Virus record (IMG/VR): IMGVR_UViG_2791355422_000001
DNA length: 64,000 bases
From: an uncultured virus (IMG/VR IMGVR_UViG_2791355422_000001)
Taxonomy: Duplodnaviria > Heunggongvirae > Uroviricota > Caudoviricetes
Strand: one strand, 5' to 3'
The notes beneath the pieces are model-generated. The model was not told the DNA's origin. It did not search any database and saw nothing but the letters and a program-made list of their open reading frames with translations. The translations under genes and the position numbers were made by a program. Below are positions 1-64,000 of the stretch, in pieces. Every line of letters begins with the position of its first letter. Position 1 is the stretch's first letter.

Positions 1-1299
1 TTAGGAATCGGGGTCGAACCAGGCCTGCATCGCGGCACGCCCGCGACCGTCGGCCTCCGGCATCATGTGCGCGTAGATCCGAAGAGTGATCGACGGATCG
101 GCATGCCCCAGCCACTTCGAGACTGACACGATCGGCTCGCGCGCATCGAGCTGCACCGATGCGAACGTGTGCCTCAGCGAGTGGAATCCGTGCTCCCGGC
201 TCTCCTCGTACTTGAGGACCGTCCGGGAGTAGCCGGGCCGGTGCCTGACCGGCCTCTTCGAGGCCGCCGGTTCAGGGATCATGCCCACCGCGGCCAGCGC
301 GGGCTTCCAGGCCCGGGTGTCCCATGAGTCCCGGCGTACCGCGCCGCCGCGCGCGGCGGTCACGACCAGCTCGAAGCTGCGGGGCGCCCGCTCCTTGGCC
401 TCCTTCTCGCTCGCCGGCTTGGCGGGGTTCCCCCAGGGCAGGGTCACCTTCTTGGCCGGGAACTCCGCCAAGTGGTCGTGTATGGCCTTTAGAAGGTACG
501 CAGGGACGGGGACAGTGCGTGTCTTCCTGCCCTTCGGTAGCGCGAAGACGAGCTTCGCGCCGACCTTCTTGACCTGCCGGCGCACGTGGATGACTTCGGC
601 CTCGTCGTCGATGTCCTCGACCGCCAGGCCGAGAACCTCGCCCTGACGGAGCCCGGCGCCGACTCCGAGGTCCACCATGACGCGGAACCGGGCCGGGAGC
701 GCGGACCTGACGGCGAGGACTCGGTCTCTCTGCCAGGCCCGAGGCTTGCGCTCTGGCCTGCCGGGAGGGCGGACGGACGTCTGCGAGCGGCAGTAGTTCT
801 TGGTGACCCGCTCGTCGTCCACGGCAGCCTGGAGGATGACGGACAGGTAGCCCCACACTTCATGGACGCTGCCGTCCCCGAGCGCACCCTTGATGGTCTT
901 CAGCCAGGCACGCAACTGCGGGGTCTTGATGCCGTTCAGGGGCGTGGCTCCGAGGTGCGGCAGGATGTGGTTCCAGATGCGGCTCCTGATGGTGGCCTCG
1001 GTGGCCGGATCGGCATAGTCCTGCTCGGGCCACCAGTCGGCCTCCACGTACCGCCGCAGGGAGATGTTGCCGTCGCGCGGGTCGATGAACTCGCCCTTGG
1101 ACGACTCGTGCTGGGCCTTGGCGAGCCAGGCGTTCGCACCTTGGGCGCCGGTGAGCTTCTCGAAACTGCGGTCCTTGACGCCCGGGACGCCGGCGACGCG
1201 GTAGCGCTTGCCCTGCCCGTGGCGGGCGGTCTTGCGTTTCTCGCCGGTCTTGGGATCAGGACGTTTTGTGTACCAGCGGTCCTCGATGTATCCCGGCAA
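1..1299 (-). CDS. int: Tyrosine recombinase/integrase
   Basis: GLRQGE, HSLRHTFAS, LGHADPSITLRIYAH motifs; TTG start after AGGGGG RBS. Confidence 0.95.
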   Translation of the reverse strand: MPGYIEDRWYTKRPDPKTGEKRKTARHGQGKRYRVAGVPGVKDRSFEKLTGAQGANAWLAKAQHESSKGEFIDPRDGNISLRRYVEADWWPEQDYADPATEATIRSRIWNHILPHLGATPLNGIKTPQLRAWLKTIKGALGDGSVHEVWGYLSVILQAAVDDERVTKNYCRSQTSVRPPGRPERKPRAWQRDRVLAVRSALPARFRVMVDLGVGAGLRQGEVLGLAVEDIDDEAEVIHVRRQVKKVGAKLVFALPKGRKTRTVPVPAYLLKAIHDHLAEFPAKKVTLPWGNPAKPASEKEAKERAPRSFELVVTAARGGAVRRDSWDTRAWKPALAAVGMIPEPAASKRPVRHRPGYSRTVLKYEESREHGFHSLRHTFASVQLDAREPIVSVSKWLGHADPSITLRIYAHMMPEADGRGRAAMQAWFDPDS

Positions 1300-1319
1300 T
1301 GTCGCCCCCTGATCAGGAT

Positions 1320-1766
1320 CTAGGCCGCCTTGTCCTCCGGCGAGTCCATGTCGACTATCTCGCCCTGCCACAGCTGGAACCATTGGGCTCCGGCGAGAAA
1401 CTCCTCTATGGCCGGATTGACTGCATGCACGAACTGGTCGACGGTGGCCGTGCGTTCGACCTGGATGTCCACGAGGCCCTTCGTCTCGCGGATGACGACG
1501 TAGTCGCCGGGATCCAGGTCGTGGATGCTGAAGATGACGGACAGCTGGACGGTGCCGCCGCTGCGGGCGACGATCTCGTCGCGCCAGAGCTGGAACCACT
1601 GGGAGCGGTCAAGGAAGGCCGCCATCTCCATGTTCAGGGCGTGGATGTAGTCCTCGATGCGCGCCCACCTGGCAACCCGAACCCGTGTGCCACCGCGTTG
1701 CTCGCTGATCTCGGCGAGCCTCCCGGGCTGAAGATCCTCTACGGCTTCGTATATGACTCGCAGCAT
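1320..1766 (-). CDS. Hypothetical protein with internally duplicated domain
   Basis: Two copies of FL...QWFQLWxxEIV; GGGAGGG RBS. Confidence 0.75.
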   Translation of the reverse strand: MLRVIYEAVEDLQPGRLAEISEQRGGTRVRVARWARIEDYIHALNMEMAAFLDRSQWFQLWRDEIVARSGGTVQLSVIFSIHDLDPGDYVVIRETKGLVDIQVERTATVDQFVHAVNPAIEEFLAGAQWFQLWQGEIVDMDSPEDKAA

Positions 1767-1922
1767 GGCGCCCTCCCACAAGACGGTGCACCTGTGGCAC
1801 GAAAGGCTAAAAGTGCACGGTTGTGGAAGGGTACGACTACTCCTGGGCTCCGACAATCAGTTCTGTAAATGTCTACTTACGGACATTCGTAGTCGTTTGA
1901 CTGGCCATCAGGGTGGGGTGTG

Positions 1923-2360
1923 TTACTCGTCGGCCTCGCGCCGGGCCCGTTCGTCGGCCTCGATCATCATGCGCCAGCGCCGCACGTCCGCCTTGGGCTT
2001 GCCTGCGAGGTGGCCGACGATGATGCGCACCTCTTCGTCGTAGCCGGCGAGTTCGGTTGCCTCGTACTGCAGCCACTGCTCCGCCGTTGCTTCCTGGACC
2101 CGCCGGAGAGGCTTGCCGAGGGCGGCGGCGATGGCTCCCATCCTGGGGAGTGTCGGCGGGTTGACGGGAGGGGTTTTGACGATCTGCTGCAGGTAGGGCT
2201 TGGAGACCGTCTCGCCCGTTTTGGGGTCGATGGCCCTGTCGGCCAGTCGCTGGTAGGACTCGCCGGTGTCGAGCGCGTCCTGGATGAGCTGGGAGAGCGC
2301 GCCCAATCGGGAGGGCGGTTCGGCCGTGCCTGGGTCCGGGGCTGTGGCCGGGGCCGTCAT
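1923..2360 (-). CDS. Putative immunity repressor (XRE-like HTH)
   Basis: HTH-like SYQRLAD..VSKPYLQQIV; divergent from Cro-like gene, upstream of int. Confidence 0.75.
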   Translation of the reverse strand: MTAPATAPDPGTAEPPSRLGALSQLIQDALDTGESYQRLADRAIDPKTGETVSKPYLQQIVKTPPVNPPTLPRMGAIAAALGKPLRRVQEATAEQWLQYEATELAGYDEEVRIIVGHLAGKPKADVRRWRMMIEADERARREADE

Positions 2361-2601
2361 GTCCTGGTCCTCTCGCGTCACGTTCGCACCGACTGTCTCT
2401 ATCCGTGAGTGATGGCGCCGGAAAAGTAGCAGGTCAGTACGTACAACCATCACCTGCTGGAGACGGATCGTCTACAGATCAATGCTATCCGGCCAAGGTT
2501 TTTGCCGATACGCGCATTCAAGTCGTCCAGATTGGTAGACGATTCGTCTCTGTCGTGCTTCACTCGTCTTATCGAGGCCGCTCCGCACCACGGGGGAACC
2601 G

Positions 2602-2880
2602 TTGAGCCGTAGATACACGCTGAAGAGCGCCCAGATCTTCCAGTGGGTCATGAAAAACCCAGGTCGGGGCGCCCCTTACGGATACGACAGCCTGGCGGAA
2701 GCCAGTGGCTGCGGGTCCGGTCTGATTGAGAAGCTCGCCACCGGCAGGCAGAAGACTGCCGACGTGGTGGACGCCCATGCACTCGTGGAGGCCCTTGGGG
2801 TTGCCCTCTTGGTGCTCTTCGCGCCCAAGGCGTCTCCAGAATTGGACGAACCGTCTCCGGAAGATCCCCCCACTGGTTAG
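2602..2880 (+). CDS. Cro-like HTH regulator
   Basis: YDSLAEASGCGSGLIEKLATG; divergent from repressor. Confidence 0.75.
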   Translation: MSRRYTLKSAQIFQWVMKNPGRGAPYGYDSLAEASGCGSGLIEKLATGRQKTADVVDAHALVEALGVALLVLFAPKASPELDEPSPEDPPTG

Positions 2881-2888
2881 GAGTAACC

Positions 2889-3113
2889 GTGCACAACAGG
2901 AAGGGACCCAAGCAGAAGGCGCCCGCAGGGTGCCTCTGGATCGAGGACGCCGCACCCCATATCGGCGTCACCCTCGCAACGCTGCGCAAGTGGCGAGTCC
3001 AGGACAAGGGGCCGAAGGGATTCCCCATCGGCAGGTACGTCGCCTACCGCATCGCGGACCTCGACGGCTACCTCGACGCCCAGTACCGGTCCGCCACCGA
3101 ACCCGCCGCCTAG
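2889..3113 (+). CDS. Excisionase/AlpA-like HTH protein
   Basis: AAPHIGVTLATLRKWR..GP...IGRYVAYRIADLD. Confidence 0.8.
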   Translation: MHNRKGPKQKAPAGCLWIEDAAPHIGVTLATLRKWRVQDKGPKGFPIGRYVAYRIADLDGYLDAQYRSATEPAA

Positions 3114-3235
3114 AGCGGCAAACGGCCCCACCCGCCGGTTTCTGGCGAGTCACCGGCAGACGGGGCCTTGTGAGGCCGCCGCTAGCGGCCTCGACGCACC
3201 ACCCCACCCGAATCACGAAACGAAAGGGGCAGCAC

Positions 3236-4054
3236 GTGCAGCCTCAATCATCACCTGAGTCGCGTGCGGTCGTGAAACTCGATCTGTCCGCAGGCTCCAT
3301 CCACACCACTCTGGTCGACGGTCAGCCGCACATCGTGCTGAAGCCCGCCATCGAAGACCTCGGCCTCGACTACTCGACTCAGCTGGCCAAGCTGCGTAGC
3401 CGTTCGTGGGCATCCGTGGGGCAGAGCCCCATGGTTGCGGAAGACGGCAAGACCCGGACCATGACGGTCGTCCCGGTCCGCACGTTCCTGATGCTCCTGG
3501 CGACGGTGAACGAGAACCGCGTCGCCGAGTCGATCCGCCCGACGCTGGTCGCGTTCCAGAACGAGACCGCGGACGCGATCGAGGCGTACTGGACGCAGGG
3601 CGGCGCCATCAACCCGCGCGCCACCGAGGACCAGCTGGACTCGCTGATCTCGCGGGCGAAGCAGCAGGCGGAGGTGCTGTCGATCCTGGCGCCGATCGTC
3701 TCGCCGGAGTGGCTGGAGACGAAGGGCCGCCTGGTCGCCGCCCGCGCGCTGGGCGAGGAGCCGGAGGTTGATCCGCTCGACGTGCCGCTGTACGTCCCGG
3801 ACTTCCTCAAGGGCAAGGGTCTGAAGCGCAAGCAGATCGAGTCCGTGCAGTCTTGGTTCGGCCGGCGGGCTGCCGCCCTGTACGAGGCGGAGCACGGCGA
3901 GGAGATCGGGAAGCGCCAGTCGGACCTGCCGAACGGTTCGGTGCGCGAGACGAAGGCGTGGACGGCGCGGCATCTGCCGGTGTTCGAGGAGACGTGGTCC
4001 CGTCACTACGCCGACCAGTACCCGCAGCAGGGAGAGCTGGGGGCGGCGTCATGA
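3236..4054 (+). CDS. Phage antirepressor (P22 Ant N-terminal-like)
   Basis: LKPAIEDLGLDYSTQLAKL, AEDGKTRTM, FQNETADAIEAYWTQGGAINPR. Confidence 0.85.
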   Translation: MQPQSSPESRAVVKLDLSAGSIHTTLVDGQPHIVLKPAIEDLGLDYSTQLAKLRSRSWASVGQSPMVAEDGKTRTMTVVPVRTFLMLLATVNENRVAESIRPTLVAFQNETADAIEAYWTQGGAINPRATEDQLDSLISRAKQQAEVLSILAPIVSPEWLETKGRLVAARALGEEPEVDPLDVPLYVPDFLKGKGLKRKQIESVQSWFGRRAAALYEAEHGEEIGKRQSDLPNGSVRETKAWTARHLPVFEETWSRHYADQYPQQGELGAAS

Positions 4055-4302
4055 GGCAGCCCCTGAAGTTCCCGATCTCTGACGCTGTCGCCGCGTTCGG
4101 TGTGCAGCACCGCCCTGCGGGTGTGTTCGAGGCGGCCGTGCAGATGGCTGACGCTGAGCGTGAGCTGGGCCGTCTGCGTCCGCTCGGCTCGGTCGAGGAC
4201 CAGGGCGACCGCGAGACGGTGCTGGGTCTGTACGCGCAGGCCGACAAGGTTCTGTCCGCGCACGCCGAGCGTGTCGGCTCCGAGCTGAGGAGCCTGTCAT
4301 GA
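4051..4302 (+). CDS. Phage hypothetical protein
   Basis: ATGA-coupled ORF. Confidence 0.65.
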   Translation: MRQPLKFPISDAVAAFGVQHRPAGVFEAAVQMADAERELGRLRPLGSVEDQGDRETVLGLYAQADKVLSAHAERVGSELRSLS

Positions 4303-4496
4303 GCGCCCGCCAGTACCCGATCCGTCCGGTGTCGGACGACGACGCTCGTTTCACCTTCGGCCTGACGGCCGATGTCGCTCAGGTGCTTGAGGAGCACGGC
4401 TATCCGAAGGTCGAGAACGGCCTGGACTTCGTCGACCTGCAGCAGGCGCTGTACCGGTTCCTCTACGGCAGGGCCGAGGGCGGTGAGGGCCGATGA
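4299..4496 (+). CDS. Phage hypothetical protein
   Basis: ATGA-coupled ORF. Confidence 0.7.
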   Translation: MSARQYPIRPVSDDDARFTFGLTADVAQVLEEHGYPKVENGLDFVDLQQALYRFLYGRAEGGEGR

Positions 4497-4918
4497 CCGC
4501 CCGCCTGTCGCCGCAGCGCGACCTCGCAAAGGCCTTCCACGGCGCAAGCCGCGAGGAGCTCGTGAAACTGGTTCTTGGTGAACGTGCACGTGCGGATGCC
4601 AACGGGCGGCGCGCGGACTCGATGGAGGCGGACCTCGGCGAGGCAGGCGGCGAGTTGGCTGCGGTCCGCGCCGATCTCGCCGAGGCCCGCCAGCGGTTGG
4701 CGGCCGTCCAGGCCACGTCGAAGCAGCTGCTGCGCCGCGTGCGCGAGTTGGAGCGCCCGATGGTCGAGGCGCACCGCAACGAGGTCCGCCAGTCCTTTGT
4801 CGAGCTGCTCACCGCCTGCGAGGAGGCCAAGGACTACGAGGGCGGCTTCGACGTCCAGTGCCTCCTCCGCGAGCACGAGGAGCAGTGGAAGCGCGACGAC
4901 GAGGGGGCGGCCCGATGA
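4493..4918 (+). CDS. Coiled-coil hypothetical protein
   Basis: ATGA-coupled ORF, heptad-like composition. Confidence 0.7.
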   Translation: MTARLSPQRDLAKAFHGASREELVKLVLGERARADANGRRADSMEADLGEAGGELAAVRADLAEARQRLAAVQATSKQLLRRVRELERPMVEAHRNEVRQSFVELLTACEEAKDYEGGFDVQCLLREHEEQWKRDDEGAAR

Positions 4919-5118
4919 CCGCGAACCCGATCGAGCGCCTGGATACCGCGCTCGCCGTCGTTGAGGTGGAGGCCCTGCTGCTGGCCGGCCGTGTTGCCGA
5001 GCAGCGGCACCAGCTCGACCCGTTCGACAGCGCGTTCTCCGCGCTGGCCTGCGCGCACCCAGAAGCGTGCGCCTGTCCCGCCGATTACCCCGACTGGCGC
5101 CCCGGAGGTGCCGCATGA
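4915..5118 (+). CDS. Phage hypothetical protein
   Basis: ATGA-coupled ORF. Confidence 0.6.
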   Translation: MTANPIERLDTALAVVEVEALLLAGRVAEQRHQLDPFDSAFSALACAHPEACACPADYPDWRPGGAA

Positions 5119-5333
5119 CCGAGACCCGTATCAGCCAGGCCCTGATCATGCTGGGCGGTGAGCCACAGGACATCGTCCTCGACGTCCACGACGGGCACGT
5201 CACCCTCGCCCTCGGAACCGTCGCCGCGATCAGTCTCGACGGCGCCCCGCCCGAGGTGCTGTTCCGGGCGGCGTCGCTGCTCGCCGACGCCGCCGCCATG
5301 AAGACCCAGCAGCTCCGGACGGTGGTCGCATGA
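5115..5333 (+). CDS. Phage hypothetical protein
   Basis: GGAGG RBS, ATGA coupling. Confidence 0.65.
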   Translation: MTETRISQALIMLGGEPQDIVLDVHDGHVTLALGTVAAISLDGAPPEVLFRAASLLADAAAMKTQQLRTVVA

Positions 5334-5821
5334 GCACTCTCCTGCCCGAGTCCGGCGACCTCGTCGAGAACCTCCTCACCGCGATGGACCAGGACTACTG
5401 CACCGTGTACGGCCCGCACCCCGAGGACTGGCCGAAGGGCGTGCGCGGCGAGTACCTGGAGCGGCTGAAGGCCCGCCGCACGATGAACCACGAATCCCAC
5501 CCGCTGCACCCGCGCCGCTCCTCGGCCGGGCGTCGGCGCCGGCATGTGAAACAGCTGCCGCACCGCATCCAGCAGATCGCCCCCGGCGCGAGGACCGTCC
5601 TGGTGACCCCCGTGTGGACGGATACGCACGGCCCGATGGAACGCGTCTACGTCGTCACCGCCCGCGCCCACGACCGCGAGCAACGTCTTCCGTTGCCTGT
5701 CGGCGGCTCCTACCGCATCGCGGCCCTGCTGCGCGGTGCCTTCCCGACGGCCGACTGGGACCTGCCGCAGACGTGGCGGGCCGACACCAACACGCTCACC
5801 ACATGGAAGGCGGCGTCATGA
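5330..5821 (+). CDS. Phage hypothetical protein
   Basis: ATGA-coupled ORF. Confidence 0.7.
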   Translation: MSTLLPESGDLVENLLTAMDQDYCTVYGPHPEDWPKGVRGEYLERLKARRTMNHESHPLHPRRSSAGRRRRHVKQLPHRIQQIAPGARTVLVTPVWTDTHGPMERVYVVTARAHDREQRLPLPVGGSYRIAALLRGAFPTADWDLPQTWRADTNTLTTWKAAS

Positions 5822-6099
5822 CCGACATGCTCACCCCGCCCGACACCGCCGCCCTGAAGCGGACGGTGGCCCGCCTGGAGAACGAACTCGCCGCCGAGCA
5901 GCGCCACAACACCGAATTGCGGCAGCTCGCATCACAGCAGGCCGATCGCCTCCAGCAGGCGCAGGCGGAGAACGAATCCGCCTACCGCAGCCTGTACGAC
6001 GCCGCGTCCGGCCCGCACTTCTGCAAGGACCACCCTTTCGGTGAACTCACCGCCCGGCCCCGGCCCGGCATCCGCGACCTCGCCAAGGGGGAATCGTGA
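5818..6099 (+). CDS. Coiled-coil hypothetical protein
   Basis: ATGA-coupled ORF. Confidence 0.65.
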   Translation: MTDMLTPPDTAALKRTVARLENELAAEQRHNTELRQLASQQADRLQQAQAENESAYRSLYDAASGPHFCKDHPFGELTARPRPGIRDLAKGES

Positions 6100-6452
6100 C
6101 TACGGCCACCCCGCCCACGCTCACCGCCGCCGATCTGTGCGACCGGGCCGCCGACGTGATCGAACGTAACGGCTTCAACCAGCGCCACCTGTACGACGAC
6201 CACCAGGCTGCCGGCGGAACCCCGCTGCCCGACTGCCGCGTGGACCTGTTCGGCGCCCTGAACATCGCCGACCACGGCTGGCCGCGCTACGACGGCGCAG
6301 GCCGCACCGAGGCCGCCGAACGGGCCCTGCAGATCCACCTCGGCGTCGGCAACCTCGGCCGGTGGAACGACGCCCCCGAACGCACCCAGGCGGACGTCGT
6401 GCAGGCATTCCGGGAGACCGCCGCCGGGCTGCGCAAGGAGGCCGGGGCATGA
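6096..6452 (+). CDS. DUF6197-like protein
   Basis: AADVIERNG..GAL..WNDAPERTQADVV; related to 32961-33821. Confidence 0.7.
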   Translation: MTTATPPTLTAADLCDRAADVIERNGFNQRHLYDDHQAAGGTPLPDCRVDLFGALNIADHGWPRYDGAGRTEAAERALQIHLGVGNLGRWNDAPERTQADVVQAFRETAAGLRKEAGA

Positions 6453-6964
6453 GCATCACCCAGGATCTCCGCACCCGCCGCAAGCACCGCGGCAAGAGTC
6501 CGTGGGAACTGGTACGGGAGGTCGGCCGGCTGGAGCGTGAGGCCGACAGCGCGGCCTGCCAGCTCGTCGCGCTCACCACCGAAGTCGAAGCGCTCAAGGT
6601 TCAGCGCGACCAGTGGCAGGCCGACTTCGACCGGGCCGCCATCGCCTACTCCGGCCTTCTTGAGGACCTTCGCGAAGTGAATGCCGACCGCGACGCCGAT
6701 GCCGCTGAACTCGCCGAGCTTCGTGCCTTCAAGGCGAACGCCGAGGCGGTCACCGTCCCGCCGCTGGAACGCGACACCACTGCGATCGAGGACCAGGCCA
6801 CCGGGCCGATCGACGTCAGCGAACTCCGCGCCGAGTACGACGCGCCGGTGCCGCTGCACCAGTCGCCGATGGCCGCGGTCACCGACCCCGGGCAGGCGCA
6901 GGCCGCCAGCTGGGGCGTTGACGACACGCAGCCCATCCCGAAGACGGCGCCACCCGCCGCCTAA
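6449..6964 (+). CDS. Coiled-coil hypothetical protein
   Basis: GGAGG RBS, ATGA coupling. Confidence 0.7.
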   Translation: MSITQDLRTRRKHRGKSPWELVREVGRLEREADSAACQLVALTTEVEALKVQRDQWQADFDRAAIAYSGLLEDLREVNADRDADAAELAELRAFKANAEAVTVPPLERDTTAIEDQATGPIDVSELRAEYDAPVPLHQSPMAAVTDPGQAQAASWGVDDTQPIPKTAPPAA

Positions 6965-7029
6965 AACTCCGCCGGCCGGGCGGTGACCCGCTCCCGCACC
7001 GGCCGGCGGCCAACCACTTGGAGAACCCT

Positions 7030-7176
7030 GTGAACGAGACCACCATGATCGCCACCCAGGACACGCTGTTTCCCCTGGCCGACCTGAAGGTCCGCGGCTA
7101 CGCCACCCCCGAACTCTGCATCGATGAAACCGAGACCGGCACGGGTGACGCCGCCGACGGCGGTGACGACCAGTGA
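7030..7176 (+). CDS. Small acidic protein (48 aa)
   Basis: GGAG RBS + GTG; stop overlaps next start. Confidence 0.5.
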   Translation: MNETTMIATQDTLFPLADLKVRGYATPELCIDETETGTGDAADGGDDQ

Positions 7177-8387
7177 GGTCTGCTGCCCGCGACGGCCGGG
7201 ACATGGTGCCCGGCATGCCGGACGGGGTGGAGAAGAAGCCGCCGAAGGCCACCGATGATGAGGCGTGGCGGGCCCGCACGCTAGAGGAAGCCGAGCAGCG
7301 CACCTTCGAGCTCCTCGACCAGGCAATCATCAAGTACACGACCGGCAACGTGATCATCACAGTGTCGGAGGGGAAGCGGAAGGGCTACAGCGTCGACCGC
7401 GGGCCGCGCGAAGTGGCCGCAATCTTCGGCCTGTACTCGGGCGGCAACGACTCCGTCGTCGTGCAGCACATACTGCGCCGCTACCTTGCCGCCCGACCGC
7501 TGTTTCGCCACTACTTCCGCGGCATGGTCCACGTAAACACCGGCATCGCCATCAAGAAGACGACGCTGCACGTCCGGCAGGTCGCCGACATGTGGGGGAT
7601 CAAGCTCGAAGAGCTCCACCCCAAGGTCACCTACCTGGACTTGGTTCTCGGCAACGTGAAGTCGACCCGCGGCCCCAACATCGGGCGTGCCGTATGGCGT
7701 GGCTTCCCTGGCCCGGGCGGTGACGGGCAGCCCCACAACGTCATGTACACCCGCCTCAAGGACCAGCCGCTGCAGGAGCTGCGGGGGCGATATGTCGGCC
7801 GCCAGGGCGTCCGCCGTAAGGCCATGTACATCAGCGGGCTGCGCTGGGACGAGTCCGACAAGCGGTTCCGTAACGCCGAGGAGATCGACGAGAAGGGCGG
7901 CATCGTCTGGGTCGGTGCGATCGTCCACTGGACCAACGCCCACATGCGCGAGTACCGGACCAAGTGGCGCTGCGACAAGGTTCATCGGCACGAGCCACAC
8001 CGCATGTGCTTCGACGAAGCGCTGCCACTCAACGAGGTCACCGCCAACCTGCACATGTCCGGGGACTGCACCTGCGGCTGCTATGCGAAGCCCGACGAGC
8101 TCGACGAGATCGCCTTCTTCCATCCGGACGACGCCGCAGACATTCGTGAACGTGAGCGCATAGTCCGGGAAGCCGGGATCGCCGCCTGCAAATGGGGCAA
8201 GGTCCCGCCACCCGGGTTCAACCAGCAGCCGGCCGGCCCCGAGGAGATCGTCACCGCCGACCTGTGCCGAAGCTGCACACCCGGCCTCATCCAGGGATCC
8301 CTCGAAGACGACTGGCTTGCCGCCGGACTCATCACCGAAGACCAGCACCGCAATCTGCGGGCCGACCGCTACGAGGAGGCGTCATGA
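7173..8387 (+). CDS. PAPS reductase-like PP-loop protein
   Basis: SGGNDS PP-loop, VNTGI, GLRWDES..R, SGDCTCGCY. Confidence 0.8.
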   Translation: MRSAARDGRDMVPGMPDGVEKKPPKATDDEAWRARTLEEAEQRTFELLDQAIIKYTTGNVIITVSEGKRKGYSVDRGPREVAAIFGLYSGGNDSVVVQHILRRYLAARPLFRHYFRGMVHVNTGIAIKKTTLHVRQVADMWGIKLEELHPKVTYLDLVLGNVKSTRGPNIGRAVWRGFPGPGGDGQPHNVMYTRLKDQPLQELRGRYVGRQGVRRKAMYISGLRWDESDKRFRNAEEIDEKGGIVWVGAIVHWTNAHMREYRTKWRCDKVHRHEPHRMCFDEALPLNEVTANLHMSGDCTCGCYAKPDELDEIAFFHPDDAADIRERERIVREAGIAACKWGKVPPPGFNQQPAGPEEIVTADLCRSCTPGLIQGSLEDDWLAAGLITEDQHRNLRADRYEEAS

Positions 8388-9499
8388 AACTGCAGCTTGA
8401 ACAGGCCGAGTTGGCGGATGCCGCCCGCTGGATCGCCCGCCACATCCCGCACAAGGCCGCCGAGCCGACCACACTCGCCGTGCTGCTCACCGCCCACGAG
8501 GACGGTCTGACCGTCGCCTACTCCGACACAGAGATCACCGCGTCGGTCACCGTCGACGCCCACGTTGTCACGCCCGGCCGGCACTCCATTGGCGGGCGCA
8601 TGTTCTCCGACATCCTCAGCGCGCTGCCGCCGGTGGCCATCGACCTGACCGGCGACGACAACGGCGTCGACCTGACTGCCGGAACCAACGACTTCCACCT
8701 GGAGCCGCTGGACGCCCGCAGCTACCCGTCCCTGCCGTCCATGCCGCCCCTGTCCGGAAGCGTCCCGGGCGACCTTTTCGCCACGGCAGTCGCGAGTGTG
8801 GCATCCGCCTATAACGACACCGTCGAAGCGGTGCCCTCGCTCGGCGGCATCCGCATCATGCCGATCGAAGGTGACCGGCTGCAGTTCCTGGCAACTGACC
8901 GCTACCGGGTGCCCATCCGAACCATCCCGTGGATGTCGTCCGGCGAAGCCGTCCCGGCGCTGCTGCCCGGCCGGGCCCTGGCAGACATCGCGAAGACGGC
9001 AGGTGGCGCCCACGAAGTGCAACTGTCGTTGACCTCCGGTCTGGCTGGCATTCAGACCGGGGAGCGCACCTCGGTCAGCCGGCTCATGGACATCACCTCG
9101 TTTCCGGCCGCCGACCGGCTGTTCCCGAAGGAGTTCGTGGCGACCCTCACCTGCGACACCGAGGAGCTCGTTGAAGCGGTCAAGCGGATCCGGCTCCTCC
9201 TTGAGGGCGCTCAGGCGATCGAGCTCTGCGCCACCCCGGACCAGCTGACCGTGCAGGCCATGCGCAACGTCAAAGCGACAGGGAAGGCCCGCATCGCCTG
9301 CCAGTTGGAGGGCGCCGACACCTTCGATATCGCCTTCGACCCGCAGTTCCTGCTGGATGCGCTCCAGCCCGTCGAGGGGCCTGTGGCGATCGACATGAAT
9401 ACGCCGATCAAGCCGGTCGTCGTGTGCCCGACCGACGGCGAGGGCGACTACCGCTGCCTGCTCATGCCGATCCGCGACCCCGAGAAGGCGGCTGGCTGA
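8384..9499 (+). CDS. dnaN: DNA polymerase III beta sliding clamp-like protein
   Basis: 371 aa; ATDRYR, AFDPQFLLDAL, KPVV..YRCLLMPIR. Confidence 0.9.
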   Translation: MKLQLEQAELADAARWIARHIPHKAAEPTTLAVLLTAHEDGLTVAYSDTEITASVTVDAHVVTPGRHSIGGRMFSDILSALPPVAIDLTGDDNGVDLTAGTNDFHLEPLDARSYPSLPSMPPLSGSVPGDLFATAVASVASAYNDTVEAVPSLGGIRIMPIEGDRLQFLATDRYRVPIRTIPWMSSGEAVPALLPGRALADIAKTAGGAHEVQLSLTSGLAGIQTGERTSVSRLMDITSFPAADRLFPKEFVATLTCDTEELVEAVKRIRLLLEGAQAIELCATPDQLTVQAMRNVKATGKARIACQLEGADTFDIAFDPQFLLDALQPVEGPVAIDMNTPIKPVVVCPTDGEGDYRCLLMPIRDPEKAAG

Positions 9500-9687
9500 T
9501 GAACCCCGACGACCTGGCCCGGTTCCGCGACGAGGAAGGCCGCAAGTGGGTGCTCGTCCTCGACCCCGAGGGCCCGCGCCTCTACCGCATCGAACGTGAC
9601 GGCTCCCGCGAAGGCCCCCACGAATGGGGCCCCGTCACCTGGGAGCACACCCTGACCCGCCTCTGCCCGCCGCCAGCGGACCTCTGA
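9499..9687 (+). CDS. Phage hypothetical protein
   Basis: TGATG coupling. Confidence 0.55.
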   Translation: MNPDDLARFRDEEGRKWVLVLDPEGPRLYRIERDGSREGPHEWGPVTWEHTLTRLCPPPADL

Positions 9688-9818
9688 CCACAACCCCATA
9701 CCCGCCGTGTCGAGCGAGCCAGGCCAGCTCCGCGGCATCCCAGGGCAGCTCGCCCCGCATCCACCCCCCCGGTCGGGGCGAGCTGCCAGCCCCTCAGCAC
9801 ACCCTCAAGGAGCGTCAC

Positions 9819-10160
9819 GTGAGCACCGAAAGCACCACAACCCTCATAAATAGCCTTGACCTTCGACAGGGCGAGCAGCTCAAGAACGACGGCATGACCG
9901 ACACCGACAACACCGCCGACGACGACTGGAAAGACCGCTGCGACGACGCCATCGACGAGATGGCCCGCCGCGGCCAGCCCTTCCAAGCCTCCGACCTCGT
10001 GCGCGCCGGACTCGTCGACGAACCCGCCAACCACCACCAGTGGGGCCCCCGCTTCTCCCACGCCGCCCGCCGCGGCGTCATCCGCGAAGTCGCCGGCAGC
10101 AAATCCAAGCGCACCGCCTCCCACGCCTCCCGCCTCGTCACCTGGATCGGTGCCGCATGA
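9819..10160 (+). CDS. Phage hypothetical protein
   Basis: AAGGAG RBS + GTG. Confidence 0.7.
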   Translation: MSTESTTTLINSLDLRQGEQLKNDGMTDTDNTADDDWKDRCDDAIDEMARRGQPFQASDLVRAGLVDEPANHHQWGPRFSHAARRGVIREVAGSKSKRTASHASRLVTWIGAA

Positions 10161-10396
10161 CCCACAGCCCCGCCGACAAAGCCCTCGTCTTCCTCGCCTC
10201 CATCGGCGCACTCAGCCTCGCCGTCCTTCTCTTCGTGTTCTGCGCCGCAGCCGTCTACGTCGTCGGCGACACGGTTCGCCACCACCTCGGCCGCCTCACC
10301 CAAGGACTCCGGCACCGCCGCATCATCCGCCGCGAAGCCGAACACACCGACCTCGACGCGGCCCTGGCCCACCTCATGAAGGAGAACGGCCGATGA
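10157..10396 (+). CDS. Small membrane protein
   Basis: One long hydrophobic segment; ATGA coupling. Confidence 0.65.
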   Translation: MTHSPADKALVFLASIGALSLAVLLFVFCAAAVYVVGDTVRHHLGRLTQGLRHRRIIRREAEHTDLDAALAHLMKENGR

Positions 10397-10764
10397 GCGC
10401 CTCCAAGCGCAAGGGCACCAGTGCCGAAACCGCGATCGTCACCTACCTGCGCGCCATGGGCTTCACCCAGGCCGAACGCCGCGCCCTCGCTGGAACCCTC
10501 GACCGCGGCGACATCGCGGGCATCCCCGGCGTCGTCATCGAGGCCAAGAACTGTGCCCGCCAAGAACTCGCCGCCTGGGTCGCCGAAGCCGAACTCGAGC
10601 GAGACAACGACAAAGCGGACCTCGGCGTCGTCTGGCACAAGCGCCGCGGCAAGAGCCACCCCGCCCACTGGTTCGTCACCATGAGCGGCGAACAATTCGC
10701 CGCCGTCCTGCGTGAACTCCTCGAGCTCCCGCCCCTCCAGGCCGAGGGCGGTGAAGCAGCGTGA
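10393..10764 (+). CDS. Holliday junction resolvase-like PD-(D/E)XK nuclease
   Basis: KRKGTSAE..DRGDI..VIEAKN. Confidence 0.8.
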   Translation: MSASKRKGTSAETAIVTYLRAMGFTQAERRALAGTLDRGDIAGIPGVVIEAKNCARQELAAWVAEAELERDNDKADLGVVWHKRRGKSHPAHWFVTMSGEQFAAVLRELLELPPLQAEGGEAA

Positions 10765-11564
10765 GTGAGCGACCGCACGGCTACGCCCGCTACCGCCTCG
10801 ACGGCTGCCGCTGCTACACCTGCGGCTGGGCCCGCAGCCGCTACGACGAGAACCGCACCAAGGCCCTCACCGCCGGAACCTGGCAGCCCTACGTCGACGC
10901 CGAACCCGTCCGATCCCACGTGCGCACCCTGCAGTCCTGCCACATGGGCCTGCGCACCATTGCCGCTTGCGCCGACATCGACCGCAAGCGCCTCCAGGCG
11001 GTGCTCGTCGGCCGGCCCGAGCGCGGTACCGGGCCGCAGGAGCGCGTGCGTCCCGCGTTCGCGGCCGCCGTGCTCGCCGTCGAGCCCACGCTGGAGAACC
11101 TCGCCCCCTCCACGCTCATCAGCCCGCTCGGCACGCGCCGTCGCGCACACGCCCTGGTCGCCGCCGGCTGGCCCCAGCAGCACCTCGCCGACGCGTTCGA
11201 CATGCGGCTCGACAACTTCGGGTGCATGCTCAACCGCCCCACCGTGCAGGTACGCAGGGCCCTGCGGATGCGCGAGGTCTACACCGAGCTGTGGCTGGCC
11301 GACCCGGCACAGCACGGTGTCCTGCCCGCCAGCATCACCCGCTCGCGCCGACATGCCGCGGCCAACCAGTGGGCGCCGACCGGGGCGTGGGACACCGACA
11401 CGATCGACGACCCCGACGCCTTCCCCGAGTGGACCGGCCGCTGCGGCACCTGGGAGGGCTACGGCCTGCACAAGCGCAACCGGATCCCCACCTGCGCCCC
11501 CTGCCGTGCCGCGTACACCGCGCACCGCCACGAACTGCTCGCGGCTTCGGCGGTGGCGGCATGA
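10761..11564 (+). CDS. Cys-rich HTH-type phage protein
   Basis: CRCYTC, central HTH-like segments, C-terminal CGT..H..CAPC. Confidence 0.7.
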   Translation: MSERPHGYARYRLDGCRCYTCGWARSRYDENRTKALTAGTWQPYVDAEPVRSHVRTLQSCHMGLRTIAACADIDRKRLQAVLVGRPERGTGPQERVRPAFAAAVLAVEPTLENLAPSTLISPLGTRRRAHALVAAGWPQQHLADAFDMRLDNFGCMLNRPTVQVRRALRMREVYTELWLADPAQHGVLPASITRSRRHAAANQWAPTGAWDTDTIDDPDAFPEWTGRCGTWEGYGLHKRNRIPTCAPCRAAYTAHRHELLAASAVAA

Positions 11565-11767
11565 GCGAACAGCCCGCCGTCATCACCGGCATCCGCCCCG
11601 GACTCGACCTGCGCGGCCTCGACCGCGACGAGACCCCCGAAGCCGACTGGCTGTGCTCGTGCGGCCGCCACGAACGCGCCCGCGGACGCGACGCCGTCCA
11701 AGCCCTCTGCGCCCGCGCAACCGTCGGCCACTGCCCCCACCAGCCCGCCACAAAGGAGGCGGCGTGA
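11561..11767 (+). CDS. Small Cys/His protein
   Basis: WLCSCGRH..HCPH; ATGA coupling. Confidence 0.6.
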   Translation: MSEQPAVITGIRPGLDLRGLDRDETPEADWLCSCGRHERARGRDAVQALCARATVGHCPHQPATKEAA

Positions 11768-12555
11768 CCTTCACCCAGCCCGCTGGCACCACCACCGCAC
11801 ACGAGACCGGCGCCGGCGCCGCCATCGCAGCGATGATCCGCACCCTCGTCATCGACACCGCCAACAACGCACCCCGCTCCCGCCAGCGCCGCATCGGCCC
11901 CTCCGAAGTCGGCAACCCCTGCACGCGGGCCCTCGCCTACAAGACCCTCGACTGGCCCGAAGTACCCGTCGCCGACCGCGACCCGTGGGCCAGCATCCAG
12001 GGCACCGCCGTCCACGCCTGGATGGCCGAACTCTTCGAGAAGCGCGACCCGAAGGGAGAGCGGTACCTCGTCGAGAAGCGGGTCACCGTCCGTCAGGGCT
12101 ACACCTACGACTCCACCATCGCCGGATCCGCCGACCTGTACGACCGCGCCAGCGGCATGGTCATCGACTGGAAGATCACCGGGATTACGTCGCTGCAGAA
12201 ATACCGGCGCCACGGCCCCGGCGACCAGTACCGCATCCAGGCCAACCTCTACGGACTCGGCATGGAGAACGCCGGCGAGAAGCCGAAGCGCGTCGCCATC
12301 GTCTTCCTCCCGCGCCATCACGTCCTCGAGCCCTACGTGTGGGTCGACGACTACCGGCGCGACGTCGCCGAACAGGCCCTCGCCCGCCTGGATGCTATCC
12401 GCGAACTCATCTACAAGGTCGACCCCGAGAAGAACCCGCACCTGTGGCAGCTGTTCCCCACATCACCGCAGGCCAAGTGCTTCTTCTGTCCCTGGCACAA
12501 GCCGCACTCCACCGACCTCGGCGAGGGCTGCCCCGGCGCCACCCAATCCTCCTGA
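11764..12555 (+). CDS. Cas4/RecB-like PD-(D/E)XK exonuclease
   Basis: GPSEVGNPC, GTAVH, GSADLYD..VIDWK, QANLYG, CFFCPW. Confidence 0.85.
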   Translation: MTFTQPAGTTTAHETGAGAAIAAMIRTLVIDTANNAPRSRQRRIGPSEVGNPCTRALAYKTLDWPEVPVADRDPWASIQGTAVHAWMAELFEKRDPKGERYLVEKRVTVRQGYTYDSTIAGSADLYDRASGMVIDWKITGITSLQKYRRHGPGDQYRIQANLYGLGMENAGEKPKRVAIVFLPRHHVLEPYVWVDDYRRDVAEQALARLDAIRELIYKVDPEKNPHLWQLFPTSPQAKCFFCPWHKPHSTDLGEGCPGATQSS

Positions 12556-12634
12556 CCGCGCCGCGGTTCAGGCAGCACACCCCGCACGGCAACACCGCCG
12601 ACGGGACCACGCACACCCCACCAAGGAGAACCTC

Positions 12635-13216
12635 ATGTTCAACCAGCCCTCCGAGTCCGCGTTCGGCGGCTTCTTCAAGCCCGCTGAGTGCAACGGCCAC
12701 CTCATCCTCGTGACCGCCGTGCACGGCATCAGCAAGAAGTTCGACACCCTCCGCAACGAGGAGATCGACCAGGCCGACGTCGACGTCGTCGACCTCGACG
12801 GCGACCAGCAGATCCGCGAGCACGTCAACGTCACTCACAAGGCGATCGTCTCCCGCCTCACCCCTGGCGCCACGATGATCCTCGGCCGCATCGGTCAGGT
12901 CGCCACCAAGTCCGGCTTCCAGGCCTGGGCCCTCAACCCGTTCAACGAGGGCGTCGACGACCAGAAGGCCGAAGCGTGGGTCAACGCCCACAAGCCGACC
13001 TTCAACCAGGCCGCCGCCCCCGCGCCGCAGAGCGCCCCGGCCCCGGCCACGCCCGCCCCGGCGGCGGCGCAGCCGCCGGTCAACACCACCACCGGCGAAG
13101 TGCCCGCCGGCGTCGACCTCAACGACCCCACCGTGCAGGCCCTGCTGTCCCAGCTCAACAACAGCCAGACGCCCGCCGCCGCCCCGCAGACCGTCGGGGA
13201 GAACCCGCCGTTCTGA
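12635..13216 (+). CDS. Putative ssDNA-binding/recombination protein
   Basis: Ala/Pro linker and C-terminal PPF tail; between exonuclease and primase. Confidence 0.55.
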   Translation: MFNQPSESAFGGFFKPAECNGHLILVTAVHGISKKFDTLRNEEIDQADVDVVDLDGDQQIREHVNVTHKAIVSRLTPGATMILGRIGQVATKSGFQAWALNPFNEGVDDQKAEAWVNAHKPTFNQAAAPAPQSAPAPATPAPAAAQPPVNTTTGEVPAGVDLNDPTVQALLSQLNNSQTPAAAPQTVGENPPF

Positions 13217-13314
13217 TCCCGCACCAGGCCCGAAACCGGTCAGGCCGGTCACCCCTGGATCCGAGCCAGGGCGGGCACGAAGCCCAGCTTCCGCACCTCG
13301 CGCAAGGAGAACCC

Positions 13315-15885
13315 GTGAGCCCCGACACCAGAGTCCTCGAGGCAGCCCTCGCCTGGCACCAAGCCGGTGCCAGCGTCGTCCGGGCTGCCATCGACGGCAC
13401 CAAAAGGCCAGACGGGGCATGGAAGCAGCACCAGAAGAAGCGGCCCGCCGAAGACGCCGTAACAGCGATGTTCACCGGCAGCCACCCCGGCCTCGGCATC
13501 ATCCTCGGCGCCGTCTCCGGCGGCCTGGAAATGCTCGAGTTCGAAGGGCGTGCCGTCACCGAGAAGCTGCACGAAGAGTTCGACGAGATCGCCGCCGCGT
13601 CCGGGCTCGCCGAGGTGTGGCAGCGCATCAAAGACGGCTACTGCGAACAGACACCGTCCGGCGGCTACCACCTCATCTACCGCGTCACCGGCGGCCCTGT
13701 CCTGTCCAACACCAAGCTCGCCCGCCGACCCGCCACAACGGCGGAACTCGACACCAGACCCGCCGAGAAGATCAAGGTGCTCGTCGAGACCCGCGGCGAA
13801 GGCGGCTTCGTCGTCACCGCCCCCTCGCACGGGCCCGTCCACCCCAGCGGACAGCCGTGGCAACTGCTCGCCGGCGGCCCGAAGTCGGTCGCCAAGATCA
13901 CTGCCGCCGAGCGCGACGCCCTCTTCCAGATCGCCCGCATGCTCGACCAGATGCCCGACACGACCCTTGATTCCGGCCGCGAAAATTCCACGCCCGAAAT
14001 CAAGGCCGCGCAGCAGCAAGGCAGTTCAGACGGCATCAAGCCCGGCGACGACTACGAACAGCACACCGACTGGGCCGACATCCTCACCCCGCACGGCTGG
14101 AAACTGCTGGGCCAGCACGGGACCACCCGCTACTGGCAGCGCCCAGGCAAGACCGGCCCCGGCCCGTCCGCCACCACCGGCCACAGCACCGACCGCGACC
14201 GCCTGTTCGTCTTCACCACCAGCACCGAATTCGAAGCCGAGAAGCCGTACACCAAGTTCGGCGCCTACACGCTCCTCGAGCACGCAGGCGACCACTCCGC
14301 CGCCGCTAAAGACCTCGCCCGGCAGGGGTACGGGCACCGCCCCGCCACACCCACCGGACGGCCCCAGCTGCGCGTCGTCAACGGCTTCACCCAGCCGCTG
14401 GCCGGCCCGCCGCCGGTCGACGGCGCCAACGCCCTCCAGGCCGACACCCAGCCCAGGCCCGCCGCCTCCAGCGACACCTGGCCCGAATCCTTCACCGACG
14501 ACGGCAACGCCCTCCTTTTCGTCGACACCTACGGCGACCAGCTCCGCTACGTGCCCCAGCGCGCCATGTGGCTGCGCTGGGACACGCACCGCTGGGCCTG
14601 GGACGAAGGCGGCGAAGTCGTCGAGCTCGCCCGGGAAATGATCCGCGGCCTCAACCCCAGCGTCTTCGGCCACGACGAATCCCTCGAAAAGAAGGCCCAC
14701 AAGCACAAGGCGTCCAGCCTGTCCCGCGACAAGGTCAACGCCGCCATCCACCTCGCCCGCACCGACCGCCGCGTCGTCGCACCAGCCCGCGACCTCGACG
14801 CAGCCCCCCGGCACCTCAACACCCCCGGCGGCATCGTCGACCTCGAGAACGGCGACATCACCCCCTGCGACCCCGCCGCGCTGCACACCCGCTCGGCGAC
14901 NNNNNNNNNNNNNNNNNNNNNNNNNCTGCACACCCGCTCGGCGACCGTCGCCCCCGACCCCGCCATGCCCACCCCCCGCTGGAAGCAGTTCCTCGCCGAC
15001 ACCTTCGGCGGCGACACCGACATGACCGCCTTCGTGCAGCGCCTCGCCGGCTACTCCGCCTCCGCCGACACCGGCATCCACGTCCTGCCGTTCCTCCACG
15101 GCGCCGGCCAGAACGGCAAATCCGTGCTCATGGACGTGCTGCGGCAAGTCCTCGGCGACTACGCCGACACCGCTCCCGCCGGATTCCTGATGGCGGGAAA
15201 GCAGGAGCACTCCGAAGAGATGGCCCGCCTGCAGGGCCTGCGCCTGGTCGTGGCCTCCGAGGTCAACCAGGACGCCAAGTTCGACGAAGCGAAGATGAAG
15301 GAACTCACCGGCGGCGACACGATCACCGCCCGCTACATGCGCCAGTCGTTCTTCTCCTTCGAACCGACCCACCACCTGTGGCTGATGGGCAACCACCAGC
15401 CTCAGGTCAAGGCGGGCGGCGACTCGTTCTGGCGGCGCCTGCGCCTGGTGCCGTTCCTCCACAAGGTCGCCGAGGACAAGAAGATCGAGAACCTGGCCGA
15501 CATCCTCGTCGCAGAAGAGGGCCCCGGCATTCTCGCCTGGATCATCCGCGGCGCCATCGACTGCTTCGACGGCGGCCTGCGCGCCCCCGACGCCGTCATG
15601 GACGCCACCAAGGTCTACGCCGAAGAAGAGGACCAGCTCGGCCGGTTCCTCGACGAGTGCTGCCTCATCGGTGGCGGCGAGCACGTGAAGCTCGAGACGA
15701 AGAAGCTGCGCGCCGCCTACGAGGCGTGGTGCCACGCCGAGGGCGAGAAGCCGCTGTCGTCGTCGCCGTTCGGCCGGGAAATGAAGCAGCGCGGCATCGT
15801 CAAGAAGCCGTCGAACGGCAAGCACTTCTACCCGAATCTCGCGCTCATCGCCCTCGAGTCCGACGACGACCGGTGGGGTGAGTGA
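13315..15885 (+). CDS. Primase-polymerase fused to P4/D5-family SF3 helicase
   Basis: TPSGGYHLIY, ETRGEGGFVV, Walker A GAGQNGKS, KELTGGD; 25-N gap at 14901-14925. Confidence 0.9.
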   Translation: MSPDTRVLEAALAWHQAGASVVRAAIDGTKRPDGAWKQHQKKRPAEDAVTAMFTGSHPGLGIILGAVSGGLEMLEFEGRAVTEKLHEEFDEIAAASGLAEVWQRIKDGYCEQTPSGGYHLIYRVTGGPVLSNTKLARRPATTAELDTRPAEKIKVLVETRGEGGFVVTAPSHGPVHPSGQPWQLLAGGPKSVAKITAAERDALFQIARMLDQMPDTTLDSGRENSTPEIKAAQQQGSSDGIKPGDDYEQHTDWADILTPHGWKLLGQHGTTRYWQRPGKTGPGPSATTGHSTDRDRLFVFTTSTEFEAEKPYTKFGAYTLLEHAGDHSAAAKDLARQGYGHRPATPTGRPQLRVVNGFTQPLAGPPPVDGANALQADTQPRPAASSDTWPESFTDDGNALLFVDTYGDQLRYVPQRAMWLRWDTHRWAWDEGGEVVELAREMIRGLNPSVFGHDESLEKKAHKHKASSLSRDKVNAAIHLARTDRRVVAPARDLDAAPRHLNTPGGIVDLENGDITPCDPAALHTRSAXXXXXXXXXLHTRSATVAPDPAMPTPRWKQFLADTFGGDTDMTAFVQRLAGYSASADTGIHVLPFLHGAGQNGKSVLMDVLRQVLGDYADTAPAGFLMAGKQEHSEEMARLQGLRLVVASEVNQDAKFDEAKMKELTGGDTITARYMRQSFFSFEPTHHLWLMGNHQPQVKAGGDSFWRRLRLVPFLHKVAEDKKIENLADILVAEEGPGILAWIIRGAIDCFDGGLRAPDAVMDATKVYAEEEDQLGRFLDECCLIGGGEHVKLETKKLRAAYEAWCHAEGEKPLSSSPFGREMKQRGIVKKPSNGKHFYPNLALIALESDDDRWGE

Positions 15886-15893
15886 TGGACAGC

Positions 15894-16163
15894 CAGTGCC
15901 AGCAGCAGTGCCTACAGTGCCTACACAGTGCCTACAGCAGTGCCATCAAAAACCAGGCATTTTTGCAGGTCAGCGGCTTGCAGTGCCTACAGTGCCTACA
16001 ACTTCCCACAACACAGATACACATGCGCGTGCGCGCGCACATGGGGCGTCTCCTATGTCGTGAAGTGATGGCACTGATGGCACTGCCTGCCTCTGAGCTG
16101 CGGGAACGCCCGATTCTGATGGCACTGCCTGTAGGCACTGTGCTGGCACTGCTGATGGCACTG
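15894..16163. repeat. Inverted iteron array, putative replication origin
   Basis: 7 x CAGTGCC then 6 x GGCACTG directly after primase-helicase. Confidence 0.75.
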
Positions 16164-16198
16164 CCCTCGACGTACCGGTGCATATCGGACGGTGTGCC

Positions 16199-16567
16199 GT
16201 GATCGGGCCCAAGCGCAAGCCGCCGCCGTGGCTGGACACATCCCAGCCGCAGAACGACCGCGCCCGCACCCAGCTGTGCCCGCGCTGCCGCCAGCCGATC
16301 CTGCGGGCCCTCGTCGGCCACGTCGCCGCCCTCGACGTCCGCGCCGACCCCACACCCCTCGACCTCGCCCAGGAAGTCGCCGCCCGCCTCCAGGGCCGCA
16401 CCACCTACTGCCTGCGCGTCCACCCCCACCTGCCGGCCCGGCTCATCCACCGCGGCCCCGAACACATCCGGGCCGGCCGCTGCACCCACCTCGTCGTCGC
16501 TGACCACCACTGCCCACGGACACCGGCACCCGCCGAACCCCACACCACAGCCGACCGGCTTTTCTGA
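16199..16567 (+). CDS. Zn-ribbon hypothetical protein
   Basis: CPRC..ADHHC. Confidence 0.65.
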   Translation: MIGPKRKPPPWLDTSQPQNDRARTQLCPRCRQPILRALVGHVAALDVRADPTPLDLAQEVAARLQGRTTYCLRVHPHLPARLIHRGPEHIRAGRCTHLVVADHHCPRTPAPAEPHTTADRLF

Positions 16568-16581
16568 AAGGACCCTCCGCC

Positions 16582-17232
16582 ATGGCCGTCGCACCTCAAG
16601 CCCCGGCGTTCATCGCCACCGCAGCCCGGCCTCTGCCCTGCACGAAACAGCCCGGCCTCTTTCACGCGCCGGAAGGAGGCGCCGGCGCGGACGGGCGTTT
16701 CCGGGCCGCCGTAGACCTGTGCCTCGACTGCCCACTGATGATCGCCTGCCGTGACTGGGCCCGCGAGCACCGCCAGCCGGGCGTCTGGGGCGGCGAGACC
16801 GACGAGGAACGGACCGCTGCCGGATACGCCAGCACGTTGCTTGCCCCCACCACCCAGCGGCCGAGGCCCCCGTGCGGCACGCAAGCGGGAGCCATGTGGC
16901 ACCGCCGCTACGACACCACGGGCGTCTGCATCCGCTGCAGGCAGGCCGCCAGCGATGCCGAGCGGCGCCGGAAGGAAGTACGCAGGCGGGAGATTGCGGC
17001 CGAGTGGCCGCCCCGGCTCACGGACCGCGAGAAGGAGCTGCTGAGCCTTCTGGCTATCAGTCTGTCCCGCAAGGAGATCGCCCAGCGCATGGGCATCAGC
17101 CGCAAGTCCGTGGACGTCAACGTCACCCGGATCCGCGCCAAACTCCGCGTTTTCGAGATCGACGACCTGGTTCGCGTCGGCCGCGAACACGGCGGCGCCG
17201 ACCAGCCTTCACGCGAACTGGCTGCCGCCTGA
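16582..17232 (+). CDS. WhiB-family protein fused to LuxR-type HTH
   Basis: C..CLDC..C + GVWGGE; LTDREKELL..SRKEIAQRMGISRKSV..KL. Confidence 0.85.
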   Translation: MAVAPQAPAFIATAARPLPCTKQPGLFHAPEGGAGADGRFRAAVDLCLDCPLMIACRDWAREHRQPGVWGGETDEERTAAGYASTLLAPTTQRPRPPCGTQAGAMWHRRYDTTGVCIRCRQAASDAERRRKEVRRREIAAEWPPRLTDREKELLSLLAISLSRKEIAQRMGISRKSVDVNVTRIRAKLRVFEIDDLVRVGREHGGADQPSRELAAA

Positions 17233-17400
17233 CCGCCCGGGGGACCGGGCCGCACCCCCGCCGCGCCCCTGGAGCGCCCCCAGACGCCCGTAACGCCGCC
17301 GAGGGCCCCCGAGTTCGCCCGCGCCTCCCCGAGGCCGTCACGGGCCCACACAGCCATTCCGGATCTTGACCTGACCGACACGACCCGAAGGAGCAGCACG

Positions 17401-17997
17401 ATGACCACCCGAACGTTCACCCGTGATCAGCTCGCCGCCATGGGTGTCCCGGACGACTGGGATGCCGAGGACGGCCAGCAGGCGGACCACCTGCACGAGC
17501 GGCAGGTCGGCAGCCGCCGCTGGGTATCCGTCCATGAACTCGTCTTCCGTGCCCCTGATGACGGGCTGGCGTACAGCGTCCACTACGAGCGGGGCCTCAC
17601 CGAGCACCAGGACGGCCTCGACGCCTGGGGCTACGCGGATGAGATCCAGGCCACCGTCGTGGAGCAGCGGCCCGTCGTCATCGAGAAGTGGCTGCCGGTC
17701 GACGCTCCAGCGGACCGCAGCCTCGACGCCGTGCTGCCTGCCTGGGAGGCGATGTATGAGCCGGGCAACGTCTCCGACTACCTGATCGGCTACGCGAACA
17801 GCGAGGCCGGGGCGAAGGGCGCCGCGGAGGCGTGGCTGCGGTCCGAGTCCGAGGTGATCGGCCGTCTGGAGTGGCTGCCGCAGAACCCGTCGGACGGCTA
17901 CGACACCGAGTTCGAGCTGATCGAACGCCATGACGACGGTGTCGACACCGGACCTGGCGTCACCGTCCGCCGCCGCACGCAAGCGGTGCAGCAGTGA
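17401..17997 (+). CDS. Phage hypothetical protein
   Basis: AAGGAG RBS. Confidence 0.7.
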   Translation: MTTRTFTRDQLAAMGVPDDWDAEDGQQADHLHERQVGSRRWVSVHELVFRAPDDGLAYSVHYERGLTEHQDGLDAWGYADEIQATVVEQRPVVIEKWLPVDAPADRSLDAVLPAWEAMYEPGNVSDYLIGYANSEAGAKGAAEAWLRSESEVIGRLEWLPQNPSDGYDTEFELIERHDDGVDTGPGVTVRRRTQAVQQ

Positions 17998-18200
17998 CCG
18001 CCCGATCCCTCGGCACCGAGGTCTCCTGCGACGGCCCCGACAGCGCCCGCGCCTGCCCGGAGTCCGCTGCCGTCCGCGCCCGTTTCACGTCGATGACGGC
18101 CGCCGCCGTTCGGAGGGACGGCCGCCGCGACGGCTGGGTGTGCCGCCGACGGGACGGACGGCTCGTCGACCTGTGCCCCGCCTGCAAGACCACCCCGTGA
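17994..18200 (+). CDS. Small Cys-rich protein
   Basis: SCDG..C..GW..DLCPAC. Confidence 0.65.
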   Translation: MTARSLGTEVSCDGPDSARACPESAAVRARFTSMTAAAVRRDGRRDGWVCRRRDGRLVDLCPACKTTP

Positions 18201-18235
18201 CCGCACGCCCGTCCCGATACCACCAGGAGACCCAC

Positions 18236-18553
18236 ATGCCCACCGTCACCGTCACCGCCTCCGACGGCCCCGTCACCGTCGAGGCCACCGAACCCGTCCC
18301 CGGGCTGCGCCTCTACGAGCTGCCCGCCGAGCCGTCGCTCGAATACCGGTGGGTCCTCGCCCACCACGAAGGCCGCACCCTCGGCCTGTTCACGTCCGCC
18401 GACGACGCGAGCGGTGCCGCTGCTGCGGTCGCGGCGATGGCGGACTGGACGCGGGGCGCGATGACCGTCGCCAACGAGATCTCGCTCGGCGGGAACGCCG
18501 AACGGCTCGGCTTCACCCTGATCGCGCACGGCTGCGCGCCCACCTCCAAGTGA
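18236..18553 (+). CDS. Phage hypothetical protein
   Basis: AGGAG RBS. Confidence 0.65.
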   Translation: MPTVTVTASDGPVTVEATEPVPGLRLYELPAEPSLEYRWVLAHHEGRTLGLFTSADDASGAAAAVAAMADWTRGAMTVANEISLGGNAERLGFTLIAHGCAPTSK

Positions 18554-18570
18554 ACGAAGGGATCTTCGAC

Positions 18571-18987
18571 ATGACCGACCGCCCGTACACCGACGCCGAC
18601 CTCCGCCACGAAGCCGCGATCTGCCTCCTCGCCCTCAGCACCACACCAGGGGCCGCCGATATCCGCCGCTGGCTGACCGGCGCCTACGTCGAGTCGCGCC
18701 GCAACGACGATCGCAGCGGCCCGACGTGGGACGACCTGCTGACCGAGGACGAATTGGATGAGGTATCGAGCAAGGTCCACGCGTTGGTCGAGAACGCCGC
18801 CCGCCTCGCGGAGTGGGCCGTCCACCTCGGCGCCGACGGCCTGGAGCCCCTGCCCGAACAGCTCAGCGCGCAGACCGACAACGGCCCGTGGTTCCGGCTG
18901 CACTTCGCCGTCCGTCCCGACATGAGCGACGACATGCGGCGCGCCCTCGTCGAAGGCGTCGGCCGTGAGATCGCCAAGTTCTTCTGA
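18571..18987 (+). CDS. Phage hypothetical protein
   Basis: ORF with RBS, high GC3. Confidence 0.7.
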   Translation: MTDRPYTDADLRHEAAICLLALSTTPGAADIRRWLTGAYVESRRNDDRSGPTWDDLLTEDELDEVSSKVHALVENAARLAEWAVHLGADGLEPLPEQLSAQTDNGPWFRLHFAVRPDMSDDMRRALVEGVGREIAKFF

Positions 18988-19068
18988 CCGCCACGCAGGA
19001 CGGTCCGCCCCGTGGCTACCGGGGCGGACCGCACCACCGATCACACCACGACCACACCGGAGTTGACC

Positions 19069-20271
19069 ATGGCCAAGAAGCCCACCCCTGACTTCACCAG
19101 CCCGATCGCCGGACGCATCGAGGTCCGCGTCCCGTGCGCCTGGTGCGGTGACCGGCAGATGATCCCGCGCCACCAGTTCGACGAGCACGTGATGCGCCTG
19201 CACCCGGACGTGAAGACCGGCGAGCGCCGCGCCGCCGCGTCGTCTGCGCCCGCCGCCCCGGCCGAGCGCCGCGACCGGTACGAGGCCGAAGCGTCCCCCT
19301 GGTACGAGGTGATCAACCCGCGCAACGCCACCACATCCATCGCCCTCGTGCACGACGACGGGGATCTGTACCTCCCGGAGGGCCCGGATGCCCTGACCGT
19401 GGAGGAGTTCCACTTCGCGGCCGCGCGCGGCCAGGCGCACCGGCTCATGCGGGTGGAGGAGGCCGTGGCCGTCGCCGACACCGAGCAGGCCGAACTCCGC
19501 TCCTACGTGGCCGAGCTGGAGCAGCAGGCCGCCGCCCGCCCCCTCAGCCGTGCCTACAGCCACGAGGCCTGCGGCTTCCACTGGTACGGCCGCGACGGCA
19601 TGGACATCCCCCTCCGTGACGGACAGCCGATCTGCCCCCGGTGTGAACTCGCCCAGGGGCAGACCGCCGTGTTGCCCGCGGACGCCACTGCCGAAGTCCG
19701 GAAGCTCGTGAAGCGCCTCGTCGCCCACGCCAAGGGCTTCCAGGACGTCCTCGACGACGGCGACAGCGAGGCGTGGGGGAAGACGGTCGGTGCGGACATT
19801 GAGGCGCTGCAAGCCGCACTCGACGGACATCCGCTCCGCCGATTGGCCGACGAGGCGCCCCAGCCCGAGCCGCGCCCGGTCGCCCCGGCCGCCGGTCTGC
19901 AGCGTCTCGCCGCCGACCGACAGCCCGACTGCCCTCCCGGCACCCACGCCCCCGGCGCGCCCTGCACCGGCGAGCAGCAGCAGGCGGCGACCGGCTACGG
20001 GGAGGTCGACTGCCGCACTCCGGAGACCCACAACTGGGGCTGCGGCTGCCCCACCGACCCGCCGCACCGTGGCGACTGGACCGAGCGCTGGCTGCGGGAG
20101 CGCCGCGAGGAGTACCCGCGCGGCACCGCCGAGTGGCACACCGTCGACGCCGTCCTCGACCGCTACCGGCTCCACGCCGACACCGGGACCTTGCTCAGCG
20201 ACCACGTCTGCGAATGCCGCGACGGAGCGGACTGCGACTGCCGGGAGCGGCAGGCGGGGGAGGGCCGATGA
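19069..20271 (+). CDS. Mosaic multi-Cys/His hypothetical protein
   Basis: GGAG RBS; several short Cys/His modules. Confidence 0.6.
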   Translation: MAKKPTPDFTSPIAGRIEVRVPCAWCGDRQMIPRHQFDEHVMRLHPDVKTGERRAAASSAPAAPAERRDRYEAEASPWYEVINPRNATTSIALVHDDGDLYLPEGPDALTVEEFHFAAARGQAHRLMRVEEAVAVADTEQAELRSYVAELEQQAAARPLSRAYSHEACGFHWYGRDGMDIPLRDGQPICPRCELAQGQTAVLPADATAEVRKLVKRLVAHAKGFQDVLDDGDSEAWGKTVGADIEALQAALDGHPLRRLADEAPQPEPRPVAPAAGLQRLAADRQPDCPPGTHAPGAPCTGEQQQAATGYGEVDCRTPETHNWGCGCPTDPPHRGDWTERWLRERREEYPRGTAEWHTVDAVLDRYRLHADTGTLLSDHVCECRDGADCDCRERQAGEGR

Positions 20272-20375
20272 GCGCCCGCCCGTACCGGGTGCTCGTCACC
20301 GGGAGCCGCGCAGTGCGTCGGCGGGGGCGCCGCTCGCTCCCCGATGCCGTTTCCCGCACGCACCGTCGTCCGTAG
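20268..20375 (+). pseudogene. Truncated SLOG/DUF2493-like gene remnant
   Basis: Begins MSARPYRVLVTGSR, then loses coding character. Confidence 0.4.
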
Positions 20376-20473
20376 ACGGCCTAACTCCCCGCCGAGGTCC
20401 CTTTTCTAGTCCCCGACTCTTTCAGGCGCTCCTAGCCCAGATCCCTTCCCCTTCGCCCCGAGAGGACCCAGAG

Positions 20474-20740
20474 ATGCCCGACAAGCCCCCCGCGAACGCG
20501 ATCGTCCACGGCGCCTGCGGCCGGTGGTGGACCGGCCTCGGCCGAGCCCACTGCCCGTCCTGCCACGTCACGTTCAGCTCCGACGCCGCCGCCAGCAAGC
20601 ACCGCACCGGCAAGTACGGCGTCGACCGCCGCTGCCTCCCGCCCGCCGAAGCCGGGCTTGAGCCCCGTGAGGCGCCGTGGGGGACGTACTGGTCCGGCCC
20701 CGGCATCGAGGGCGACGCCTGGTTCAAGACAGCCGCCTGA
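20474..20740 (+). CDS. Small Zn-binding protein (FDXHR-like)
   Basis: CGRWWTG..AHCPSCHVTF..KHR..RC. Confidence 0.7.
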   Translation: MPDKPPANAIVHGACGRWWTGLGRAHCPSCHVTFSSDAAASKHRTGKYGVDRRCLPPAEAGLEPREAPWGTYWSGPGIEGDAWFKTAA

Positions 20741-20818
20741 CCCATCGCAACACCGGCCGCCCCGTGCGGAATTCGGGGCGGCCGGCGCCCACCAGTAGAT
20801 CACCAGGAGGAAAATCCC

Positions 20819-21313
20819 ATGTCGTACCCGCAACTGTTCACCCCGGAAGAGAAGCTCGCCGACGCGAAGGCCCGCCTCGGCATCCCGAAGATCGTCGTGA
20901 TCTGCGGCTCCACCCGCTTCATGGACGAGATGACGGCCGCCGACTGCGAGCTGACGTGGGCCGGTCACATCGTCGTCAAGCCCGGCTGCAACATGAAGAT
21001 CGCTGATCGGCTGTGGGCCGACGACGCCGAGGCCGAGGCCGGGAAGGTGCGGCTCGACGAACTGCACCGGGCGAAGATCCGGCTGGCGGATGAGGTGCTC
21101 GTCGTCGGGGACTACATCGGCTCGTCGACCACCGCCGAGATCGAGTACGCGCGGTCGCTCGGCAAGTCAGTGACGTTCACCCACCCCTCGGTCGACCCGG
21201 AGGCCGGGGTGGTCGTCACCGTCCACGGCGCGCGCGACATGAGCCCTGAAGCCCGCGAGGCCACAGAAGCCCTCATCGCCGTAGCCAAGAAGCAGATCAC
21301 CGAGGAGCAGTGA
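20819..21313 (+). CDS. Nucleoside deoxyribosyltransferase/DUF4406-like protein
   Basis: ICGSTRF..LHRAKIRLADEVLVV..YIGSSTTAEIEYA. Confidence 0.65.
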   Translation: MSYPQLFTPEEKLADAKARLGIPKIVVICGSTRFMDEMTAADCELTWAGHIVVKPGCNMKIADRLWADDAEAEAGKVRLDELHRAKIRLADEVLVVGDYIGSSTTAEIEYARSLGKSVTFTHPSVDPEAGVVVTVHGARDMSPEAREATEALIAVAKKQITEEQ

Positions 21314-22035
21314 CCATGACCGTCGAGACTCCTGCCGGTCATGCCCGGAACGCCGCCCTAGCCCTCGTCACCGCGCTGCTCGACGGCGACAACGAAGCGG
21401 CCTGGGACATCGCCCGATCCGAAGACCACGACGGGCCCACGCTCGTCATGATCCTGGCCCGCGTCGTCGCCAAATCCACCACTCCGCAGCAGTGGCGACA
21501 GACGGCAATCGACATCGCCAACGGAACCCGCTGGCCACCCCCGGGGCGGTGGTTCCGGCCGCCGCCCCGCACCAACCGACAGGAGCACCCCGTGGAGAAC
21601 CACCGCACCGTCGGCGTCACCACCGAGTGGACCGCCGAACTCCTTCGCGACCGCCTGGCCGCAGACCCGCGAACGATCACCGTCCACGCCGACGGCAAGC
21701 CGTTCGCGCGCCTGCACCTGGCGTTCGCCCTCGACGCCACAGCCGCCGACCAGGCCGCCCTGATCGAGAAGATCCGTGATGTCGCAGCCCGCCCCGAGCC
21801 CGACCCAGGAGCCGTCGCCCGCCCGTTCCACCTGCAGCGCGACCACGACGTATCCGGAGTCTCCGGCACCGGCATCGTCGCCCACGGCGTCCTGTGGCCC
21901 GACGGCACCGCCTCCGTGCGCTGGGCAGGGCCCCGTCCCTCGATCGTGTTCTGGGACTCCATCGACGACGCCCTCGCCGTCCATGGACACGGAGGCCACA
22001 CCCGCCTCGTCTTCGCCGACGAGGCGGCGTCATGA
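21310..22035 (+). CDS. Hypothetical protein, probably two genes fused (second start 21592)
   Basis: Internal hairpin and AGGAG+GTG. Confidence 0.55.
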   Translation: MTMTVETPAGHARNAALALVTALLDGDNEAAWDIARSEDHDGPTLVMILARVVAKSTTPQQWRQTAIDIANGTRWPPPGRWFRPPPRTNRQEHPVENHRTVGVTTEWTAELLRDRLAADPRTITVHADGKPFARLHLAFALDATAADQAALIEKIRDVAARPEPDPGAVARPFHLQRDHDVSGVSGTGIVAHGVLWPDGTASVRWAGPRPSIVFWDSIDDALAVHGHGGHTRLVFADEAAS

Positions 22036-22208
22036 CCGCCCCGATCCGCTGGACGCCCGACGAGCGCTCCGCGAAGATCCTCGCCGCGTTCGCCAGCCAC
22101 CGCGAAACCCGCGACAGCGTCCTGCGCCGCGCCCTGGAACTCCTCGCCCGGGCCGACGGCATCGTCGACAGCCGCGGGCGGATCAAGACCAGTGGGAGGC
22201 GGACGTGA
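22032..22208 (+). CDS. Phage hypothetical protein
   Basis: ATGA coupling. Confidence 0.6.
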   Translation: MTAPIRWTPDERSAKILAAFASHRETRDSVLRRALELLARADGIVDSRGRIKTSGRRT

Positions 22209-22441
22209 GACGCGCCCTGACCGCCCGGCAGCGGCAAGTCCTCGGACTCGTCGCCAACGGCAACACCAACCGGCAGATCGCCCGCTGGCTCGGCTGCGAC
22301 CCGCGGACCGTATGCCGCCACCTCGCCGGCATCTACCGCACCCTCGGCGCCCAGGACCGCGCCCAAGCCGTCGCGCTCGGCCTGCGCTACGGCGACATCA
22401 CCCAGGACGACATCCACGAACCCGCCCGGGAGGCGGCATGA
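22205..22441 (+). CDS. Stand-alone LuxR-type HTH regulator
   Basis: LTARQRQVLGLVANGNTNRQIARWLG..TV..HLAGIYRTLG. Confidence 0.85.
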   Translation: MRRALTARQRQVLGLVANGNTNRQIARWLGCDPRTVCRHLAGIYRTLGAQDRAQAVALGLRYGDITQDDIHEPAREAA

Positions 22442-22644
22442 GCAACGCTCCAACACCCCGCCAGACGGCCACAGAAAGCCCTCAGAGCGCCTCACGGCCT
22501 TCGAGCGGACCCGAGCAACCTCCGGCGCCTCCAGGACGCTCTGAGGCGCCACAGAGCGACTCGGCCGCCCACGACGGGCCGAGCATCGCCCAAGCCGCCG
22601 CCGACGACCGGCGTTGGTGGGACGGCGAGAAGGCGGGCGAGTGA
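22438..22644 (+). CDS. Phage hypothetical protein
   Basis: GGAGG RBS, coupling. Confidence 0.55.
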   Translation: MSNAPTPRQTATESPQSASRPSSGPEQPPAPPGRSEAPQSDSAAHDGPSIAQAAADDRRWWDGEKAGE

Positions 22645-23105
22645 TGGCCGGCGCCGACGACATCCTCAACCAGATCGACCACACCCTGCGCGACTGGACC
22701 GTCGGACCCGACGCCATGCGCAGCCGGCCCGACGAACCGACCGCCCCGCGCCTCTGGATCGCCCCGGTCGGCACCGGCCTGGACGGCGACGGCTGGGAGG
22801 AGATCGGCGGCGTCACCAGCGTCGACATCGACTACCAGCAGGAACCCGTCGAGCACGGATACGCCAGGGATGAAGCCATCCTCGTCATCAGCGTCGACGC
22901 CCGCGCATTCACCGCGGGGATGGTCGCAGCCGTCGAAGGGCTCACCCGGCTCCGCGAAGCCCTCGGGGAACTGCGGCACGGCGAGTGGATCGACACCAAC
23001 GGCGATCCCGTACAGCAGCCCGAGCGACCCCGGCCTGCCCTCCCGCGACGGGACGGCCGCCCCGCCTGGCAGTCGCCCTACGGGCCCCCGCAGCCGCGGC
23101 GTTGA
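22644..23105 (+). CDS. Phage hypothetical protein
   Basis: TGATG coupling. Confidence 0.6.
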   Translation: MAGADDILNQIDHTLRDWTVGPDAMRSRPDEPTAPRLWIAPVGTGLDGDGWEEIGGVTSVDIDYQQEPVEHGYARDEAILVISVDARAFTAGMVAAVEGLTRLREALGELRHGEWIDTNGDPVQQPERPRPALPRRDGRPAWQSPYGPPQPRR

Positions 23106-23198
23106 ACGAGCTCGCCGAAGCCACCGCCGACGACCGGCGCTACTGGACCACCCGCTACGAAGCCTGACCCACTCGCACCGCCAGCAAGGAGAACCGCC

Positions 23199-23849
23199 GT
23201 GCACGACCTCGACGATGCGCCCCGCTGCACCAGCTGCCGCACGCTGCTGTGGGACACCGAACTCGCCGCCGGCCGCTACGCCTGCTACCGCTGCCAGGAC
23301 CGGGCCGGCGGACAACTCCAGGCGGTCCGCGGCATGTTCCAGCGGCTCGACAGCCTCGACGGCCTCACGAAGCCACAGAACGCCGCCAGCGGGCCCCTCG
23401 GCACCCGGGAGGCCCCGATACCGCCGCGGCTCGCCGTCCTCGCCCAGACCGGCCCCGGCGGCGTCGTGGCACAGCTCCAGGCGGGCATCGAGGACTCCTG
23501 GCGCAAGGCGCTCGGCTGGACGATGATCCCCGACCGGCCGCACCGGGACATCGACGGCGTGATCACCTTTCTGGTGGACAACCTTTTGTGGGCGTGCGAA
23601 CGCTACGAGGAGATCGCCGACGACCTGCGCACCATCGCCGACATCCACACCCGCCTCAAGACCCTCGAAACCGGCGAGCCGGGGCCGAAGAAGTTCACCG
23701 CTTACTGCGACACCGGCGGCTGCGACGGCGAGATGCGGATCACCCTGTGGACCGCACACACCGCCTGCCCCGCCTGCGGCACCCACTACGACAAGACCGG
23801 CCTCGCCGCACTCGCCACGCAGTACGACGACCGGGAGACCGCCGCATGA
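23199..23849 (+). CDS. Cys-rich protein, paralogue of 46456-47172
   Basis: PIPPRL.VLA..GPGGV..IED.WR.ALGWT..NLLWAC. Confidence 0.8.
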   Translation: MHDLDDAPRCTSCRTLLWDTELAAGRYACYRCQDRAGGQLQAVRGMFQRLDSLDGLTKPQNAASGPLGTREAPIPPRLAVLAQTGPGGVVAQLQAGIEDSWRKALGWTMIPDRPHRDIDGVITFLVDNLLWACERYEEIADDLRTIADIHTRLKTLETGEPGPKKFTAYCDTGGCDGEMRITLWTAHTACPACGTHYDKTGLAALATQYDDRETAA

Positions 23850-23944
23850 AGCGCACGCTGCGACCTCGGCGTCACCCGAACGTGGCGCCTTCCTCTCTCC
23901 CGCGCGGGTAGCCAACACCAACAGTCGATCGAGAGGACTCCCAG

Positions 23945-24286
23945 ATGGCCATCATCGGCCCCGGCTACGACGACCCCGAGTACGACGGGTACGACCCGGC
24001 CTGGCGGCAGCAGAACACGCCGTTCCGGCGGTGGCTGGAGGAGGGGCTCGCCGCCACCGGCATGGACCCGGCCATGGCCACCCTGTGGGCGCCCGTGAAC
24101 CGGTACAACGGCCTCGATGGCGACGACGCGAGCGACATCAGCATGCTCACCGACACCACCGTCGACGACGTCCACGCGGCCCACAAAGCCGACCTCGCGC
24201 ATTGGGCGCACGAACAGCAGCTACGCGACCACCCCGACCTTGCCGCCGTCGACGCCGACCTTGACCGCATCACCCGCCGCAACTGA
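23945..24286 (+). CDS. Hypothetical protein
   Basis: GAGG RBS. Confidence 0.65.
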   Translation: MAIIGPGYDDPEYDGYDPAWRQQNTPFRRWLEEGLAATGMDPAMATLWAPVNRYNGLDGDDASDISMLTDTTVDDVHAAHKADLAHWAHEQQLRDHPDLAAVDADLDRITRRN

Positions 24287-24423
24287 TCACCCCCGCGACG
24301 GCACCCGCGCCGCGAGATTCGACAGCAGCACCCCCGCCGCCTCCCCATCCGGCAGGCCGCCGCGACATAGGCGCGACACCGTCCTGATGCACTACCCGAA
24401 ACCCGATCACCAAGGAGGAACCA

Positions 24424-24603
24424 ATGCCCGACCTGCGCGACGAGATCACCGCCATGGGAACCGCCTACGACGCCCTCGCACCCCTGCCCGCCGACCAGCG
24501 GGCCGCCACCCTCGCAGCCGTTCGACAGGAACTCGACACCCGCGACATCGAAGCGGCCATCAGCGAAGCCCAGGCCCTCGGTCTCATCGAGAACGCCACC
24601 TAA
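24424..24603 (+). CDS. Small hypothetical protein (59 aa)
   Basis: AAGGAGG RBS; MPDLRDEITAMG.. Confidence 0.6.
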   Translation: MPDLRDEITAMGTAYDALAPLPADQRAATLAAVRQELDTRDIEAAISEAQALGLIENAT

Positions 24604-24755
24604 TCCCGCGACGGCACCCGGGCGGCGAGATTCGACAGCAGGCAGAACGCCATCCGCTCGTCCACCTCGCCGCCGTCCACCACCGCGGCCAGCACGGCCA
24701 GCACATCCTGCGCCTCGGACAAGGTCAGCACCGGCAGCAGCGTCTCGTCATCCAT
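24600..24755 (-). CDS. Small hypothetical protein (DUF6417-like)
   Basis: LTLSEAQDVL..LAARVPS. Confidence 0.5.
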   Translation of the reverse strand: MDDETLLPVLTLSEAQDVLAVLAAVVDGGEVDERMAFCLLSNLAARVPSRD

Positions 24756-24935
24756 GGACTGGCAACGGCAGGGGAGAGGCTGGGGACACGGGGTAGCGGG
24801 AGGCGCAGAGCGGCACGTCGATGACGGCACCCTAAGCAGCCGCCCTGACCTGCAACAACATCGAGAGCGGTATCAGACCGGTATCAGTCTCGGTAGGCTC
24901 GAAATGGAAACCCCCACTTTCACTCGGAGGCAGCG

Positions 24936-25220
24936 ATGAGCGGCGAGCCGTGGACCATCGAATCCATCCGCGACGCCCTCGGCGCCCCCGCCCTCGCACA
25001 ACAGTTCATCAGCGAGATCAACAAGGCGCCGGCGCACGAACTCCTCCACGTCTTCGCCCGCTGGGAACGCGTCGCCAAGGACACCCTCACCGCCGTCGAA
25101 CGCGGCCGGGAAGTCGCCGCAGCCGAAGCCCGCGGCGAAGAACCCCCCGGACAGTGGATCGACGTCACCGACCGCGTCCTCAGCGAAGCTGCCCGAATCC
25201 GCTCACAAGGCGCCGCCTGA
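24936..25220 (+). CDS. Putative antitoxin
   Basis: 94 aa helical protein upstream of RelE-like gene. Confidence 0.55.
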   Translation: MSGEPWTIESIRDALGAPALAQQFISEINKAPAHELLHVFARWERVAKDTLTAVERGREVAAAEARGEEPPGQWIDVTDRVLSEAARIRSQGAA

Positions 25221-25238
25221 CCTGACACGCTGGAGCCC

Positions 25239-25487
25239 GTGTACCGGCTCCTCTGCGACGAGACCCTCCTGGCCGTCTGGGACTCCCTCCCCGACGACGC
25301 CAGCGAACAACTCACCCTCGGCCTCGCAGACGTCTGCCACGACCCCGAAACGGCGACCGAACCCTGGGGCATCGACGACGGCATCCACCGCCAGCTCATC
25401 CGGCCCCTCGTCACCGCGCTCCTCGCCGTCAACCAGGAGCGGCGCACCGTGCGGATCTACGACATCCAACGACGCCGACGGCACTAA
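25239..25487 (+). CDS. Putative RelE/ParE-like toxin
   Basis: MYRL..WDSLP..C-terminal beta strands RRTVRIYDI. Confidence 0.5.
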   Translation: MYRLLCDETLLAVWDSLPDDASEQLTLGLADVCHDPETATEPWGIDDGIHRQLIRPLVTALLAVNQERRTVRIYDIQRRRRH

Positions 25488-25498
25488 ACACCACGCCC

Positions 25499-25521
25499 CC
25501 GCCCGGTCAGGCCGGGCGGGA
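25499..25521 (+). terminator. Hairpin after putative TA pair
   Basis: CCGCCCGG-TCAGG-CCGGGCGG. Confidence 0.5.
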
Positions 25522-25577
25522 CTTCTTGCGGCCCACCGCCCATAGCGGGACCCTGGCAGCAACCCGAGGAGGCCGCC

Positions 25578-25829
25578 ATGGGCTGGGTCGACCGCCAGCA
25601 CATCCCCGCCCTCCAACAGGACTGGCGGTACACGCGGCTCCTCAACCTCACCCGGCGGCTCCTGGAGGAGCGCATGCCCGCCTGCGGCAACTGCACCGAC
25701 GGTGAGATCACGGTCGTCGACGGGGACGGAAACGAGACCAGCGTGCAGTGCGACGCCTGCGGCGGCACCGGCGAAGTCGGGGCGATGGCCGACAACGAAG
25801 ACGACGGGGAAGCCGGCGGCAGTCGATAG
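25578..25829 (+). CDS. Small DnaJ-type Zn-finger protein
   Basis: CGNCTDG..CDACGGTG; alternative start 25674. Confidence 0.55.
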   Translation: MGWVDRQHIPALQQDWRYTRLLNLTRRLLEERMPACGNCTDGEITVVDGDGNETSVQCDACGGTGEVGAMADNEDDGEAGGSR

Positions 25830-26160
25830 AGGCGCGACTACTCGTCGAGGCACTTGTTGAACATGCGGCCGACCCGGTGAACGCGCAGGACCACCGCGTG
25901 GGCATAGCCCGCACACCCCCCAGCGACGCCAATCAGTGCCACGACCACTTCCATGGCAGCGAGTACCAGCCGGCCCGAAGCCACCCACCAGACCGTCAGC
26001 AGCAGACCTCCCTCTCGGGCCTCCTGTCCATACCGGCCCAGCACTCCACCGCATAGCCCTGCATCGGCGCGCTCGTCCCGAACGCCCTCTTGCCGCCGTC
26101 ATCTGCCGCTTGCACTCTTTGAAACGAGGACATTGCGATCCGTGACCGGGGGAGGGGCGG

Positions 26161-27309
26161 ATGACAGAGCAGCCCGGCGACCACTTACGCCGATTACAGC
26201 CCGCGTGGCAACTGCTGAAGGACGCGATTCTCGTCCACACCAGGGCCAGCAGCGGAGACGGCGCAAATCATGTCGCCTCGGCCCGAGAACACGACGGCAT
26301 CATCCTCTGCGGCAGCGACGCCCTGCCGGCCGCCGGCACCGACCACCGCCAAGGCGGCAGCCGCCGACTCCAACTCGTCGACCCTGACAGTTACGGCGAC
26401 TACGCCACCGCAGACGCGCCGTTCCTGTTGGAGAGCCACATCCGCAACGGCCAGCCCACCCTCTTCGACGAGACCGACGCCGACGAACTACGCCATCACC
26501 AAGAAGCGCAGCTCCGCAACGGAGCCACGGCCGGTCTCACGCCCACCCGCTACATCAAAGGCGGCGACCGCCCGTCCGTAGCCGCCGCCGTCCAGGCCGT
26601 TCGGGACCTCGACCCGCAGCAGACCATCCTCACCCTGCCGCTCGACCAGCAATGGCTGCGCGACGCCGACGGGCTCGACTACCTCGTCGCCGAACTCGCC
26701 GACGTACCCCACATCAAAGCCCTCGCCCTCGGCTCCGCAATGAACCCACTCGCCGCCAAAGGCGCCGTGACCGGACTGCGTCGCCTGATCGGTAGCCTCG
26801 ACCGAGTCGCCCTCATCCGCACCGACCTCGCCGGCCTCGACGCCTACGCCCACGGCGCCCTGTTCACCGCCATCGGCATGCAGACAGCGATGCGGCACGT
26901 GCGAAAGCCCGGCAGCAGAGGGGCAGGGGGCCGCAAACCCAACAGGCACACGACGATGGTGCTGCACCCACAACTCATGGACTACTACCGCGCCGAAACG
27001 CTGCGAGACCTCTACGGCAGGCGATCCGAACCGCTCTGCCACTGCACGGTCTGCGAAGGCGCCAGCCTGCTCCGGTTCGACCACAACGCCCGGGACCAAG
27101 AAGAAGCGAACAGGCACAACATCGCCACCTGGCTGCCCTGGGCCGATCACCTGCAACGCACCGAACCCGGAACCGCCCGCAAATCCGCCTGGCAACAGCT
27201 CTGCCACGACGCCCGCAACGCCCACCAAGAACTACGCGAAGACCTCTCGGCCCCTGGCGCCCTCGAAACACCGCGCTGGCTCAAGGTGTGGGCAGGAGAC
27301 CCCGACTAG
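26161..27309 (+). CDS. Hypothetical protein with TGT-like CxCxxC..H Zn motif
   Basis: LCHCTVC-x20-HN near C-terminus. Confidence 0.65.
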   Translation: MTEQPGDHLRRLQPAWQLLKDAILVHTRASSGDGANHVASAREHDGIILCGSDALPAAGTDHRQGGSRRLQLVDPDSYGDYATADAPFLLESHIRNGQPTLFDETDADELRHHQEAQLRNGATAGLTPTRYIKGGDRPSVAAAVQAVRDLDPQQTILTLPLDQQWLRDADGLDYLVAELADVPHIKALALGSAMNPLAAKGAVTGLRRLIGSLDRVALIRTDLAGLDAYAHGALFTAIGMQTAMRHVRKPGSRGAGGRKPNRHTTMVLHPQLMDYYRAETLRDLYGRRSEPLCHCTVCEGASLLRFDHNARDQEEANRHNIATWLPWADHLQRTEPGTARKSAWQQLCHDARNAHQELREDLSAPGALETPRWLKVWAGDPD

Positions 27310-27934
27310 ACCCGAGCAGCTGTCCGTACACCTGCTCGTGGAACAGCCAGCCCGCAGCCGTATGCCCGAACCCCCTCGATGACCGAGGCGCCACCAGCAG
27401 CTCCGGCGCCTCACCGTCAGCAGCGTGCACAACGCCGACGCCGTAGACCCCGGCTTCGATCACCATCAGCTCGGAGCCCGCGACCGGACCATCCAGCCAC
27501 ACCGACGACACCGCGTAAGCACCGAAACGACCCGCCCGCACCAGAGCCGACCGACCCGGCCGTCGCGCCCGCGTCACCGCCACATCCACCTCCAGCGGCG
27601 ACACCAGACGGCGCACCAACAGCCCGCCACTGCGCTCCACCGCATCCCTCGGGCACTCCCGCAGACGCCACCGCTCCTTCGACGTCAGAGACGCCTCAGG
27701 CACCGGCAGCCCGGCCGGCAACTGCAACAGACCATTCAGCACCGTCATATCGAGCAGCGGCGCCACACCCTCCCGGGCCCGACGCTCCACCTCCGTCATG
27801 TTCAACCGGACCGACAGCACCGCCCGCACACCACGGGCCTCCACCTCAACCACCGACGAACCCGGCAGCAACGCACCACCCGCCGCAACCTCACACACAC
27901 GGCGAGCAGCATCCAGACATAACTCCGACGACAT
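27281..27934 (-). CDS. Hypothetical protein, possibly degenerate PD-(D/E)XK fold
   Basis: Convergent with previous gene; EAGVYGVGVV..W.F.EQVY. Confidence 0.6.
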   Translation of the reverse strand: MSSELCLDAARRVCEVAAGGALLPGSSVVEVEARGVRAVLSVRLNMTEVERRAREGVAPLLDMTVLNGLLQLPAGLPVPEASLTSKERWRLRECPRDAVERSGGLLVRRLVSPLEVDVAVTRARRPGRSALVRAGRFGAYAVSSVWLDGPVAGSELMVIEAGVYGVGVVHAADGEAPELLVAPRSSRGFGHTAAGWLFHEQVYGQLLGSSRGLLPTP

Positions 27935-28066
27935 CACACACGTCCTCAAGAACGACCAACCCACGGCACGCAACCACACGAGAGCCCGCCCGCCAACCAG
28001 AACCGGCGAACACCCCACAAGAGCAACGAGAATGGGGCAGGGCCCGAAGACCCCGCCCCGCAACGA

Positions 28067-28480
28067 TCAGACGACGGTGGCCACGCGCGCCAACGCCCGC
28101 AGCCGGGCCTCGAACTCGACCAGCCGATCCGCCGCCACAACCGCCTCCGACGGCGACAGATACAAGCTCTCCACGTCCTGGAAGTCGACCGCCACCATCG
28201 GCTCACGCTCCTCGACAGAGCCGGAATCCGACGCCAAGATGCGCGCCGACGCCAGCAACTGCAGCCGGCCATTCTGCCGCGGGACCAGCAGGTCCACCGC
28301 AGCACCCGCGTGCGTCACGTCGACCAGGAACCGCTCGTTCTCAGCGACATGGTCCACGACACACCACTCTTCGCACTCCACCCACACGCGCTGGCCATCA
28401 ACCAGAGCCGGACGGAGACGGGGGGCGGCAGGGGTGGTGGGAGCAGTAGCCACCTCAATTGAGTCGGCTAAGGTTGACAT
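28067..28480 (-). CDS. DUF6907-like protein
   Basis: ECEEWCVVDH..H..LSPSEA..ADRL. Confidence 0.7.
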   Translation of the reverse strand: MSTLADSIEVATAPTTPAAPRLRPALVDGQRVWVECEEWCVVDHVAENERFLVDVTHAGAAVDLLVPRQNGRLQLLASARILASDSGSVEEREPMVAVDFQDVESLYLSPSEAVVAADRLVEFEARLRALARVATVV

Positions 28481-28974
28481 TGGATCCTCGATTCTGGTGA
28501 TGACAGGTTTCCTTGATCAGTGAGTTCGCGCTCACTGGTTGAACGGGCCCGGTGTTCGCGCACCGGGCCGCTTTGCGTTCCCGCCAGACGTGGTCCGGCC
28601 TGGGAAGAAACTAGACGATGCGAGCGAGGCGCCAACTCGGTGTAGGTGTCCGCCGAGTGCCTCGCTCGAGTGGATGCGTTACGTTCTGACCTCGGCCTAT
28701 GTGAGCTATCGGAACGCGGCAAGTCCTGCAGGTTCGCCTCAAGGCGTTACAACTCAAAGCACCTCCGCGTTATAAATCGAACCGCCCCGAGGCGGCGAAA
28801 GTGGCTGGCCCTGTTGGCCAAAAAAATCCGAGGCGTGGCTACATATCGACGGTGTGAGCCTACCCGGCGCGAGAGGCTGGCCATTGAGATCCGGACCCGC
28901 CAGACTCGGCGAGCCTCGGCACGGCCAGCGCAGCCAAGACGACCAGAAGCCGACGGGGCGGGCGACGCGCCACC

Positions 28975-29763
28975 TCAACAGCCATCCAGCAGAACCGCGA
29001 ACCTGGCATTACTCGGTCTAGCCGCACGCGTGCCCACGCGCTCATCCCAAGCCCGGCACGTCCCGGCGACGAACACTTCGACGGCCCGCGGGTCGGCAGC
29101 CCTCCAACTGGGGAACTGCGACGCCCACTTCAGGGCCTCGTCAGGCGGGGTGTCGGCCTCCATCAGCCGCACCGTCGTGTACGCCACGTCCACCCACGCA
29201 GGGCCCCGTGCAGGCATTGCCCAGTCCACCAGGAACGCCCGGTCCCCGGTGACCAGCAGATTGTGGGGGTTCGTGTCCGTGTGCAGCAGCGCGTCGCCGT
29301 GCAGCAACTCCCGCTCCTGAGGCGTAAGGACGGCGGCGAAACGGTCGGCGAGCAGCGGCACGCCGAGCTCCAGGGAAGCCTGAGCGGCCTCGCGCGCCAG
29401 CAAGACTTCGGCGACCTTCGACACGTCCGCCGAACCCGGCGACAAGTCCGCATGCCGGCAGTCGACGTACTCGAAACCAAGCAGATCCCAGCCCCCAGAC
29501 GTCACCCGCCACCGTAGAGCCGGACTCACGCCGCGCACGCACGCGCTGACCGCCACCTCCCAAGCCTGACCGGCGCACCCGGCAGCGTCACTCATCGGGA
29601 CGCCCTTCACGAAGAGCCGTCCCGACGACGCGGACAGCACTGCCGCCATCCGGCACGTGATGCCGTCCGGCACGGGCACAGCCGATGCCACAGGCCCGGT
29701 GCGCGCCTCCACCGCGGTGCGCGCGGCGGCGGGGAGCTCAACCCAGTCGTATCTCTCCACCAC
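28975..29763 (-). CDS. APH/protein-kinase-like phosphotransferase
   Basis: LFVKG, HTDTNPHNLL, VDWA, WVD. Confidence 0.85.
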   Translation of the reverse strand: MVERYDWVELPAAARTAVEARTGPVASAVPVPDGITCRMAAVLSASSGRLFVKGVPMSDAAGCAGQAWEVAVSACVRGVSPALRWRVTSGGWDLLGFEYVDCRHADLSPGSADVSKVAEVLLAREAAQASLELGVPLLADRFAAVLTPQERELLHGDALLHTDTNPHNLLVTGDRAFLVDWAMPARGPAWVDVAYTTVRLMEADTPPDEALKWASQFPSWRAADPRAVEVFVAGTCRAWDERVGTRAARPSNARFAVLLDGC

Positions 29764-29831
29764 GACTCCTCTCGCCCTCACGGTGGGAGACCGCAGGAAC
29801 GGCCCCCCACCAGAACTAACGGCATAGCCTG

Positions 29832-29909
29832 CTACTGCGTGGCGCCGCACTTACGGCACCGCGTCGCACCACTCCACTGAACCCAGTCGTGCTCACAGTC
29901 GTCGCTCAT
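29832..29909 (-). CDS. 25-aa Cys/His peptide MSDDCEHDWVQWSGATRCRKCGATQ
   Basis: GGAGGTG RBS 6 nt before ATG; too short for the ORF track. Confidence 0.6.
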   Translation of the reverse strand: MSDDCEHDWVQWSGATRCRKCGATQ

Positions 29910-30049
29910 CGCGTACACCTCCCTCCTGGCGGTCATGGCGAGTCCCCGCTCGGCTTGTTGAGTTCGCGAGGTGGCGGCCGAAGGAAGGCGAGGCGGCTGG
30001 CTCGCTGCACTACTGTCGGCGAGGTGAGCGATCCAGGGAGGCCCGCGTT

Positions 30050-30586
30050 ATGGCAGACGACCGCATCATCCGGACCAGCCCTCAGCGGATCAGCCGGGAA
30101 GTCTGGGAATCCGGGCGCGCCATCCAGAGCGCAGACGTCGCAGGACAGGCCCCCGACGTCACGGGAGTCCGCGTCGACGAGACCCCCGCACCCGAACACA
30201 TCGCCCAAGCACTCGGCATCGACACCGGGACGAGCGTCGTCAGGCGCAGCCGCACCTACGAGATCGACGACCAGGTGGTGCAGATGGCCACCTCGTACCT
30301 GCCGCTCGACCTCGCGCACGGGACGGCAATCACGCAAATCGACACCGGGCCCGGCGGCACCTACGCCCGCCTCGCCGAACTCGGCCACGCGCCAGCCCGC
30401 TTCGCTGAAGACGTGACCGTGCGGCCAGCCACGATCGACGAGTCCGACCAGCTCGGCCTCAGGGCCTGTGAGCCGATCATTCACATCGTGCGTACCGCGA
30501 GCGACGCGACGCGGCGGGTTGTCGAAGTCAACGACATGGTGCTGCACCCCCAGCGATACCGACTGCGTTACGAGTTCGGGGCTTAG
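30050..30586 (+). CDS. UTRA-only (GntR/HutC effector domain) protein
   Basis: VVRRSR..SYLP..GPGGTYARL..EDVTVRPAT; no wHTH. Confidence 0.8.
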   Translation: MADDRIIRTSPQRISREVWESGRAIQSADVAGQAPDVTGVRVDETPAPEHIAQALGIDTGTSVVRRSRTYEIDDQVVQMATSYLPLDLAHGTAITQIDTGPGGTYARLAELGHAPARFAEDVTVRPATIDESDQLGLRACEPIIHIVRTASDATRRVVEVNDMVLHPQRYRLRYEFGA

Positions 30587-30638
30587 CGAGCCGGACGGTG
30601 GCGGCATCGAGGTCTCCTTTCTCAAGCCGTTCGCGTTG

Positions 30639-31148
30639 TTAGGCGGCTTGGGGGACGTTGTTGCTCTCGCGGGTCGCCTGTCCGCCCCACTGCTGGCAGA
30701 TCTTGTGGATGGCGTTACCGCGCTTCGCCTGCCAGCCCACCGGCCAGAGGTGCTGAGCGTTGTAGCGAGGCGCCTCGTGCTTGATCGCGTAGTACTCGGC
30801 TATCTCCGCCTGTTCGCGATCTTCGAGCCAGTCGACCGTCTTCACCAGCACGTCTTTCCACCAAGGCTTGGTGTGCTTGTGGTCCTGCCAGCGCCCTTCG
30901 GGCTGGACGCCGATGCCGACGTACAGCAAGCCGTCGACTCCGATCAGTCGGTAGAGAGCGTTGGGGGCGTTCCACCCGCGCCGCGGCTTCCCGTTGTCGT
31001 CGCGATTCCAGAATCGCTCCTCGGTGGGGATGTAGAGCGCGCTCCGCGGCGACAGTTCAACGTAGTTACGGCCCGCAACTGGCTGCGCGTAGTAGGCAAG
31101 GTCGTCGTCTTGGTACATCGCTCGACGGATGGAAGTGCGTTCAGGCAT
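30639..31148 (-). CDS. GIY-YIG nuclease family protein
   Basis: LYRL..LLYVGI..RWQDH..AE..AIKHEAPRYN. Confidence 0.75.
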   Translation of the reverse strand: MPERTSIRRAMYQDDDLAYYAQPVAGRNYVELSPRSALYIPTEERFWNRDDNGKPRRGWNAPNALYRLIGVDGLLYVGIGVQPEGRWQDHKHTKPWWKDVLVKTVDWLEDREQAEIAEYYAIKHEAPRYNAQHLWPVGWQAKRGNAIHKICQQWGGQATRESNNVPQAA

Positions 31149-31195
31149 GCCGCTCCTAACGGTGCGTGTGGCGTGGGCCACTCTCACAGCACAGG

Positions 31196-31226
31196 ACCGT
31201 AGGGCTTAATTGCATATGTATCAAGC
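31196..31226 (-). promoter_or_regulatory. Promoter/operator copy 1
   Basis: TTGATA-17nt-TACGGT with AT-rich, partly palindromic spacer. Confidence 0.55.
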
Positions 31227-31247
31227 CTTCGCGCGAGAATGCCTAAA

Positions 31248-31271
31248 GCCCCCAGCACCCTTGCTGGGGGC
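31248..31271 (-). terminator. Hairpin terminator after GntR gene
   Basis: GCCCCCAGCA-CCCT-TGCTGGGGGC. Confidence 0.65.
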
Positions 31272-31288
31272 GACTGTTGAGCAGCGGT

Positions 31289-32053
31289 TCAGGGCGTCTC
31301 GACGTGGTAGCCCATCTTGAAGCGGTGGCCCGGCTTCACCAAGATCGACACTTCGATGGGGCGTTGGTCGTCGCTGTAGACGATCCGGAAGACCTCGATG
31401 ACGGGGATGTCGCGGGGGATCTCCAGGTGCACGTACTCCTCGGTAGTCGCGGACCGTGCTGCCAGTGCATCGTCCTGCGACCGCGTGGGGTAGCCCATCT
31501 CGTTCAAGAGGGCCGGGGATCCACCCGGGATGAGCCGGCGGTCGGCCAGGCGGGTCCCCTGGGCGAGCTCAATCGGGTAGTAGGAGTGCACGAGTTCGGC
31601 AGGCTGGTCATCGAGGAAGCCGATTCGGGAGCGAAGCATCGCAGTGCCGTTCTCGTCGAGTCGCATAGCTTTAGCGACCTGCTTCGGCGGCGCCACCTCG
31701 CCAACCTTGAGCATCTTGTATTTGCCGTTCTGGTGCCGCTTGGTGGCCTCGCTGAGCCACCGGTACGGCTGCCCCGGCTCAGAGGGTGGCATGTACGACG
31801 CCGGGATGATCGTCTGTGCAGCCTTGCTGCGCACAAAGACCCCGACGCCGGTCTGACCTTCCAGGAACTTCTCGTCCTTGAGGATCTGGACCGCGCGCTG
31901 CACGGTGACGTTGGAGGTCGAGTACTGCTCGGTGAGCTTCGCGTTGGTGGGAACCCGCATGCCGGGCTCCCACTCGCCAGACATGATCTGCTGCCGAATC
32001 TCGGCCGCGATCCGTTCGGCGAGAGGGCGCTTGTCCTCGTGAGCGTCGGGCAT
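31289..32053 (-). CDS. GntR/HutC regulator (KorSA/TraR-like)
   Basis: wHTH (IAAEIRQQIMSGEW.PG..PT..GVGVFV) + UTRA; divergent from transfer operon. Confidence 0.9.
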   Translation of the reverse strand: MPDAHEDKRPLAERIAAEIRQQIMSGEWEPGMRVPTNAKLTEQYSTSNVTVQRAVQILKDEKFLEGQTGVGVFVRSKAAQTIIPASYMPPSEPGQPYRWLSEATKRHQNGKYKMLKVGEVAPPKQVAKAMRLDENGTAMLRSRIGFLDDQPAELVHSYYPIELAQGTRLADRRLIPGGSPALLNEMGYPTRSQDDALAARSATTEEYVHLEIPRDIPVIEVFRIVYSDDQRPIEVSILVKPGHRFKMGYHVETP

Positions 32054-32054
32054 G

Positions 32055-32585
32055 TCAGTCGACCTCAATCTCATAGCGGAAGCGCCGTGGCGCCTTCATG
32101 AGCATCAGTGAGACCTCGAACGGCTTCCCGTCCTCGGCTTGAGTGGTGCGCAGCAGCTGGAGGATGGATGCGCCCTCAGGGAGAGCTAGGGCTGTGCGCT
32201 CGGAAGGTGCAGCCTCTCGGAGTTCCAGGTCTTCAGTGACCTGTCGGGCGCGGTAGCCGAGTTCCGCGAGAAGGGTGGGCGCCCCACCCTTGATCTTCTT
32301 CATCTCAGCGAGTGCAGTTCCCTGCGCTACGGCTGCCGGGTAGTACGAGTCCGCGAGCTCGATGACCTCGCTGTCGAGGAGGATCGCTCGCCGTCGCACA
32401 TAGGCCTGCTCGTCGGTGTCGAGCTTCAGGGCTCGGGCGACCTCTGGAGGGGGTGCCACCTGGGCGACTTCTACGAGGCGCTGCCCTCCCCGCTTCCCAG
32501 CCTCCTGGGTCCAGGTGTCGCTCTGTCCGTCGGCGCGGGGCTTGATGTAGGCCACCGAGCTCTCGCGCCAGCGCTTCTCAGCCAT
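32055..32585 (-). CDS. UTRA-only protein
   Basis: VRRR..ELADSYYP..GGAPTLLAELGY; lacks wHTH. Confidence 0.8.
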   Translation of the reverse strand: MAEKRWRESSVAYIKPRADGQSDTWTQEAGKRGGQRLVEVAQVAPPPEVARALKLDTDEQAYVRRRAILLDSEVIELADSYYPAAVAQGTALAEMKKIKGGAPTLLAELGYRARQVTEDLELREAAPSERTALALPEGASILQLLRTTQAEDGKPFEVSLMLMKAPRRFRYEIEVD

Positions 32586-32689
32586 CTTCGGTCGCCCCCT
32601 TGATCGTTGGATGTGCATCCTGACCTCACACCTTAATCCCTTGATGATTACAGGTGTCTGTGTGGGACTGGCCAAATCCATGTCGCCAT

Positions 32690-32720
32690 GCTTGATAGCT
32701 TATGCATTAAGCCTTAATGG
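32690..32720 (+). promoter_or_regulatory. Promoter/operator copy 2
   Basis: GCTTGATAGCTTATGCATTAAGCC, near match to reverse complement of 31202-31226. Confidence 0.55.
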
Positions 32721-32755
32721 TTGCTTCAGATGCGAAACCCGCGATCGGAGGCGCA

Positions 32756-32959
32756 ATGCTGCGAGTTCGAGACGTCGCGACGCACTTCCGAGTGCACCCG
32801 GCGACCGTCTACCGATGGGTCAAGCAGGGCCTCCTGCCTGCGTATAGGCACGGCAAGCCCTACAAGCCCGGTGACGGCCCCCCGGGTGGCGCGATCCGTA
32901 TCCCTGAGTCCGTCCTCGACGAGACGGCCCTCCCGACTACCGATGACGAGGTGGCTTGA
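32756..32959 (+). CDS. Excisionase-type HTH protein
   Basis: LRVRDVATHFRVHPATVYRWVKQGLLPAYR. Confidence 0.85.
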   Translation: MLRVRDVATHFRVHPATVYRWVKQGLLPAYRHGKPYKPGDGPPGGAIRIPESVLDETALPTTDDEVA

Positions 32960-32960
32960 G

Positions 32961-33821
32961 ATGCCCACCGCAACCCCCACCCCTGCCCTCACCNNNNNNN
33001 NNNNNNNNNNNNNNNNNNNNNNNNNNNNNNNNNNNNNNNNNNNNNNNNNNNNNNNNNNNNNNNNNNNNNNNNNNNNNNNNNNNNNNNNNNNNNNNNNNNN
33101 NNNNNNNNNNNNNNNNNNNNNNNNNNNNNNNNNNNNNNNNNNNNNNNNNNNNNNNNNNNNNNNNNNNNNNNNNNNNNNNNNNNNNNNNNNNNNNNNNNNN
33201 NNNNNNNNNNNNNNNNNNNNNNNNNNNNNNNNNNNNNNNNNNNNNNNNNNNNNNNNNNNNNNNNNNNNNNNNNNNNNNNNNNNNNNNNNNNNNNNNNNNN
33301 NNNNNNNNNNNNNNNNNNNNNNNNNNNNNNNNNNNNNNNNNNNNNNNNNNNNNNNNNNNNNNNNNNNNNNNNNNNNNNNNNNNNNNNNNNNNNNNNNNNN
33401 NCCCCACCCGGCCGCCCCTTATTCCCCGGTCGCCGAGGCGGAGCGTGTGACGCGCCTGGAGGCGGCTTCCCGCCTGATGGCCAGGCCGACCTACTTCTTC
33501 CTGCCGGGATGCCTGTGCCAGGACGGTGCTCTTGCGGTCCGCCAGCTGGAGGGCGTGTCGCTGCTGCTGGCCCGTGAGGGCTGGGCGCAGGGCGAGATGC
33601 GCACGTCGTCGGGCTGGTGCCTGGTTGGTGCGCTCAACGAGGTCGCCGGGGAGGCTTCGCTCGGTACGGCCTGGTGGCTGCTGCACCTGATGGTTGCCGC
33701 CCGGTCCGGGTTGGATGCCATCCCTGTCTGGAATGACGTGCCTGGCCGGACGTCTGCCGAGGTGCTGGAGCTGGTGGCGGACGCTGTCGAGTTCGCCCGC
33801 ACCTGGAAGGCGATGCAGTGA
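32961..33821 (+). CDS. DUF6197-like protein (spans N gap 32994-33401)
   Basis: GWAQG..CLVGAL..IPVWNDVPGRT. Confidence 0.55.
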   Translation: MPTATPTPALTXXXXXXXXXXXXXXXXXXXXXXXXXXXXXXXXXXXXXXXXXXXXXXXXXXXXXXXXXXXXXXXXXXXXXXXXXXXXXXXXXXXXXXXXXXXXXXXXXXXXXXXXXXXXXXXXXXXXXXXXXXXXXXXXXXXXXXXXPHPAAPYSPVAEAERVTRLEAASRLMARPTYFFLPGCLCQDGALAVRQLEGVSLLLAREGWAQGEMRTSSGWCLVGALNEVAGEASLGTAWWLLHLMVAARSGLDAIPVWNDVPGRTSAEVLELVADAVEFARTWKAMQ

Positions 33822-34060
33822 TGTCCACCCCGACCATGTCCGCCGCTGACATCGCCGCGCACGTCGAGGCACAGGGTCCGGTGCGCCGGGTCCGGCCGCC
33901 GAAGCCGCGGCGCACGGTCCTTGAGCGTTTCCCTGCTGGTGGTCCGCGCGGCTCCTGGCCTGCGGAGGAGTTCGCCCGTGACCGGCGTCGTGAGGGTGTT
34001 CCGGCGGAGGTCCTGATGGATCTCGCGTCGGACAGCTTCCTCGTGATCGTCGCGGCCTAA
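33821..34060 (+). CDS. Hypothetical protein
   Basis: TGATG coupling. Confidence 0.65.
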   Translation: MSTPTMSAADIAAHVEAQGPVRRVRPPKPRRTVLERFPAGGPRGSWPAEEFARDRRREGVPAEVLMDLASDSFLVIVAA

Positions 34061-34149
34061 CCCCCCTGATCGCCGCGGGCGGCGGATGTTTCGGCCCCTC
34101 CCGATCCTGCCGCCCGCGGCTCCACTTCTTGATCCTCGAAGGGATCGTC

Positions 34150-34389
34150 ATGTCTCCGTTCCTGTTCGACGCCGATTTGGGTGTCACCGGGCTGGGTCTG
34201 AGGGCCCGCTCGTCGGCCACGGTCGCCGATGTGTCCGACGCCTACGCGGCGCAGTTGATCGGCGAGTACCGCGATGCGGTCGCGGCCGGCCGTCTCGACG
34301 TGATGCAGCTGATCCGGGATCACGCTGCGGCGATCGACCCGCTGCTGCTGGACGAGCTCGACGGCTTCGACTACCCGGCGGCGGCGTGA
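34150..34389 (+). CDS. Hypothetical protein
   Basis: RBS + ATG after hairpin A1. Confidence 0.6.
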   Translation: MSPFLFDADLGVTGLGLRARSSATVADVSDAYAAQLIGEYRDAVAAGRLDVMQLIRDHAAAIDPLLLDELDGFDYPAAA

Positions 34390-34523
34390 TGTTCGGCCGT
34401 CGTACCCCGGAGCAGTTGGCTGCTGCGGACAACGTGCGCCGTGCGAAGCGGCGCGGGAAGGACGCGGCCGACCTGGCCAGGCGCCTGAAGGCTGAGACGG
34501 ACGCTGCGGCGAAGCGCCGCTAG
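34389..34523 (+). CDS. Small basic protein
   Basis: TGATG coupling. Confidence 0.5.
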   Translation: MFGRRTPEQLAAADNVRRAKRRGKDAADLARRLKAETDAAAKRR

Positions 34524-34614
34524 CCCCCTGATCGCCGCGGTGGCGGGATTGCCCATTCATCCCCCACGGCTCCCGCCACCGCGGTCCATCCACCTACCGA
34601 GAGACAGGACAGCC

Positions 34615-34836
34615 ATGTCGGACTCACAGCACGAGACGCCGCAGATCGCCCTGCACTGGGCGGCCGTCGCCGTCGGTCTCGCCGAGGCCCGGACCGCCAA
34701 GGGCATGCCGCTCACCGACGAGGAGCGCGTGCACTTCGACCGCTACCAGCAGAACGCCTACGACCACGGCTTCTCGGAGGAGCAGGTCCGCGGCTACCTC
34801 GACAACACCCTGCGTCCGGCGATCGCCGCCGACTGA
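34615..34836 (+). CDS. Hypothetical protein
   Basis: AGGA RBS after hairpin A2. Confidence 0.6.
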   Translation: MSDSQHETPQIALHWAAVAVGLAEARTAKGMPLTDEERVHFDRYQQNAYDHGFSEEQVRGYLDNTLRPAIAAD

Positions 34837-34929
34837 CCCCAGCCCTTGCCCGGCCACCACGGGCGTATGCCGCAAGTGCAGGCAAGGGCGCGCACCACAT
34901 CCATTCAATCGATCACAGAGGAGTACGTC

Positions 34930-35109
34930 ATGGGCTGGGACCACGTGCGGAACGAGCCGATCTCCGAGGAGAACACGCAGGAAGTGCTGGGAGGCCTGTC
35001 GGCTGCCGCGCAGGCTGCGGAGCTGTCGGGTGACTCCATGTACGCGGAGGCGTGCCACCGCGAGATGAACCGAGAGCTGGATGAGCTCGACGGCCTGAAG
35101 GGCCGCTGA
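34930..35109 (+). CDS. Small acidic protein
   Basis: GAGGAG RBS after hairpin B1. Confidence 0.6.
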   Translation: MGWDHVRNEPISEENTQEVLGGLSAAAQAAELSGDSMYAEACHREMNRELDELDGLKGR

Positions 35110-35112
35110 CCG

Positions 35113-35565
35113 ATGGCCGGGGCGATCGTCGCCGCCGTCGCCGCGCTGGCGGGTGTGCTGTTGCAGGCGCTGATCGGCGGGCGGCGGGCGCGTGCGGAGC
35201 GGCGCCGGGCCGAGTTCGTCGACACGGTCCGCGGCGTGCTGGCGGCGTATGTCGAGTTCCGCAGCGAGCAGTACCTGAAGATCGCCGCCCGGCGTGAGGG
35301 GCACGGCGACAGTGACGAGTCGCGCCGGGCCCGCTATGCGGCTCGCAGTGCGCTCACCGCGGCGATCGACGCCCTGTACACGGCCACCGACGACCAGCAG
35401 CTGCTGGCGGCAGCCGAGGAGGCCCGCGAACTGGCGGTGGCCCTCGGCGATGCCGCCCCGGCCCCGGGCCAGGTCGACGAGACGGCGGTCGAGGAGATCG
35501 GGCAGCGCGCCCGCGAATCCCACTCCGACCTGCGTCAGGCCGCGCACAAGGCCCTGCACCACTGA
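35113..35565 (+). CDS. KilB-like protein
   Basis: N-terminal TM, basic segment, AARSALTA; recalls pIJ101 KilB architecture. Confidence 0.5.
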   Translation: MAGAIVAAVAALAGVLLQALIGGRRARAERRRAEFVDTVRGVLAAYVEFRSEQYLKIAARREGHGDSDESRRARYAARSALTAAIDALYTATDDQQLLAAAEEARELAVALGDAAPAPGQVDETAVEEIGQRARESHSDLRQAAHKALHH

Positions 35566-35659
35566 ACGTTCAGCCCCGGTGACCTGCCGCAAGGGCGCCC
35601 GATCGACTCGGGCCCGGGGCGTGCACCACAACCATTCACCGATCCGAGAGGAGCCCGTG

Positions 35660-35839
35660 ATGGGCCTGTTCAACCGCACCGACAAGCAGTGCGCGCAGGA
35701 ACTGGTGGCCGCGGCGATGGTCACGAAGGACGCGGACGAGACCGCCCGGGTGATCCGGCAGAAGGGGCTGACGCAGGAGGAGATGGCCCGGGGCGCCGCG
35801 TACATCCGTTCCGGCAAGCGGGTCACCGGCCGCGGCTGA
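35660..35839 (+). CDS. Small protein (MGLFNRT..)
   Basis: GAGGAG RBS after hairpin B2. Confidence 0.6.
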   Translation: MGLFNRTDKQCAQELVAAAMVTKDADETARVIRQKGLTQEEMARGAAYIRSGKRVTGRG

Positions 35840-35918
35840 CCGGCTCTTCCGTCCCTCGCGGCTTGGGCCGTGGGGGAGCGGTGGAGCCGGGACAGCCCCG
35901 GCCCGGAAAGGAGCCCTG

Positions 35919-36095
35919 ATGGGCCTGTTCAGCCGCACTCGCGCCAACGACGCCTTCGAGCCCCCGGAGGGCGGCGGATACCCCGTCACCGACCCGCACG
36001 GAAACGTCAGCTCGTGGCACGACACCAAGAAGTCCGCGAAGGCCGAGGCCAAGCGCCTCAACGAGGCCATGGACGCCGCCAACAAGCGCCGCTGA
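35919..36095 (+). CDS. Small protein (MGLFSRT..)
   Basis: AAGGAG RBS after hairpin C1. Confidence 0.6.
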   Translation: MGLFSRTRANDAFEPPEGGGYPVTDPHGNVSSWHDTKKSAKAEAKRLNEAMDAANKRR

Positions 36096-36121
36096 TCACC
36101 CCAAAACGAGAGGAGCACGCC

Positions 36122-36241
36122 TTGGACAAGTACACGACCGACAGCGGCAGCGAGGTCGAGATCGAGGACGACGGCGATGGCGACTTCACCGTCACCTTCT
36201 CGATGACGGCGCCTGCGCCGGACGACAGCGACGAGGGCTGA
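36122..36241 (+). CDS. Very acidic 39-aa peptide
   Basis: GAGGAG RBS + TTG. Confidence 0.45.
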   Translation: MDKYTTDSGSEVEIEDDGDGDFTVTFSMTAPAPDDSDEG

Positions 36242-36253
36242 CCGGGAGCCCTG

Positions 36254-36424
36254 ATGGCTGGAGACAGCAAGAACGACGAGTGGGAGCGGCACGCCGAAGA
36301 GCACAACCGCGAAGAGGGGGTGGTGGCGAACTTCTTCGGGTTCGGAAAGGGCGGTGAGATTTGCGCCCGCTGCTACAGGGCGGCCTACGGCTGCAACCCC
36401 CCGCCCAAGAGGGAGTGGTGGTGA
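36254..36424 (+). CDS. Small hypothetical protein
   Basis: GGAG RBS; stop overlaps next GTG. Confidence 0.5.
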   Translation: MAGDSKNDEWERHAEEHNREEGVVANFFGFGKGGEICARCYRAAYGCNPPPKREWW

Positions 36425-36789
36425 CCGGCATGCCATACCAAGGGCGTCTGTCGACGGGCCTGTTCAACGACCGGCAGATCCGCGCGAAGGAGTTCAACCG
36501 CTGGGATCAGTGCCACTCCGCGTTCACGCGCGGCAAGCGCCGGGAGATCGTCGACGGGTACAAGGCCGAGATCACCAAGCGCGGCGGGCCGAAGCAGCCG
36601 ATCTGGCTGGACGTCGACGACGCGACCGGCCACGTGTACATCGGTGACGGCCACCACCGGGCTGTCGCGCTCATGGAGTTGGGCGTCACAGAGTTCGCGT
36701 TCCACTGGCGCTCGTGCGCGAAGGGCGGCTGGTTCACCATGCCGCCGCTGGAACGGGAGACCTTCCCCTTCCACCTGCTCAGCCTCTGA
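36421..36789 (+). CDS. ParB/Srx N-terminal-like protein
   Basis: KQPIWL..IGDGHHRAVALMELG. Confidence 0.7.
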   Translation: MTGMPYQGRLSTGLFNDRQIRAKEFNRWDQCHSAFTRGKRREIVDGYKAEITKRGGPKQPIWLDVDDATGHVYIGDGHHRAVALMELGVTEFAFHWRSCAKGGWFTMPPLERETFPFHLLSL

Positions 36790-36864
36790 CCGGCTGCCTG
36801 TCCCGTCCGTCTCGCACGGGCGGGGTGGGGAGCCGGGGACAGTCCCCGGCCCAGGAAGGACGCC

Positions 36865-37026
36865 ATGCCGAAGAAGTCCGTGAAGCAGGACGGCATCCAG
36901 GAGTACCGGACCAACGGCACCAAGCGCTACGGCTACGTGAACGACCCGGACAACGTGGCCTTCGACACCCGCGAGCAGGCCGAGCAGCGCAAGAAGTCCC
37001 TGGACAGCCGCTTCCGCCGCAACTGA
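36865..37026 (+). CDS. Small basic protein
   Basis: AAGGA RBS after hairpin C2. Confidence 0.55.
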   Translation: MPKKSVKQDGIQEYRTNGTKRYGYVNDPDNVAFDTREQAEQRKKSLDSRFRRN

Positions 37027-37054
37027 TCACCCCCACCGATGAAGGGAGGCCGCC

Positions 37055-37267
37055 ATGCGGCCCCGATCCTGGCTGCTGCTGGCGGCCTTCCTGTTCCTGA
37101 CCGGTATCTGCCCGCCGATCGCGTCGCTGCTCGGCGGCACGGCCGGCCTGGCGGTCGCCGGGGCCGTGGAGCTCCTGTCGCAGCCACCGCTGCTGGGCCT
37201 CGCCCTCGTAGTGCTGGCCGTCACCGCCTACCGCCGCCGTCCGGTCGTCCCCCCGGGGAGGGCCTGA
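37055..37267 (+). CDS. Small membrane protein (Spd-like context)
   Basis: Largely hydrophobic; GGAGG RBS. Confidence 0.65.
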   Translation: MRPRSWLLLAAFLFLTGICPPIASLLGGTAGLAVAGAVELLSQPPLLGLALVVLAVTAYRRRPVVPPGRA

Positions 37268-37470
37268 TGCCGGTCACGTTCCGCAAGAGCTACCGGATCT
37301 TCCCCGGCGTCCGGCTCAACATCAACCGGCGCTCGTGGTCGGTCACATTCGGCGGCGGCAAAGGCCCACGCCACACGATCTCGTCGACCGGACGCCGCAC
37401 CACATCCATAGACCTGCCCGGCCCCTTCGGCTGGCGATCCACCCGCACCCGACGCAACCGAGAGGACTGA
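37267..37470 (+). CDS. DUF4236-like protein
   Basis: FRKSYRIFPGVRLNI..G..T..LPG. Confidence 0.8.
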   Translation: MPVTFRKSYRIFPGVRLNINRRSWSVTFGGGKGPRHTISSTGRRTTSIDLPGPFGWRSTRTRRNRED

Positions 37471-37475
37471 TCACC

Positions 37476-37697
37476 GTGAGTCGCTACCTCGAAGAGGCCG
37501 CCGCCCTGCTGCGCAAGTCGGCCGAATCTAACGAGAAGCAGAACAACGCAAAGGACTACCGCATCGACTCTCTTATGGAGGGCCGAGAGCGGATCGCCCG
37601 GCAGTTCGCCACGCTCGCCGCCATCGACAAGGGCCTGCTGCCCGCCGACATCACGGCGGACGTAGTACGCGCCCTGACGGAAAGGGCGGAGGCCTGA
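37476..37697 (+). CDS. Hypothetical protein
   Basis: GAGGA RBS + GTG. Confidence 0.6.
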   Translation: MSRYLEEAAALLRKSAESNEKQNNAKDYRIDSLMEGRERIARQFATLAAIDKGLLPADITADVVRALTERAEA

Positions 37698-37698
37698 C

Positions 37699-37887
37699 AT
37701 GCGTGTCCTCGACCTCGCCGCGATACCGCCTGCCGGTGCCGCTACCTACGGCACGATCGTCGCCCTTCAGCACGCCGGGATGTCGGAGCGGCCCGCGCAC
37801 GCTCTCGGAGCCGTCGCGATCATCCTCTACCTCGCGCTGCTGACCACGCTCATCGACCGCGTGACCACACGCCGGACTGGGGCGTGA
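37699..37887 (+). CDS. Small membrane protein
   Basis: Two hydrophobic segments. Confidence 0.6.
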   Translation: MRVLDLAAIPPAGAATYGTIVALQHAGMSERPAHALGAVAIILYLALLTTLIDRVTTRRTGA

Positions 37888-37888
37888 C

Positions 37889-38104
37889 ATGCGCTTCCTC
37901 GGCTTCATGACCCGGCTCTACTCGCTCGGCCCCGCGCTTCTGATCGTCGGCTCGTCTATCGGGGTCGCCCTCGTGGCAGACCTGGCGGCACGGACAGCGG
38001 GAGCCCCCGACCTGATCGCCAAGGCCATCGGCCTTTTCGCGTCCGTCATCACCGCCTGCGGGGTCGCCGTACTCATCAACCGCCGCACCGCCGTGCGCGA
38101 CTGA
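37889..38104 (+). CDS. Small membrane protein
   Basis: Two hydrophobic segments. Confidence 0.65.
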   Translation: MRFLGFMTRLYSLGPALLIVGSSIGVALVADLAARTAGAPDLIAKAIGLFASVITACGVAVLINRRTAVRD

Positions 38105-38119
38105 ACCCCTGAAAGGACC

Positions 38120-39463
38120 TTGCACGTCATGACCGTCAGCCCGCCCCAGACGAACGGCCACAAGCGGCCGACCATGCCCGTGTTCGGGGACTGGCGGCCC
38201 ATCACAGCCACCCCCGAGCCCGCCGAGGAACAGAGCATCCGCGAACCGGCCGCCGACAGCACGCCGGACGAGGTCGTCTCAGCCCAGGCCGAGGTCATTC
38301 GCGCGCAGGCCTGGGCCGATGCCGAAGGGCGCCGCATCAAGGCCGAGGCGGAAGCCGAAGCCATCAGGATCAAGGGGACGGAGGAGGCGCGCAAGCTGCG
38401 GCTGGCCAACGACAAGGCCGAACGGCGAGCCGCCGAAGATGCGGCTGCCAGCCAGGCCCGCATCGCCGAGCTCCATCGCAAGCGCGACGACACCGAACGC
38501 GCCCGCGAGGACGCTGCCCGGCAGGCCCAGGAGCAGCAGCGAGCCGAGGCCCAGACGGCCGACGAGGTCAAGGATGCTGACGCCAAGTGGCGCTCCTATG
38601 CGATCAAGTTCGCGGTCGTGTGCGGCATCGTGTCGCTGCCCGTGCAGATGTCGTTCTTCTGGAACCCGCGCGCGCCCTGGATGGCCGCCACCCCCGTCAT
38701 GCTCGAAGGCGCCGCATGGGTCGTCCACCGCGGGGCGCGAGCTGCCGCCGTGAGCAAGCGGCCGGTGTGGCACTACCGCACGATCGTCTGGTTCCTCGCC
38801 TCCGTTGCGGCGGGCGTCAACCTGTACCACGGGCTGCATGCGTTCGACGCGGGCACGGCCATTGCGACCGCGTTTGCTTCTGTCGCCGGCCCCGGCGTGT
38901 GGGATCTCCACGAGCACGGCCGCATCCGCAAGCGCGACGGCACACTGACACGACGCGAGCGGAAGGCGCAGGAGAAGGCCGCCAAGGCCGCAGCCAAACA
39001 GCAAGCGGCCGAGGAAGCCCGGCGGGTCGCCGAGAAGGAGGCCGCCGAGGAAGCTGCCGCCGAAGCCGCGACCCAGCTGGCCGCACGGCGGGCGAAGCAG
39101 TTCCCGAAGGTGTGGGAGCACGCGGAAAAGCTCGCCACAGACCTCGGCGAGACCGAAGTGACCCAGGCGATCTGGGAGCGCGCCAAGCTCGACGTCGAAG
39201 GCGCCAAGCCCGGCGAATCCGCCGACATCTACCGCATGCGCAACGCCGCCGAATCGAGGGTCGCAGCGGCCCGCGAGAAGCGCCCCGTAAACGGATCATC
39301 GGCGCAGGCCGCATCGCAAGTGCCCGGGAGCAAGCGGAAGCGCATCTACAACCCGCCCGCGCGCCGCGGAGTACGCCGACCGGGAGACGTCACCTACACC
39401 CCGGGTGCCCGCCGCCAAGCCTCCATCGCAGCACGCAACGCCGCCTCGAAGAAGAAGGACTGA
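38120..39463 (+). CDS. SpdB2/DUF2637-like membrane coiled-coil transfer protein
   Basis: Coiled coil, ~4 TM segments, coiled coil; directly upstream of TraB. Confidence 0.7.
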   Translation: MHVMTVSPPQTNGHKRPTMPVFGDWRPITATPEPAEEQSIREPAADSTPDEVVSAQAEVIRAQAWADAEGRRIKAEAEAEAIRIKGTEEARKLRLANDKAERRAAEDAAASQARIAELHRKRDDTERAREDAARQAQEQQRAEAQTADEVKDADAKWRSYAIKFAVVCGIVSLPVQMSFFWNPRAPWMAATPVMLEGAAWVVHRGARAAAVSKRPVWHYRTIVWFLASVAAGVNLYHGLHAFDAGTAIATAFASVAGPGVWDLHEHGRIRKRDGTLTRRERKAQEKAAKAAAKQQAAEEARRVAEKEAAEEAAAEAATQLAARRAKQFPKVWEHAEKLATDLGETEVTQAIWERAKLDVEGAKPGESADIYRMRNAAESRVAAAREKRPVNGSSAQAASQVPGSKRKRIYNPPARRGVRRPGDVTYTPGARRQASIAARNAASKKKD

Positions 39464-39471
39464 GACCCGTC

Positions 39472-41565
39472 ATGGCCACCCCGCTGAAGGACGCGCGCCC
39501 GCCGCTGACGCTCGTGAAGAACGCCCCCGCGGCGCCAGCTCCGCTCGTCGTCGAGAAGCGCCCGCGGGCCGCCTGGATCATGTCCCGCACGGAGCTGCGC
39601 CAGCGGATCGTGTACACGTGGGACAACGCCGTCGACTGGTGCATCCACCACGCCACGCACTCGCCGTACTACCTGGGCTGGTCGGTGCGCGGCTACCGGC
39701 GCCTGTGCCTGTTCTGGTGGAAGGGCCACCACGACGGCTACCGGCAGCAGATCAAGACAGCGAAGCTGATGCTGAAGCAGGCCGAGCAGCTGCCGCGCGG
39801 CGAGGCGCGGGCGGCGGCCGAGGCGAAGGCGCGGGCGATCCTGGACGTGCGCCGCGCCGAGTACCGGGCGCACAAGAAGAAGTACTGGATCCGCACCGGC
39901 ATCAGCGGTTTCACGGCCGCCGTCGGCGTGACGGTCGGCGTCACGGCCGGGGCCTGGTGGGTGCAGGCGCTGATGGTGATCGCCGCCATCTGCACCGGCG
40001 CCTACTTCGGCCGGCCCGACGAGCCCGTCGTCCAGCCGGTCCAGGCGCCCACCCGCACCTCGCACCTCGGCGAGGAGACCATGCGGCGGGTCCTCGTCGA
40101 GGCCGGTGCCGTCCCGGAGAAGCGGGGCGAGGAGATCCGCGGCGTCGGCATCCCGCACACGGAGGGCCCCGGCATTGCCTATGCGGTACACCTCCCGTCC
40201 GGCATCCCTGCCGCTGTGGCGGTAGCGAAGAAACAGCAGATCGCGGCTGCGATGGCCGTCCACTCCGATTGGCTTGACCTTGGCGTCGGCAGTGTCGAAA
40301 CGCTGCTGCTGGTCTGGGTGGCCAGCGAAGACCCGTTCGGTGTCGTCCGCCCGTCGCCCCTGCTCGACCACAAGGGGCCGACCAACACGTTCCTCGACGG
40401 CGTCCCCGTCGCCTTCGGCAAGCGCGGGAACCCGATCATCCTGCACGTCCGGGACACCAGCCTGATCGTTGGCGGAGCCACCCGTCGCGGAAAGGGCATG
40501 CTGCTCGCCAACATCCTCATCGGAGCTGCCAAGGACCCATGGGTCAACATCCGCATCTTCGACGGCAAGGGTGCCGCCGAGCACAACCCCTACGCGCCGA
40601 TCATGGCGACGTTCGTCAAGCGCAACCCCGAACGGCTCGCCATAGCCAGCCGCATCATCAAGGACGAAGTCGACCGCCGCTCCGACCTCCTCGACGACCA
40701 TGGCCACGAGAAGATCGACGACGACAACTACGAGGAGGTCATGAAGCTCCTCGGCGGTCGAGAGGTCTTCATCTGCGATGAACTCGCCACCTATACCCCT
40801 AGGGGAACCAGCCCCTGGGACGACGAGATCACCGAGAACCTCTCCCAGATCGCCGCCGTAGGCGCTGCCGTGGGGGTGCTGCTGATCAGCCTCACACAGG
40901 TGCCCGAGGTCGCCGTCATCCGCGGTCGGCTCCGTCAGAACCATGTGGGTCGGGCCGCCATGAACACCGAATCCGGCACCGCTTCGAACACGATCCTCGG
41001 CGACGGCATGACCGGCCAGGGCTACGACGCTTCGAAGATCCCCCTTGACCAGCCGGGCCGCTTCTGGCTCGCCACCCCAGAGACCGGTGTCATTCAGGGG
41101 CGCTCCTACCTGGTGAAGCCCGACGACAAGCGCAAGGTAGTTGCCGAGGCCTACAGCATCCGTAAAGTCGCCGGGCGACTGCCAGGTCAGTGGCGCGACC
41201 TGATCGAGGAGCAGCTCCTTGATGAGACCGGAGTCTCGTCAGTTGCGGGCGGCCAGGGCGGCAAGGGGCGCATTGGTTCCGCTCCGATCGCGCTGACCCT
41301 GCTTGATCATCTCATTGACGCTGCTGCGGCAACCGGACGAGGTGAGGCGACCCGCGCCGAGGTGTTCGCACACCTCGCGACGGTTGATCAGCGGTACGGC
41401 TACCGCGTGGATGAGACCGACGCGCAGTACAACTCGCGGGTCGGCAAGCTCCTGGCCGCCGCTATGGCCGCCGAAGGCCTCGACATCAAGGCCGTGAAGG
41501 TCTCGACGGCCGAGGGCAAAGAGTCTCGGGGGTTCAGGCTCGGCGACCTCACTGCCGCCCAATAA
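39472..41565 (+). CDS. traB: FtsK/SpoIIIE-family conjugative translocase, TraB-like
   Basis: N-terminal TMs, Walker A GATRRGKG, DGKG, Walker B FICDEL, C-terminal wHTH ending GFRLGDL. Confidence 0.85.
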   Translation: MATPLKDARPPLTLVKNAPAAPAPLVVEKRPRAAWIMSRTELRQRIVYTWDNAVDWCIHHATHSPYYLGWSVRGYRRLCLFWWKGHHDGYRQQIKTAKLMLKQAEQLPRGEARAAAEAKARAILDVRRAEYRAHKKKYWIRTGISGFTAAVGVTVGVTAGAWWVQALMVIAAICTGAYFGRPDEPVVQPVQAPTRTSHLGEETMRRVLVEAGAVPEKRGEEIRGVGIPHTEGPGIAYAVHLPSGIPAAVAVAKKQQIAAAMAVHSDWLDLGVGSVETLLLVWVASEDPFGVVRPSPLLDHKGPTNTFLDGVPVAFGKRGNPIILHVRDTSLIVGGATRRGKGMLLANILIGAAKDPWVNIRIFDGKGAAEHNPYAPIMATFVKRNPERLAIASRIIKDEVDRRSDLLDDHGHEKIDDDNYEEVMKLLGGREVFICDELATYTPRGTSPWDDEITENLSQIAAVGAAVGVLLISLTQVPEVAVIRGRLRQNHVGRAAMNTESGTASNTILGDGMTGQGYDASKIPLDQPGRFWLATPETGVIQGRSYLVKPDDKRKVVAEAYSIRKVAGRLPGQWRDLIEEQLLDETGVSSVAGGQGGKGRIGSAPIALTLLDHLIDAAAATGRGEATRAEVFAHLATVDQRYGYRVDETDAQYNSRVGKLLAAAMAAEGLDIKAVKVSTAEGKESRGFRLGDLTAAQ

Positions 41566-41574
41566 GTCCCCTTT

Positions 41575-41721
41575 GACCCTGTCCGGTGCGGGCGATATGG
41601 GGTAGTTCATCCAATCCTGCACCCTGTTCCGGCCGTGCCCGTACCGGGGCAGGGTCTGCCGGGACAGCGCCCGTCGCCGGGCACTGTCCCGGCAGGGTCC
41701 GACCTGCGAAAACGCAGGGTC
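41575..41721. repeat. clt/TRS-like 8-bp repeats
   Basis: GACCCTGT, CACCCTGT and 3 x GCAGGGTC (=GACCCTGC) plus hairpins after traB. Confidence 0.5.
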
Positions 41722-41774
41722 CGGGCACGTCCAAGGTCACGGTCGAAGGCTTAGTACAGGACAGAGGGAAGTGC

Positions 41775-42434
41775 ATGATCAGCAACCACGCGAGCCGCTG
41801 GGTCTATCTCATCGGCTCCGCTCTGAGCCGGCCGGTGAAGATCGGCGTGACGGGTAACGTCCAGGGCCGACTCGACGAGCTCCGCACTGGGTCCCCAGTC
41901 CCGCTTCACGTCATGTGGAAGACGAAGGGCGACCGCGATCTGGAGTACAGCCTGCACGAGTACTTCGCCCCCTATCGCATCCACGGCGAGTGGTTCGACT
42001 TCGGCGACGAAGATCCGTCCGCGCTCGTTGCGACCGCCGCCGTACTCATGGGGCACCTGACCCACCCGCAGCGCGTGTCCGAGCGGAGTCGACTCCGGGT
42101 CGTCCACAACATCCTACGAGCAGACGAGACAACGGTGATCGGCCACCTGATCGACGCCGCATCCGCGACAGGCGCGGAAGTCGTGAGCAACGCCCAAGCG
42201 TTCGCCTACCTGGCCACCGTCATCCCCGCCTACACACGCTCGGAGGGGGAGGGCGAGTCTCAGTACAGCTCGCGCGTCGGATCGCGACTGGCCAAGGCGC
42301 TAAGGGAGGAACGCATCGATCTGCGCCCCGTGAAGGTGTCGCTGCCAAACGGCAAACGCGTCATGGGCTACCGACTCGCCGATCTCAAGCGAGCCCTCGC
42401 CGAACGGTACGAACGCCGGGGGAGGCGCCCCTGA
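41775..42434 (+). CDS. GIY-YIG (T5orf172/MUG113-like) nuclease fused to TraB-like C-terminal domain
   Basis: VYLI..VKIGVT..RL..L.TGSP..E..LH..F..GEWF; C-terminus aligns with TraB tail. Confidence 0.8.
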   Translation: MISNHASRWVYLIGSALSRPVKIGVTGNVQGRLDELRTGSPVPLHVMWKTKGDRDLEYSLHEYFAPYRIHGEWFDFGDEDPSALVATAAVLMGHLTHPQRVSERSRLRVVHNILRADETTVIGHLIDAASATGAEVVSNAQAFAYLATVIPAYTRSEGEGESQYSSRVGSRLAKALREERIDLRPVKVSLPNGKRVMGYRLADLKRALAERYERRGRRP

Positions 42435-43078
42435 TGCTCACCGTCAAGATCCAGCAGATGACGATCGACGGGCACCCCTACGAGTGCCCCGAGTGCGGCT
42501 CCGAGGCCTTCTCTCTCGACGGCACCGGGTTCATCGATGCGCTGCCTGTCCGCGGGAACTGCTGGCAGTCCCACAGCTGGGAAGAGCCGCTCATCACGCT
42601 CGGAGCCCTCCGCCAGATCCGCGCATCGAGCACCGGCCGCGAACGGGCCACGGACACCGACACGTTCGAGATCACCGTCGGCGGTGCGGTCCTCGCCGGA
42701 ACCCTCCACCCGGAGGTCACCGCCGACGACCTCAAGCAGGCGGGCCGCGTGTACTGGCGGCGGATCGCCAAGCCGGCCGCGCGCCGGAAGAAGCGCGAGG
42801 CCGTGCGCGCCGTGACGCAGCCCGTCAGGAAGGCGGCGAAGAAGGCGACTCGCGCTGTCGCCGGGGCTGCTGACGAGGCGGTCGCTACCGCCAAGGCCGC
42901 GGCCGTCGGGGCGGCCTGGAGTCTGCAGACCGGCGAGCCCGACCCGGACTACACGCCTGAACCGATCAACCCGTGCGGGGCCTGCAGGGGCAAAGGCGAA
43001 TTCAAGATCGACTCCCACCTGCACGACGCAACGACCGTCCGCTGCTCCGTTTGCTTCGGCATCGGCGAAATCGACTAG
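42434..43078 (+). CDS. Zn-finger hypothetical protein
   Basis: CPEC; CGACRGKG..CSVCFGIG. Confidence 0.7.
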   Translation: MLTVKIQQMTIDGHPYECPECGSEAFSLDGTGFIDALPVRGNCWQSHSWEEPLITLGALRQIRASSTGRERATDTDTFEITVGGAVLAGTLHPEVTADDLKQAGRVYWRRIAKPAARRKKREAVRAVTQPVRKAAKKATRAVAGAADEAVATAKAAAVGAAWSLQTGEPDPDYTPEPINPCGACRGKGEFKIDSHLHDATTVRCSVCFGIGEID

Positions 43079-43088
43079 GAGACCCGTC

Positions 43089-43589
43089 ATGTCCAGCCCG
43101 CTGCCCGAGCGGCCCCCGATCCACGCCGCACCGGCGACTGGACAGGCCGCCCTCTCCGACGCGGTCATCGAAGCCGCCATCGCCAACGCCATCGAGCAGG
43201 CCAAACGCCACGGCACCAGCCCGCAGGCCGTCATCGGCACCACCCCGCCCGTCGCCCAGCCCGGCATCCCGCCCATGACGTTTCGCGAGACCCAGATCGG
43301 CCGCGTGGCCCTCTATGGCGGCGCGGGGGTCAGCCTGCCGATTCTGGCCGGCGCGGTCTTCATGGTCGCCACAGAGCACGCGAACCCTGCAGTCATTGCC
43401 TGGGGAGTAGGCGGCATCACCGCCCTGTCCCTGCTGGTCGCCACCTTCGGTTACCTCGTCAAGCGCATCGTCGCCGCCGCCTCGCCGCCCGAGGTCCACA
43501 ACCACATTGCGGGCGACGTCTACCAGGACCAGCGCCAGACCCACAGCAAGAACATCGGCATCAACGCCAAGACCAACAACCAGCAGTGA
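43089..43589 (+). CDS. Two-TM protein, SpdD-like context
   Basis: Pro-rich N-terminus, 2 TM, VHNHIAGDVYQD tail. Confidence 0.65.
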   Translation: MSSPLPERPPIHAAPATGQAALSDAVIEAAIANAIEQAKRHGTSPQAVIGTTPPVAQPGIPPMTFRETQIGRVALYGGAGVSLPILAGAVFMVATEHANPAVIAWGVGGITALSLLVATFGYLVKRIVAAASPPEVHNHIAGDVYQDQRQTHSKNIGINAKTNNQQ

Positions 43590-43600
43590 AGGGAAACGAC

Positions 43601-43882
43601 ATGATCACCGAAACGATCGACACCACCGAACTGCAGCAGCAGGCGGTGTACCTGCTCGTCCAGTCGAAGATGGCCGACCGGGCGGGCGCGAACCCGGCCG
43701 AGTGCCCCGTGCACCGGAAGGCGCGGGCGGCCGTGGAGGCGGCCGTCGCCGCCGGGGCATCCCACACCGACATCCACCGCGAGGCCGGCATCCAGGAAGC
43801 TATCCACGTCCTGTCGTGCCAGCTGCCCGGCTACGAGCCGGCCATCGACTACGACGGCACCCGTTACGGGGTCGCGGCCTGA
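43601..43882 (+). CDS. Hypothetical protein
   Basis: RBS + ATG. Confidence 0.6.
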   Translation: MITETIDTTELQQQAVYLLVQSKMADRAGANPAECPVHRKARAAVEAAVAAGASHTDIHREAGIQEAIHVLSCQLPGYEPAIDYDGTRYGVAA

Positions 43883-43893
43883 GAGGAGACGAC

Positions 43894-43989
43894 ATGGACA
43901 ACGAGTGCCAGCTCTGCGGAGCACCCGGCGGATACCCGTACTGCAACGCCGCTTGCGAGGCCGCCGACAACCCTGAAGAAGAGGATTGA
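43894..43989 (+). CDS. 31-aa 4-Cys peptide
   Basis: GAGGAG RBS; CQLC..YCNAAC. Confidence 0.45.
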   Translation: MDNECQLCGAPGGYPYCNAACEAADNPEEED

Positions 43990-44059
43990 TCTGCATGCGC
44001 TCAACCGGCCCCGCCGCCAACTACGGCTACGAGCCGCAAGCCGCCTGACCCACACGAGC

Positions 44060-44092
44060 GCGCCCCCGGCAAGGATCAGTTGCCGGGGGCGC
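44060..44092 (+). terminator. Hairpin ending transfer operon
   Basis: GCGCCCCCGGCAA..TTGCCGGGGGCGC. Confidence 0.65.
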
Positions 44093-44125
44093 CGTGTTGA
44101 GCGTATAGGTGCGGTGAGGAAACGT

Positions 44126-44163
44126 GTCGCCCCCTCACCTGCCCCAGCAGGTGAGGGGGCGAC
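44126..44163 (-). terminator. Hairpin ending nuclease-immunity operon
   Basis: GTCGCCCCCTCACCTGC..GCAGGTGAGGGGGCGAC. Confidence 0.65.
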
Positions 44164-44172
44164 GTTCGATGC

Positions 44173-44640
44173 TCAGTCGTTGAGCGGCCAGACTTGCAGC
44201 AGCCATTCCTCGACGCCCTCGTAGTAGAGGTCCTTGCCGATGAGGGCTCGGGCTTCGGCCCGTCCCTTGCAGTAGGCCCTCACTCGATGGCGCCCGGTCG
44301 ACCCGGTGGCGATTGGCCCTTCGACGAGGCCGCGATCCCATTCGCGGACGTACAGGTTGCCCGTCTCGCTTACGAAATCGGCCTCCGAGGTCGACTCCCA
44401 GGCACCGGCTTCCTGTTGCGGGGGTTCTGCGGACCAGGCTTCGATGCGGACGAGAGGATGAAAGTCGTTGCCTCCCGAGCCGAGGAGGACGCCGCGTCCG
44501 GCGCCGGCTGCGAAGTGCGCATCGTCCGGCCAGCCTTCTGGCGTGTCGATGCGGCCGTCCTCGTCCAGCAGCATGAAGTGCCGGTACTCGACGCAGGGCT
44601 TGGCTTCCTCTACGACGGCGAGCAAGCGGGATGTAACCAT
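44173..44640 (-). CDS. Putative immunity protein
   Basis: Acidic 155 aa protein downstream of secreted nuclease; ends EEWLLQVWP. Confidence 0.6.
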   Translation of the reverse strand: MVTSRLLAVVEEAKPCVEYRHFMLLDEDGRIDTPEGWPDDAHFAAGAGRGVLLGSGGNDFHPLVRIEAWSAEPPQQEAGAWESTSEADFVSETGNLYVREWDRGLVEGPIATGSTGRHRVRAYCKGRAEARALIGKDLYYEGVEEWLLQVWPLND

Positions 44641-44697
44641 GCGCCAATCCTTCCAGTACCGGTGCGAACCCTTGACGCGAGCAGGGGGAAACTGACG

Positions 44698-46005
44698 TCA
44701 GTCGACTACGAGGACATAGAACGGGTCGCCGTCGATGACACGTTGACGATCATAGAATTGACCCAGCCTGGTTCCTCCGCGGCCGTTGTCTTCGGCATCC
44801 AAAGCGCGGGCCGAGTAGTTGTCGTCGCCGGTTGCGGCCCCTTGGGCCGTGGACTGGAACGGGTACTCGTCACATTCCAAGCCATGCTGCGCGTAGTCTG
44901 CTCCGAAGTTCTCCTTGCACGTCTCCACGGCCTTGCGATGGTTCGCCCTGCGCAGCGACTTGTTATGGAAAACGCGCGTCAGGGGCCTGCCGCTGGTAGG
45001 CGATCCAGGCACAGCCTTGTCGTCCTTCTTCGGGAACGTGAGGTACGGCGCGGACTGAGCGTCGTAAATATGCGCCGCTGTCTGGTTCACCTCAGGATCG
45101 GTTCGGACCATGTCGTAGAAGAGCTCGGTAGTCTTGTCGTACACGCAACCCTTGTGTGATCCCGCATGGGTGGCCGAGTCGCAGCGGAATCCGTTCTTGC
45201 CGGTGGTAACGGGCTTGGTCTCGCCGCCATCCAGCGTCGAGGTGGCCTTGAAGTCGTGCCAGCTGACCTTGTCCTGGTTGACAGCCCCTGTCTCCGGAGA
45301 CGAGAGCGTGAAGAACGCGGTCCGCTGGGACAGCCACTTCTCGATCGACTGGCTCTGCTTGTTCTGCGGGTCCCCCTTGCACTTGGAGCCTGTCGACTTG
45401 GTGCACTTCATGTCCAGGGTGACGACGCGCTTCCGGAAGGCGGGGGTGCCTTTGATCGCCATGGCCTCGATGTTGGAGACGAACTGGACACTGCGTGTGC
45501 CCGGCTTCACGGTGCCCAAGGTGTTGAGGCGGTACTGGAAGTACTCCTTCTCTTGGCACCTGACTCCTGTGCAGACGGTGACCCCGAGCTTGTAGATGCC
45601 GGTCTTGCACCAGAAGTTGTGGTCCAGGACCCAGCCCTCTGGGCGATCCGCGCTGTCCATGGTCTTGCACTCAGTCGCGCTGACCGGGGGATAGGCGCGG
45701 GCTGCCGGCTGCTGCGGCCCCTCAGGAGCGGCAGTGCTCCGGAGTTTCTTCGCGGCCTTGGCCCGCTCCAGCATCTCTTCGGGTGTTTCCTTCGGCGCCT
45801 GGTCCGCGCGGCGTTCCGCGGGTGAGGCGCCAGGAGCGAGATGCGCCCTGGGCGCATCGCTCGCCGGGGTGCTCGGTTCGGTGATCTCTTCGTGGGTGAC
45901 TATCTCGTATGTCTCGGGATCATCTGCCGATGCTGTTGCCCCGCTGATTCCGCCGGCGATGACGGTGAGCATCGTGGCGACAGTGGCGACTCGTCTGAGT
46001 CTCAA
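44698..46005 (-). CDS. Secreted NucA/NucB-type deoxyribonuclease
   Basis: Signal peptide (..ATASA|DD); ECDEYPFQST..DN..GG..FY..DGDPFYV. Confidence 0.85.
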   Translation of the reverse strand: MRLRRVATVATMLTVIAGGISGATASADDPETYEIVTHEEITEPSTPASDAPRAHLAPGASPAERRADQAPKETPEEMLERAKAAKKLRSTAAPEGPQQPAARAYPPVSATECKTMDSADRPEGWVLDHNFWCKTGIYKLGVTVCTGVRCQEKEYFQYRLNTLGTVKPGTRSVQFVSNIEAMAIKGTPAFRKRVVTLDMKCTKSTGSKCKGDPQNKQSQSIEKWLSQRTAFFTLSSPETGAVNQDKVSWHDFKATSTLDGGETKPVTTGKNGFRCDSATHAGSHKGCVYDKTTELFYDMVRTDPEVNQTAAHIYDAQSAPYLTFPKKDDKAVPGSPTSGRPLTRVFHNKSLRRANHRKAVETCKENFGADYAQHGLECDEYPFQSTAQGAATGDDNYSARALDAEDNGRGGTRLGQFYDRQRVIDGDPFYVLVVD

Positions 46006-46455
46006 AGCTCTCTCCCCTGTGAACCTGAAAGCGCACGCTTTCTCCCCCGGCGCATGCCTGATAGCCGAGCGCTCAGGTGCGGCGCTCAGCTGTCGAAACT
46101 TGATCACATCGGTCACAGTGGGGTCAAAGGAACTTCACAGCTTTGGCGAGTTCGGGATGCCGCGATTCTCTCCGTGGCAACTGCCGAGGGCGCCCGGTAG
46201 GCCTGAACGCGCCCTGCGGAAAGGCTGGATACCTCTGCCGCGGATGCCCCGGCCGGCCGGTCCGAGCGCCATCGCTGGAGAATGTCCGCGACCTATGCGC
46301 CGAAGCCAGCCAGAGGGCGCCGCATCGAGCCCCAGCCTCGCCGACAGGGCTGGGGCTCACGCATTCGAGTGTGCCATTGGCCCACCCCTGTCAACCTCTC
46401 GTGCACAATTGGCTCAAGTCTCACCCTGCTTCCCGCGCCACCCGAGGAGCCTGCC

Positions 46456-47172
46456 GTGCACGACCACCCCACCGACCTCGACGAATACTCCTGGCCGACC
46501 TGTATAGCCCCGCGATGCGGGCGTCAGCTTTGGGTCGCCGAGACGGGCCGGCTGGCCTGCCGGCCGTGCGAGGACGCCACCGCCGCCCGCATCCGTGAAC
46601 TGCCGGCCCTGTTCGCCCGGTTGGATCGGACGGCGACGCTGATGAAGGGCGCCCGCCGGTCGGGTGCTGCCGCGTCCGGCAGCCGTACCCCGCCGATCCC
46701 GCCCCGCCTCGACGTCCTCGCCCTCGTCGGCCCCGGCGGTGTCGCGGCCCGGCTGCGGGACATCGAGGACGCCTGGCGCAGCGCGCTCGGCTGGACCGTC
46801 GCCCCGTGGTGCGGCTCGGCCGCACAGGCGATCCCTCAGCATGTCGAGTTCCTCGGCAACAACCTCCTCTGGGCGTGCAGCTCCTACGAGTCCGTCGGGC
46901 AGGACATCGATGAGCTCCGCCGCCTGCACGGGGAGATGACGGCGCTCGCCACCGGCAAGCAGCGCCACGGGCGCGTCCCAACCGGCCTCTGCCCTACCCC
47001 CGTCGGCGACGCGTGGTGCGGAACCCAGTTGACCGCCACCGCCGATAGTCACCGCATCCGCTGCGGGACATGCGGGGCCCGGTGGGAGACCCTGGGGGAG
47101 TGGCGGACGCTACGGGCCGCGCAGGAAGCTGTAGCCGAGGAACAAGCACGCCGCACCGCAGCCGCGGCGTAA
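46456..47172 (+). CDS. Cys-rich protein, paralogue of 23199-23849
   Basis: Shared motifs; GAGGAG + GTG. Confidence 0.8.
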   Translation: MHDHPTDLDEYSWPTCIAPRCGRQLWVAETGRLACRPCEDATAARIRELPALFARLDRTATLMKGARRSGAAASGSRTPPIPPRLDVLALVGPGGVAARLRDIEDAWRSALGWTVAPWCGSAAQAIPQHVEFLGNNLLWACSSYESVGQDIDELRRLHGEMTALATGKQRHGRVPTGLCPTPVGDAWCGTQLTATADSHRIRCGTCGARWETLGEWRTLRAAQEAVAEEQARRTAAAA

Positions 47173-47266
47173 GCGCCGAGACTAGAAGGACTCCAATGCC
47201 CCACCGCGACGAACTGCCTGAGGAGCCGGTGTCGCACCCGGACCCCAAGGGGGAGGAGTGGGTGAC

Positions 47267-47455
47267 ATGAGTGAAGAGTCGACCTCACGAAGCCGGGGCA
47301 CCGCGCAAGACGAGTGCGGCCACCCCAACTCCTACATGGACCTTGAGTGCGTCTGTCACTGCTCACGGTGCGCCGACCCCCGCATCGAGCGCGGTGCGCC
47401 CGGCTACTGCATCTGCCCGCAGTGCACCATCTGCCGATCCGTAGCGCCCCAATGA
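47267..47455 (+). CDS. Small Cys-rich protein
   Basis: CVCHCSRC..CICPQCTIC. Confidence 0.5.
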   Translation: MSEESTSRSRGTAQDECGHPNSYMDLECVCHCSRCADPRIERGAPGYCICPQCTICRSVAPQ

Positions 47456-47463
47456 TTGAGCGC

Positions 47464-47544
47464 TTGACAAACCGCGATCACCGAAGTCACTCTGTGCTCA
47501 GATAGCTGAACTTCGCGCTGAGGCCACCCGCCACCGGGTGGCCT
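47464..47544 (+). promoter_or_regulatory. Putative late promoter with downstream hairpin
   Basis: TTGACA-18nt-CACTCT, then AGGCCACCCG..CGGGTGGCCT. Confidence 0.5.
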
Positions 47545-47565
47545 TCGTCGTTCCCGGAGGTGGCC

Positions 47566-47805
47566 ATGGCCTCCCTCGCTCTCGCCACCGCAGCAGACGT
47601 TGCCTACTGGACCGGACGCCCCGTCGGCACTATCTGGCGCTGGGCCTCCGAAGGGCGCATCAAGGTCTACGGCAAGGGGCGAAACGCACGCTATGACCTG
47701 ATGGAGATCGACCCCGCCAAGCGGGACAAGGAAACCCAGAAGGTCATCACCCCCACCCCGCCCCCGAAGATCAAAAAGCGTGAGGCTTCCGCCCACGCCG
47801 CCTAA
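47566..47805 (+). CDS. Small HTH protein
   Basis: AADVAYWTGRPVGTIWRWASEGRI..ARYDL. Confidence 0.75.
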   Translation: MASLALATAADVAYWTGRPVGTIWRWASEGRIKVYGKGRNARYDLMEIDPAKRDKETQKVITPTPPPKIKKREASAHAA

Positions 47806-47970
47806 CAGCTCCTGCGCACGTTGGTCGCGCAGGAGGGCCTCGTAGCGCCACGCGCTCGGCCCACCCCGTCCGCATGCTCCGTGGGGGAGCCACGCGGACA
47901 TGTCCCGCCGTCGCCCAACCCCCCAGGTTCCGGCGGCGGGACACCCCACTCATCGCGCCAGGAGGCAGCC

Positions 47971-48069
47971 ATGCCCGACGAGTACGCGCTGCGGCTGGAG
48001 GCCTCCGGCGAGGTCACCACCGCCCAACCCGACATCATCGAGCCGGAGCCCGAGGAGGCCGAGGAATGA
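47971..48069 (+). CDS. 32-aa acidic peptide
   Basis: AGGAGG RBS, coupled to next gene. Confidence 0.5.
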   Translation: MPDEYALRLEASGEVTTAQPDIIEPEPEEAEE

Positions 48070-48464
48070 CCGCAGGACTGGCCCCCGGCCTCGTCTCCGG
48101 CTGGCTCAACACGCTGCGCTCCGCAGGCTCCGCGTACTCGGCGGTCGCCGGGACGTTCGCGCAGCTGCACACCGGAGACCCCGGCGCCGCAGGCACCGCC
48201 AACGTGTCCGTCGGCTCGACGACCCGGAACTCGTTCACGTTCGCCGCATCCTCGTCCGGGTCCGCCCTGGCGCTGAGCGCCGCACCCTCGGCGTGGACCA
48301 ACGGCGGCACCTCGGAGACCCTCACCCACATCTCCGTGTGGACCGCGTCAACGAGCGGCACCTTCCTGTTCTCGGTGGCACTGACGGCCAGCCGCGCCTG
48401 GGCAACCTCTGATTCGTTCACGCTCGCCACGCTCACCGCGGCACTGACTCCACAGTCCAGCTGA
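48066..48464 (+). CDS. Putative virion/tail-fibre-type protein (cassette 1A)
   Basis: LHTGDPG..THISVW.A...G.FL; related to 50818-51210. Confidence 0.7.
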   Translation: MTAGLAPGLVSGWLNTLRSAGSAYSAVAGTFAQLHTGDPGAAGTANVSVGSTTRNSFTFAASSSGSALALSAAPSAWTNGGTSETLTHISVWTASTSGTFLFSVALTASRAWATSDSFTLATLTAALTPQSS

Positions 48465-48492
48465 CCGCCAGCGGCCGGAGCGGGAGGCCGCC

Positions 48493-49908
48493 GTGACGAC
48501 CTTCACCGACGACTTCAACCGCGCCAACTCGACTGACCTCGGCGCCAACTGGGTCGAGGTCAGCGGCGACTGGTCGATCATCTCCAATCAGCTGTCGTCA
48601 GGATCATCGGGCGGAACGATCATCCTCCGCGCCGCCGGGGCGATGGCCACCAACGACAACAGCGCACAGGTCACCATCGCGGCGACGGCATCCGTCAGCC
48701 ACGGTGTCTGGTGCAGAGGCAACACGAACATCACCAGCGGCTACCTGTGGCGCAACGACGGCTCCTCGTGGAACCTCTTCGCCGTAGTCGGCGGCTCCTT
48801 CATCAGCATCGGCAGCTACGCCGCAGCAGCCGTCGCAGGCGACGTGGCGAAAGTGCAGGCCGTCGGCTCGACCATCAAGGGCTACGTCAACGGCGTCCAG
48901 CGGGTCAGCGTCACCGACACCAACGTCGCCACCGGCACCTCCGTCGGGATCCGCGCCGAATCCGTCGGCACGCTCCGCTTCGACGACTTCACCGGAGCCG
49001 ACGTCGCCACCGGCACCACGGGCGACGCCGCCCTGTCGGGAGCCGCCACACTGTCCGCGTCGGGGCTACGGTCCACCGTCGGCTCCGCCGCCCGAACGGC
49101 GACAGCCACCCTGACCACCTCCGGCATCCGCACCACCACCGGCGGCGCGGCGCTCTCACCCACAGCCGCCCTGAGCGCTGGCGGAGTCCGAGCCGCAGCC
49201 GGCGACGCCAGTCTGGCGTCCACGGCCAGCCTCACGGCAGACGGAATCAGGGGCGGCTCGGCGGCGGCGGGCCTCGCCGCTTCGGCGCCGCTGACCGCAG
49301 CCGGACAGGTCACCGTCGTCGGCGACACCGCACTCGCGGCCACAGCAGACCTCGCGGCGACTGGGCAGCGCAGTGCCGCCACCGAAGCCGGCCTCGCCGT
49401 CACTACGGACCTGGCCGCCACCGGGCTGGCGGGCCGGGTCGCGCAGGCCGACCTCGCCGCGTCCGCCGAGCTCACCGCGAGCGGAGCACGCCAAGCGCAG
49501 GCCGACGGAACCCTGACCGCCGCGGTTCTCCTGCTCGCGCAGGGGCAGGTCGACCACAGCAGCACCGCTGCCCTGACAGTCGCAGCCGCACTAGCGGCCG
49601 ACGGGGTAATGGGCGCGCCGCCCGTCCTCGGCAACGCCGCCCTCACCGCAACTGGCATCCTCTCCGCGACAGGGGAGCGCACGACAGCCGCCGTAGCCAC
49701 CCTGGCCGCCGCGGCGACGCTCACCGCAGCAGGAGCAACGGAAGTCACCGCCAGCGCCGCCCTCGCGGCGACAGCCACGCTCACGACCAGCGGCACGACG
49801 CTCTCCACCCACGACGACGTCGACGTCACCGTCGGCGCACCCCAGAGCCCGTGGAGAGTCGGGACCCCGTACACGACCGCCTGGACCGCCGGCCCGCCGC
49901 ACCTGTGA
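48493..49908 (+). CDS. Lectin-like beta domain + Ala/Thr repeat stalk (cassette 1B)
   Basis: FTDDFNR..FDDF domain, then ~20-aa repeats L...A.LTA.G. Confidence 0.7.
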   Translation: MTTFTDDFNRANSTDLGANWVEVSGDWSIISNQLSSGSSGGTIILRAAGAMATNDNSAQVTIAATASVSHGVWCRGNTNITSGYLWRNDGSSWNLFAVVGGSFISIGSYAAAAVAGDVAKVQAVGSTIKGYVNGVQRVSVTDTNVATGTSVGIRAESVGTLRFDDFTGADVATGTTGDAALSGAATLSASGLRSTVGSAARTATATLTTSGIRTTTGGAALSPTAALSAGGVRAAAGDASLASTASLTADGIRGGSAAAGLAASAPLTAAGQVTVVGDTALAATADLAATGQRSAATEAGLAVTTDLAATGLAGRVAQADLAASAELTASGARQAQADGTLTAAVLLLAQGQVDHSSTAALTVAAALAADGVMGAPPVLGNAALTATGILSATGERTTAAVATLAAAATLTAAGATEVTASAALAATATLTTSGTTLSTHDDVDVTVGAPQSPWRVGTPYTTAWTAGPPHL

Positions 49909-49922
49909 CCGGGGAGGTGGGC

Positions 49923-50210
49923 GTGCAGATCCCCGCCAGCAGCACCGAATACCTGCACGTCCCCGTCACCGCACCCGCAGGCGTCGACCTGACCGGAGCA
50001 CCAGTACGGATCGCCGTCGTGGCACACCGCGACAACCCGGCGCCCGCCGAATGGCAGCCCGCTGACTGGATCGGCAGTGACGTCCGGCTCCTCATCGGCC
50101 CCGGCACTGAACTAGCCCTCGCTCGCGGTGACTACCGCGTCTGGATCTCCGTCGACCCGCCCGGCGCAGAGAACATCACCCGGATGTCCGGGCATCTCGG
50201 TGTCATCTAG
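49923..50210 (+). CDS. Small Ig-like protein (cassette 1C)
   Basis: STEY..V..W..A.W..LLIGP..L..GDY.VW; related to 52058-52351. Confidence 0.7.
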   Translation: MQIPASSTEYLHVPVTAPAGVDLTGAPVRIAVVAHRDNPAPAEWQPADWIGSDVRLLIGPGTELALARGDYRVWISVDPPGAENITRMSGHLGVI

Positions 50211-50751
50211 GCGGAGGCGTCCGCTGCGGCGCAGGTGCTCGCACGAAGCTTCGCTCGCCCCGTGCATGCCGGTCGACTATCGATCGTCCTATTCCAAGAC
50301 GTCGTGCAATGCTCAGGTGGCTTTCTCCGGTCTTGAGTGATGCTTCTATTTGCGCGTCGACTTCTGGTGTTGTTGCAACCGGACGGCCGCGCGGAAGATT
50401 CTTCGCCTTCAAGTCCGCCATATTGTCCTGGTGGGTTCCCAGGAACCAATGGCCCGGATTATGGCACCAGCCATGATCGCAGGTGTGTAGTACGTGGAGT
50501 TCACCCGGTGGCACCCCGTGCGCGATCTCCCATCCGACTCTGGTGGCGATACGAGTCTTGCCCTGCCAGCGGAAGGCTCCGCGGTCCTCGCTGGCGTAGG
50601 CGCCGGTCCACGGCCAGCATTCTCCTGGCCCGCGGCGATCAACCTTCTCGAAGTACCGCTCTATGGGGCTCTTCTTCGGCGCGGATGCGAGCGGGTCGCC
50701 GAATCGATACCACCGCAGATAGTGGGCGCGACACCATCCGCGCGCTGTCAC
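50203..50751 (-). CDS. HNH homing endonuclease
   Basis: CWPWTG..HTCD..CHNPGH..GTHQDNMAD; antisense, lower GC. Confidence 0.85.
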   Translation of the reverse strand: MTARGWCRAHYLRWYRFGDPLASAPKKSPIERYFEKVDRRGPGECWPWTGAYASEDRGAFRWQGKTRIATRVGWEIAHGVPPGELHVLHTCDHGWCHNPGHWFLGTHQDNMADLKAKNLPRGRPVATTPEVDAQIEASLKTGESHLSIARRLGIGRSIVDRHARGERSFVRAPAPQRTPPPR

Positions 50752-50817
50752 ATCTCGTGTGCAGTTCTCAATAGAGCACGTGAGTCCATTCTATCCGGCA
50801 ATTCGGCCGAGAAAGCG

Positions 50818-51210
50818 GTGATTGCCATTAGTGACAACCTTTCGAATACGGCCGAGAATCGCGCTCTCGACTGGCTCATGGGCACGTCCACCACCGCACC
50901 CACCCTGCCGCTGAAGGTCGCCATCGTCACCGCCAACGGCACCGACTCGACAGCAGGCACCGAGGCGACCGGCGGAAGCTACGTGCGCAAGAACCTCACC
51001 GTCGCAGCCGCAGCATCCGGAGCCACCTCCAACAGTGCCGATCTCGTCTGGACCGGCATGCCTGCCGGAACGTTCGTCGGCGTCGAAGTCTGGGACTCCG
51101 CGGGCTCACCGGTACGCCTCTGGTACGGCGCGCTCGCCGCGAGCCGGACGCTGCTTGCCGGGGATGAGCTCAGAATCACCGCAGGCCAGCTGACCTTTGC
51201 CTTGGCATGA
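50818..51210 (+). CDS. Putative virion/tail-fibre-type protein (cassette 2A)
   Basis: LSNTAEN..E.TGGSY.R..SNSA..WD..LWYG.L. Confidence 0.7.
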   Translation: MIAISDNLSNTAENRALDWLMGTSTTAPTLPLKVAIVTANGTDSTAGTEATGGSYVRKNLTVAAAASGATSNSADLVWTGMPAGTFVGVEVWDSAGSPVRLWYGALAASRTLLAGDELRITAGQLTFALA

Positions 51211-51224
51211 TCGCGGGGTGAGCC

Positions 51225-52067
51225 ATGGCCCTGATCTCCACCCTCGTCGACAACTTCAACGACAACATCGTCGGCCCGGACTGGGGTAACGCCTACGGCG
51301 GTGTGTCCGAGACCGGTGGGCGGGCCCGCTGCCCTTGTGTGGCAGGCAACTATGCGGGCTATCAGACGGCGAAGGTGTGGACCCTGGCTGGGAGTTCGGT
51401 CTACCTCCAGGTGCCGGTGGCCGCGGCGGCCAACGGAGCGACAGTCGAGGCGCAGACCGTCTTCGCGGTCATCACGGCGACCGCGGGCACGAACCTCGCA
51501 TTCAACATCAACACGGTGGCGAACACGATCCGCTGCGAGTCCAACGTCGGCTACACCGACGGCGCCGCCGTGAGCCTCACCTACAGTGCCGCCACCCACG
51601 CCTGGCTGCGCATCCGCGAGACCGGCGGCAACGTCCTGTGGGACACCTCCACCGACGGCTCGACGTGGACCAACCGCAGGACGCTCGCCACGCCCGCCTG
51701 GGTCACCGCGGCCGTCGACGCCTGCGCGCTCGACCTGTACTCCTACCGCAACAACGGCACCACGAACTACGCGGAGTTCGACAACGTCAACACGCCCGCC
51801 TCCAGCGCCAGCGTGTACTTCGCATCCGCCGCACTCACCGCTGACAGCGCCCAGACCGCGTCAGCGACCCGCTCCATCGTCGTCTCCGCCAGCCTCACCG
51901 CGGACTCCAGCCTCGACGCCGCCAGCATCCAGGCCGCCACCGCATCCGCCGCCCTCGCAGGCAGCAGCGAACTCGGCGCCAAGACCGACGCCGTCGACAC
52001 CGACGACATCACCGTCCAACTCAGCGAACCGCGCGGAGGATGGACGGTGAGCCAGCCGTGGATCTAG
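51225..52067 (+). CDS. Lectin-like beta domain + short Ala/Ser repeats (cassette 2B)
   Basis: LVDNFND..WLRIRE..FDNVN, then LTADS repeats. Confidence 0.7.
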   Translation: MALISTLVDNFNDNIVGPDWGNAYGGVSETGGRARCPCVAGNYAGYQTAKVWTLAGSSVYLQVPVAAAANGATVEAQTVFAVITATAGTNLAFNINTVANTIRCESNVGYTDGAAVSLTYSAATHAWLRIRETGGNVLWDTSTDGSTWTNRRTLATPAWVTAAVDACALDLYSYRNNGTTNYAEFDNVNTPASSASVYFASAALTADSAQTASATRSIVVSASLTADSSLDAASIQAATASAALAGSSELGAKTDAVDTDDITVQLSEPRGGWTVSQPWI

Positions 52068-52351
52068 CCGCCATCTCCACCGAGTTCGTCAAGGTCACCG
52101 TCGTCGCCCGCGCCGGCGGAACCGTCGTCGCCCTCGCCGTGCCACCCCAGTTCGCGTTCCTCCTCACCGACACCAGCCCCGAGTCCGGCGACTGGCTGAC
52201 CGGCGAGTGGATCGCCCCGCACGGCCGAATCCTCATCGGCCCCAACGGGGGCGTCACCACCCTGGCGGCCGGCGAATACGCGGTATGGATCAAGTTCGCG
52301 GGCGGCTCCGAAACCCCCGTCTACCGGACCGGCACGATCACCGTCTACTAG
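52058..52351 (+). CDS. Small Ig-like protein (cassette 2C)
   Basis: STEF..V..W..GEW..ILIGP..L..GEY.VW. Confidence 0.7.
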   Translation: MDLAAISTEFVKVTVVARAGGTVVALAVPPQFAFLLTDTSPESGDWLTGEWIAPHGRILIGPNGGVTTLAAGEYAVWIKFAGGSETPVYRTGTITVY

Positions 52352-52362
52352 GAGCCCGCGCC

Positions 52363-53070
52363 ATGGCCGACGACCTGCTCGTCATCATCCCCACGAGGGG
52401 CCGCCCCCAGGCCGTGCCGGAGATCGTGCAGGCGTGGGACGACACCGGCGCCACCGCCGATGTGCTGTTCGCCGTCGACAACGACGACCCGGAGCTCGCC
52501 GCGTACAAGAAGCATGCCGCCGACCTCAACGGCGACGGGCGGGTGCGGTTCACGTTCGGCAAGCGCAGGCGGCTCGTCGGGACGCTCAATCAGCAGGCCG
52601 TGAAGGCTGCGAAGTCGTACCGGTTCCTCGCGTTCCTCGGCGACGATCACCGGCCGCGTCCGGCCGCCACGCCGTGGGACGAACGGATCCGCGTCTGCCT
52701 GTCCGGCGGACCTGGCATCGTCTACGGCAACGACCTGCTTCAAGGCGAGAAGATGGCCACCGCCGTCGCCATGACCTCCGACATCGTGACGACGCTGGAC
52801 TATATGGCGCCGCCGGCCATGGTCCATTTGTGCGCCGACCTGGTCTGGGTCGAGTGGGGTCGCGGCATGGGCCGAATCACATACCTCGACGACATGATCA
52901 TCGAGCACCTGCATCCGGCGGCCGGGAAGGCCGACGTAGATCAGGGCTACGAAGAGGCCAACAGCGAGCAGCAGGTGTCCGCCGACTCGGCCGCCTACTA
53001 CGAGTACCGCGACGGCGGCGGGTTGGAAGCCGACCTGGTGAAGCTGCGGGCGCTCGTCGAGGAGGCGTGA
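52363..53070 (+). CDS. Glycosyltransferase family 2-like
   Basis: IIPTRGRP, VDNDD, GDD, IEHLHP. Confidence 0.8.
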   Translation: MADDLLVIIPTRGRPQAVPEIVQAWDDTGATADVLFAVDNDDPELAAYKKHAADLNGDGRVRFTFGKRRRLVGTLNQQAVKAAKSYRFLAFLGDDHRPRPAATPWDERIRVCLSGGPGIVYGNDLLQGEKMATAVAMTSDIVTTLDYMAPPAMVHLCADLVWVEWGRGMGRITYLDDMIIEHLHPAAGKADVDQGYEEANSEQQVSADSAAYYEYRDGGGLEADLVKLRALVEEA

Positions 53071-53390
53071 TGGACCCCTTCGTACCTAAGGGCGAGCTTC
53101 GATTCGACGCTTCACAGACCTGCGGCTACCAGCCTTCCAAGGCATCCGAGGAGTGCGGTCGGCCTGCAACTTGGCATGTCATGTGGGACGAGGTACTGGA
53201 CAACAGCCTCACCTGCGACGAGCACATGACCCTGATCCAGCAGCGATGGGTTTACGTCGACAGGCACCCCGTCACGGCGGATTGCACCATGCCCGGCGCG
53301 GAATGGGTGTTCCTCAACGATCGCTGCGAGTTTCCGGAGCTGATGGCTTCTGCGACGTGCCGCGCCGAGAAGTCAGTGGAGGTCGCATGA
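53070..53390 (+). CDS. Cys-containing hypothetical protein
   Basis: TGATG coupling. Confidence 0.6.
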   Translation: MDPFVPKGELRFDASQTCGYQPSKASEECGRPATWHVMWDEVLDNSLTCDEHMTLIQQRWVYVDRHPVTADCTMPGAEWVFLNDRCEFPELMASATCRAEKSVEVA

Positions 53391-53986
53391 CCGCCGAAGC
53401 TGTGATCCAAGCCTGGGACGCTGCCGACCCGTCCTCGATCCACCCGCTCCGCCGCGTCTCTGAAGAGGCGTACTGGGAGTCGGGCAAGGCGCAGGCCGAC
53501 ATGCTCGCGTCTGTCATCCCCGACGGGGCGAAGGTGCTCGACTTCGGCTGCGGGGACGGCCGCGTCGCCATCCCACTCGCTGCGTTCGGCTACGAGGTGA
53601 CGGCCGTCGACGCGTCGCAGCGGATGCTCGACCGGCTCACCGAACGGGCCCCCGACCTGACCACCGTGCAGGCCACTGCCGACGATATCGCCGCCCACCT
53701 CGGCCGCCGCCGCATGGACGCCGTCTACTGCCTCGCCGTGCTGATCCACCACAGCTGGGCGGACTGCCTCGACATCATCGGCAAGCTTCGGGCCGCCACC
53801 AAGCTTGGCGGGATCCTCGTCCTCGACTGGCCCGTCTCCGAGACCCCCGAAGAGGCCGACTCGTGGATCGGCGTCACCACCTGGTCCCGCGAGCAGCAGG
53901 CCGACGCGTGCGCGCGGATCGGGCTGGAGCCCGCCGACAGCGGGCTGCCGTGGGGCGTCTACCGGGCCGTGAAGGCAGGCGGCTGA
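53387..53986 (+). CDS. Class I SAM-dependent methyltransferase
   Basis: VLDFGCGDGR, VDAS..ML. Confidence 0.9.
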   Translation: MTAEAVIQAWDAADPSSIHPLRRVSEEAYWESGKAQADMLASVIPDGAKVLDFGCGDGRVAIPLAAFGYEVTAVDASQRMLDRLTERAPDLTTVQATADDIAAHLGRRRMDAVYCLAVLIHHSWADCLDIIGKLRAATKLGGILVLDWPVSETPEEADSWIGVTTWSREQQADACARIGLEPADSGLPWGVYRAVKAGG

Positions 53987-54864
53987 TGCGCGTCCTCCTG
54001 AGCGGCGCGTCTGGGTTCGTCGGCCGCCATCTGCACCAGGCGCTCCGTGACCGGGGCGACGACGTCCTCGCGATCGACCTCAACGCGTCGCCGATCGTCT
54101 ACAGCGGCGACGCCCTCGACTTCTTCCGCACCGACGACACCCGGTTCGATCTCGCGATCCACGCGGCGGCAGTCGTGGGTGGCCGGGCCAGCATCGACGG
54201 CAGCCCCCTCGGCGTCGCCACCAACCTCGCGCTCGACTCCTGGTACTTCCGCTGGCTGGTCCGCACCGGCACGCCGCGCGCCGTGTTCTTCAGCAGCAGC
54301 GCCGCCTATCCGGTCGCACTTCAGCAGCCGGGCGAGATTCACCGGCTCGTCGAGACGGACATCGACCTCGACAGCCCCGGCAAGCCCGACGCGACGTATG
54401 GCCTCGCCAAGCTCGCAGGGGAGCAGCTGGCGCGCTACGCGGAGGCTGAAGGCTGCCGCGTGCACGTCCTGCGGCCGATGTCGGGTTACGGCGCCGACCA
54501 GGACGAGGCGTACCCGTTCCCCGCGTTCATCCGCCGCGCGCGCGAGCGGCAGGATCCGTTCGAAATCTGGGGCGACGGCAGCTCGACCCGCGACTGGGTC
54601 CACGTCGACGACCTTGTGGGCGCCACCCTCGCGGCCATCGACCAAGACGCCACCGGTCCCATCAACGTCGGCTGGGGGAGAGCGACCAGCTTCGACGAAC
54701 TCGCCGGGCTCGTCACCACGGCCGCCGGCTACCGGCCACAGCTCAAGCACCTCGCCTCCGCACCACAGGGCGTCCACCACCGCGTGTGCGATCCGAAGCG
54801 GATGCTCGACGTGTACCAGCCGCGCGTGGAACTCGAAGAGGGCATCCGGCGGGCACTCACATGA
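53986..54864 (+). CDS. NAD-dependent epimerase/dehydratase
   Basis: GASGFVG, YGLAK, RDWVHVDD. Confidence 0.9.
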   Translation: MRVLLSGASGFVGRHLHQALRDRGDDVLAIDLNASPIVYSGDALDFFRTDDTRFDLAIHAAAVVGGRASIDGSPLGVATNLALDSWYFRWLVRTGTPRAVFFSSSAAYPVALQQPGEIHRLVETDIDLDSPGKPDATYGLAKLAGEQLARYAEAEGCRVHVLRPMSGYGADQDEAYPFPAFIRRARERQDPFEIWGDGSSTRDWVHVDDLVGATLAAIDQDATGPINVGWGRATSFDELAGLVTTAAGYRPQLKHLASAPQGVHHRVCDPKRMLDVYQPRVELEEGIRRALT

Positions 54865-55055
54865 CCGACAGCTTCCTCGCCTTCGAGATCGCAGGACCCG
54901 GAGGGGCCCCGGACCCGGACGACGCGCTCGCCTACGGACGCGTGCTCGCGGAACGCGGCGGCTCAACCATCCCTCCAGATGCTCGCCCCCGGATCACTCA
55001 ACGCGCCGACGGCAGCGACTGCTACCGCGTGGAGATCCCCGCCAGTTTCACCTGA
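54861..55055 (+). CDS. Hypothetical protein
   Basis: ATGA coupling. Confidence 0.55.
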   Translation: MTDSFLAFEIAGPGGAPDPDDALAYGRVLAERGGSTIPPDARPRITQRADGSDCYRVEIPASFT

Positions 55056-55079
55056 CCACCCCACGGAAGGCCCGCGCCC

Positions 55080-55439
55080 ATGGCCCGCCAACAGGTCACG
55101 ATCACCATGCGGCCACCTATGTTGATCGAACGCCTCTGGTACTGGAGCCTCGGTATCCGGCCGCCGCTCGCCTGCGGACCGCCGAAGAAGTGGGAAGCCT
55201 GGATGCGGCTCCTGCCGCAGTCCTGGGCCCGCATCCACCAGCGGTACGCGAAGCGGCACGGCTTCTACTGGCTGCCCTGCCTTCTCTGCTCTCGCCCCTA
55301 TGGCGGCCACCAGCACGCAGGGAACATCCCCGATCCCGAGTACGGGCCCGGCTCTGGCCGCAGTGTCGGTATCTGCCCGTACTGCACCCGTCACGGCCGC
55401 CACGTCGAGCTCGCTGATGACGACCTGCCGATCTACTGA
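55080..55439 (+). CDS. Zn-finger hypothetical protein
   Basis: CLLC..CPYC. Confidence 0.65.
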   Translation: MARQQVTITMRPPMLIERLWYWSLGIRPPLACGPPKKWEAWMRLLPQSWARIHQRYAKRHGFYWLPCLLCSRPYGGHQHAGNIPDPEYGPGSGRSVGICPYCTRHGRHVELADDDLPIY

Positions 55440-55458
55440 CCCCACAGGAGCCCGCGCC

Positions 55459-55641
55459 ATGCCTGCGCCCGACTACGCCCTGATCGATCGGCTCGAACGC
55501 GAACTCGGCATCGGCCAGCCCGAGCCAGAACCACAGCTGCGCCGCGACCGCCTCGTCTGCCTGATCAAAGACTGCGACGGCGACACCACCGAACTCCGCA
55601 CCTGGAGCGGCCTGCTGGTCCTGCGACTCCACGAACACTGA
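55459..55641 (+). CDS. Hypothetical protein
   Basis: AGGAG RBS. Confidence 0.6.
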   Translation: MPAPDYALIDRLERELGIGQPEPEPQLRRDRLVCLIKDCDGDTTELRTWSGLLVLRLHEH

Positions 55642-55668
55642 CCACCCCACACCGGAAGGCCCGCGCCC

Positions 55669-55884
55669 ATGGCTGCAGAGATCACAGCGCCCGTCGAGGT
55701 CACCACTCGCCTACCCGGAGCCGTTCCCATCGGAGGACGCATCGGTACCCTCACCGTCGCTCTTCGCGGCCTCACGCTCCACACCGAAGACGTCTACCGT
55801 GCCCTCGGTGAGCTACTCGTCGAAGCAGGCAACTACATCATCAACAACGCCGCCCTCCCCGACGCGAACGAGGACGACGCCTGA
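55669..55884 (+). CDS. Hypothetical protein
   Basis: Conserved start motif. Confidence 0.6.
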   Translation: MAAEITAPVEVTTRLPGAVPIGGRIGTLTVALRGLTLHTEDVYRALGELLVEAGNYIINNAALPDANEDDA

Positions 55885-56294
55885 TGGCCCGCCTGCAGAT
55901 CCTCGAACTCCCCACCGAGCACCACGGCGACGACATGACCACGCCGTTCGTACTCGTCATCGACCAAGCCCGAGCCGAAGACTTCTACCCGGACACAGAC
56001 GGCAAGACCACCTGGCAGATCTTCCAGGAACGGGCCACGGCCGAAGACCCTGCGCAACGCATCGCCGACCAGATCGGCGCCCGCGCCGTCCTCGTCTTCG
56101 AAGACACCGTCAACATCCCCGCCAACGGCACGGATCTCGGCACCGACGAAGCATTCAAGACGGCCGTCCAAGACTGGGCCGCCGGAACGAACGAGACCCT
56201 CTGGCGAATCATCGAGGCAAAGAGCCACAAGCGGCGGCCGAGGCGAGACGCGCCCCCGGCACCCTCATCCCCCGACTGCGACACCGATGCCTGA
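55884..56294 (+). CDS. Hypothetical protein
   Basis: TGATG coupling. Confidence 0.65.
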   Translation: MARLQILELPTEHHGDDMTTPFVLVIDQARAEDFYPDTDGKTTWQIFQERATAEDPAQRIADQIGARAVLVFEDTVNIPANGTDLGTDEAFKTAVQDWAAGTNETLWRIIEAKSHKRRPRRDAPPAPSSPDCDTDA

Positions 56295-56493
56295 CGTGAC
56301 CGTCAAGCTGTCCGACGGCATCCGCGAGATCACCGTTGAGATCAACGGCAGCGACGACGACCCGCTCGCGAACGCCGAAGCCGCCGCCGTCCGCCTGTAC
56401 GACGTCGCTGCCAAGGGTGACTCCATCGACCGGCCCGCAGGCTTCAATACGTGGGCGCTCAACAGTGACACCGAACGCAGCCCCGAGGAGTAG
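56287..56493 (+). CDS. Hypothetical protein
   Basis: Overlapping ORF. Confidence 0.6.
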   Translation: MPDVTVKLSDGIREITVEINGSDDDPLANAEAAAVRLYDVAAKGDSIDRPAGFNTWALNSDTERSPEE

Positions 56494-56502
56494 GAGGCGG
56501 CC

Positions 56503-56808
56503 GTGAGCGGAGGGTGGTCCAACTCTCGGCGGCGTGAACGCCTCCCCTCCGGGTGGTCCCGCATCCGCGCGGAGATCCTGGCGAGGGACGTGACGTGCGT
56601 TCTGTGTGGCGTGCGCCCGTCGACCCACTGCGATCACATCGTCGCCAAGGCAGACCTCAACGGGCCGTCGGATCTTCAGGGCGTCTGCGGCCCCTGCCAT
56701 GATCAAAAGTCGTCGCGGGAAGGGAACGATGCGCAGCGCGCCAACCCGCGGCCAACTCGCATACGGCCTGCGGAAGTTCATCCCGGATTTCTACGTGATG
56801 ACCGGTAG
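56503..56808 (+). CDS. Small HNH endonuclease (terminase-associated type)
   Basis: W..IR..IL.RD..CVLC..DHI..LQGVC..CH..KS. Confidence 0.85.
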   Translation: MSGGWSNSRRRERLPSGWSRIRAEILARDVTCVLCGVRPSTHCDHIVAKADLNGPSDLQGVCGPCHDQKSSREGNDAQRANPRPTRIRPAEVHPGFLRDDR

Positions 56809-56883
56809 AATTGTGGCCACAGGAAACCCCGGCGAGTGCTGATGACACTCCCGGGGCGCGGCCGATCCAGCTAGGAGATCGAC

Positions 56884-57552
56884 ATGCCAGAGGGTATATG
56901 CAGCGAGCCCGATTGTGCGAGGCGAGCCAAGAGGCGCGGGCTCTGCCGGGCGCATTCTCCGAGCGCTCGACCTTGCCGGGTGGATGGGTGTGAGCGCGTA
57001 GTAGACAGCCACAACCTCTGCCCGATGCACGTTCAACGCTGGCGCCTGACAGGCGACCCGGGTGAAGCAGAGTCTCGACACCGCCCGAACGGTGCGGGGC
57101 ACGTCCGCCCTGATGGATACATAGTCACGCGCAACCGAAGCCACCCTTTGGCGGGTTCCCGAGGCTATGTCTACGTCCACAGGGCGGCCCTGTACGACCG
57201 GATCGGACCCGGGCGCCACGCATGCCACTGGTGTGGAGCCTCCGTCGAGTGGGGCGCCGCTGGCGCACCCCTCACCGCCGACCACCTTGACTGGGACCGA
57301 CGAAACAACACACCCGAAAACCTCGTGCCCAGCTGCCTGGCGTGCAACTCGAAGCGATACGAGACGCGCACCGATAGGGGTGAAGAGAATCCCACGGCCA
57401 AGCTGACCGAGCCTGAGGTGCACGCCATACGCGAATCGAGTGAGTACTGCCGGGTGCTAGCCGATCGATACCACGTGAGCGAGTCCCTCATCATCGCGAT
57501 CAAGGCCGGGAAGGTCTGGGGCTGGCTTGAGCCCCGTTCTGAAGTCGCGTAG
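56884..57552 (+). CDS. HNH homing endonuclease
   Basis: YVYVHR..CHWC..DHLD..NN.PENL..C..CN; GE.NP.AKLT tail. Confidence 0.85.
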   Translation: MPEGICSEPDCARRAKRRGLCRAHSPSARPCRVDGCERVVDSHNLCPMHVQRWRLTGDPGEAESRHRPNGAGHVRPDGYIVTRNRSHPLAGSRGYVYVHRAALYDRIGPGRHACHWCGASVEWGAAGAPLTADHLDWDRRNNTPENLVPSCLACNSKRYETRTDRGEENPTAKLTEPEVHAIRESSEYCRVLADRYHVSESLIIAIKAGKVWGWLEPRSEVA

Positions 57553-57589
57553 TTCGCGGCGGGCGTGACCCAAGGTTCCGGAGGTGGGC

Positions 57590-57805
57590 ATGCCCGCGTA
57601 CCTGATCGTTCACGCCGACCGGCGCGGCGACGACCCCCTCATCGAGGACGAGAACCTCACCGTCGAGTTCGACGCCCACTGGGTAACCTTCTCCGACGCG
57701 GCCGGACCCTGCTTCGTCGCACCACGCGAGGGGATTCGCGCCGTCGTCCGGGTAGACCCTGAAGAGGACCCCCTGCACGAAGGGCCCGCGCCGCAGAAGG
57801 AGTGA
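57590..57805 (+). CDS. Hypothetical protein
   Basis: GGAGG RBS. Confidence 0.6.
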   Translation: MPAYLIVHADRRGDDPLIEDENLTVEFDAHWVTFSDAAGPCFVAPREGIRAVVRVDPEEDPLHEGPAPQKE

Positions 57806-57811
57806 TCCACT

Positions 57812-58063
57812 GTGGCCAGCAAGGGCCGAAGCAGCAGGAAGAACCGGGGCAACGCCGCAACCCTCCGTCGATATTGGGAGTCGGGCCCAGGCGCAGCGCG
57901 CGTGCGCTGGGGCCAACCCGGGGATTGGTCGCGCTGCGTCAGGCAGGTCAGTCGTTTTATGGGAGGTCGGGCGAAGGGATACTGCCAGCTCAGGCACATT
58001 GCGGCCACGGGCACCACCACGAGCGCTCACGCCAAGGCCCTGCGCGGAGGACGTCGTGGCTGA
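57812..58063 (+). CDS. Small basic phage protein
   Basis: LRRYW..GAARVRWG.PGDW.RC..AKGYC..H. Confidence 0.65.
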   Translation: MASKGRSSRKNRGNAATLRRYWESGPGAARVRWGQPGDWSRCVRQVSRFMGGRAKGYCQLRHIAATGTTTSAHAKALRGGRRG

Positions 58064-58358
58064 CTACACGCTCGGCGCCAACGACTGGGGCGTCCACGGC
58101 ATCACCCTCGTAGCCAACCAGGTCGACACCGTTCAGTTCGCCGACGACGTCGACGAGATCGAGATCCTCAGCCACGACGGGGCAGCACCGATCTACTTCA
58201 CCGTCGACGGCACCGCACCTGCAGTAGAGGGTCGCGGCTCCCGCGTTCTCCCTGCGGCCATCAGCTCGGCCATGATCGAACCGCCCACCTCCGGCCCCAC
58301 CGTCGTGAAGGTCGTCTCCGCAGGCACCCCGAAGATCTCGGTGATGAGGACGTCATGA
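58056..58358 (+). CDS. Beta-rich hypothetical protein
   Basis: GGAGG + GTG. Confidence 0.65.
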   Translation: MADYTLGANDWGVHGITLVANQVDTVQFADDVDEIEILSHDGAAPIYFTVDGTAPAVEGRGSRVLPAAISSAMIEPPTSGPTVVKVVSAGTPKISVMRTS

Positions 58359-59389
58359 AGCGCGCGATCTTCACCCCGAAGGTGCCCGACGCCGAGACCG
58401 ACGCCATGGTCAAAACCATCGCGTCGTCCGCGCTCGCCGGCAACGAGGAGATCGCCGCCAGCCTCGCCGCGCAGAAGGCGGCGCAGGATGCGCGCGACGC
58501 CGAGATGGCCACACACATCGCCACGCTCGCCGACATCGCCTCCCAGCTCAAACCGATCCAGGTCAACGCTGAGATTGAACATGCCAGGCTCCAGGCGCTC
58601 ATCGACCAGGCCGCGACGGAGATCGCGGCGCTGCGGCCCCTCATCGCCGAAGCCCAAGCCGACGCCGACTCCGCAGGCGTCCAAGCGCAAGCCGCCCACG
58701 ACAAGGCCAGCACGGCCCTCGGTGCAGCGCAGGACGCGGCCACCCTCGCCCAACAGGCCAGCACCACCGCCACGCAGGCCCTCTCGCAGTCCGACCAAGC
58801 ACAGAGCGCAGCAGCCCAAGCAGGCAGTGACGCGGCCACGACGAAGACAGCGGCGGCATCCGCACAGACGACCGCGGGTCAAGCGGCAACAGACGCCGCC
58901 ACCGCCAAGACCACAGCCACCGCCGCGCAGACCGCGGCCCAGACGGCCACCACCAAGGCGGACGCGGCGAAGACGACAGCCGACCAAGCCGCAGCCACCG
59001 CAAGCGCAGCCCAGGCAGCCGCCACTACCGCCGGCACCAAGGGCGACCAGGCGAACGCCGCCGCAACAGCCGTTGCCAGCAGGGCGACAGCACTAGAGGC
59101 AGACGTTGCAGCTCTCAAGGCCAAGACGGTCACGCTGAGGCAAGCAGTCCCGACACTGCCGCTCATCGCCCTCGGAGCCAGCTACGACCAGACCATCACC
59201 TGGTCGACACCGATGCCGAACGCGACCTACGACGTCGACATCGCGCAGAGCGCAGGACTGATCGGCAAAGCCACAGCCAAGGTCAAGGCGGGGACCCAGA
59301 CGGCGGCCGGCCTCACGGTCACCGTCACCGCGACCGTCCTCGTCGCGGCAGGCCAGACCTTGGACGTCACCGCCTACCGGTACGGGTGA
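58355..59389 (+). CDS. Ala-rich coiled-coil fibre-like protein
   Basis: Heptad A-x-T-T-A repeats, C-terminal beta domain. Confidence 0.75.
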   Translation: MKRAIFTPKVPDAETDAMVKTIASSALAGNEEIAASLAAQKAAQDARDAEMATHIATLADIASQLKPIQVNAEIEHARLQALIDQAATEIAALRPLIAEAQADADSAGVQAQAAHDKASTALGAAQDAATLAQQASTTATQALSQSDQAQSAAAQAGSDAATTKTAAASAQTTAGQAATDAATAKTTATAAQTAAQTATTKADAAKTTADQAAATASAAQAAATTAGTKGDQANAAATAVASRATALEADVAALKAKTVTLRQAVPTLPLIALGASYDQTITWSTPMPNATYDVDIAQSAGLIGKATAKVKAGTQTAAGLTVTVTATVLVAAGQTLDVTAYRYG

Positions 59390-59877
59390 GGGGCACCATG
59401 CGGGCGCCCGGCATGGCGGCACCCACCTGACGCCTCAGGGTGGGAGGCAGGCAGGGCAGCGGCACGGGCGAGGCGCGCATGCCGAGCACTGCATGGCGAT
59501 GCGATGCCGATCGCGCGAGAGTGATCAGTTGTTCGTCGCCGAAGTGATCAATCATTGAGTCGATGAAGATCGATGACGAAGATCGGTTGAGGTCAGGACC
59601 TTCCGGCCGTCGCGGCCTCGTCGATCACACCCGCAAGGTCACCGCGACTACCGCTGCGATCACCGGAGCGAGCCAGCCGATCTCGGCCGCCGGCCCAACG
59701 GTGATCGCTCCGGGTGGGGGATCTTCCCCCCGGGCGATCTTCAGGGATCGGGGCCGTATACGCGCTGAGGTCGGGGACGGGTCTGGGGGATCCGTGACCT
59801 GCGGTTATGTGCTGGTGGTCTAGACCATCACGTCGCGTCACCTCCTTGGGTATGGCATATCTGTGCAGGTCAAAGGC

Positions 59878-59913
59878 TTGTAGCCTACACGCCGCAGCCG
59901 CTATGATGGCATC
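59878..59913 (+). promoter_or_regulatory. Leaderless promoter
   Basis: TTGTAG-18nt-TATGAT, 6 nt before ATG 59914. Confidence 0.55.
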
Positions 59914-60522
59914 ATGCCAAGCCCACCCTGTGTCGTCTGCGCCGGTCCCCTCCCGGTGATTCACCGGTCGGACCGGCGGCACTGCTCGCGGTCATGCGAG
60001 GCGAAGGCATACAGGGCACGTCGCCGCCAGCGGGCTGACGTCGACCCGATCCCCTTTGACCTGCGAGTCCGTGACCGTTGGGTGCGATGGAACGAGCGCA
60101 AGGTTCCGCTGCGCACAGACGCCAAGTTCGCCTCTGTCACCGACCCTTCATCGTGGTCGGACTACGGGGCGGCAGTACGAAGCCAGGCCGGTGTGGGGAT
60201 CGGCTACGTCCTGGCAGTCGCCGACGGCATCCTCTGCATAGACCTCGACCACGTCCTGGCCGCAGACGGAACGCTCGAACCGTGGGCAGCAGACCTCCTC
60301 GCCCGCCTGCCGGATACGTTCATCGAGGTGAGCCACTCAGGAGCCGGGCTGCACATCTGGGGCCGCGGCAACCTCAGGGGCGGCCGCCGAATCCCAATGT
60401 CGAACGGTAGCGGCCTCGAGGTGTACGGCGACCGCAGGTACATCGCCATGACCGGCAAGGTGTGGCGCAACTCCCCAAGCCTGCTGGCCGATCTGTCCGA
60501 ACTGCTCCCAGCGCTGATCTAG
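59914..60522 (+). CDS. Stand-alone primase-polymerase (NrS-1-like) domain with N-terminal Zn finger
   Basis: CVVC..CSRSC; IDLDH, EVSHSGAGLHIW, LEVY..RYIAMTG. Confidence 0.8.
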   Translation: MPSPPCVVCAGPLPVIHRSDRRHCSRSCEAKAYRARRRQRADVDPIPFDLRVRDRWVRWNERKVPLRTDAKFASVTDPSSWSDYGAAVRSQAGVGIGYVLAVADGILCIDLDHVLAADGTLEPWAADLLARLPDTFIEVSHSGAGLHIWGRGNLRGGRRIPMSNGSGLEVYGDRRYIAMTGKVWRNSPSLLADLSELLPALI

Positions 60523-60543
60523 TGCTGAAGGGGGGTGACGGCC

Positions 60544-61026
60544 ATGGCAGGCCGAGGCCCCCAGCCGAAGGATCCATCCCGGCGCGCCCGAGGGAACAAG
60601 GACCCCATCGCTCAGACCGTTCTGCGCTTCGAGCAGGCGGAGCCCCCAGATCTGCCGACGCTGTCGGTGATGAAGGACGGCGAGCTCGTCGAGTACGCCT
60701 GGCCAGAGCGGACGCTGGACTGGTGGGAGATGTGGAAGGCCTCCCCGCAGGCCGAGCACTTCTCCTCGACCGACTGGGACTTCCTCCTGGACACGGCGGT
60801 CGTGCACGCCCGGCTCTGGTCCGGAGAGATGTCAGCAGCCGGCGAACTGCGGCTGCGCGTTGCCAAGTTCGGCGCGACCCCCGAGGACCGTGCCCGCCTG
60901 CGGATGCAGTTCGCACAGGCCGACGAGGCGGATAGTAAGCGGCCTGAGGGCAGTCGCTCGGCGCGGGAGCGGCGAGGAACCCTGCATGCGCTTCCGCCGC
61001 CGGAAGCATCTGGGGGCGAAAGCTGA
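60544..61026 (+). CDS. Terminase small subunit
   Basis: MAGRGPQPK..WW..W..S..ELRLRVAKFGATPEDRARLR. Confidence 0.85.
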   Translation: MAGRGPQPKDPSRRARGNKDPIAQTVLRFEQAEPPDLPTLSVMKDGELVEYAWPERTLDWWEMWKASPQAEHFSSTDWDFLLDTAVVHARLWSGEMSAAGELRLRVAKFGATPEDRARLRMQFAQADEADSKRPEGSRSARERRGTLHALPPPEASGGES

Positions 61027-61057
61027 TAGGCCATCAAGGCCGGTCACTGCCAGTGGA

Positions 61058-61288
61058 TTTGAGGCGTTCTCCCATGAAGAGATCTTCGTTTGAGATGGTT
61101 GGGTTTGCGGGATCTGTGATGGCATCGTCGATGAGGCTCTGAAGTGGCCCGACGCGTTGAGCCCGAGCCTGGATCACGTCATCCCCTTGTCGCGGGGAGG
61201 CTCGCACCGCCGTGACAACGTTCAGCTTGCACACTTGCGCTGCAACCTGCGCAAGAATAATCGATTCGAGGTAGCCGAAGGGGGGTGA
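61058..61288 (+). pseudogene. Degenerate HNH endonuclease
   Basis: EIFV*DGWVCGIC..SLDHVIPLSRGG.H..NVQLAH..CN..K; TGA at 61091, no 5' end. Confidence 0.75.
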
Positions 61289-62931
61289 TTCCCATCCCCT
61301 GGAAGCCCAGCCAGCCAGGCGAGGTGCCAACGCTCGGGTTCGATGTCATCGACTGGATCTCGGACATGTTGGCGGCCCCAGACCGCGGCGACTACGAACC
61401 CTTTCTGCTGTACCCGGAGCAAGAGGACTTCGTCCTCCGCTACTACGAGATCAATCCACGCACGGGCAAGCGCCGCTTCCGTCGAGGCGTGATCTCACGC
61501 CCTCGGGGATGGGGTTGACGCAAGTCACCTTTCCTCGCAGCCCTGGCGATTGTAGAAGCGCTAGGCCCCGTGGTGCCAGACGGGTGGACGTCAGACGGTC
61601 AGCCAGTTGGGAAGCCGTGGTCCCACGTCCGGACGCCACTGGTACAGATCGCGGCTGTCAGTGAGACGCAGACCAAGAACACATGGGCCCCTCTACTGGA
61701 AATGCTCCAAGGGCCCGTACTGGAGGAGTACCCGGGCCTTGAGCCGATGGATACCTTCGTCGCGCTCCCGCGGGGGAGGATCGAGCCGATCACCTCGTCG
61801 GCTCGAACGGTGAAGGGCAACAAGCCGGTCTTCGCGGTGCTGGATCAGACCGAGGAGTGGGTGCGGTCGAACCGCGGGAACCGGCTGGCGGAGACGATGC
61901 GTATCAACGCCGCGAAGGTGGGCGGTACGACTATCGAGTCTCCGAACGCCTTCATCCCCGGCGAGGGTTCGGTGGCGGAGGAGTCTGCGGCATTCTGGGC
62001 GAAGATCCGCGAGGGTCGGGCCCGGGATGACGGTCTGTACTACGACCATCGCGAGGCCCCGCCCGAGACTGACATGACAGACCGGGATTCGCTGCTCTCA
62101 GGACTGTCGTACACCTATGGCGACTCGGCCGACCGCAACGGCGGCCACGTCGACCTGGACACGCTGGTCGCCACAATCTGGGACCCCAGCACGGACCCGC
62201 AGACGGCGCGAGCAGACTTCCTGAATCAGATCACGCACGCGTCCGACTCGTGGATCTCGCAGCCCGAGTGGGCTGGGGTTGCTGCGACGGACAAGGTCGT
62301 CGGGCGGGGCGAGGAGATCGTTCTTGGTTTCGACGGGTCACGGCGCCGGAATCGCGGCGTGACCGATGCGACCGCGCTGGTCGGCTGCCGCGTCTCGGAC
62401 GGCCACCTGTTCCTGGTCGGCTGCTGGGAGCAGCCGGACGGGCCGTTCGGGCAGGACTGGCAGGTTCCCACGGTTGAGGTGCTCGCCACGGTGGAGGACG
62501 CGTTTCGCGAGTACAAGGTCGTCGGCATGTATGCGGACCCGGCCAGATGGGAGTCCCATGTGGCGAAGTGGGAGGCCGACCACGGCCGTCGGCTGAAGCT
62601 GAAGGCGTCGGTGCAGCATCCGATCGAGTGGTGGATGACGGGCGGCCGGTCGCATCAGATTGTGCGCGCCCTGGAGAAGTTCCGCTCAAGTGTCGTTGAC
62701 GGTGAGCTGTCCCATGACGGTTCGAGCGTGCTGACGAGGCACATCCTCAATGCGCGCCGACGCGAGTCGCGCAGCGGCATCCAGATCATGAAAGAGCACC
62801 CCGACAGCCCGAAGAAGATCGACGCGGCCATTGCCGCTGTGCTCGCCTGGCAGTGCCGCGTGGATGCGATGGCCAAGGGGCTTGGACGCAAGAAGACGGG
62901 CAAGCCGGGACGGGTGGTGGTGCTGCGGTGA
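61285..62931 (+). pseudogene. Terminase large subunit with in-frame TGA at 61516-61518
   Basis: One frame: ..SRPRGWG*RKSPFL..; later LGFDGS, KIDAAIA. Confidence 0.85.
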
Positions 62932-64000
62932 CCATCTCCATCCCTGAACTCCCGCTGCTGACGCTGTCGGATGACGAGCTCGCCCTGATCAACCTGTTGC
63001 GCGCGGACATGCTGCGGGACCGGTGGGCGCTGCAGTTGCGGGACGCCTACTTCAACGGCGAGCAGCTGGTCCGTGACCTCGGTATCAGTATTCCGCCGCA
63101 GCTCAAGGGTCTGCACACGGTGATCGGCTGGCCGCGTGTCGGTGTCGAGTCGCTGGAGGAGCGCCTCGACTTGGAGGCGTTCCGCTGGGCTGACGGTTCG
63201 GATTCGGCGGAGCTGGCTGAGATCGCCGAGGCCAACGACCTATTCGACGAGTCGAGCCTGGCCCACTTGGATGCGCTGGTGTACGGCCGCGAGTATCTGG
63301 CGGTCGGCTCCGGTGACTGTGGCGACGACTGTCCGCCGTTGATCTCGGCGGAGTCGCCGTTGGACATGACGCTGATGTGGGATGCCCGTCTGCGGATGGG
63401 CACGGCGGCGCTGCGGGAGTGCGCGGCGGACAACTTCATCGAGTCGGGTCCGGATGAGCGGATGCTGGTGCTGTATCTGCCGGATCAGACGGTGATGTGC
63501 CTGCCGTCGGAGTCGGGCGGGTGGGAGGTCGTCGACCGGGACATCCACCAGCTGGGCGTGGTGCCGGTCGTGCGGATGGCGAACCGGCAGCGCACCGCGG
63601 ACCGGGTCGGCAAGTCCGAGATCACGCCCGAGGTCATGTCCATCACGGATGCCGCCTGTCGGCGCCTGATGGGCATGGAGGTGGCGGCGGAGTTCTTCGG
63701 CGCCCCGCAGCGCTACATTCTCGGTGCGTCGGAGTCGGCGTTCCAGGATGCCGAGGGCAATCCGCTGGATGCGTGGGCGACGTACATCGGCCGCATGCTG
63801 GGCCTGGAGCGCGACGAGGATGGCAACATCCCGACCGTCGGTCAGTTCGCGGCGCATGACCCGACGGGCATGACGAAGATCATCGACCTGTACGCGCGGA
63901 TCATGTCGTCGCAGTTCGGGCTGCCGCCGCACATGCTCGGCTATACGACCGACAACCCGGCGTCGGCGGACGCGATCCGGAGCACTGAGGCGAAGCTGGT
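62928..64000 (+). CDS. Portal protein (SPP1 gp6-like), partial
   Basis: GWP..V..L.ERL, GVVPVV..NR..GKSEI, NPASADAIR; GTGA-coupled to terminase. Confidence 0.9.
   Translation, partial: MTISIPELPLLTLSDDELALINLLRADMLRDRWALQLRDAYFNGEQLVRDLGISIPPQLKGLHTVIGWPRVGVESLEERLDLEAFRWADGSDSAELAEIAEANDLFDESSLAHLDALVYGREYLAVGSGDCGDDCPPLISAESPLDMTLMWDARLRMGTAALRECAADNFIESGPDERMLVLYLPDQTVMCLPSESGGWEVVDRDIHQLGVVPVVRMANRQRTADRVGKSEITPEVMSITDAACRRLMGMEVAAEFFGAPQRYILGASESAFQDAEGNPLDAWATYIGRMLGLERDEDGNIPTVGQFAAHDPTGMTKIIDLYARIMSSQFGLPPHMLGYTTDNPASADAIRSTEAKL

Follow-up and report, generated by a model that had tools for sequence, protein, structure and literature searches.

A plasmid-type TraB module as a probable resident part of a large temperate Streptomyces siphophage lineage

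Introduction

Can a temperate phage own a conjugation machinery of the kind found on Streptomyces plasmids, or is such a block a foreign element lodged in a prophage? The question is raised by 64,000 nt of an uncultured virus (IMGVR_UViG_2791355422_000001), hereafter the window, which is only part of the element; both element ends lie outside, and the element exceeds 64 kb. According to the relevant passages of PMC4170104, plasmid TraB hexamers read 8-bp TRS repeats in clt (the pSVH1 TRS is such an 8-bp repeat) and move dsDNA, and intramycelial spread and conjugation of plasmids use one TraB machinery. The preliminary description of the window saw in the TraB block a plasmid-type conjugation module inside a prophage, which once excised could move by conjugation besides, or in place of, virion spread. 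The present analysis supports this reading: the block is part of the phage genome, not an element integrating by itself, and it probably serves a lineage of large (about 60-94 kb) temperate Streptomyces siphophages as a resident module for transfer and spread.

Phage context of the transfer block

Genes were called with a GC3 likelihood script, and families were assigned with Pfam, PHROGs and NCBIfam. The tra block had been placed between phage early and late regions, and integrase, DnaN and PrimPol/D5 genes were found on one side of it and TerS, TerL and portal genes on the other.

1..1299, minus strand, phage tyrosine integrase (Pfam Phage_integrase, E 6.7e-17), cut by the left window edge
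13315..15885, plus strand, PrimPol/D5-type primase-helicase, a phage replication gene (Pfam D5_N, E 2.7e-28; Prim-Pol, E 4.1e-9)
30639..31187, minus strand, GIY-YIG endonuclease-like gene (phrog_3312, E 5.2e-15; Pfam GIY-YIG, E 6e-4)
60535..61026, plus strand, small terminase TerS (Pfam Terminase_7, E 4.7e-32)
61285..62931, plus strand, large terminase TerL with an in-frame TGA at 61516-61518, in the P-loop region
62928..63998, plus strand, portal protein (phrog_104, E 3e-101), cut by the right window edge

A run of 25 N occupies 14901-14925 inside the PrimPol/D5 gene. The portal is 88% identical to that of NZ_CP108705.1 and 91% to that of the provirus G002, and traB is about 19 kb away from the terminase, with other genes in between. 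The TGA in TerL is not present in relatives, and at this stop the Logan contig of run X1, an independent assembly, is identical to the window letter for letter. Because of this stop, the virion route may be closed in the window copy, which fits conjugation "instead of" virions.

Between 27 and 47 kb, profile searches with Pfam, PHROGs and NCBIfam detected neither an integrase nor a Rep family, in agreement with the earlier statement that the block has neither of its own, a 408-N run there being unread. A search for att-like direct repeats flanking the tra block found none. Att ends or an integrase of the block's own, with the block excising alone, had been named as grounds for rejecting the earlier inference; the searches found neither such ends nor such an integrase at the block.

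Regulators and the divergent operon

30050..30586, plus strand, UTRA-only GntR paralog without HTH (Pfam UTRA, E 1.2e-25)
31289..32074, minus strand, full-length GntR/HutC regulator (Pfam GntR and UTRA, E 1.5e-15 and 1.3e-18)
32055..32681, minus strand, second UTRA-only paralog without HTH (Pfam UTRA, E 4.1e-19)
32994..33401, 408-N run, unread, covering part of the divergent promoter region
33447..38104, plus strand, thirteen small co-directional ORFs, candidate spread (Spd-like) genes (gene calls, Pfam, hydropathy)
33447-33821, plus strand, DUF6197 (Pfam)
38120..39463, plus strand, 447-aa DUF2637/SpdB2-like protein, directly upstream of traB (hhalign)

The GntR/HutC regulator that had been described carries both GntR and UTRA domains at 31289-32074(-). 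As the candidate Kor/TraR-like repressor of the tra operon, it matched the NCBIfam HutC-like model at E 5e-24, under that model's cut-off, and is 28% identical to the GntR adjoining the pZL1 tra genes. Relatives of the 30050-30586 paralog in other phages are full-length, and alignment of the UViG GntR is confined to its residues 62-244. G002 and G001 have their GntR paralogs in another order, so the window copy may be rearranged.

The 408-N gap was confirmed at 32994-33401, and the divergent operon of small genes proved to be a plus-strand run from 33447 to 43882, opposite the regulator. The small TM genes mentioned in the preliminary description correspond to four TM-like proteins detected by a hydropathy script (35113-35565, 37055-37267, 37889-38104 and 43089-43589), and relatives have homologs of two genes of this run, those at 34129-34389 and 35113-35565. 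A "KilB-like" gene, also named there, was matched by none of the tools. The SpdB2-like protein was recovered at 38120-39463, where the 447-aa product matched the DUF2637 protein preceding traB on plasmid pZL1 (hhalign probability 96.6%, E 5.9e-10). A Pfam search relaxed to E<=5 gave no match for this product, and an Atlas neighbour labelled "putative SpdB2" (score 0.86) is a lead only. Its homologs, with 32-52% identity, lie upstream of traB in relatives.

TraB, the adjacent repeats and the genes behind them

39472..41565, plus strand, TraB, FtsK-like dsDNA translocase of 697 aa, uninterrupted ORF (Pfam, PHROGs, AlphaFold/Foldseek)
41566..41774, no strand, clt-like non-coding region with repeats just past the traB stop codon
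41575(+), 41650(-), 41693(-) and 41715(-), GACCCTG sites in the clt-like region
41656-41695, 18-nt inverted repeat in the clt-like region
41701-41708, conserved GACCTGCG box in the clt-like region
41775..42434, plus strand, fusion of a nuclease-type MUG113/T5orf172 domain with an 88-aa copy of the C-terminal domain of TraB (Pfam MUG113, E 7.7e-14)
42434..43078, plus strand, 214-aa protein with C-terminal Cys pairs, conserved directly after traB in relatives
43089..43589, plus strand, 166-aa protein with two TM-like segments (phrog_19266, E 1.6e-20; tblastn; hydropathy)
43586..43882, plus strand, last small ORF of the operon (gene call)
44060..44163, no strand, two perfect GC-rich hairpins, 44060-44092 and 44126-44163 (repeat search)

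TraB had been called intact and FtsK-like, and its open 697-aa ORF scored 25.1 bits for Pfam FtsK_SpoIIIE (PF01580; cut-off 24) and matched phrog_1358 at E 5e-34. The top Foldseek match of its AlphaFold model (pLDDT 77.5) was the dsDNA-bound FtsK motor 6t8b (E 3e-16, TM by target 0.67), with the conjugation coupling protein TcpA also among the best matches. The layout comprises a long N-terminal helix with one TM-like segment, the motor domain and a C-terminal winged-helix-like domain at 610-697. Hydropathy placed a hydrophobic segment at 153-171, inside the long model helix 111-178, and the N-terminus is predicted from both to be membrane-associated. Residues 610-697 are arranged as H-E-H-H-E-E in the model (block pLDDT 87-91 from residue 611), and by this modelled secondary structure they form a putative winged-helix-like domain.

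Residues G335, R338, G340, K341 and G342 of the P-loop, D436/E437 of Walker B and T475/Q476/P478 of the TQxPE motif are invariant in all 40 aligned relatives. The canonical Walker A GxxxxGK[S/T] is absent: TraB has GATRRGKG, and Gly follows the Lys in 40 of 40 relatives as well as in TraB of plasmids pZL1 and CP075612. GKG is therefore a variant conserved in the clade and not decay. Since GKG rather than GK[S/T] is found throughout the 40 relatives, ATPase activity is not to be assumed from FtsK.

The downstream repeats reported earlier were found as a GACCCTG cluster and an inverted repeat after the traB stop. The window contains 15 GACCCTG sites against 14.2 expected by chance, and therefore the clustering, not the number, is notable: four of the 15 lie in 41575-41721, within 147 bp past the traB stop. 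Of the 40 relatives, 38 repeat a 7-mer at least three times (up to 8) within 320 nt around their own traB stop; the exceptions are L035, in which the top 7-mer occurs three times with no further cluster, and L044, whose contig ends 59 nt into the region. Seven loci are closest to the window in the TraB C-terminal domain, with 52-78 of 88 residues identical, and they take in four of the five loci with at least three GACCCTG copies; the association of repeat and domain similarity gave a Mann-Whitney p of 0.014, uncorrected for relatedness. In the two loci L008 and L021, the motor shares 74-75% identity with that of the window, but the C-terminus does not align and the repeat is CCCGTGA. A counter-case is L024, which has GACCCTG repeats despite a TraB C-terminus unlike that of the window. 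The post-traB repeat varies among relatives and tracks the TraB C-terminal domain, which putatively binds the candidate clt. Part of these repeats may be promoter or operator elements of the next gene.

The product of this next gene is 48% identical to the TraB C-terminus (BLASTP, E 7e-20), and L024 has a full-length homolog directly after traB. The following 214-aa protein shows 31-68% identity in relatives and 30% in plasmid CP075612, and Pfam searches gave no family over cut-off for it. The 166-aa protein matches pZL12.70c and NZ_CP108705.1 and is, besides the GntR regulator, the only tra-slot gene matched in pZL12. The hairpins at 44060-44163, before convergent minus-strand genes, likely mark the operon end.

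Distribution of the module

Relatives included 14 IMG/VR viral records and 28 genome loci; TraB motifs and repeats were compared in 40 relatives. The same module, with TraB 42-75% identical, is present in the 14 records (8 classed as provirus, 4 as linear and 2 as having direct terminal repeats; completeness by CheckV at least 86% in 10), which span at least three different terminase/portal types. In 11 of the 14, the same strand carries a TerL-like ORF 5-24 kb further downstream, one of these being a weak match (G012, 14.6 bits). Both the 14 IMG/VR records and pZL12 have the module in this slot ahead of the terminase. A tyrosine integrase was found in 10 of the 14 records, in all 10 at least 21 kb from traB. 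Around its module, G001 (85 kb, terminal repeats) carries genes for integrase, repressor/cro, DnaB, portal, capsid, tape measure and lysis, and the window and the 94-kb G002 remain colinear from position 4.9 kb as far as the portal.

Phage markers were absent, with the probes used, at 18 of the 28 genome loci, so that the wider TraB family also occurs outside phages. In the TraB tree, the window falls in a 15-row clade (SH-aLRT 100) together with 11 IMG/VR rows and 3 phage-marker genome loci, and both plasmid rows fall outside. Because the window TraB belongs to this phage-context clade apart from the two plasmid proteins, the module was not recently acquired from a plasmid. Among annotated proteins, TraB has its nearest relatives on Streptomyces plasmids (55 PLSDB records, best identity 42%), and an isolated-phage collection gave only 3 weak matches, in Bacillus and Geobacillus phages. 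A nested plasmid was considered and rejected, given the same slot in 14 viral records and the lack of integrase, Rep and att repeats in the block.

Relation to known systems

Zhong et al. (2010, J Bacteriol 192:3747) reportedly described the Streptomyces plasmid-phage pZL12, or phage ZL12. This element (GQ919031, 90,435 bp) has the order GntR, small genes, membrane protein, 766-aa protein, FtsK-like gene, phrog_19266 gene and TerS/TerL/portal. Its conjugal transfer is reported, in the passages of PMC3583192 that concern it, to depend on the tra gene together with adjoining genes, and parts of PMC4487206 also treat the element. Both elements are large temperate tailed phages with a GntR divergent from an FtsK-like tra locus upstream of terminase and portal, and the window is colinear over 8 genes with the pZL12 relative NZ_CP108705.1. 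As this architecture matches pZL12, for which conjugal transfer is already published, the idea is not new. However, the two FtsK-like proteins come from separate clades (phrog_31069 in pZL12, phrog_1358 in the window); against the NZ_CP108705.1 homolog of pZL12.71c, 88% identical to the latter, the window TraB gave a BLASTP E of 0.12; and the P-loop is a canonical GKT in pZL12 and GKG in the window. ParAB provides plasmid upkeep in pZL12, whereas the window, itself part of the element, has an integrase and PrimPol/D5 and no ParA/ParB family by Pfam. About 19 kb lie between traB and terminase in the window, while tra is directly upstream in pZL12, and blastn found no similarity between the window and pZL12.

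The plasmid TraB-clt systems (pSVH1, pIJ101; pZL1, CP075612) share with the window an FtsK-like TraB that has a membrane segment and, at its C-terminus, a DNA-binding domain (putative in the window), as well as short repeats near traB, control of GntR type (a candidate in the window) and membrane proteins resembling Spd; by tblastn, the window TraB is 38-42% identical to plasmid proteins. pZL1 (NC_023316) has the order GntR(-), small genes, DUF2637 protein and FtsK-like gene, which the window repeats. The carrier here is instead a phage genome with terminase and portal, its TraB falls in a clade apart from both plasmid rows, and the repeat is GACCCTG compared with CCCGGAC in CP075612 and CCTGGGAC in pZL1.

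For AICEs, the criteria set out in the cited part of PMC3218068 (Ghinet et al. 2011) are Int, a Rep of RepSA, RepAM or Prim-Pol type and a Tra protein with an FtsK domain, provided that int does not separate rep from tra; the window has an integrase at 1-1299, Prim-Pol/D5 at 13315-15885 and TraB at 39472-41565. It shares with pSAM2, SLP1 and pMEA300, as portrayed in portions of PMC3218068 and PMC2440964, the integrase, the Prim-Pol-type replication protein, the FtsK-domain Tra and a GntR (KorSA-like) regulator. The best-characterised AICEs measure 10.9-17.3 kb in the part of PMC2440964 drawn on here, in contrast to an element above 64 kb with TerS, TerL and portal genes, and Pfam found no Nudix/Pif gene in the window.

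The undescribed IMG/VR relatives G001 and G002 carry the same module, with TraB 74% identical. In G002 the early, tra and late regions are colinear with the window, whereas the terminase and portal families of G001 are unrelated to those of the window. Both differ in having no MUG113-TraB C-terminus fusion gene after traB and in that a full-length GntR adjoins the operon and is read in the same direction. New here are the distinct phage-specific TraB clade, the integrase instead of ParAB and the in-frame TerL stop in the window copy.

Proposed mechanism and alternative explanations

In the proposed pathway, the GntR/HutC repressor would keep the long operon off, and derepression would yield the small membrane proteins, the DUF2637/SpdB2-like protein and TraB. 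The membrane-anchored TraB motor would bind the 7-9-bp repeats past its own gene (clt) through its C-terminal winged-helix domain and would pump the circular dsDNA phage genome into an adjacent hypha. Spd-like proteins would then pass the genome over cross-walls, and the phage integrase would fix it in the recipient. The repressor control of the tra operon, the binding of clt and the actual transfer of the phage genome are presumed here. Because the block is without integrase, Rep and att and is fixed upstream of the terminase in relatives, conjugative movement besides, or in place of, virions can reasonably be inferred. A one-protein DNA pump fixed in a phage together with its recognition site may permit spread without virions.

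Alternatively, the FtsK-like protein and its neighbours could serve the phage otherwise than in cell-to-cell conjugation, for instance in spread inside one mycelium, in partitioning an extrachromosomal prophage to compartments or spores, or in exclusion of other elements. This is unlikely, if worth keeping in mind. FtsK-like genes of another clade in the isolated Streptomyces and Thermobifida phages Hiyaa, Galactica, Spocter, Keanu and P1312 are annotated merely as "FtsK-like DNA translocase", PHROGs classes both clades as "moron / host takeover", and the non-canonical GKG of TraB and the adjoining nuclease-domain protein with a TraB-like DNA-binding domain point the same way. A complete plasmid-type set (GntR, DUF2637-like protein, TraB and post-stop repeats) argues against it, as does the pZL12 tra locus, which the cited passages of PMC3583192 present as needed for conjugal transfer. 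The overlap with the resident-module reading is inherent, because plasmid intramycelial spread and conjugation share the TraB machinery.

A plasmid or AICE, whole or as a remnant, that was inserted in the prophage and has no part in the phage life cycle is an improbable reading of the block. The plasmid-borne closest relatives of TraB, the mobile-looking genes nearby (GIY-YIG, T5orf172) and the truncated GntR paralogs would suit such an insertion; against it stand the missing integrase, Rep and flanking direct repeats, a slot shared by viral records of several terminase/portal types, a TraB clade of phage context only, and colinearity with G002 of the genes on either side of the block. Quite improbable, too, is that the whole element is a decaying prophage whose module is an inert relic in the window strain. 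The TerL stop, absent from relatives and confirmed by the X1 assembly, and the loss of the HTH domain from two GntR paralogs would be expected of decay, but the reading frames of TraB, the small genes and the 447-aa protein are all open and high in GC3, TraB retains every invariant motor residue, and the clt-like repeats are intact.

Gene content of the window and of the transfer module

At the G+C content of the window (~69%), lists of open reading frames (ORFs) were swamped, so genes were called by codon-position GC likelihood, and the products were scanned against Pfam (98) and PHROGs (50). The left 27 kb constitutes a temperate-phage early region, and the transfer block sits between this region and the TerS/TerL/portal end, as the preliminary description had placed it, with the integrase and PrimPol/D5 genes on its left.

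Principal features of the window (coordinates, strand where assigned, description)
1-1299, minus, tyrosine integrase, cut by the window edge
left 27 kb, HTH_17 gene and P22_AR_N domain protein
left 27 kb, DnaN and PD-(D/E)XK nuclease
left 27 kb, LuxR-type regulators
13315-15885, PrimPol/D5 primase-helicase
30050-30586, plus, UTRA-only GntR paralog without HTH, on one side of the full-length GntR gene
30639-31187, minus, GIY-YIG gene
31289-32074, minus, full-length GntR/HutC regulator
32055-32681, minus, UTRA-only GntR paralog without HTH, on the other side of the full-length GntR gene
32994-33401, run of 408 N
38120-39463, 447-aa protein
39472-41565, 697-aa FtsK-like ORF (TraB)
60535-61026, TerS
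61285-62931, TerL
62928-63998, portal gene, cut by the window edge

The GntR/HutC regulator, the intact FtsK-like TraB and the downstream repeats that had been announced for the block were all found there, and the 408-N gap is present. An unbroken plus-strand gene run (33447-43882) encodes several small proteins with TM-like segments; four further genes lie 3' of TraB, followed by two perfect hairpins (44060-44163) facing convergent minus-strand genes. The homolog of the 30050-30586 paralog is full-length and directly upstream of the tra operon in G001 and G002, two IMG/VR viral records with a related TraB, so the gene order differs in the window copy. No integrase or Rep family was detected in 27-47 kb by Pfam, PHROGs or NCBIfam, in agreement with the earlier view that neither is recognisable in the block, and a search of 24-50 kb for att ends of its own revealed no direct repeats on either side. 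In the G002 record, the two ends have no common sequence longer than 14 nt, and no tRNA was found in that record. A promoter/terminator scan of 31-46.5 kb gave counts at chance level.

The small ORFs of the block matched no family by Pfam at E ≤ 5 or by NCBIfam, and the previous label of "KilB-like" was supported by no tool. The 447-aa protein likewise had no Pfam match even at E ≤ 5 and none in NCBIfam. A profile of this protein and its G001 homolog matched the DUF2637 protein preceding traB on the Streptomyces plasmid pZL1 (NC_023316) with an hhalign probability of 96.6%. Among its language-model neighbours is a "putative SpdB2" cluster (score 0.86), only a lead for the proposed SpdB2 likeness. 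An Atlas search with the 214-aa protein encoded after traB returned nothing above 0.79.

Residence of the module in a phage lineage

Among isolated-phage genomes no close TraB was found, the only matches being three weak ones from Bacillus and Geobacillus. In PLSDB, 55 plasmid records matched TraB at identities of at most 42%, and 51 of them were from Streptomyces. MOB-suite typed 49 of the 55 as non-mobilizable, indicating that TraB-type transfer is not recognised by this typing. The gene order of pZL1 is the same as that of the block, namely a minus-strand GntR gene, small genes, the DUF2637 protein and an FtsK-like gene. Taken alone, this order suggests that the module was imported from a plasmid; such an origin is opposed by 14 IMG/VR viral records that carry the module, with TraB proteins 42-75% identical to that of the window. 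Eight of these records are proviruses, two have direct terminal repeats and four are linear fragments, and CheckV completeness reaches at least 86% in ten.

G001 (85,278 bp with a 127-bp terminal repeat) was annotated in full and represents a complete temperate siphophage, including integrase, repressor/cro, DnaB, recombination genes, TerL, portal, capsid, tape measure, holin and endolysin, and its module (GntR, a 434-aa protein, TraB and phrog_19266) is located 7 kb upstream of TerL. The window portal had no match in G001, which has other late genes. From 4.9 kb to the portal, the window is colinear with G002, a 94,301-bp provirus whose TraB and portal are 74% and 91% identical to their window counterparts. 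In 11 of the 14 records (one weak), traB is followed on its own strand by a TerL-like ORF at a distance of 5-24 kb, while the probes used, homologs of a few terminases, found none in G003, G009 and G013. Ten of the 14 records yielded a tyrosine integrase, and its distance from traB was never below 21 kb.

Scanning genome contigs with a single protein found no relatives; with an alignment as the query, 28 loci emerged from genomes of Streptomyces, Kitasatospora and Streptacidiphilus. When 10-kb flanks were surveyed with homologs of a few terminases as probes, four loci showed terminase or portal homologs, six more had other genes of the window's phage family, and 18 showed tra genes only or nothing. 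In a maximum-likelihood tree of 42 rows, which left out the short or duplicate loci L027, L041 and L044, the window falls in a 15-row clade (SH-aLRT 100) together with 11 IMG/VR rows and three genome loci with phage markers, and the rows of pZL1 and CP075612, another Streptomyces plasmid with TraB, fall in other clades. Judged from the viral records, the synteny and the tree, the module is a long-standing resident of a phage lineage.

TraB protein

TraB just passes the Pfam FtsK_SpoIIIE cut-off (25.1 bits versus 24) and matches phrog_1358 "FtsK/SpoIIIE-like" with E 5e-34. In an AlphaFold model built on 40 relatives (mean pLDDT 77.5), a long helix at the N-terminus precedes a well-modelled motor (200-590), and residues 610-697 form a compact helix-strand domain at the C-terminus. 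While phmmer against PDB sequences reached only E 0.012, to FtsK, the fold search was informative: the best match was the FtsK motor on dsDNA (6t8b, E 3e-16), and others included E. coli and P. aeruginosa FtsK, the pCW3 coupling protein TcpA and EccC/EssC. The P-loop reads GATRRGKG, with Gly where Ser/Thr is usual. All 40 relatives keep this Gly unchanged, together with the Walker B DE and a TQxPE motif aligned with ATQRPS of FtsK, and the variant P-loop is on this conservation judged a feature of the clade rather than a sign of decay. Considering this variant, the ATPase activity of TraB cannot simply be assumed.

clt-like repeats downstream of traB

The 209-bp spacer after the traB stop contains an 18-nt inverted repeat and four exact GACCCTG sites (41575, 41650, 41693 and 41715) of the 15 in the window; this total is at chance level (14.2 expected), and it is the clustering that stands out. 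In 38 of 40 relatives some 7-mer occurs at least three and up to eight times in the 320 nt around the traB stop. The two exceptions are L035, whose top 7-mer occurs three times with no other cluster, and L044, whose contig ends 59 nt into the region. The repeated 7-mer varies among relatives, including GACCCTGC, ACCCCTGAC, GTCCGACC, CAGACCT, CCCGTGATG, CCTGGGAC and others. In the last 88 residues of TraB, seven loci come closest to the window (52-78 identical), and these include four of the five loci with at least three GACCCTG sites; L008 and L021, with motors 74-75% identical to that of the window, have C-termini that do not align and a different repeat. The association yields a Mann-Whitney p of 0.014 with relatedness ignored, and L024 is an exception. 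On plasmids, 8-bp TRS repeats in clt are read by TraB (PMC4170104). The pairing of repeat and C-terminus is the behaviour expected of a clt read by TraB, and the spacer is accordingly regarded as a candidate clt. Between the variable repeats, a conserved GACCTGCG box (background 0.027 per 300 nt) occupies 41701-41708 of the window; 18 of the 40 relatives have it 103-177 nt after the traB stop.

Right after the candidate clt, the plus-strand gene 41775-42434 encodes a MUG113/T5orf172 (GIY-YIG-like) nuclease-type domain fused to an 88-aa domain resembling the TraB C-terminal domain (48% identity, E 7e-20). A full-length homolog was found only in L024 (9983-10630, 42% identity), also right after traB, and the gene is not present after traB in the other relatives.

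Large terminase of the window copy

TerL carries an in-frame TGA at 61516-61518, inside the P-loop region, where the loci L019 and L025 read through. A Logan contig of sequencing run X1 covers 61434-61985 with zero differences from the window, which rules out an artefact of the deposited assembly; X1 may itself be the source sample and thus not an independent strain. Another run, X2, contained nothing but diverged stretches of a relative. Should the stop be real, the window copy would be unable to package DNA, and TraB would be the only route out left. The X1 assembly over 60.8-62.0 kb (TerS/TerL) consists of short pieces of 296, 260 and 552 nt, with a word depth of 438-465 versus 376-408 in the long pieces (50.3-56.7 kb and beyond 62.0 kb); both the breakage and the higher depth may stem from another related copy within that genome.

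Relation to pZL12 and possible transmission

The window portal is 88% identical to the portals of two Streptomyces "plasmids", both circular and 88-92 kb in size. On one, NZ_CP108705.1, a complete set of virion genes is accompanied by ParAB, a type III PKS and an integrase. Colinearity between the window and NZ_CP108705.1 covers eight genes, among them genes to the left and to the right of the tra slot. That slot is occupied by a 717-aa protein (phrog_31069 "FtsK/SpoIIIE-like") 88% identical to pZL12.71c from pZL12 (GQ919031), a Streptomyces plasmid-phage presented in PMC4487206 as a well-characterised plasmid with phage particle proteins. pZL12 shows the order GntR (minus), 79c-74c, membrane protein 73c, 72c, FtsK-like 71c, 70c (phrog_19266) and TerS/TerL/portal. 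The two types of FtsK-like protein are not orthologous (BLASTP E 0.12), and the window has no DNA in common with pZL12. Both this layout and the concept of a phage-conjugative hybrid are already known through pZL12; the earlier suggestion that the prophage could move by conjugation is reasonable, if not new in kind. None of the papers listed by literature searches, judged mostly by titles and abstracts, described TraB in prophages beyond pZL12.

In the most likely mechanism, TraB and clt would drive the transfer and spread of the phage genome as circular dsDNA, under the control of GntR. By the operational criteria in PMC3218068 (Int, Prim-Pol Rep and FtsK Tra), the element also scores as an actinomycete integrative and conjugative element (AICE), showing that the phage and AICE categories overlap. 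A broader reading, speculative and as a whole rather improbable, is that dual-route transmission is a strategy general to the temperate phages of mycelial actinomycetes and still without a name. It would combine a phage-specific TraB clade, inherited with the phage backbone and with at least 15 members distributed among several unrelated terminase/portal types, and a C-terminal recognition domain swapped together with the clt repeats as a cassette around a conserved TGACCTGCG box, so that the phage genome could colonise the mycelium and reach new hosts as naked dsDNA. Packaging-deficient copies, as the TerL stop suggests for that of the window, would persist as oversized AICEs, making such prophages a potential source of AICEs, and the MUG113-fusion protein could act on clt-bearing DNA, for instance against rival elements.

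Gene flow by phages and gene flow by conjugative elements are commonly treated as two distinct routes. Streptomyces TraB acts on the chromosome as well, mobilising its DNA via clt-like sites (PMC4170104), and widespread TraB prophages would hence add a route independent of virions and of host range for 60-94-kb phage genomes and possibly host genes too. Prophage finders and AICE finders will both claim such elements. Moreover, the paired variation of recognition domain and repeat offers natural material for studying how DNA is read by TraB.

Accessory genes around the module

To the left of the regulator, among accessory genes, a minus-strand ORF (28975-29850) resembles APH-family phosphotransferases (Pfam APH E 2e-7, partial) and matched no NCBIfam resistance model. 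Convergent on the end of the tra operon, the minus-strand gene 44698-46116 encodes a 472-aa protein with a C-terminal NucA/NucB DNase domain, possibly a secreted DNase adjoining the dsDNA-transfer module. An ARAGORN tRNA-Tyr call at 51509-51590 (minus) lies inside and antisense to ORF 51225-52067, which has phage homologs (phrog_14065 E 1.5e-45; 71% identical in G002), and is probably false. Genes for a glycosyltransferase, a SAM methyltransferase and an NAD-dependent sugar epimerase are located at 52363-54864 (plus), between the tra block and the terminase, with homologs in G002 and in the loci L028, L034 and L036. Directly 5' of TerS, a plus-strand gene (60193-60522) encodes a 109-aa Prim-Pol fragment-like protein (phrog_8643 E 1.5e-26), distinct from the large PrimPol/D5 gene.

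What the first reader, a model, noticed from the sequence alone, without database searches (positions are those of the whole stretch)
41290..42434. GIY-YIG-type nuclease carrying a second copy of the TraB C-terminal DNA-binding domain
Seen: the TraB tail (HLIDAAAATG..AEVFAHLATV..Y..E.DAQYNSRVGKLLA.A..E.LDIKAVKVS..GK..GFRLGDL) aligns over ~85 aa with the C-terminus of the next gene (HLIDAASATG..AQAFAYLATV..Y..E.ESQYSSRVGSRLA.A..E.IDLRPVKVS..GK..GYRLADL), whose N-terminus is a T5orf172-like nuclease. Known: the TraB C-terminal wHTH recognises 8-bp TRS repeats. Inference: a TRS-guided nuclease that could process its own clt for transfer, attack rival elements, or home. I do not recall this architecture being described.
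Basis: partly seen in the sequence, partly recalled or inferred. Interest (0 to 1): 0.88.

Follow-up and report, generated by a model that had tools for sequence, protein, structure and literature searches.

The report
Nuclease carrying TraB's DNA-address domain
Just after the DNA-transfer motor gene traB, a small, sporadically present gene joins a homing-type nuclease to an old copy of the domain TraB uses to find its transfer site, so it is probably a selfish or competitive nuclease aimed at such sites, not a part of the transfer machine.

Summary
The gene at 41775-42434 (219 aa) has an N-terminal T5orf172/MUG113 (GIY-YIG superfamily) domain. Its C-terminal 88 residues align without gaps to the last 88 of the neighbouring TraB (48% identity, E 3e-19). 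AlphaFold models give both tails the same winged-helix element order.

It is not a fresh copy of the neighbour. About 70 Streptomyces proteins share the fusion and form one clade, so the fusion is single and old. Their tails never nest among cognate TraB tails.

The gene sits between TraB's clt-like short repeats and the next gene, overlapping that gene's start (TGATG). Four relatives with the same gene order lack it.

Six sources have a T5orf172 gene directly after a complete traB-like gene. In five the tail matches that TraB's C-terminus, in three unrelated sequence classes.

Best reading (0.5): an active, homing-endonuclease-like nuclease tethered to clt repeats. It would cut related elements, spreading by repair or competing with them, like Odn of phage ICP1. 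Binding and cleavage are untested. A role in processing its own element for transfer is unlikely, because most TraB systems lack it.

This scan noted the same architecture on other genomes (e1-6234724, e1-6229367, e1-6081551). New variant of a known kind.

The parts
39472..41565 (+). traB: FtsK/SpoIIIE-type conjugative DNA translocase (697 aa)
   Evidence: PF01580 at 25.1 bits against a cut-off of 24; phrog_1358 FtsK/SpoIIIE-like, E 5e-34; 67 TraB clusters share its tail.
41296..41559 (+). TraB C-terminal winged-helix domain, the presumed clt/TRS reader
   Evidence: Segment aligned to the downstream gene. AF2 model has pLDDT 90.5 and elements H-E-H-H-E-E-H. Nearest solved folds are forkhead and ORC winged helices, all weak (E at least 0.03). 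The DNA-reading role is taken from pSVH1 TraB as cited in PMC4447253.
41575..41721 (.). clt-like cluster of short repeats (GACCCTG and its complement, 4 copies; extended form about GACCCTGNC) in the traB-ORF2 spacer
   Evidence: Equivalent but different repeats lie after traB in L001, L002, L005, L121, L122 and L123. Function as clt is inferred, not tested.
41775..42434 (+). ORF2: T5orf172 nuclease fused to a TraB-type winged helix (219 aa)
41802..42026 (+). T5orf172/MUG113 (GIY-YIG superfamily) nuclease domain, residues 10-84
   Evidence: Pfam. Best structural matches of this part are Slx1 7cq2_A and 6seh_C (Z 6.5), At-HIGLE 7wme_A (Z 5.9) and I-TevI 1ln0_A (Z 4.0). K22, I23, G24, R32, E57, H61 and E72 are invariant in 28 of 28 aligned members.
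42072..42128 (+). Predicted flexible linker, residues 100-118
   Evidence: pLDDT below 50 in the AF2 model; this is also the most variable stretch of alignment A1.
42132..42395 (+). TraB-type winged-helix domain of ORF2, residues 120-207
   Evidence: 48% identity to the TraB tail. Winged-helix matches: PafBC 9fnd_X Z 5.7, forkheads, ORC and MarR. A search of 1.84 billion representatives found only 14 proteins with this domain.
42434..43078 (+). Downstream Cys-rich gene (214 aa); its ATG overlaps ORF2's stop (TGATG) and its GGGAGG ribosome site lies inside ORF2's last codons
   Evidence: Sequence read. Homologues at 63-69% identity follow traB directly, without ORF2, in L121 and L122, and in a 63,965-base contig of run X2.

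Best explanation
ORF2 is an active T5orf172 (GIY-YIG superfamily) endonuclease. [quoted passage not shown] That domain tethers the enzyme to the short repeats of TraB transfer sites (clt). The gene behaves as a free-standing, homing-endonuclease-like passenger of TraB-type conjugative elements, lodged between clt and the next gene without disturbing either. When an element that carries it meets a related element that lacks it, as happens after conjugation, it cuts near that element's clt. Repair from the carrier copy spreads the gene, or the cut removes a competitor.

Shown: the two domains, their folds, the conserved core residues, the position, the presence/absence pattern, the single origin, and the repeated sharing of the tail with the neighbouring TraB.

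Inferred: binding to the repeats, cleavage, the target molecule and the outcome.
For: (1) Nuclease domain. Pfam T5orf172/MUG113 scores are above the cut-offs. The top three structural matches of this part are GIY-YIG nucleases. Core residues including R32 and E72 are invariant in 28 of 28 members. The domain is more conserved than the tail in 99.6% of 2145 member pairs (74% against 54% mean identity), which argues for a retained enzymatic constraint.

(2) Layout. N-terminal catalytic domain, disordered linker and C-terminal DNA-binding domain. This is the I-TevI type of layout (recalled).

(3) Position. The gene lies directly after traB and its repeat cluster in the window, L001, L002 and L005. 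Its stop overlaps the next gene's start and it carries that gene's ribosome site.

(4) Presence/absence. L121 and L122 (TraB 59-61% identical, next gene 63-69%) have traB, about 200 bp of repeats, then the next gene, with no ORF2. L123 has traB then the membrane-protein gene, whereas L002 has ORF2 between them. A contig of run X2 has 2257 letters where the window has 2974 between the traB start and the next gene; that leaves room for traB and a spacer but not for ORF2.

(5) Rarity. The tail domain was found in 5 of 401 Streptomyces genomes: four TraB only, one ORF2.

(6) Recurrent coupling. Of 109 sources scanned, 6 have a T5orf172 gene directly 3' of a complete TraB-like gene. In 5 of the 6 the tails match: window 48%; L002 39%; L005 by HMM only, 32%; L046 43%, E 9e-9, MarR_2-type; L057 49%, E 5.5e-16, a third class. 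The L046, L057 and L051 nuclease domains lie in three separate lineages outside the main clade.

(7) Precedent. Odn of phage ICP1 is a T5orf172 nuclease with a DNA-binding domain like that of satellite RepA. It cuts the satellite origin and needs the iterons and one Glu (PMC8263062, passages read). T5orf172 genes are modular homing endonucleases in phages (PMC10448857, passages read).
Against: No binding or cleavage was tested, and no RNA holder was listed.

Inside the main family the tail does not track the neighbour. Identity of ORF2's tail to its own TraB tail is 48, 57, 50, 50, 54, 40 and 32%. Identity to the window's TraB tail is 48, 52, 56, 57, 55, 44 and 43%.

In L001, L043 and L044 the upstream protein's C-terminus is not detected as the same domain class. 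The tail may therefore read a different site from the resident TraB, or none.

The carrier keeps its own clt next to the gene. If the specificity is shared, self-cutting must be avoided in some way not seen here.

Insertion borders could not be fixed, because the ORF2-less relatives are only about 60% identical in protein, or below 80% in traB DNA.

The mapping of R32 and E72 onto the catalytic Arg and Glu rests on motif order. Direct comparison with Odn is weak: BLASTP E 0.26 and hhalign probability 0.4, and only the first motifs align.

Structural Z scores are modest (6.5 at best), and the tool warns that Z under 8 can be a common arrangement.
Confidence: 0.5

Rival explanations
1. Domesticated, non-cutting DNA binder. 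The protein sits on the clt repeats or a nearby operator and regulates traB or the downstream spread genes. Alternatively it competes with TraB for clt and so throttles or excludes transfer, in the way the T5orf172 relative CapR acts as a repressor in the PLE satellite.
For: The tail is a bona fide TraB-type winged helix. The gene is translationally coupled to the downstream operon. CapR is a published case of a domesticated T5orf172 relative acting as a regulator (title and abstract start; mentions in PMC10448857). Many sister proteins carry MarR/IclR-type tails typical of regulators.
Against: The nuclease core residues are invariant in 28 of 28 members, and the nuclease domain is the better conserved half in 99.6% of 2145 pairs. 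That is not expected if catalysis were dispensable. Four relatives with the same gene order do without the gene.
Confidence: 0.2
2. General defence or anti-phage nuclease carried as cargo; the tail merely supplies generic DNA affinity.
For: Residues 10-75 hit the candidate defence family PDC-S57 (E 1.1e-6). The region is a mosaic of mobile-element and phage-like genes.
Against: The PADLOC match covers only the T5orf172 core. The fixed position after traB, and the repeated matching of the tail to the adjacent TraB in three sequence classes, are not explained by generic affinity.
Confidence: 0.1
3. Transfer-processing enzyme. It nicks or linearises its own element at clt so that the TraB hexamer can thread double-stranded DNA.
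For: It sits beside clt and shares TraB's reader domain. How a closed circle passes a TraB pore is not explained in the reviews I read, which describe TraB binding clt and pumping double-stranded DNA (PMC3429521, PMC4447253; passages).
Against: Most TraB systems lack it: 4 of the 5 genomes with this tail class have TraB only, and four relatives with the same gene order lack it. No PLSDB plasmid carries the full fusion (0 of 69 matching records with at least 80% coverage). The reference list of PMC4447253 cites work titled as translocation of 'unprocessed plasmid DNA' (that paper itself was not read).
Confidence: 0.08
4. The tail is a protein-docking module. It brings the nuclease to the TraB/Spd translocon rather than to DNA.
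For: In pSVH1 the TraB C-terminal part (aa 717-772) interacts with Spd198 and SpdB2, and TraB parts interact with each other in two-hybrid tests (PMC4447253, passages).
Against: The positions shared by all ORF2 and TraB tails include the third helix and the wing, which are the usual DNA-contact elements of winged helices (general knowledge). No interaction was tested here.
Confidence: 0.07

Closest known systems
Odn (Gp88) of Vibrio phage ICP1, the origin-directed nuclease (Barth, Nguyen and Seed 2021, PMC8263062; passages read)
   Same: [quoted passage not shown] In Odn this aims the nuclease at that protein's repeated binding sites.
   Different: Odn borrows RepA_N (origin iterons) and has the nuclease at the C-terminus; here the donor is TraB's winged helix (transfer site) and the nuclease is N-terminal. 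Odn is encoded by the enemy of the targeted element; here the gene lies in cis beside the donor gene and its sites. Sequence similarity is only at family level (BLASTP E 0.26, hhalign probability 0.4). Activity is shown for Odn and untested here.
Free-standing GIY-YIG / T5orf172 homing endonucleases of phages (I-TevI recalled; T5orf172 HEGs in PMC10448857, passages read)
   Same: A catalytic domain, linker and separate DNA-binding domain; sporadic presence at a fixed intergenic site next to an essential function; modular exchange of DNA-binding domains.
   Different: The host is a TraB-type conjugative or prophage-like element of Streptomyces, not a lytic phage. The binding domain is a TraB-type winged helix rather than the Zn-finger/CapR-type domains that Barth et al. 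report. Homing has not been shown.
TraB / clt (TRS) system of Streptomyces plasmids such as pSVH1 (Vogelmann et al. 2011 as cited in PMC4447253 and PMC3429521; the primary paper was not read)
   Same: The C-terminal domain of ORF2 is homologous to the TraB C-terminal domain, and short repeats lie just after traB, as described for clt.
   Different: ORF2 has no motor or membrane part and is not needed by most TraB systems. Whether it reads the same 8-bp repeats is unknown.
T5orf172 proteins with MarR/IclR-type winged helices ('GIY-YIG nuclease family protein' in RefSeq)
   Same: Sister lineages with 57-61% identity in the nuclease domain and the same two-domain plan.
   Different: Their tails belong to other Pfam winged-helix families, and most are not next to traB: L003, L007 and L008 and plasmid locus L125.

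Membership tests
T5orf172 / MUG113 (GIY-YIG superfamily) | Match to the Pfam models above their gathering scores | tested here: met
   PF13455 at 52.5 bits (cut-off 22.3); PF10544 at 36.4 bits (cut-off 20); residues 10-84.
T5orf172 / MUG113 (GIY-YIG superfamily) | GIY-YIG alpha/beta fold | tested here: met
   In the AF2 model the three best matches of residues 1-117 are Slx1 (7cq2_A Z 6.5, rmsd 3.8, 103 aligned; 6seh_C Z 6.5) and At-HIGLE (Z 5.9); I-TevI scores Z 4.0. The Z values are modest. Foldseek alone gave nothing at E 1e-3 or better.
T5orf172 / MUG113 (GIY-YIG superfamily) | Catalytic Arg and Glu retained | tested here: inconclusive
   R32 and E72 (in GEWF) are invariant in 28 of 28 members. 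Assigning them to the catalytic positions rests on motif order. Only the first motifs up to R32 align with Odn.
T5orf172 / MUG113 (GIY-YIG superfamily) | Endonuclease activity | not testable with these tools
   Needs purified protein.
TraB C-terminal clt-recognition winged helix | Sequence homology to a TraB C-terminal domain | tested here: met
   48% over 88 aa, E 3e-19. A profile of the domain finds only TraB and ORF2 in the window. The all-library search found 14 proteins, which were TraB-type, ORF2-type or C-terminal fragments.
TraB C-terminal clt-recognition winged helix | Winged-helix fold identical in topology to that of TraB | tested here: met
   Same element order with a constant offset of 107 residues. 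Both models find the same forkhead and ORC winged helices as nearest solved folds, all weak. FtsK gamma was not among the listed matches.
TraB C-terminal clt-recognition winged helix | Specific binding to the 8-bp repeats of clt | not testable with these tools
   Repeats are present at 41575-41721; binding was not tested.
Odn-type chimeric, site-directed T5orf172 nuclease | T5orf172 nuclease plus a DNA-binding domain homologous to that of another element's site-recognition protein | tested here: met
   The same holds in L046, L057 and L002.
Odn-type chimeric, site-directed T5orf172 nuclease | Encoded by an antagonist of the element whose sites it mimics | tested here: not met
   The gene lies in cis, 209 bp after the traB whose domain type it shares.
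Odn-type chimeric, site-directed T5orf172 nuclease | Cleavage that depends on the mimicked protein's binding sites | not testable with these tools
   Needs nuclease assays.
Free-standing homing endonuclease gene | Presence/absence at one site among related genomes | tested here: met
   Present in the window, L001, L002 and L005. Absent at the same junction in L121, L122, L123 and the run X2 contig.
Free-standing homing endonuclease gene | Gene history incongruent with its host backbone | tested here: inconclusive
   For the pair P0065/P0131, TraB is 77% but ORF2 only 52% identical to the window's, against 76% and 78% for P0011/P0132. These pairings rest only on equal contig lengths.
Free-standing homing endonuclease gene | Cuts the empty allele and is copied into it | not testable with these tools
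   Needs crosses.

The most novel reading that the evidence does not exclude
T5orf172 nucleases that land next to traB repeatedly re-arm themselves with the resident TraB's DNA-reading domain. The transfer site of double-stranded-DNA conjugation then becomes their homing or attack site. On this reading clt, the one sequence every TraB element must keep, is the battlefield between Streptomyces conjugative elements, and the fast-evolving tails (54% against 74% identity for the nuclease half) record an arms race over TraB recognition sequences. A bolder corollary is that in carriers the cut at clt also feeds TraB with a DNA end.
Probability: 0.3. Interest if true: 0.8.

Novelty: new variant of a known kind. 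Interest (0 to 1): 0.64.

Why it matters
TraB-type conjugation moves double-stranded DNA with a single motor protein that finds its element through short clt repeats. Little is known about how such elements compete, or how TraB's recognition code evolves.

A family of about 70 nucleases carries TraB's reader domain. At least two further lineages (three counting L051, whose upstream ORF is cut by the contig end) share the tail of the protein encoded just upstream. Together these give a natural set of paired readers for working out that code by EMSA and domain swaps.

The same finding extends the Odn principle, a nuclease re-aimed by a stolen DNA-binding domain, from phage-satellite conflicts to conjugative elements of antibiotic-producing bacteria. 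It is also a candidate source of programmable, repeat-directed nucleases for Streptomyces genetics.

Tried and rejected
1. Recent duplication of the neighbour's tail: rejected. ORF2 tails form their own clades and never nest in cognate TraB clades. All 70 fusion proteins are one clade in the nuclease-domain tree. A thinned tree split off the L002/L005 group with weak support.

2. Co-variation of the tail with the cognate TraB inside the family: not seen.

3. A third copy of the winged helix in this window, a lead from e1-6229367: not found. The profile search with filters off over all six-frame ORFs found only TraB and ORF2.

4. The full fusion on sequenced plasmids or phages: 0 of 69 PLSDB records and 0 of 226 phage records cover at least 80% of the protein. 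TraB itself has only 3 distant phage matches.

5. Sequence search of solved structures with the family profile: 6 matches at E up to 10, none meaningful.

6. Foldseek on both models: nothing at E 1e-3 or better.

7. Promoter and terminator scan of 41300-42600: none found.

8. Expression: no RNA holder was listed for 41000-43100, so nothing can be said.

9. Element borders: ARAGORN's tRNA-Tyr at 51509-51590 has no repeat elsewhere in the window and lies inside a high-GC3 ORF. No integrase was found at 47-51 kb. Borders remain unknown.

10. The window's own genome is not held, so other copies in the same strain could not be sought.

11. Exact insertion borders: the alignment of the spacer with L121 and L122 is too diverged.

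Full report
OBSERVATION. The window is high-GC actinomycete DNA. TraB is 39472-41565 (697 aa; FtsK_SpoIIIE). The next gene most likely starts at ATG 41775 behind AGGGAAG and ends at 42434 (219 aa). BLASTP gives one gap-free segment between the two proteins: 42 of 88 identical, E 3e-19. This corresponds to window 42132-42395 against 41296-41559. Residues 10-84 of the second protein hit MUG113 (E 7.7e-14) and T5orf172 (E 7.9e-9), both above their cut-offs.

ANATOMY. An AlphaFold2 model built on 28 family members (pLDDT 80.5) shows three parts: a compact N-terminal alpha/beta domain (9-91), a linker with pLDDT below 50 (100-118), and a C-terminal H-E-H-H-E-E-H domain (121-215). A search that does not depend on Foldseek ranks Slx1 (Z 6.5, twice) and At-HIGLE (Z 5.9) first for the N-terminal part and finds I-TevI at Z 4.0. 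The C-terminal part matches winged helices: PafBC Z 5.7, forkheads, ORC and MarR. These Z values are modest. A separate model of the TraB tail (pLDDT 90.5) has the same elements at a constant offset of 107 residues and the same weak forkhead/ORC neighbours. In the family alignment K22, I23, G24, R32, E57, H61 and E72-W-F are invariant in 28 of 28 sequences. By motif order R32 and E72 sit where GIY-YIG enzymes have the catalytic Arg and Glu. That assignment is inferred, because only the first motifs align with Odn.

FAMILY. The word-indexed search found 112 relatives. About 66 of them cover at least 90% of the protein. All of these that carry an organism name are Streptomyces (many have none), and where a product name is given it reads 'GIY-YIG nuclease family protein' or 'hypothetical protein'. 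More distant relatives keep the nuclease domain but carry MarR/IclR-type tails. The tail alone, searched against 1.84 billion representatives, found 14 proteins. Apart from two weak multi-stretch hits that I did not examine further, these are TraB-sized proteins, ORF2-type proteins or C-terminal fragments. In 401 Streptomyces genomes the tail occurs in 5: four as TraB, one as ORF2. No PLSDB plasmid (0 of 69 matching records) and no phage record (0 of 226) holds the full fusion.

POSITION. The 209-bp spacer after traB holds GACCCTG or its complement four times within 147 bp, although the motif is not enriched in the window as a whole (15 found, 14.2 expected). Other elements have their own short repeats at the same place:
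- L001: TCCACCC
- L002: TGCACCC
- L005: GACCCTGTAC
- L121: GGTCGGAC
- L122: GGTCTGCC
- L123: ACCCTGCC
. This fits published descriptions of clt as direct 8-bp repeats recognised by the cognate TraB (PMC4447253, passages).

ORF2's stop overlaps the start of the next gene (TGATG), and that gene's GGGAGG ribosome site lies in ORF2's last codons. In L121 and L122 (TraB 59-61%, next gene 63-69% identical) the next gene follows the repeats directly. L123 and L002 show the same contrast in another gene order. A 63,965-base contig of run X2 carries the next gene at about 90% DNA identity, but has only 2257 letters where the window has 2974. That is too few for ORF2. ORF2 is thus an optional insert between clt and the downstream operon.

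HISTORY. In a tree of nuclease domains (115 rows) all 70 fusion proteins form one clade (99 SH-aLRT), with sisters bearing other tails. In a tree of 150 tails, ORF2 tails form four main clades and never nest within cognate TraB clades; the window-type TraB tails form a 70-row clade. Both trees rest on about 95 columns and a quick search. Identity of ORF2's tail to its own TraB tail is 48, 57, 50, 50, 54, 40 and 32%. That is no higher than its identity to the window's TraB tail: 48, 52, 56, 57, 55, 44 and 43%. Four of these seven pairs are inferred only from equal contig lengths. In L001, L043 and L044 the upstream C-terminus is not even detected as the same class. Within the family the nuclease half is more conserved than the tail in 99.6% of 2145 pairs (74% against 54%). 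In TraB the tail is at least as conserved as the whole protein in 5 of 6 comparisons. So the tail is an old paralogue that evolves fast, not a recent copy.

RECURRENCE. Of 109 sources, 6 have the gene directly after a complete TraB-like gene, and in 5 of the 6 the tails match. In L046 both tails are MarR_2-type winged helices (43%, E 9e-9; Pfam). In L057 they are a third, unnamed class (49%, E 5.5e-16). L051 shows the same with an upstream ORF that is cut by the contig end (48%). These three nuclease domains lie in separate lineages outside the main clade. Sharing the neighbouring TraB's reader has therefore arisen, or been maintained, several times. This is the strongest indirect argument that the nuclease works at TraB's DNA sites.

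COMPARISON. Odn of phage ICP1 is a T5orf172 nuclease whose DNA-binding domain resembles RepA_N of the PLE satellite. It cuts PLE origins and needs both the iterons and E180 (PMC8263062). T5orf172 genes are modular, sporadic homing endonucleases near essential genes in phages, and one shares RepA_N with a satellite (PMC10448857). My full-text searches found no paper that links T5orf172 with Streptomyces, or GIY-YIG with AICEs. Subscription journals are largely outside that library.

MECHANISM. The best-supported reading is a clt-tethered, homing-type or competitive nuclease (0.5). The rivals are:
- a domesticated binder or regulator (0.2)
- a generic defence nuclease (0.1)
- a processing enzyme for its own transfer (0.08)
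- a nuclease docked on the translocon through protein contacts (0.07)
The processing idea is weakened by the gene's absence from most TraB systems.

CONTEXT AND LIMITS. The region is a mosaic. It holds an integrase (4-1608), a D5-type primase-helicase, a clamp-like gene, GntR/UTRA regulators, the TraB module, a NucA/NucB DNase, phage fibre-like and virion-like ORFs, and a terminase and portal at 60.5-64 kb. The element's borders are unknown. The window's genome is not held. No binding, cleavage or expression data exist.

Noticed in passing
window 51509-51590 (-): ARAGORN calls a tRNA-Tyr here, but it lies inside an ORF with 91% GC at third positions (51222-52067), and no part of it is repeated in the window. 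It is probably a false call, so it gives no attachment site.
   Followed up: partly
window 30639-31187 (-): A second, unrelated GIY-YIG-type endonuclease gene (PF01541 E 7.9e-4; phrog_3312 'endonuclease' E 6.7e-15). It sits beside three GntR/UTRA regulator genes (29828-30583, 31289-32074, 32055-32681).
   Followed up: partly
window 44173-46116 (-): A 472-aa protein with a C-terminal NucA/NucB DNase domain (E 5e-11) and a hydrophobic N-terminal stretch, followed by a 155-aa ORF of no known family. The pair may be a secreted DNase and its inhibitor, and is oriented against the transfer genes.
   Followed up: no
window 47874-51210: Two ORFs carry the podophage fibre domain Gp80 (47874-48464, 50494-51210). 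Around them lie an ORF matching a phage virion structural family (48493-49908, phrog_2804) and an HNH-like ORF (50203-50751, minus strand). These are phage-like genes right after the TraB module.
   Followed up: partly
window 4-1608 and 60529-63998: A tyrosine integrase at the left edge, and terminase small and large subunits plus an SPP1-type portal at the right edge. With the D5 primase-helicase (12688-15882) and a DnaN-like clamp (8156-9496), the window looks like stacked or hybrid mobile elements, as earlier notes of this scan called a phage-plasmid.
   Followed up: partly
window 32001-34000: GC falls to 53% in a 66-72% background. The stretch overlaps an ORF with a DUF6197 domain (32721-33821); a second DUF6197 gene lies at 6045-6449.
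   Followed up: no
L046 2062-4574: In this metagenome contig the T5orf172 gene starts at the stop codon of the TraB-like gene, with no spacer, and both end in MarR_2-type winged helices that are 43% identical. If a clt exists there, it must lie elsewhere.
   Followed up: partly
window 41940-42326 (run X3): A large metagenome run holds two 151-base contigs with 4 and 6 differences from ORF2, so near-identical copies of the gene exist outside the source strain.
   Followed up: no
window 42434-43078: The conserved gene after ORF2 encodes a Cys-rich protein (weak DnaJ CXXCXGXG match, E 0.01) of no known family. It follows traB directly in three ORF2-less relatives (L121, L122 and the run X2 contig).
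   Followed up: partly
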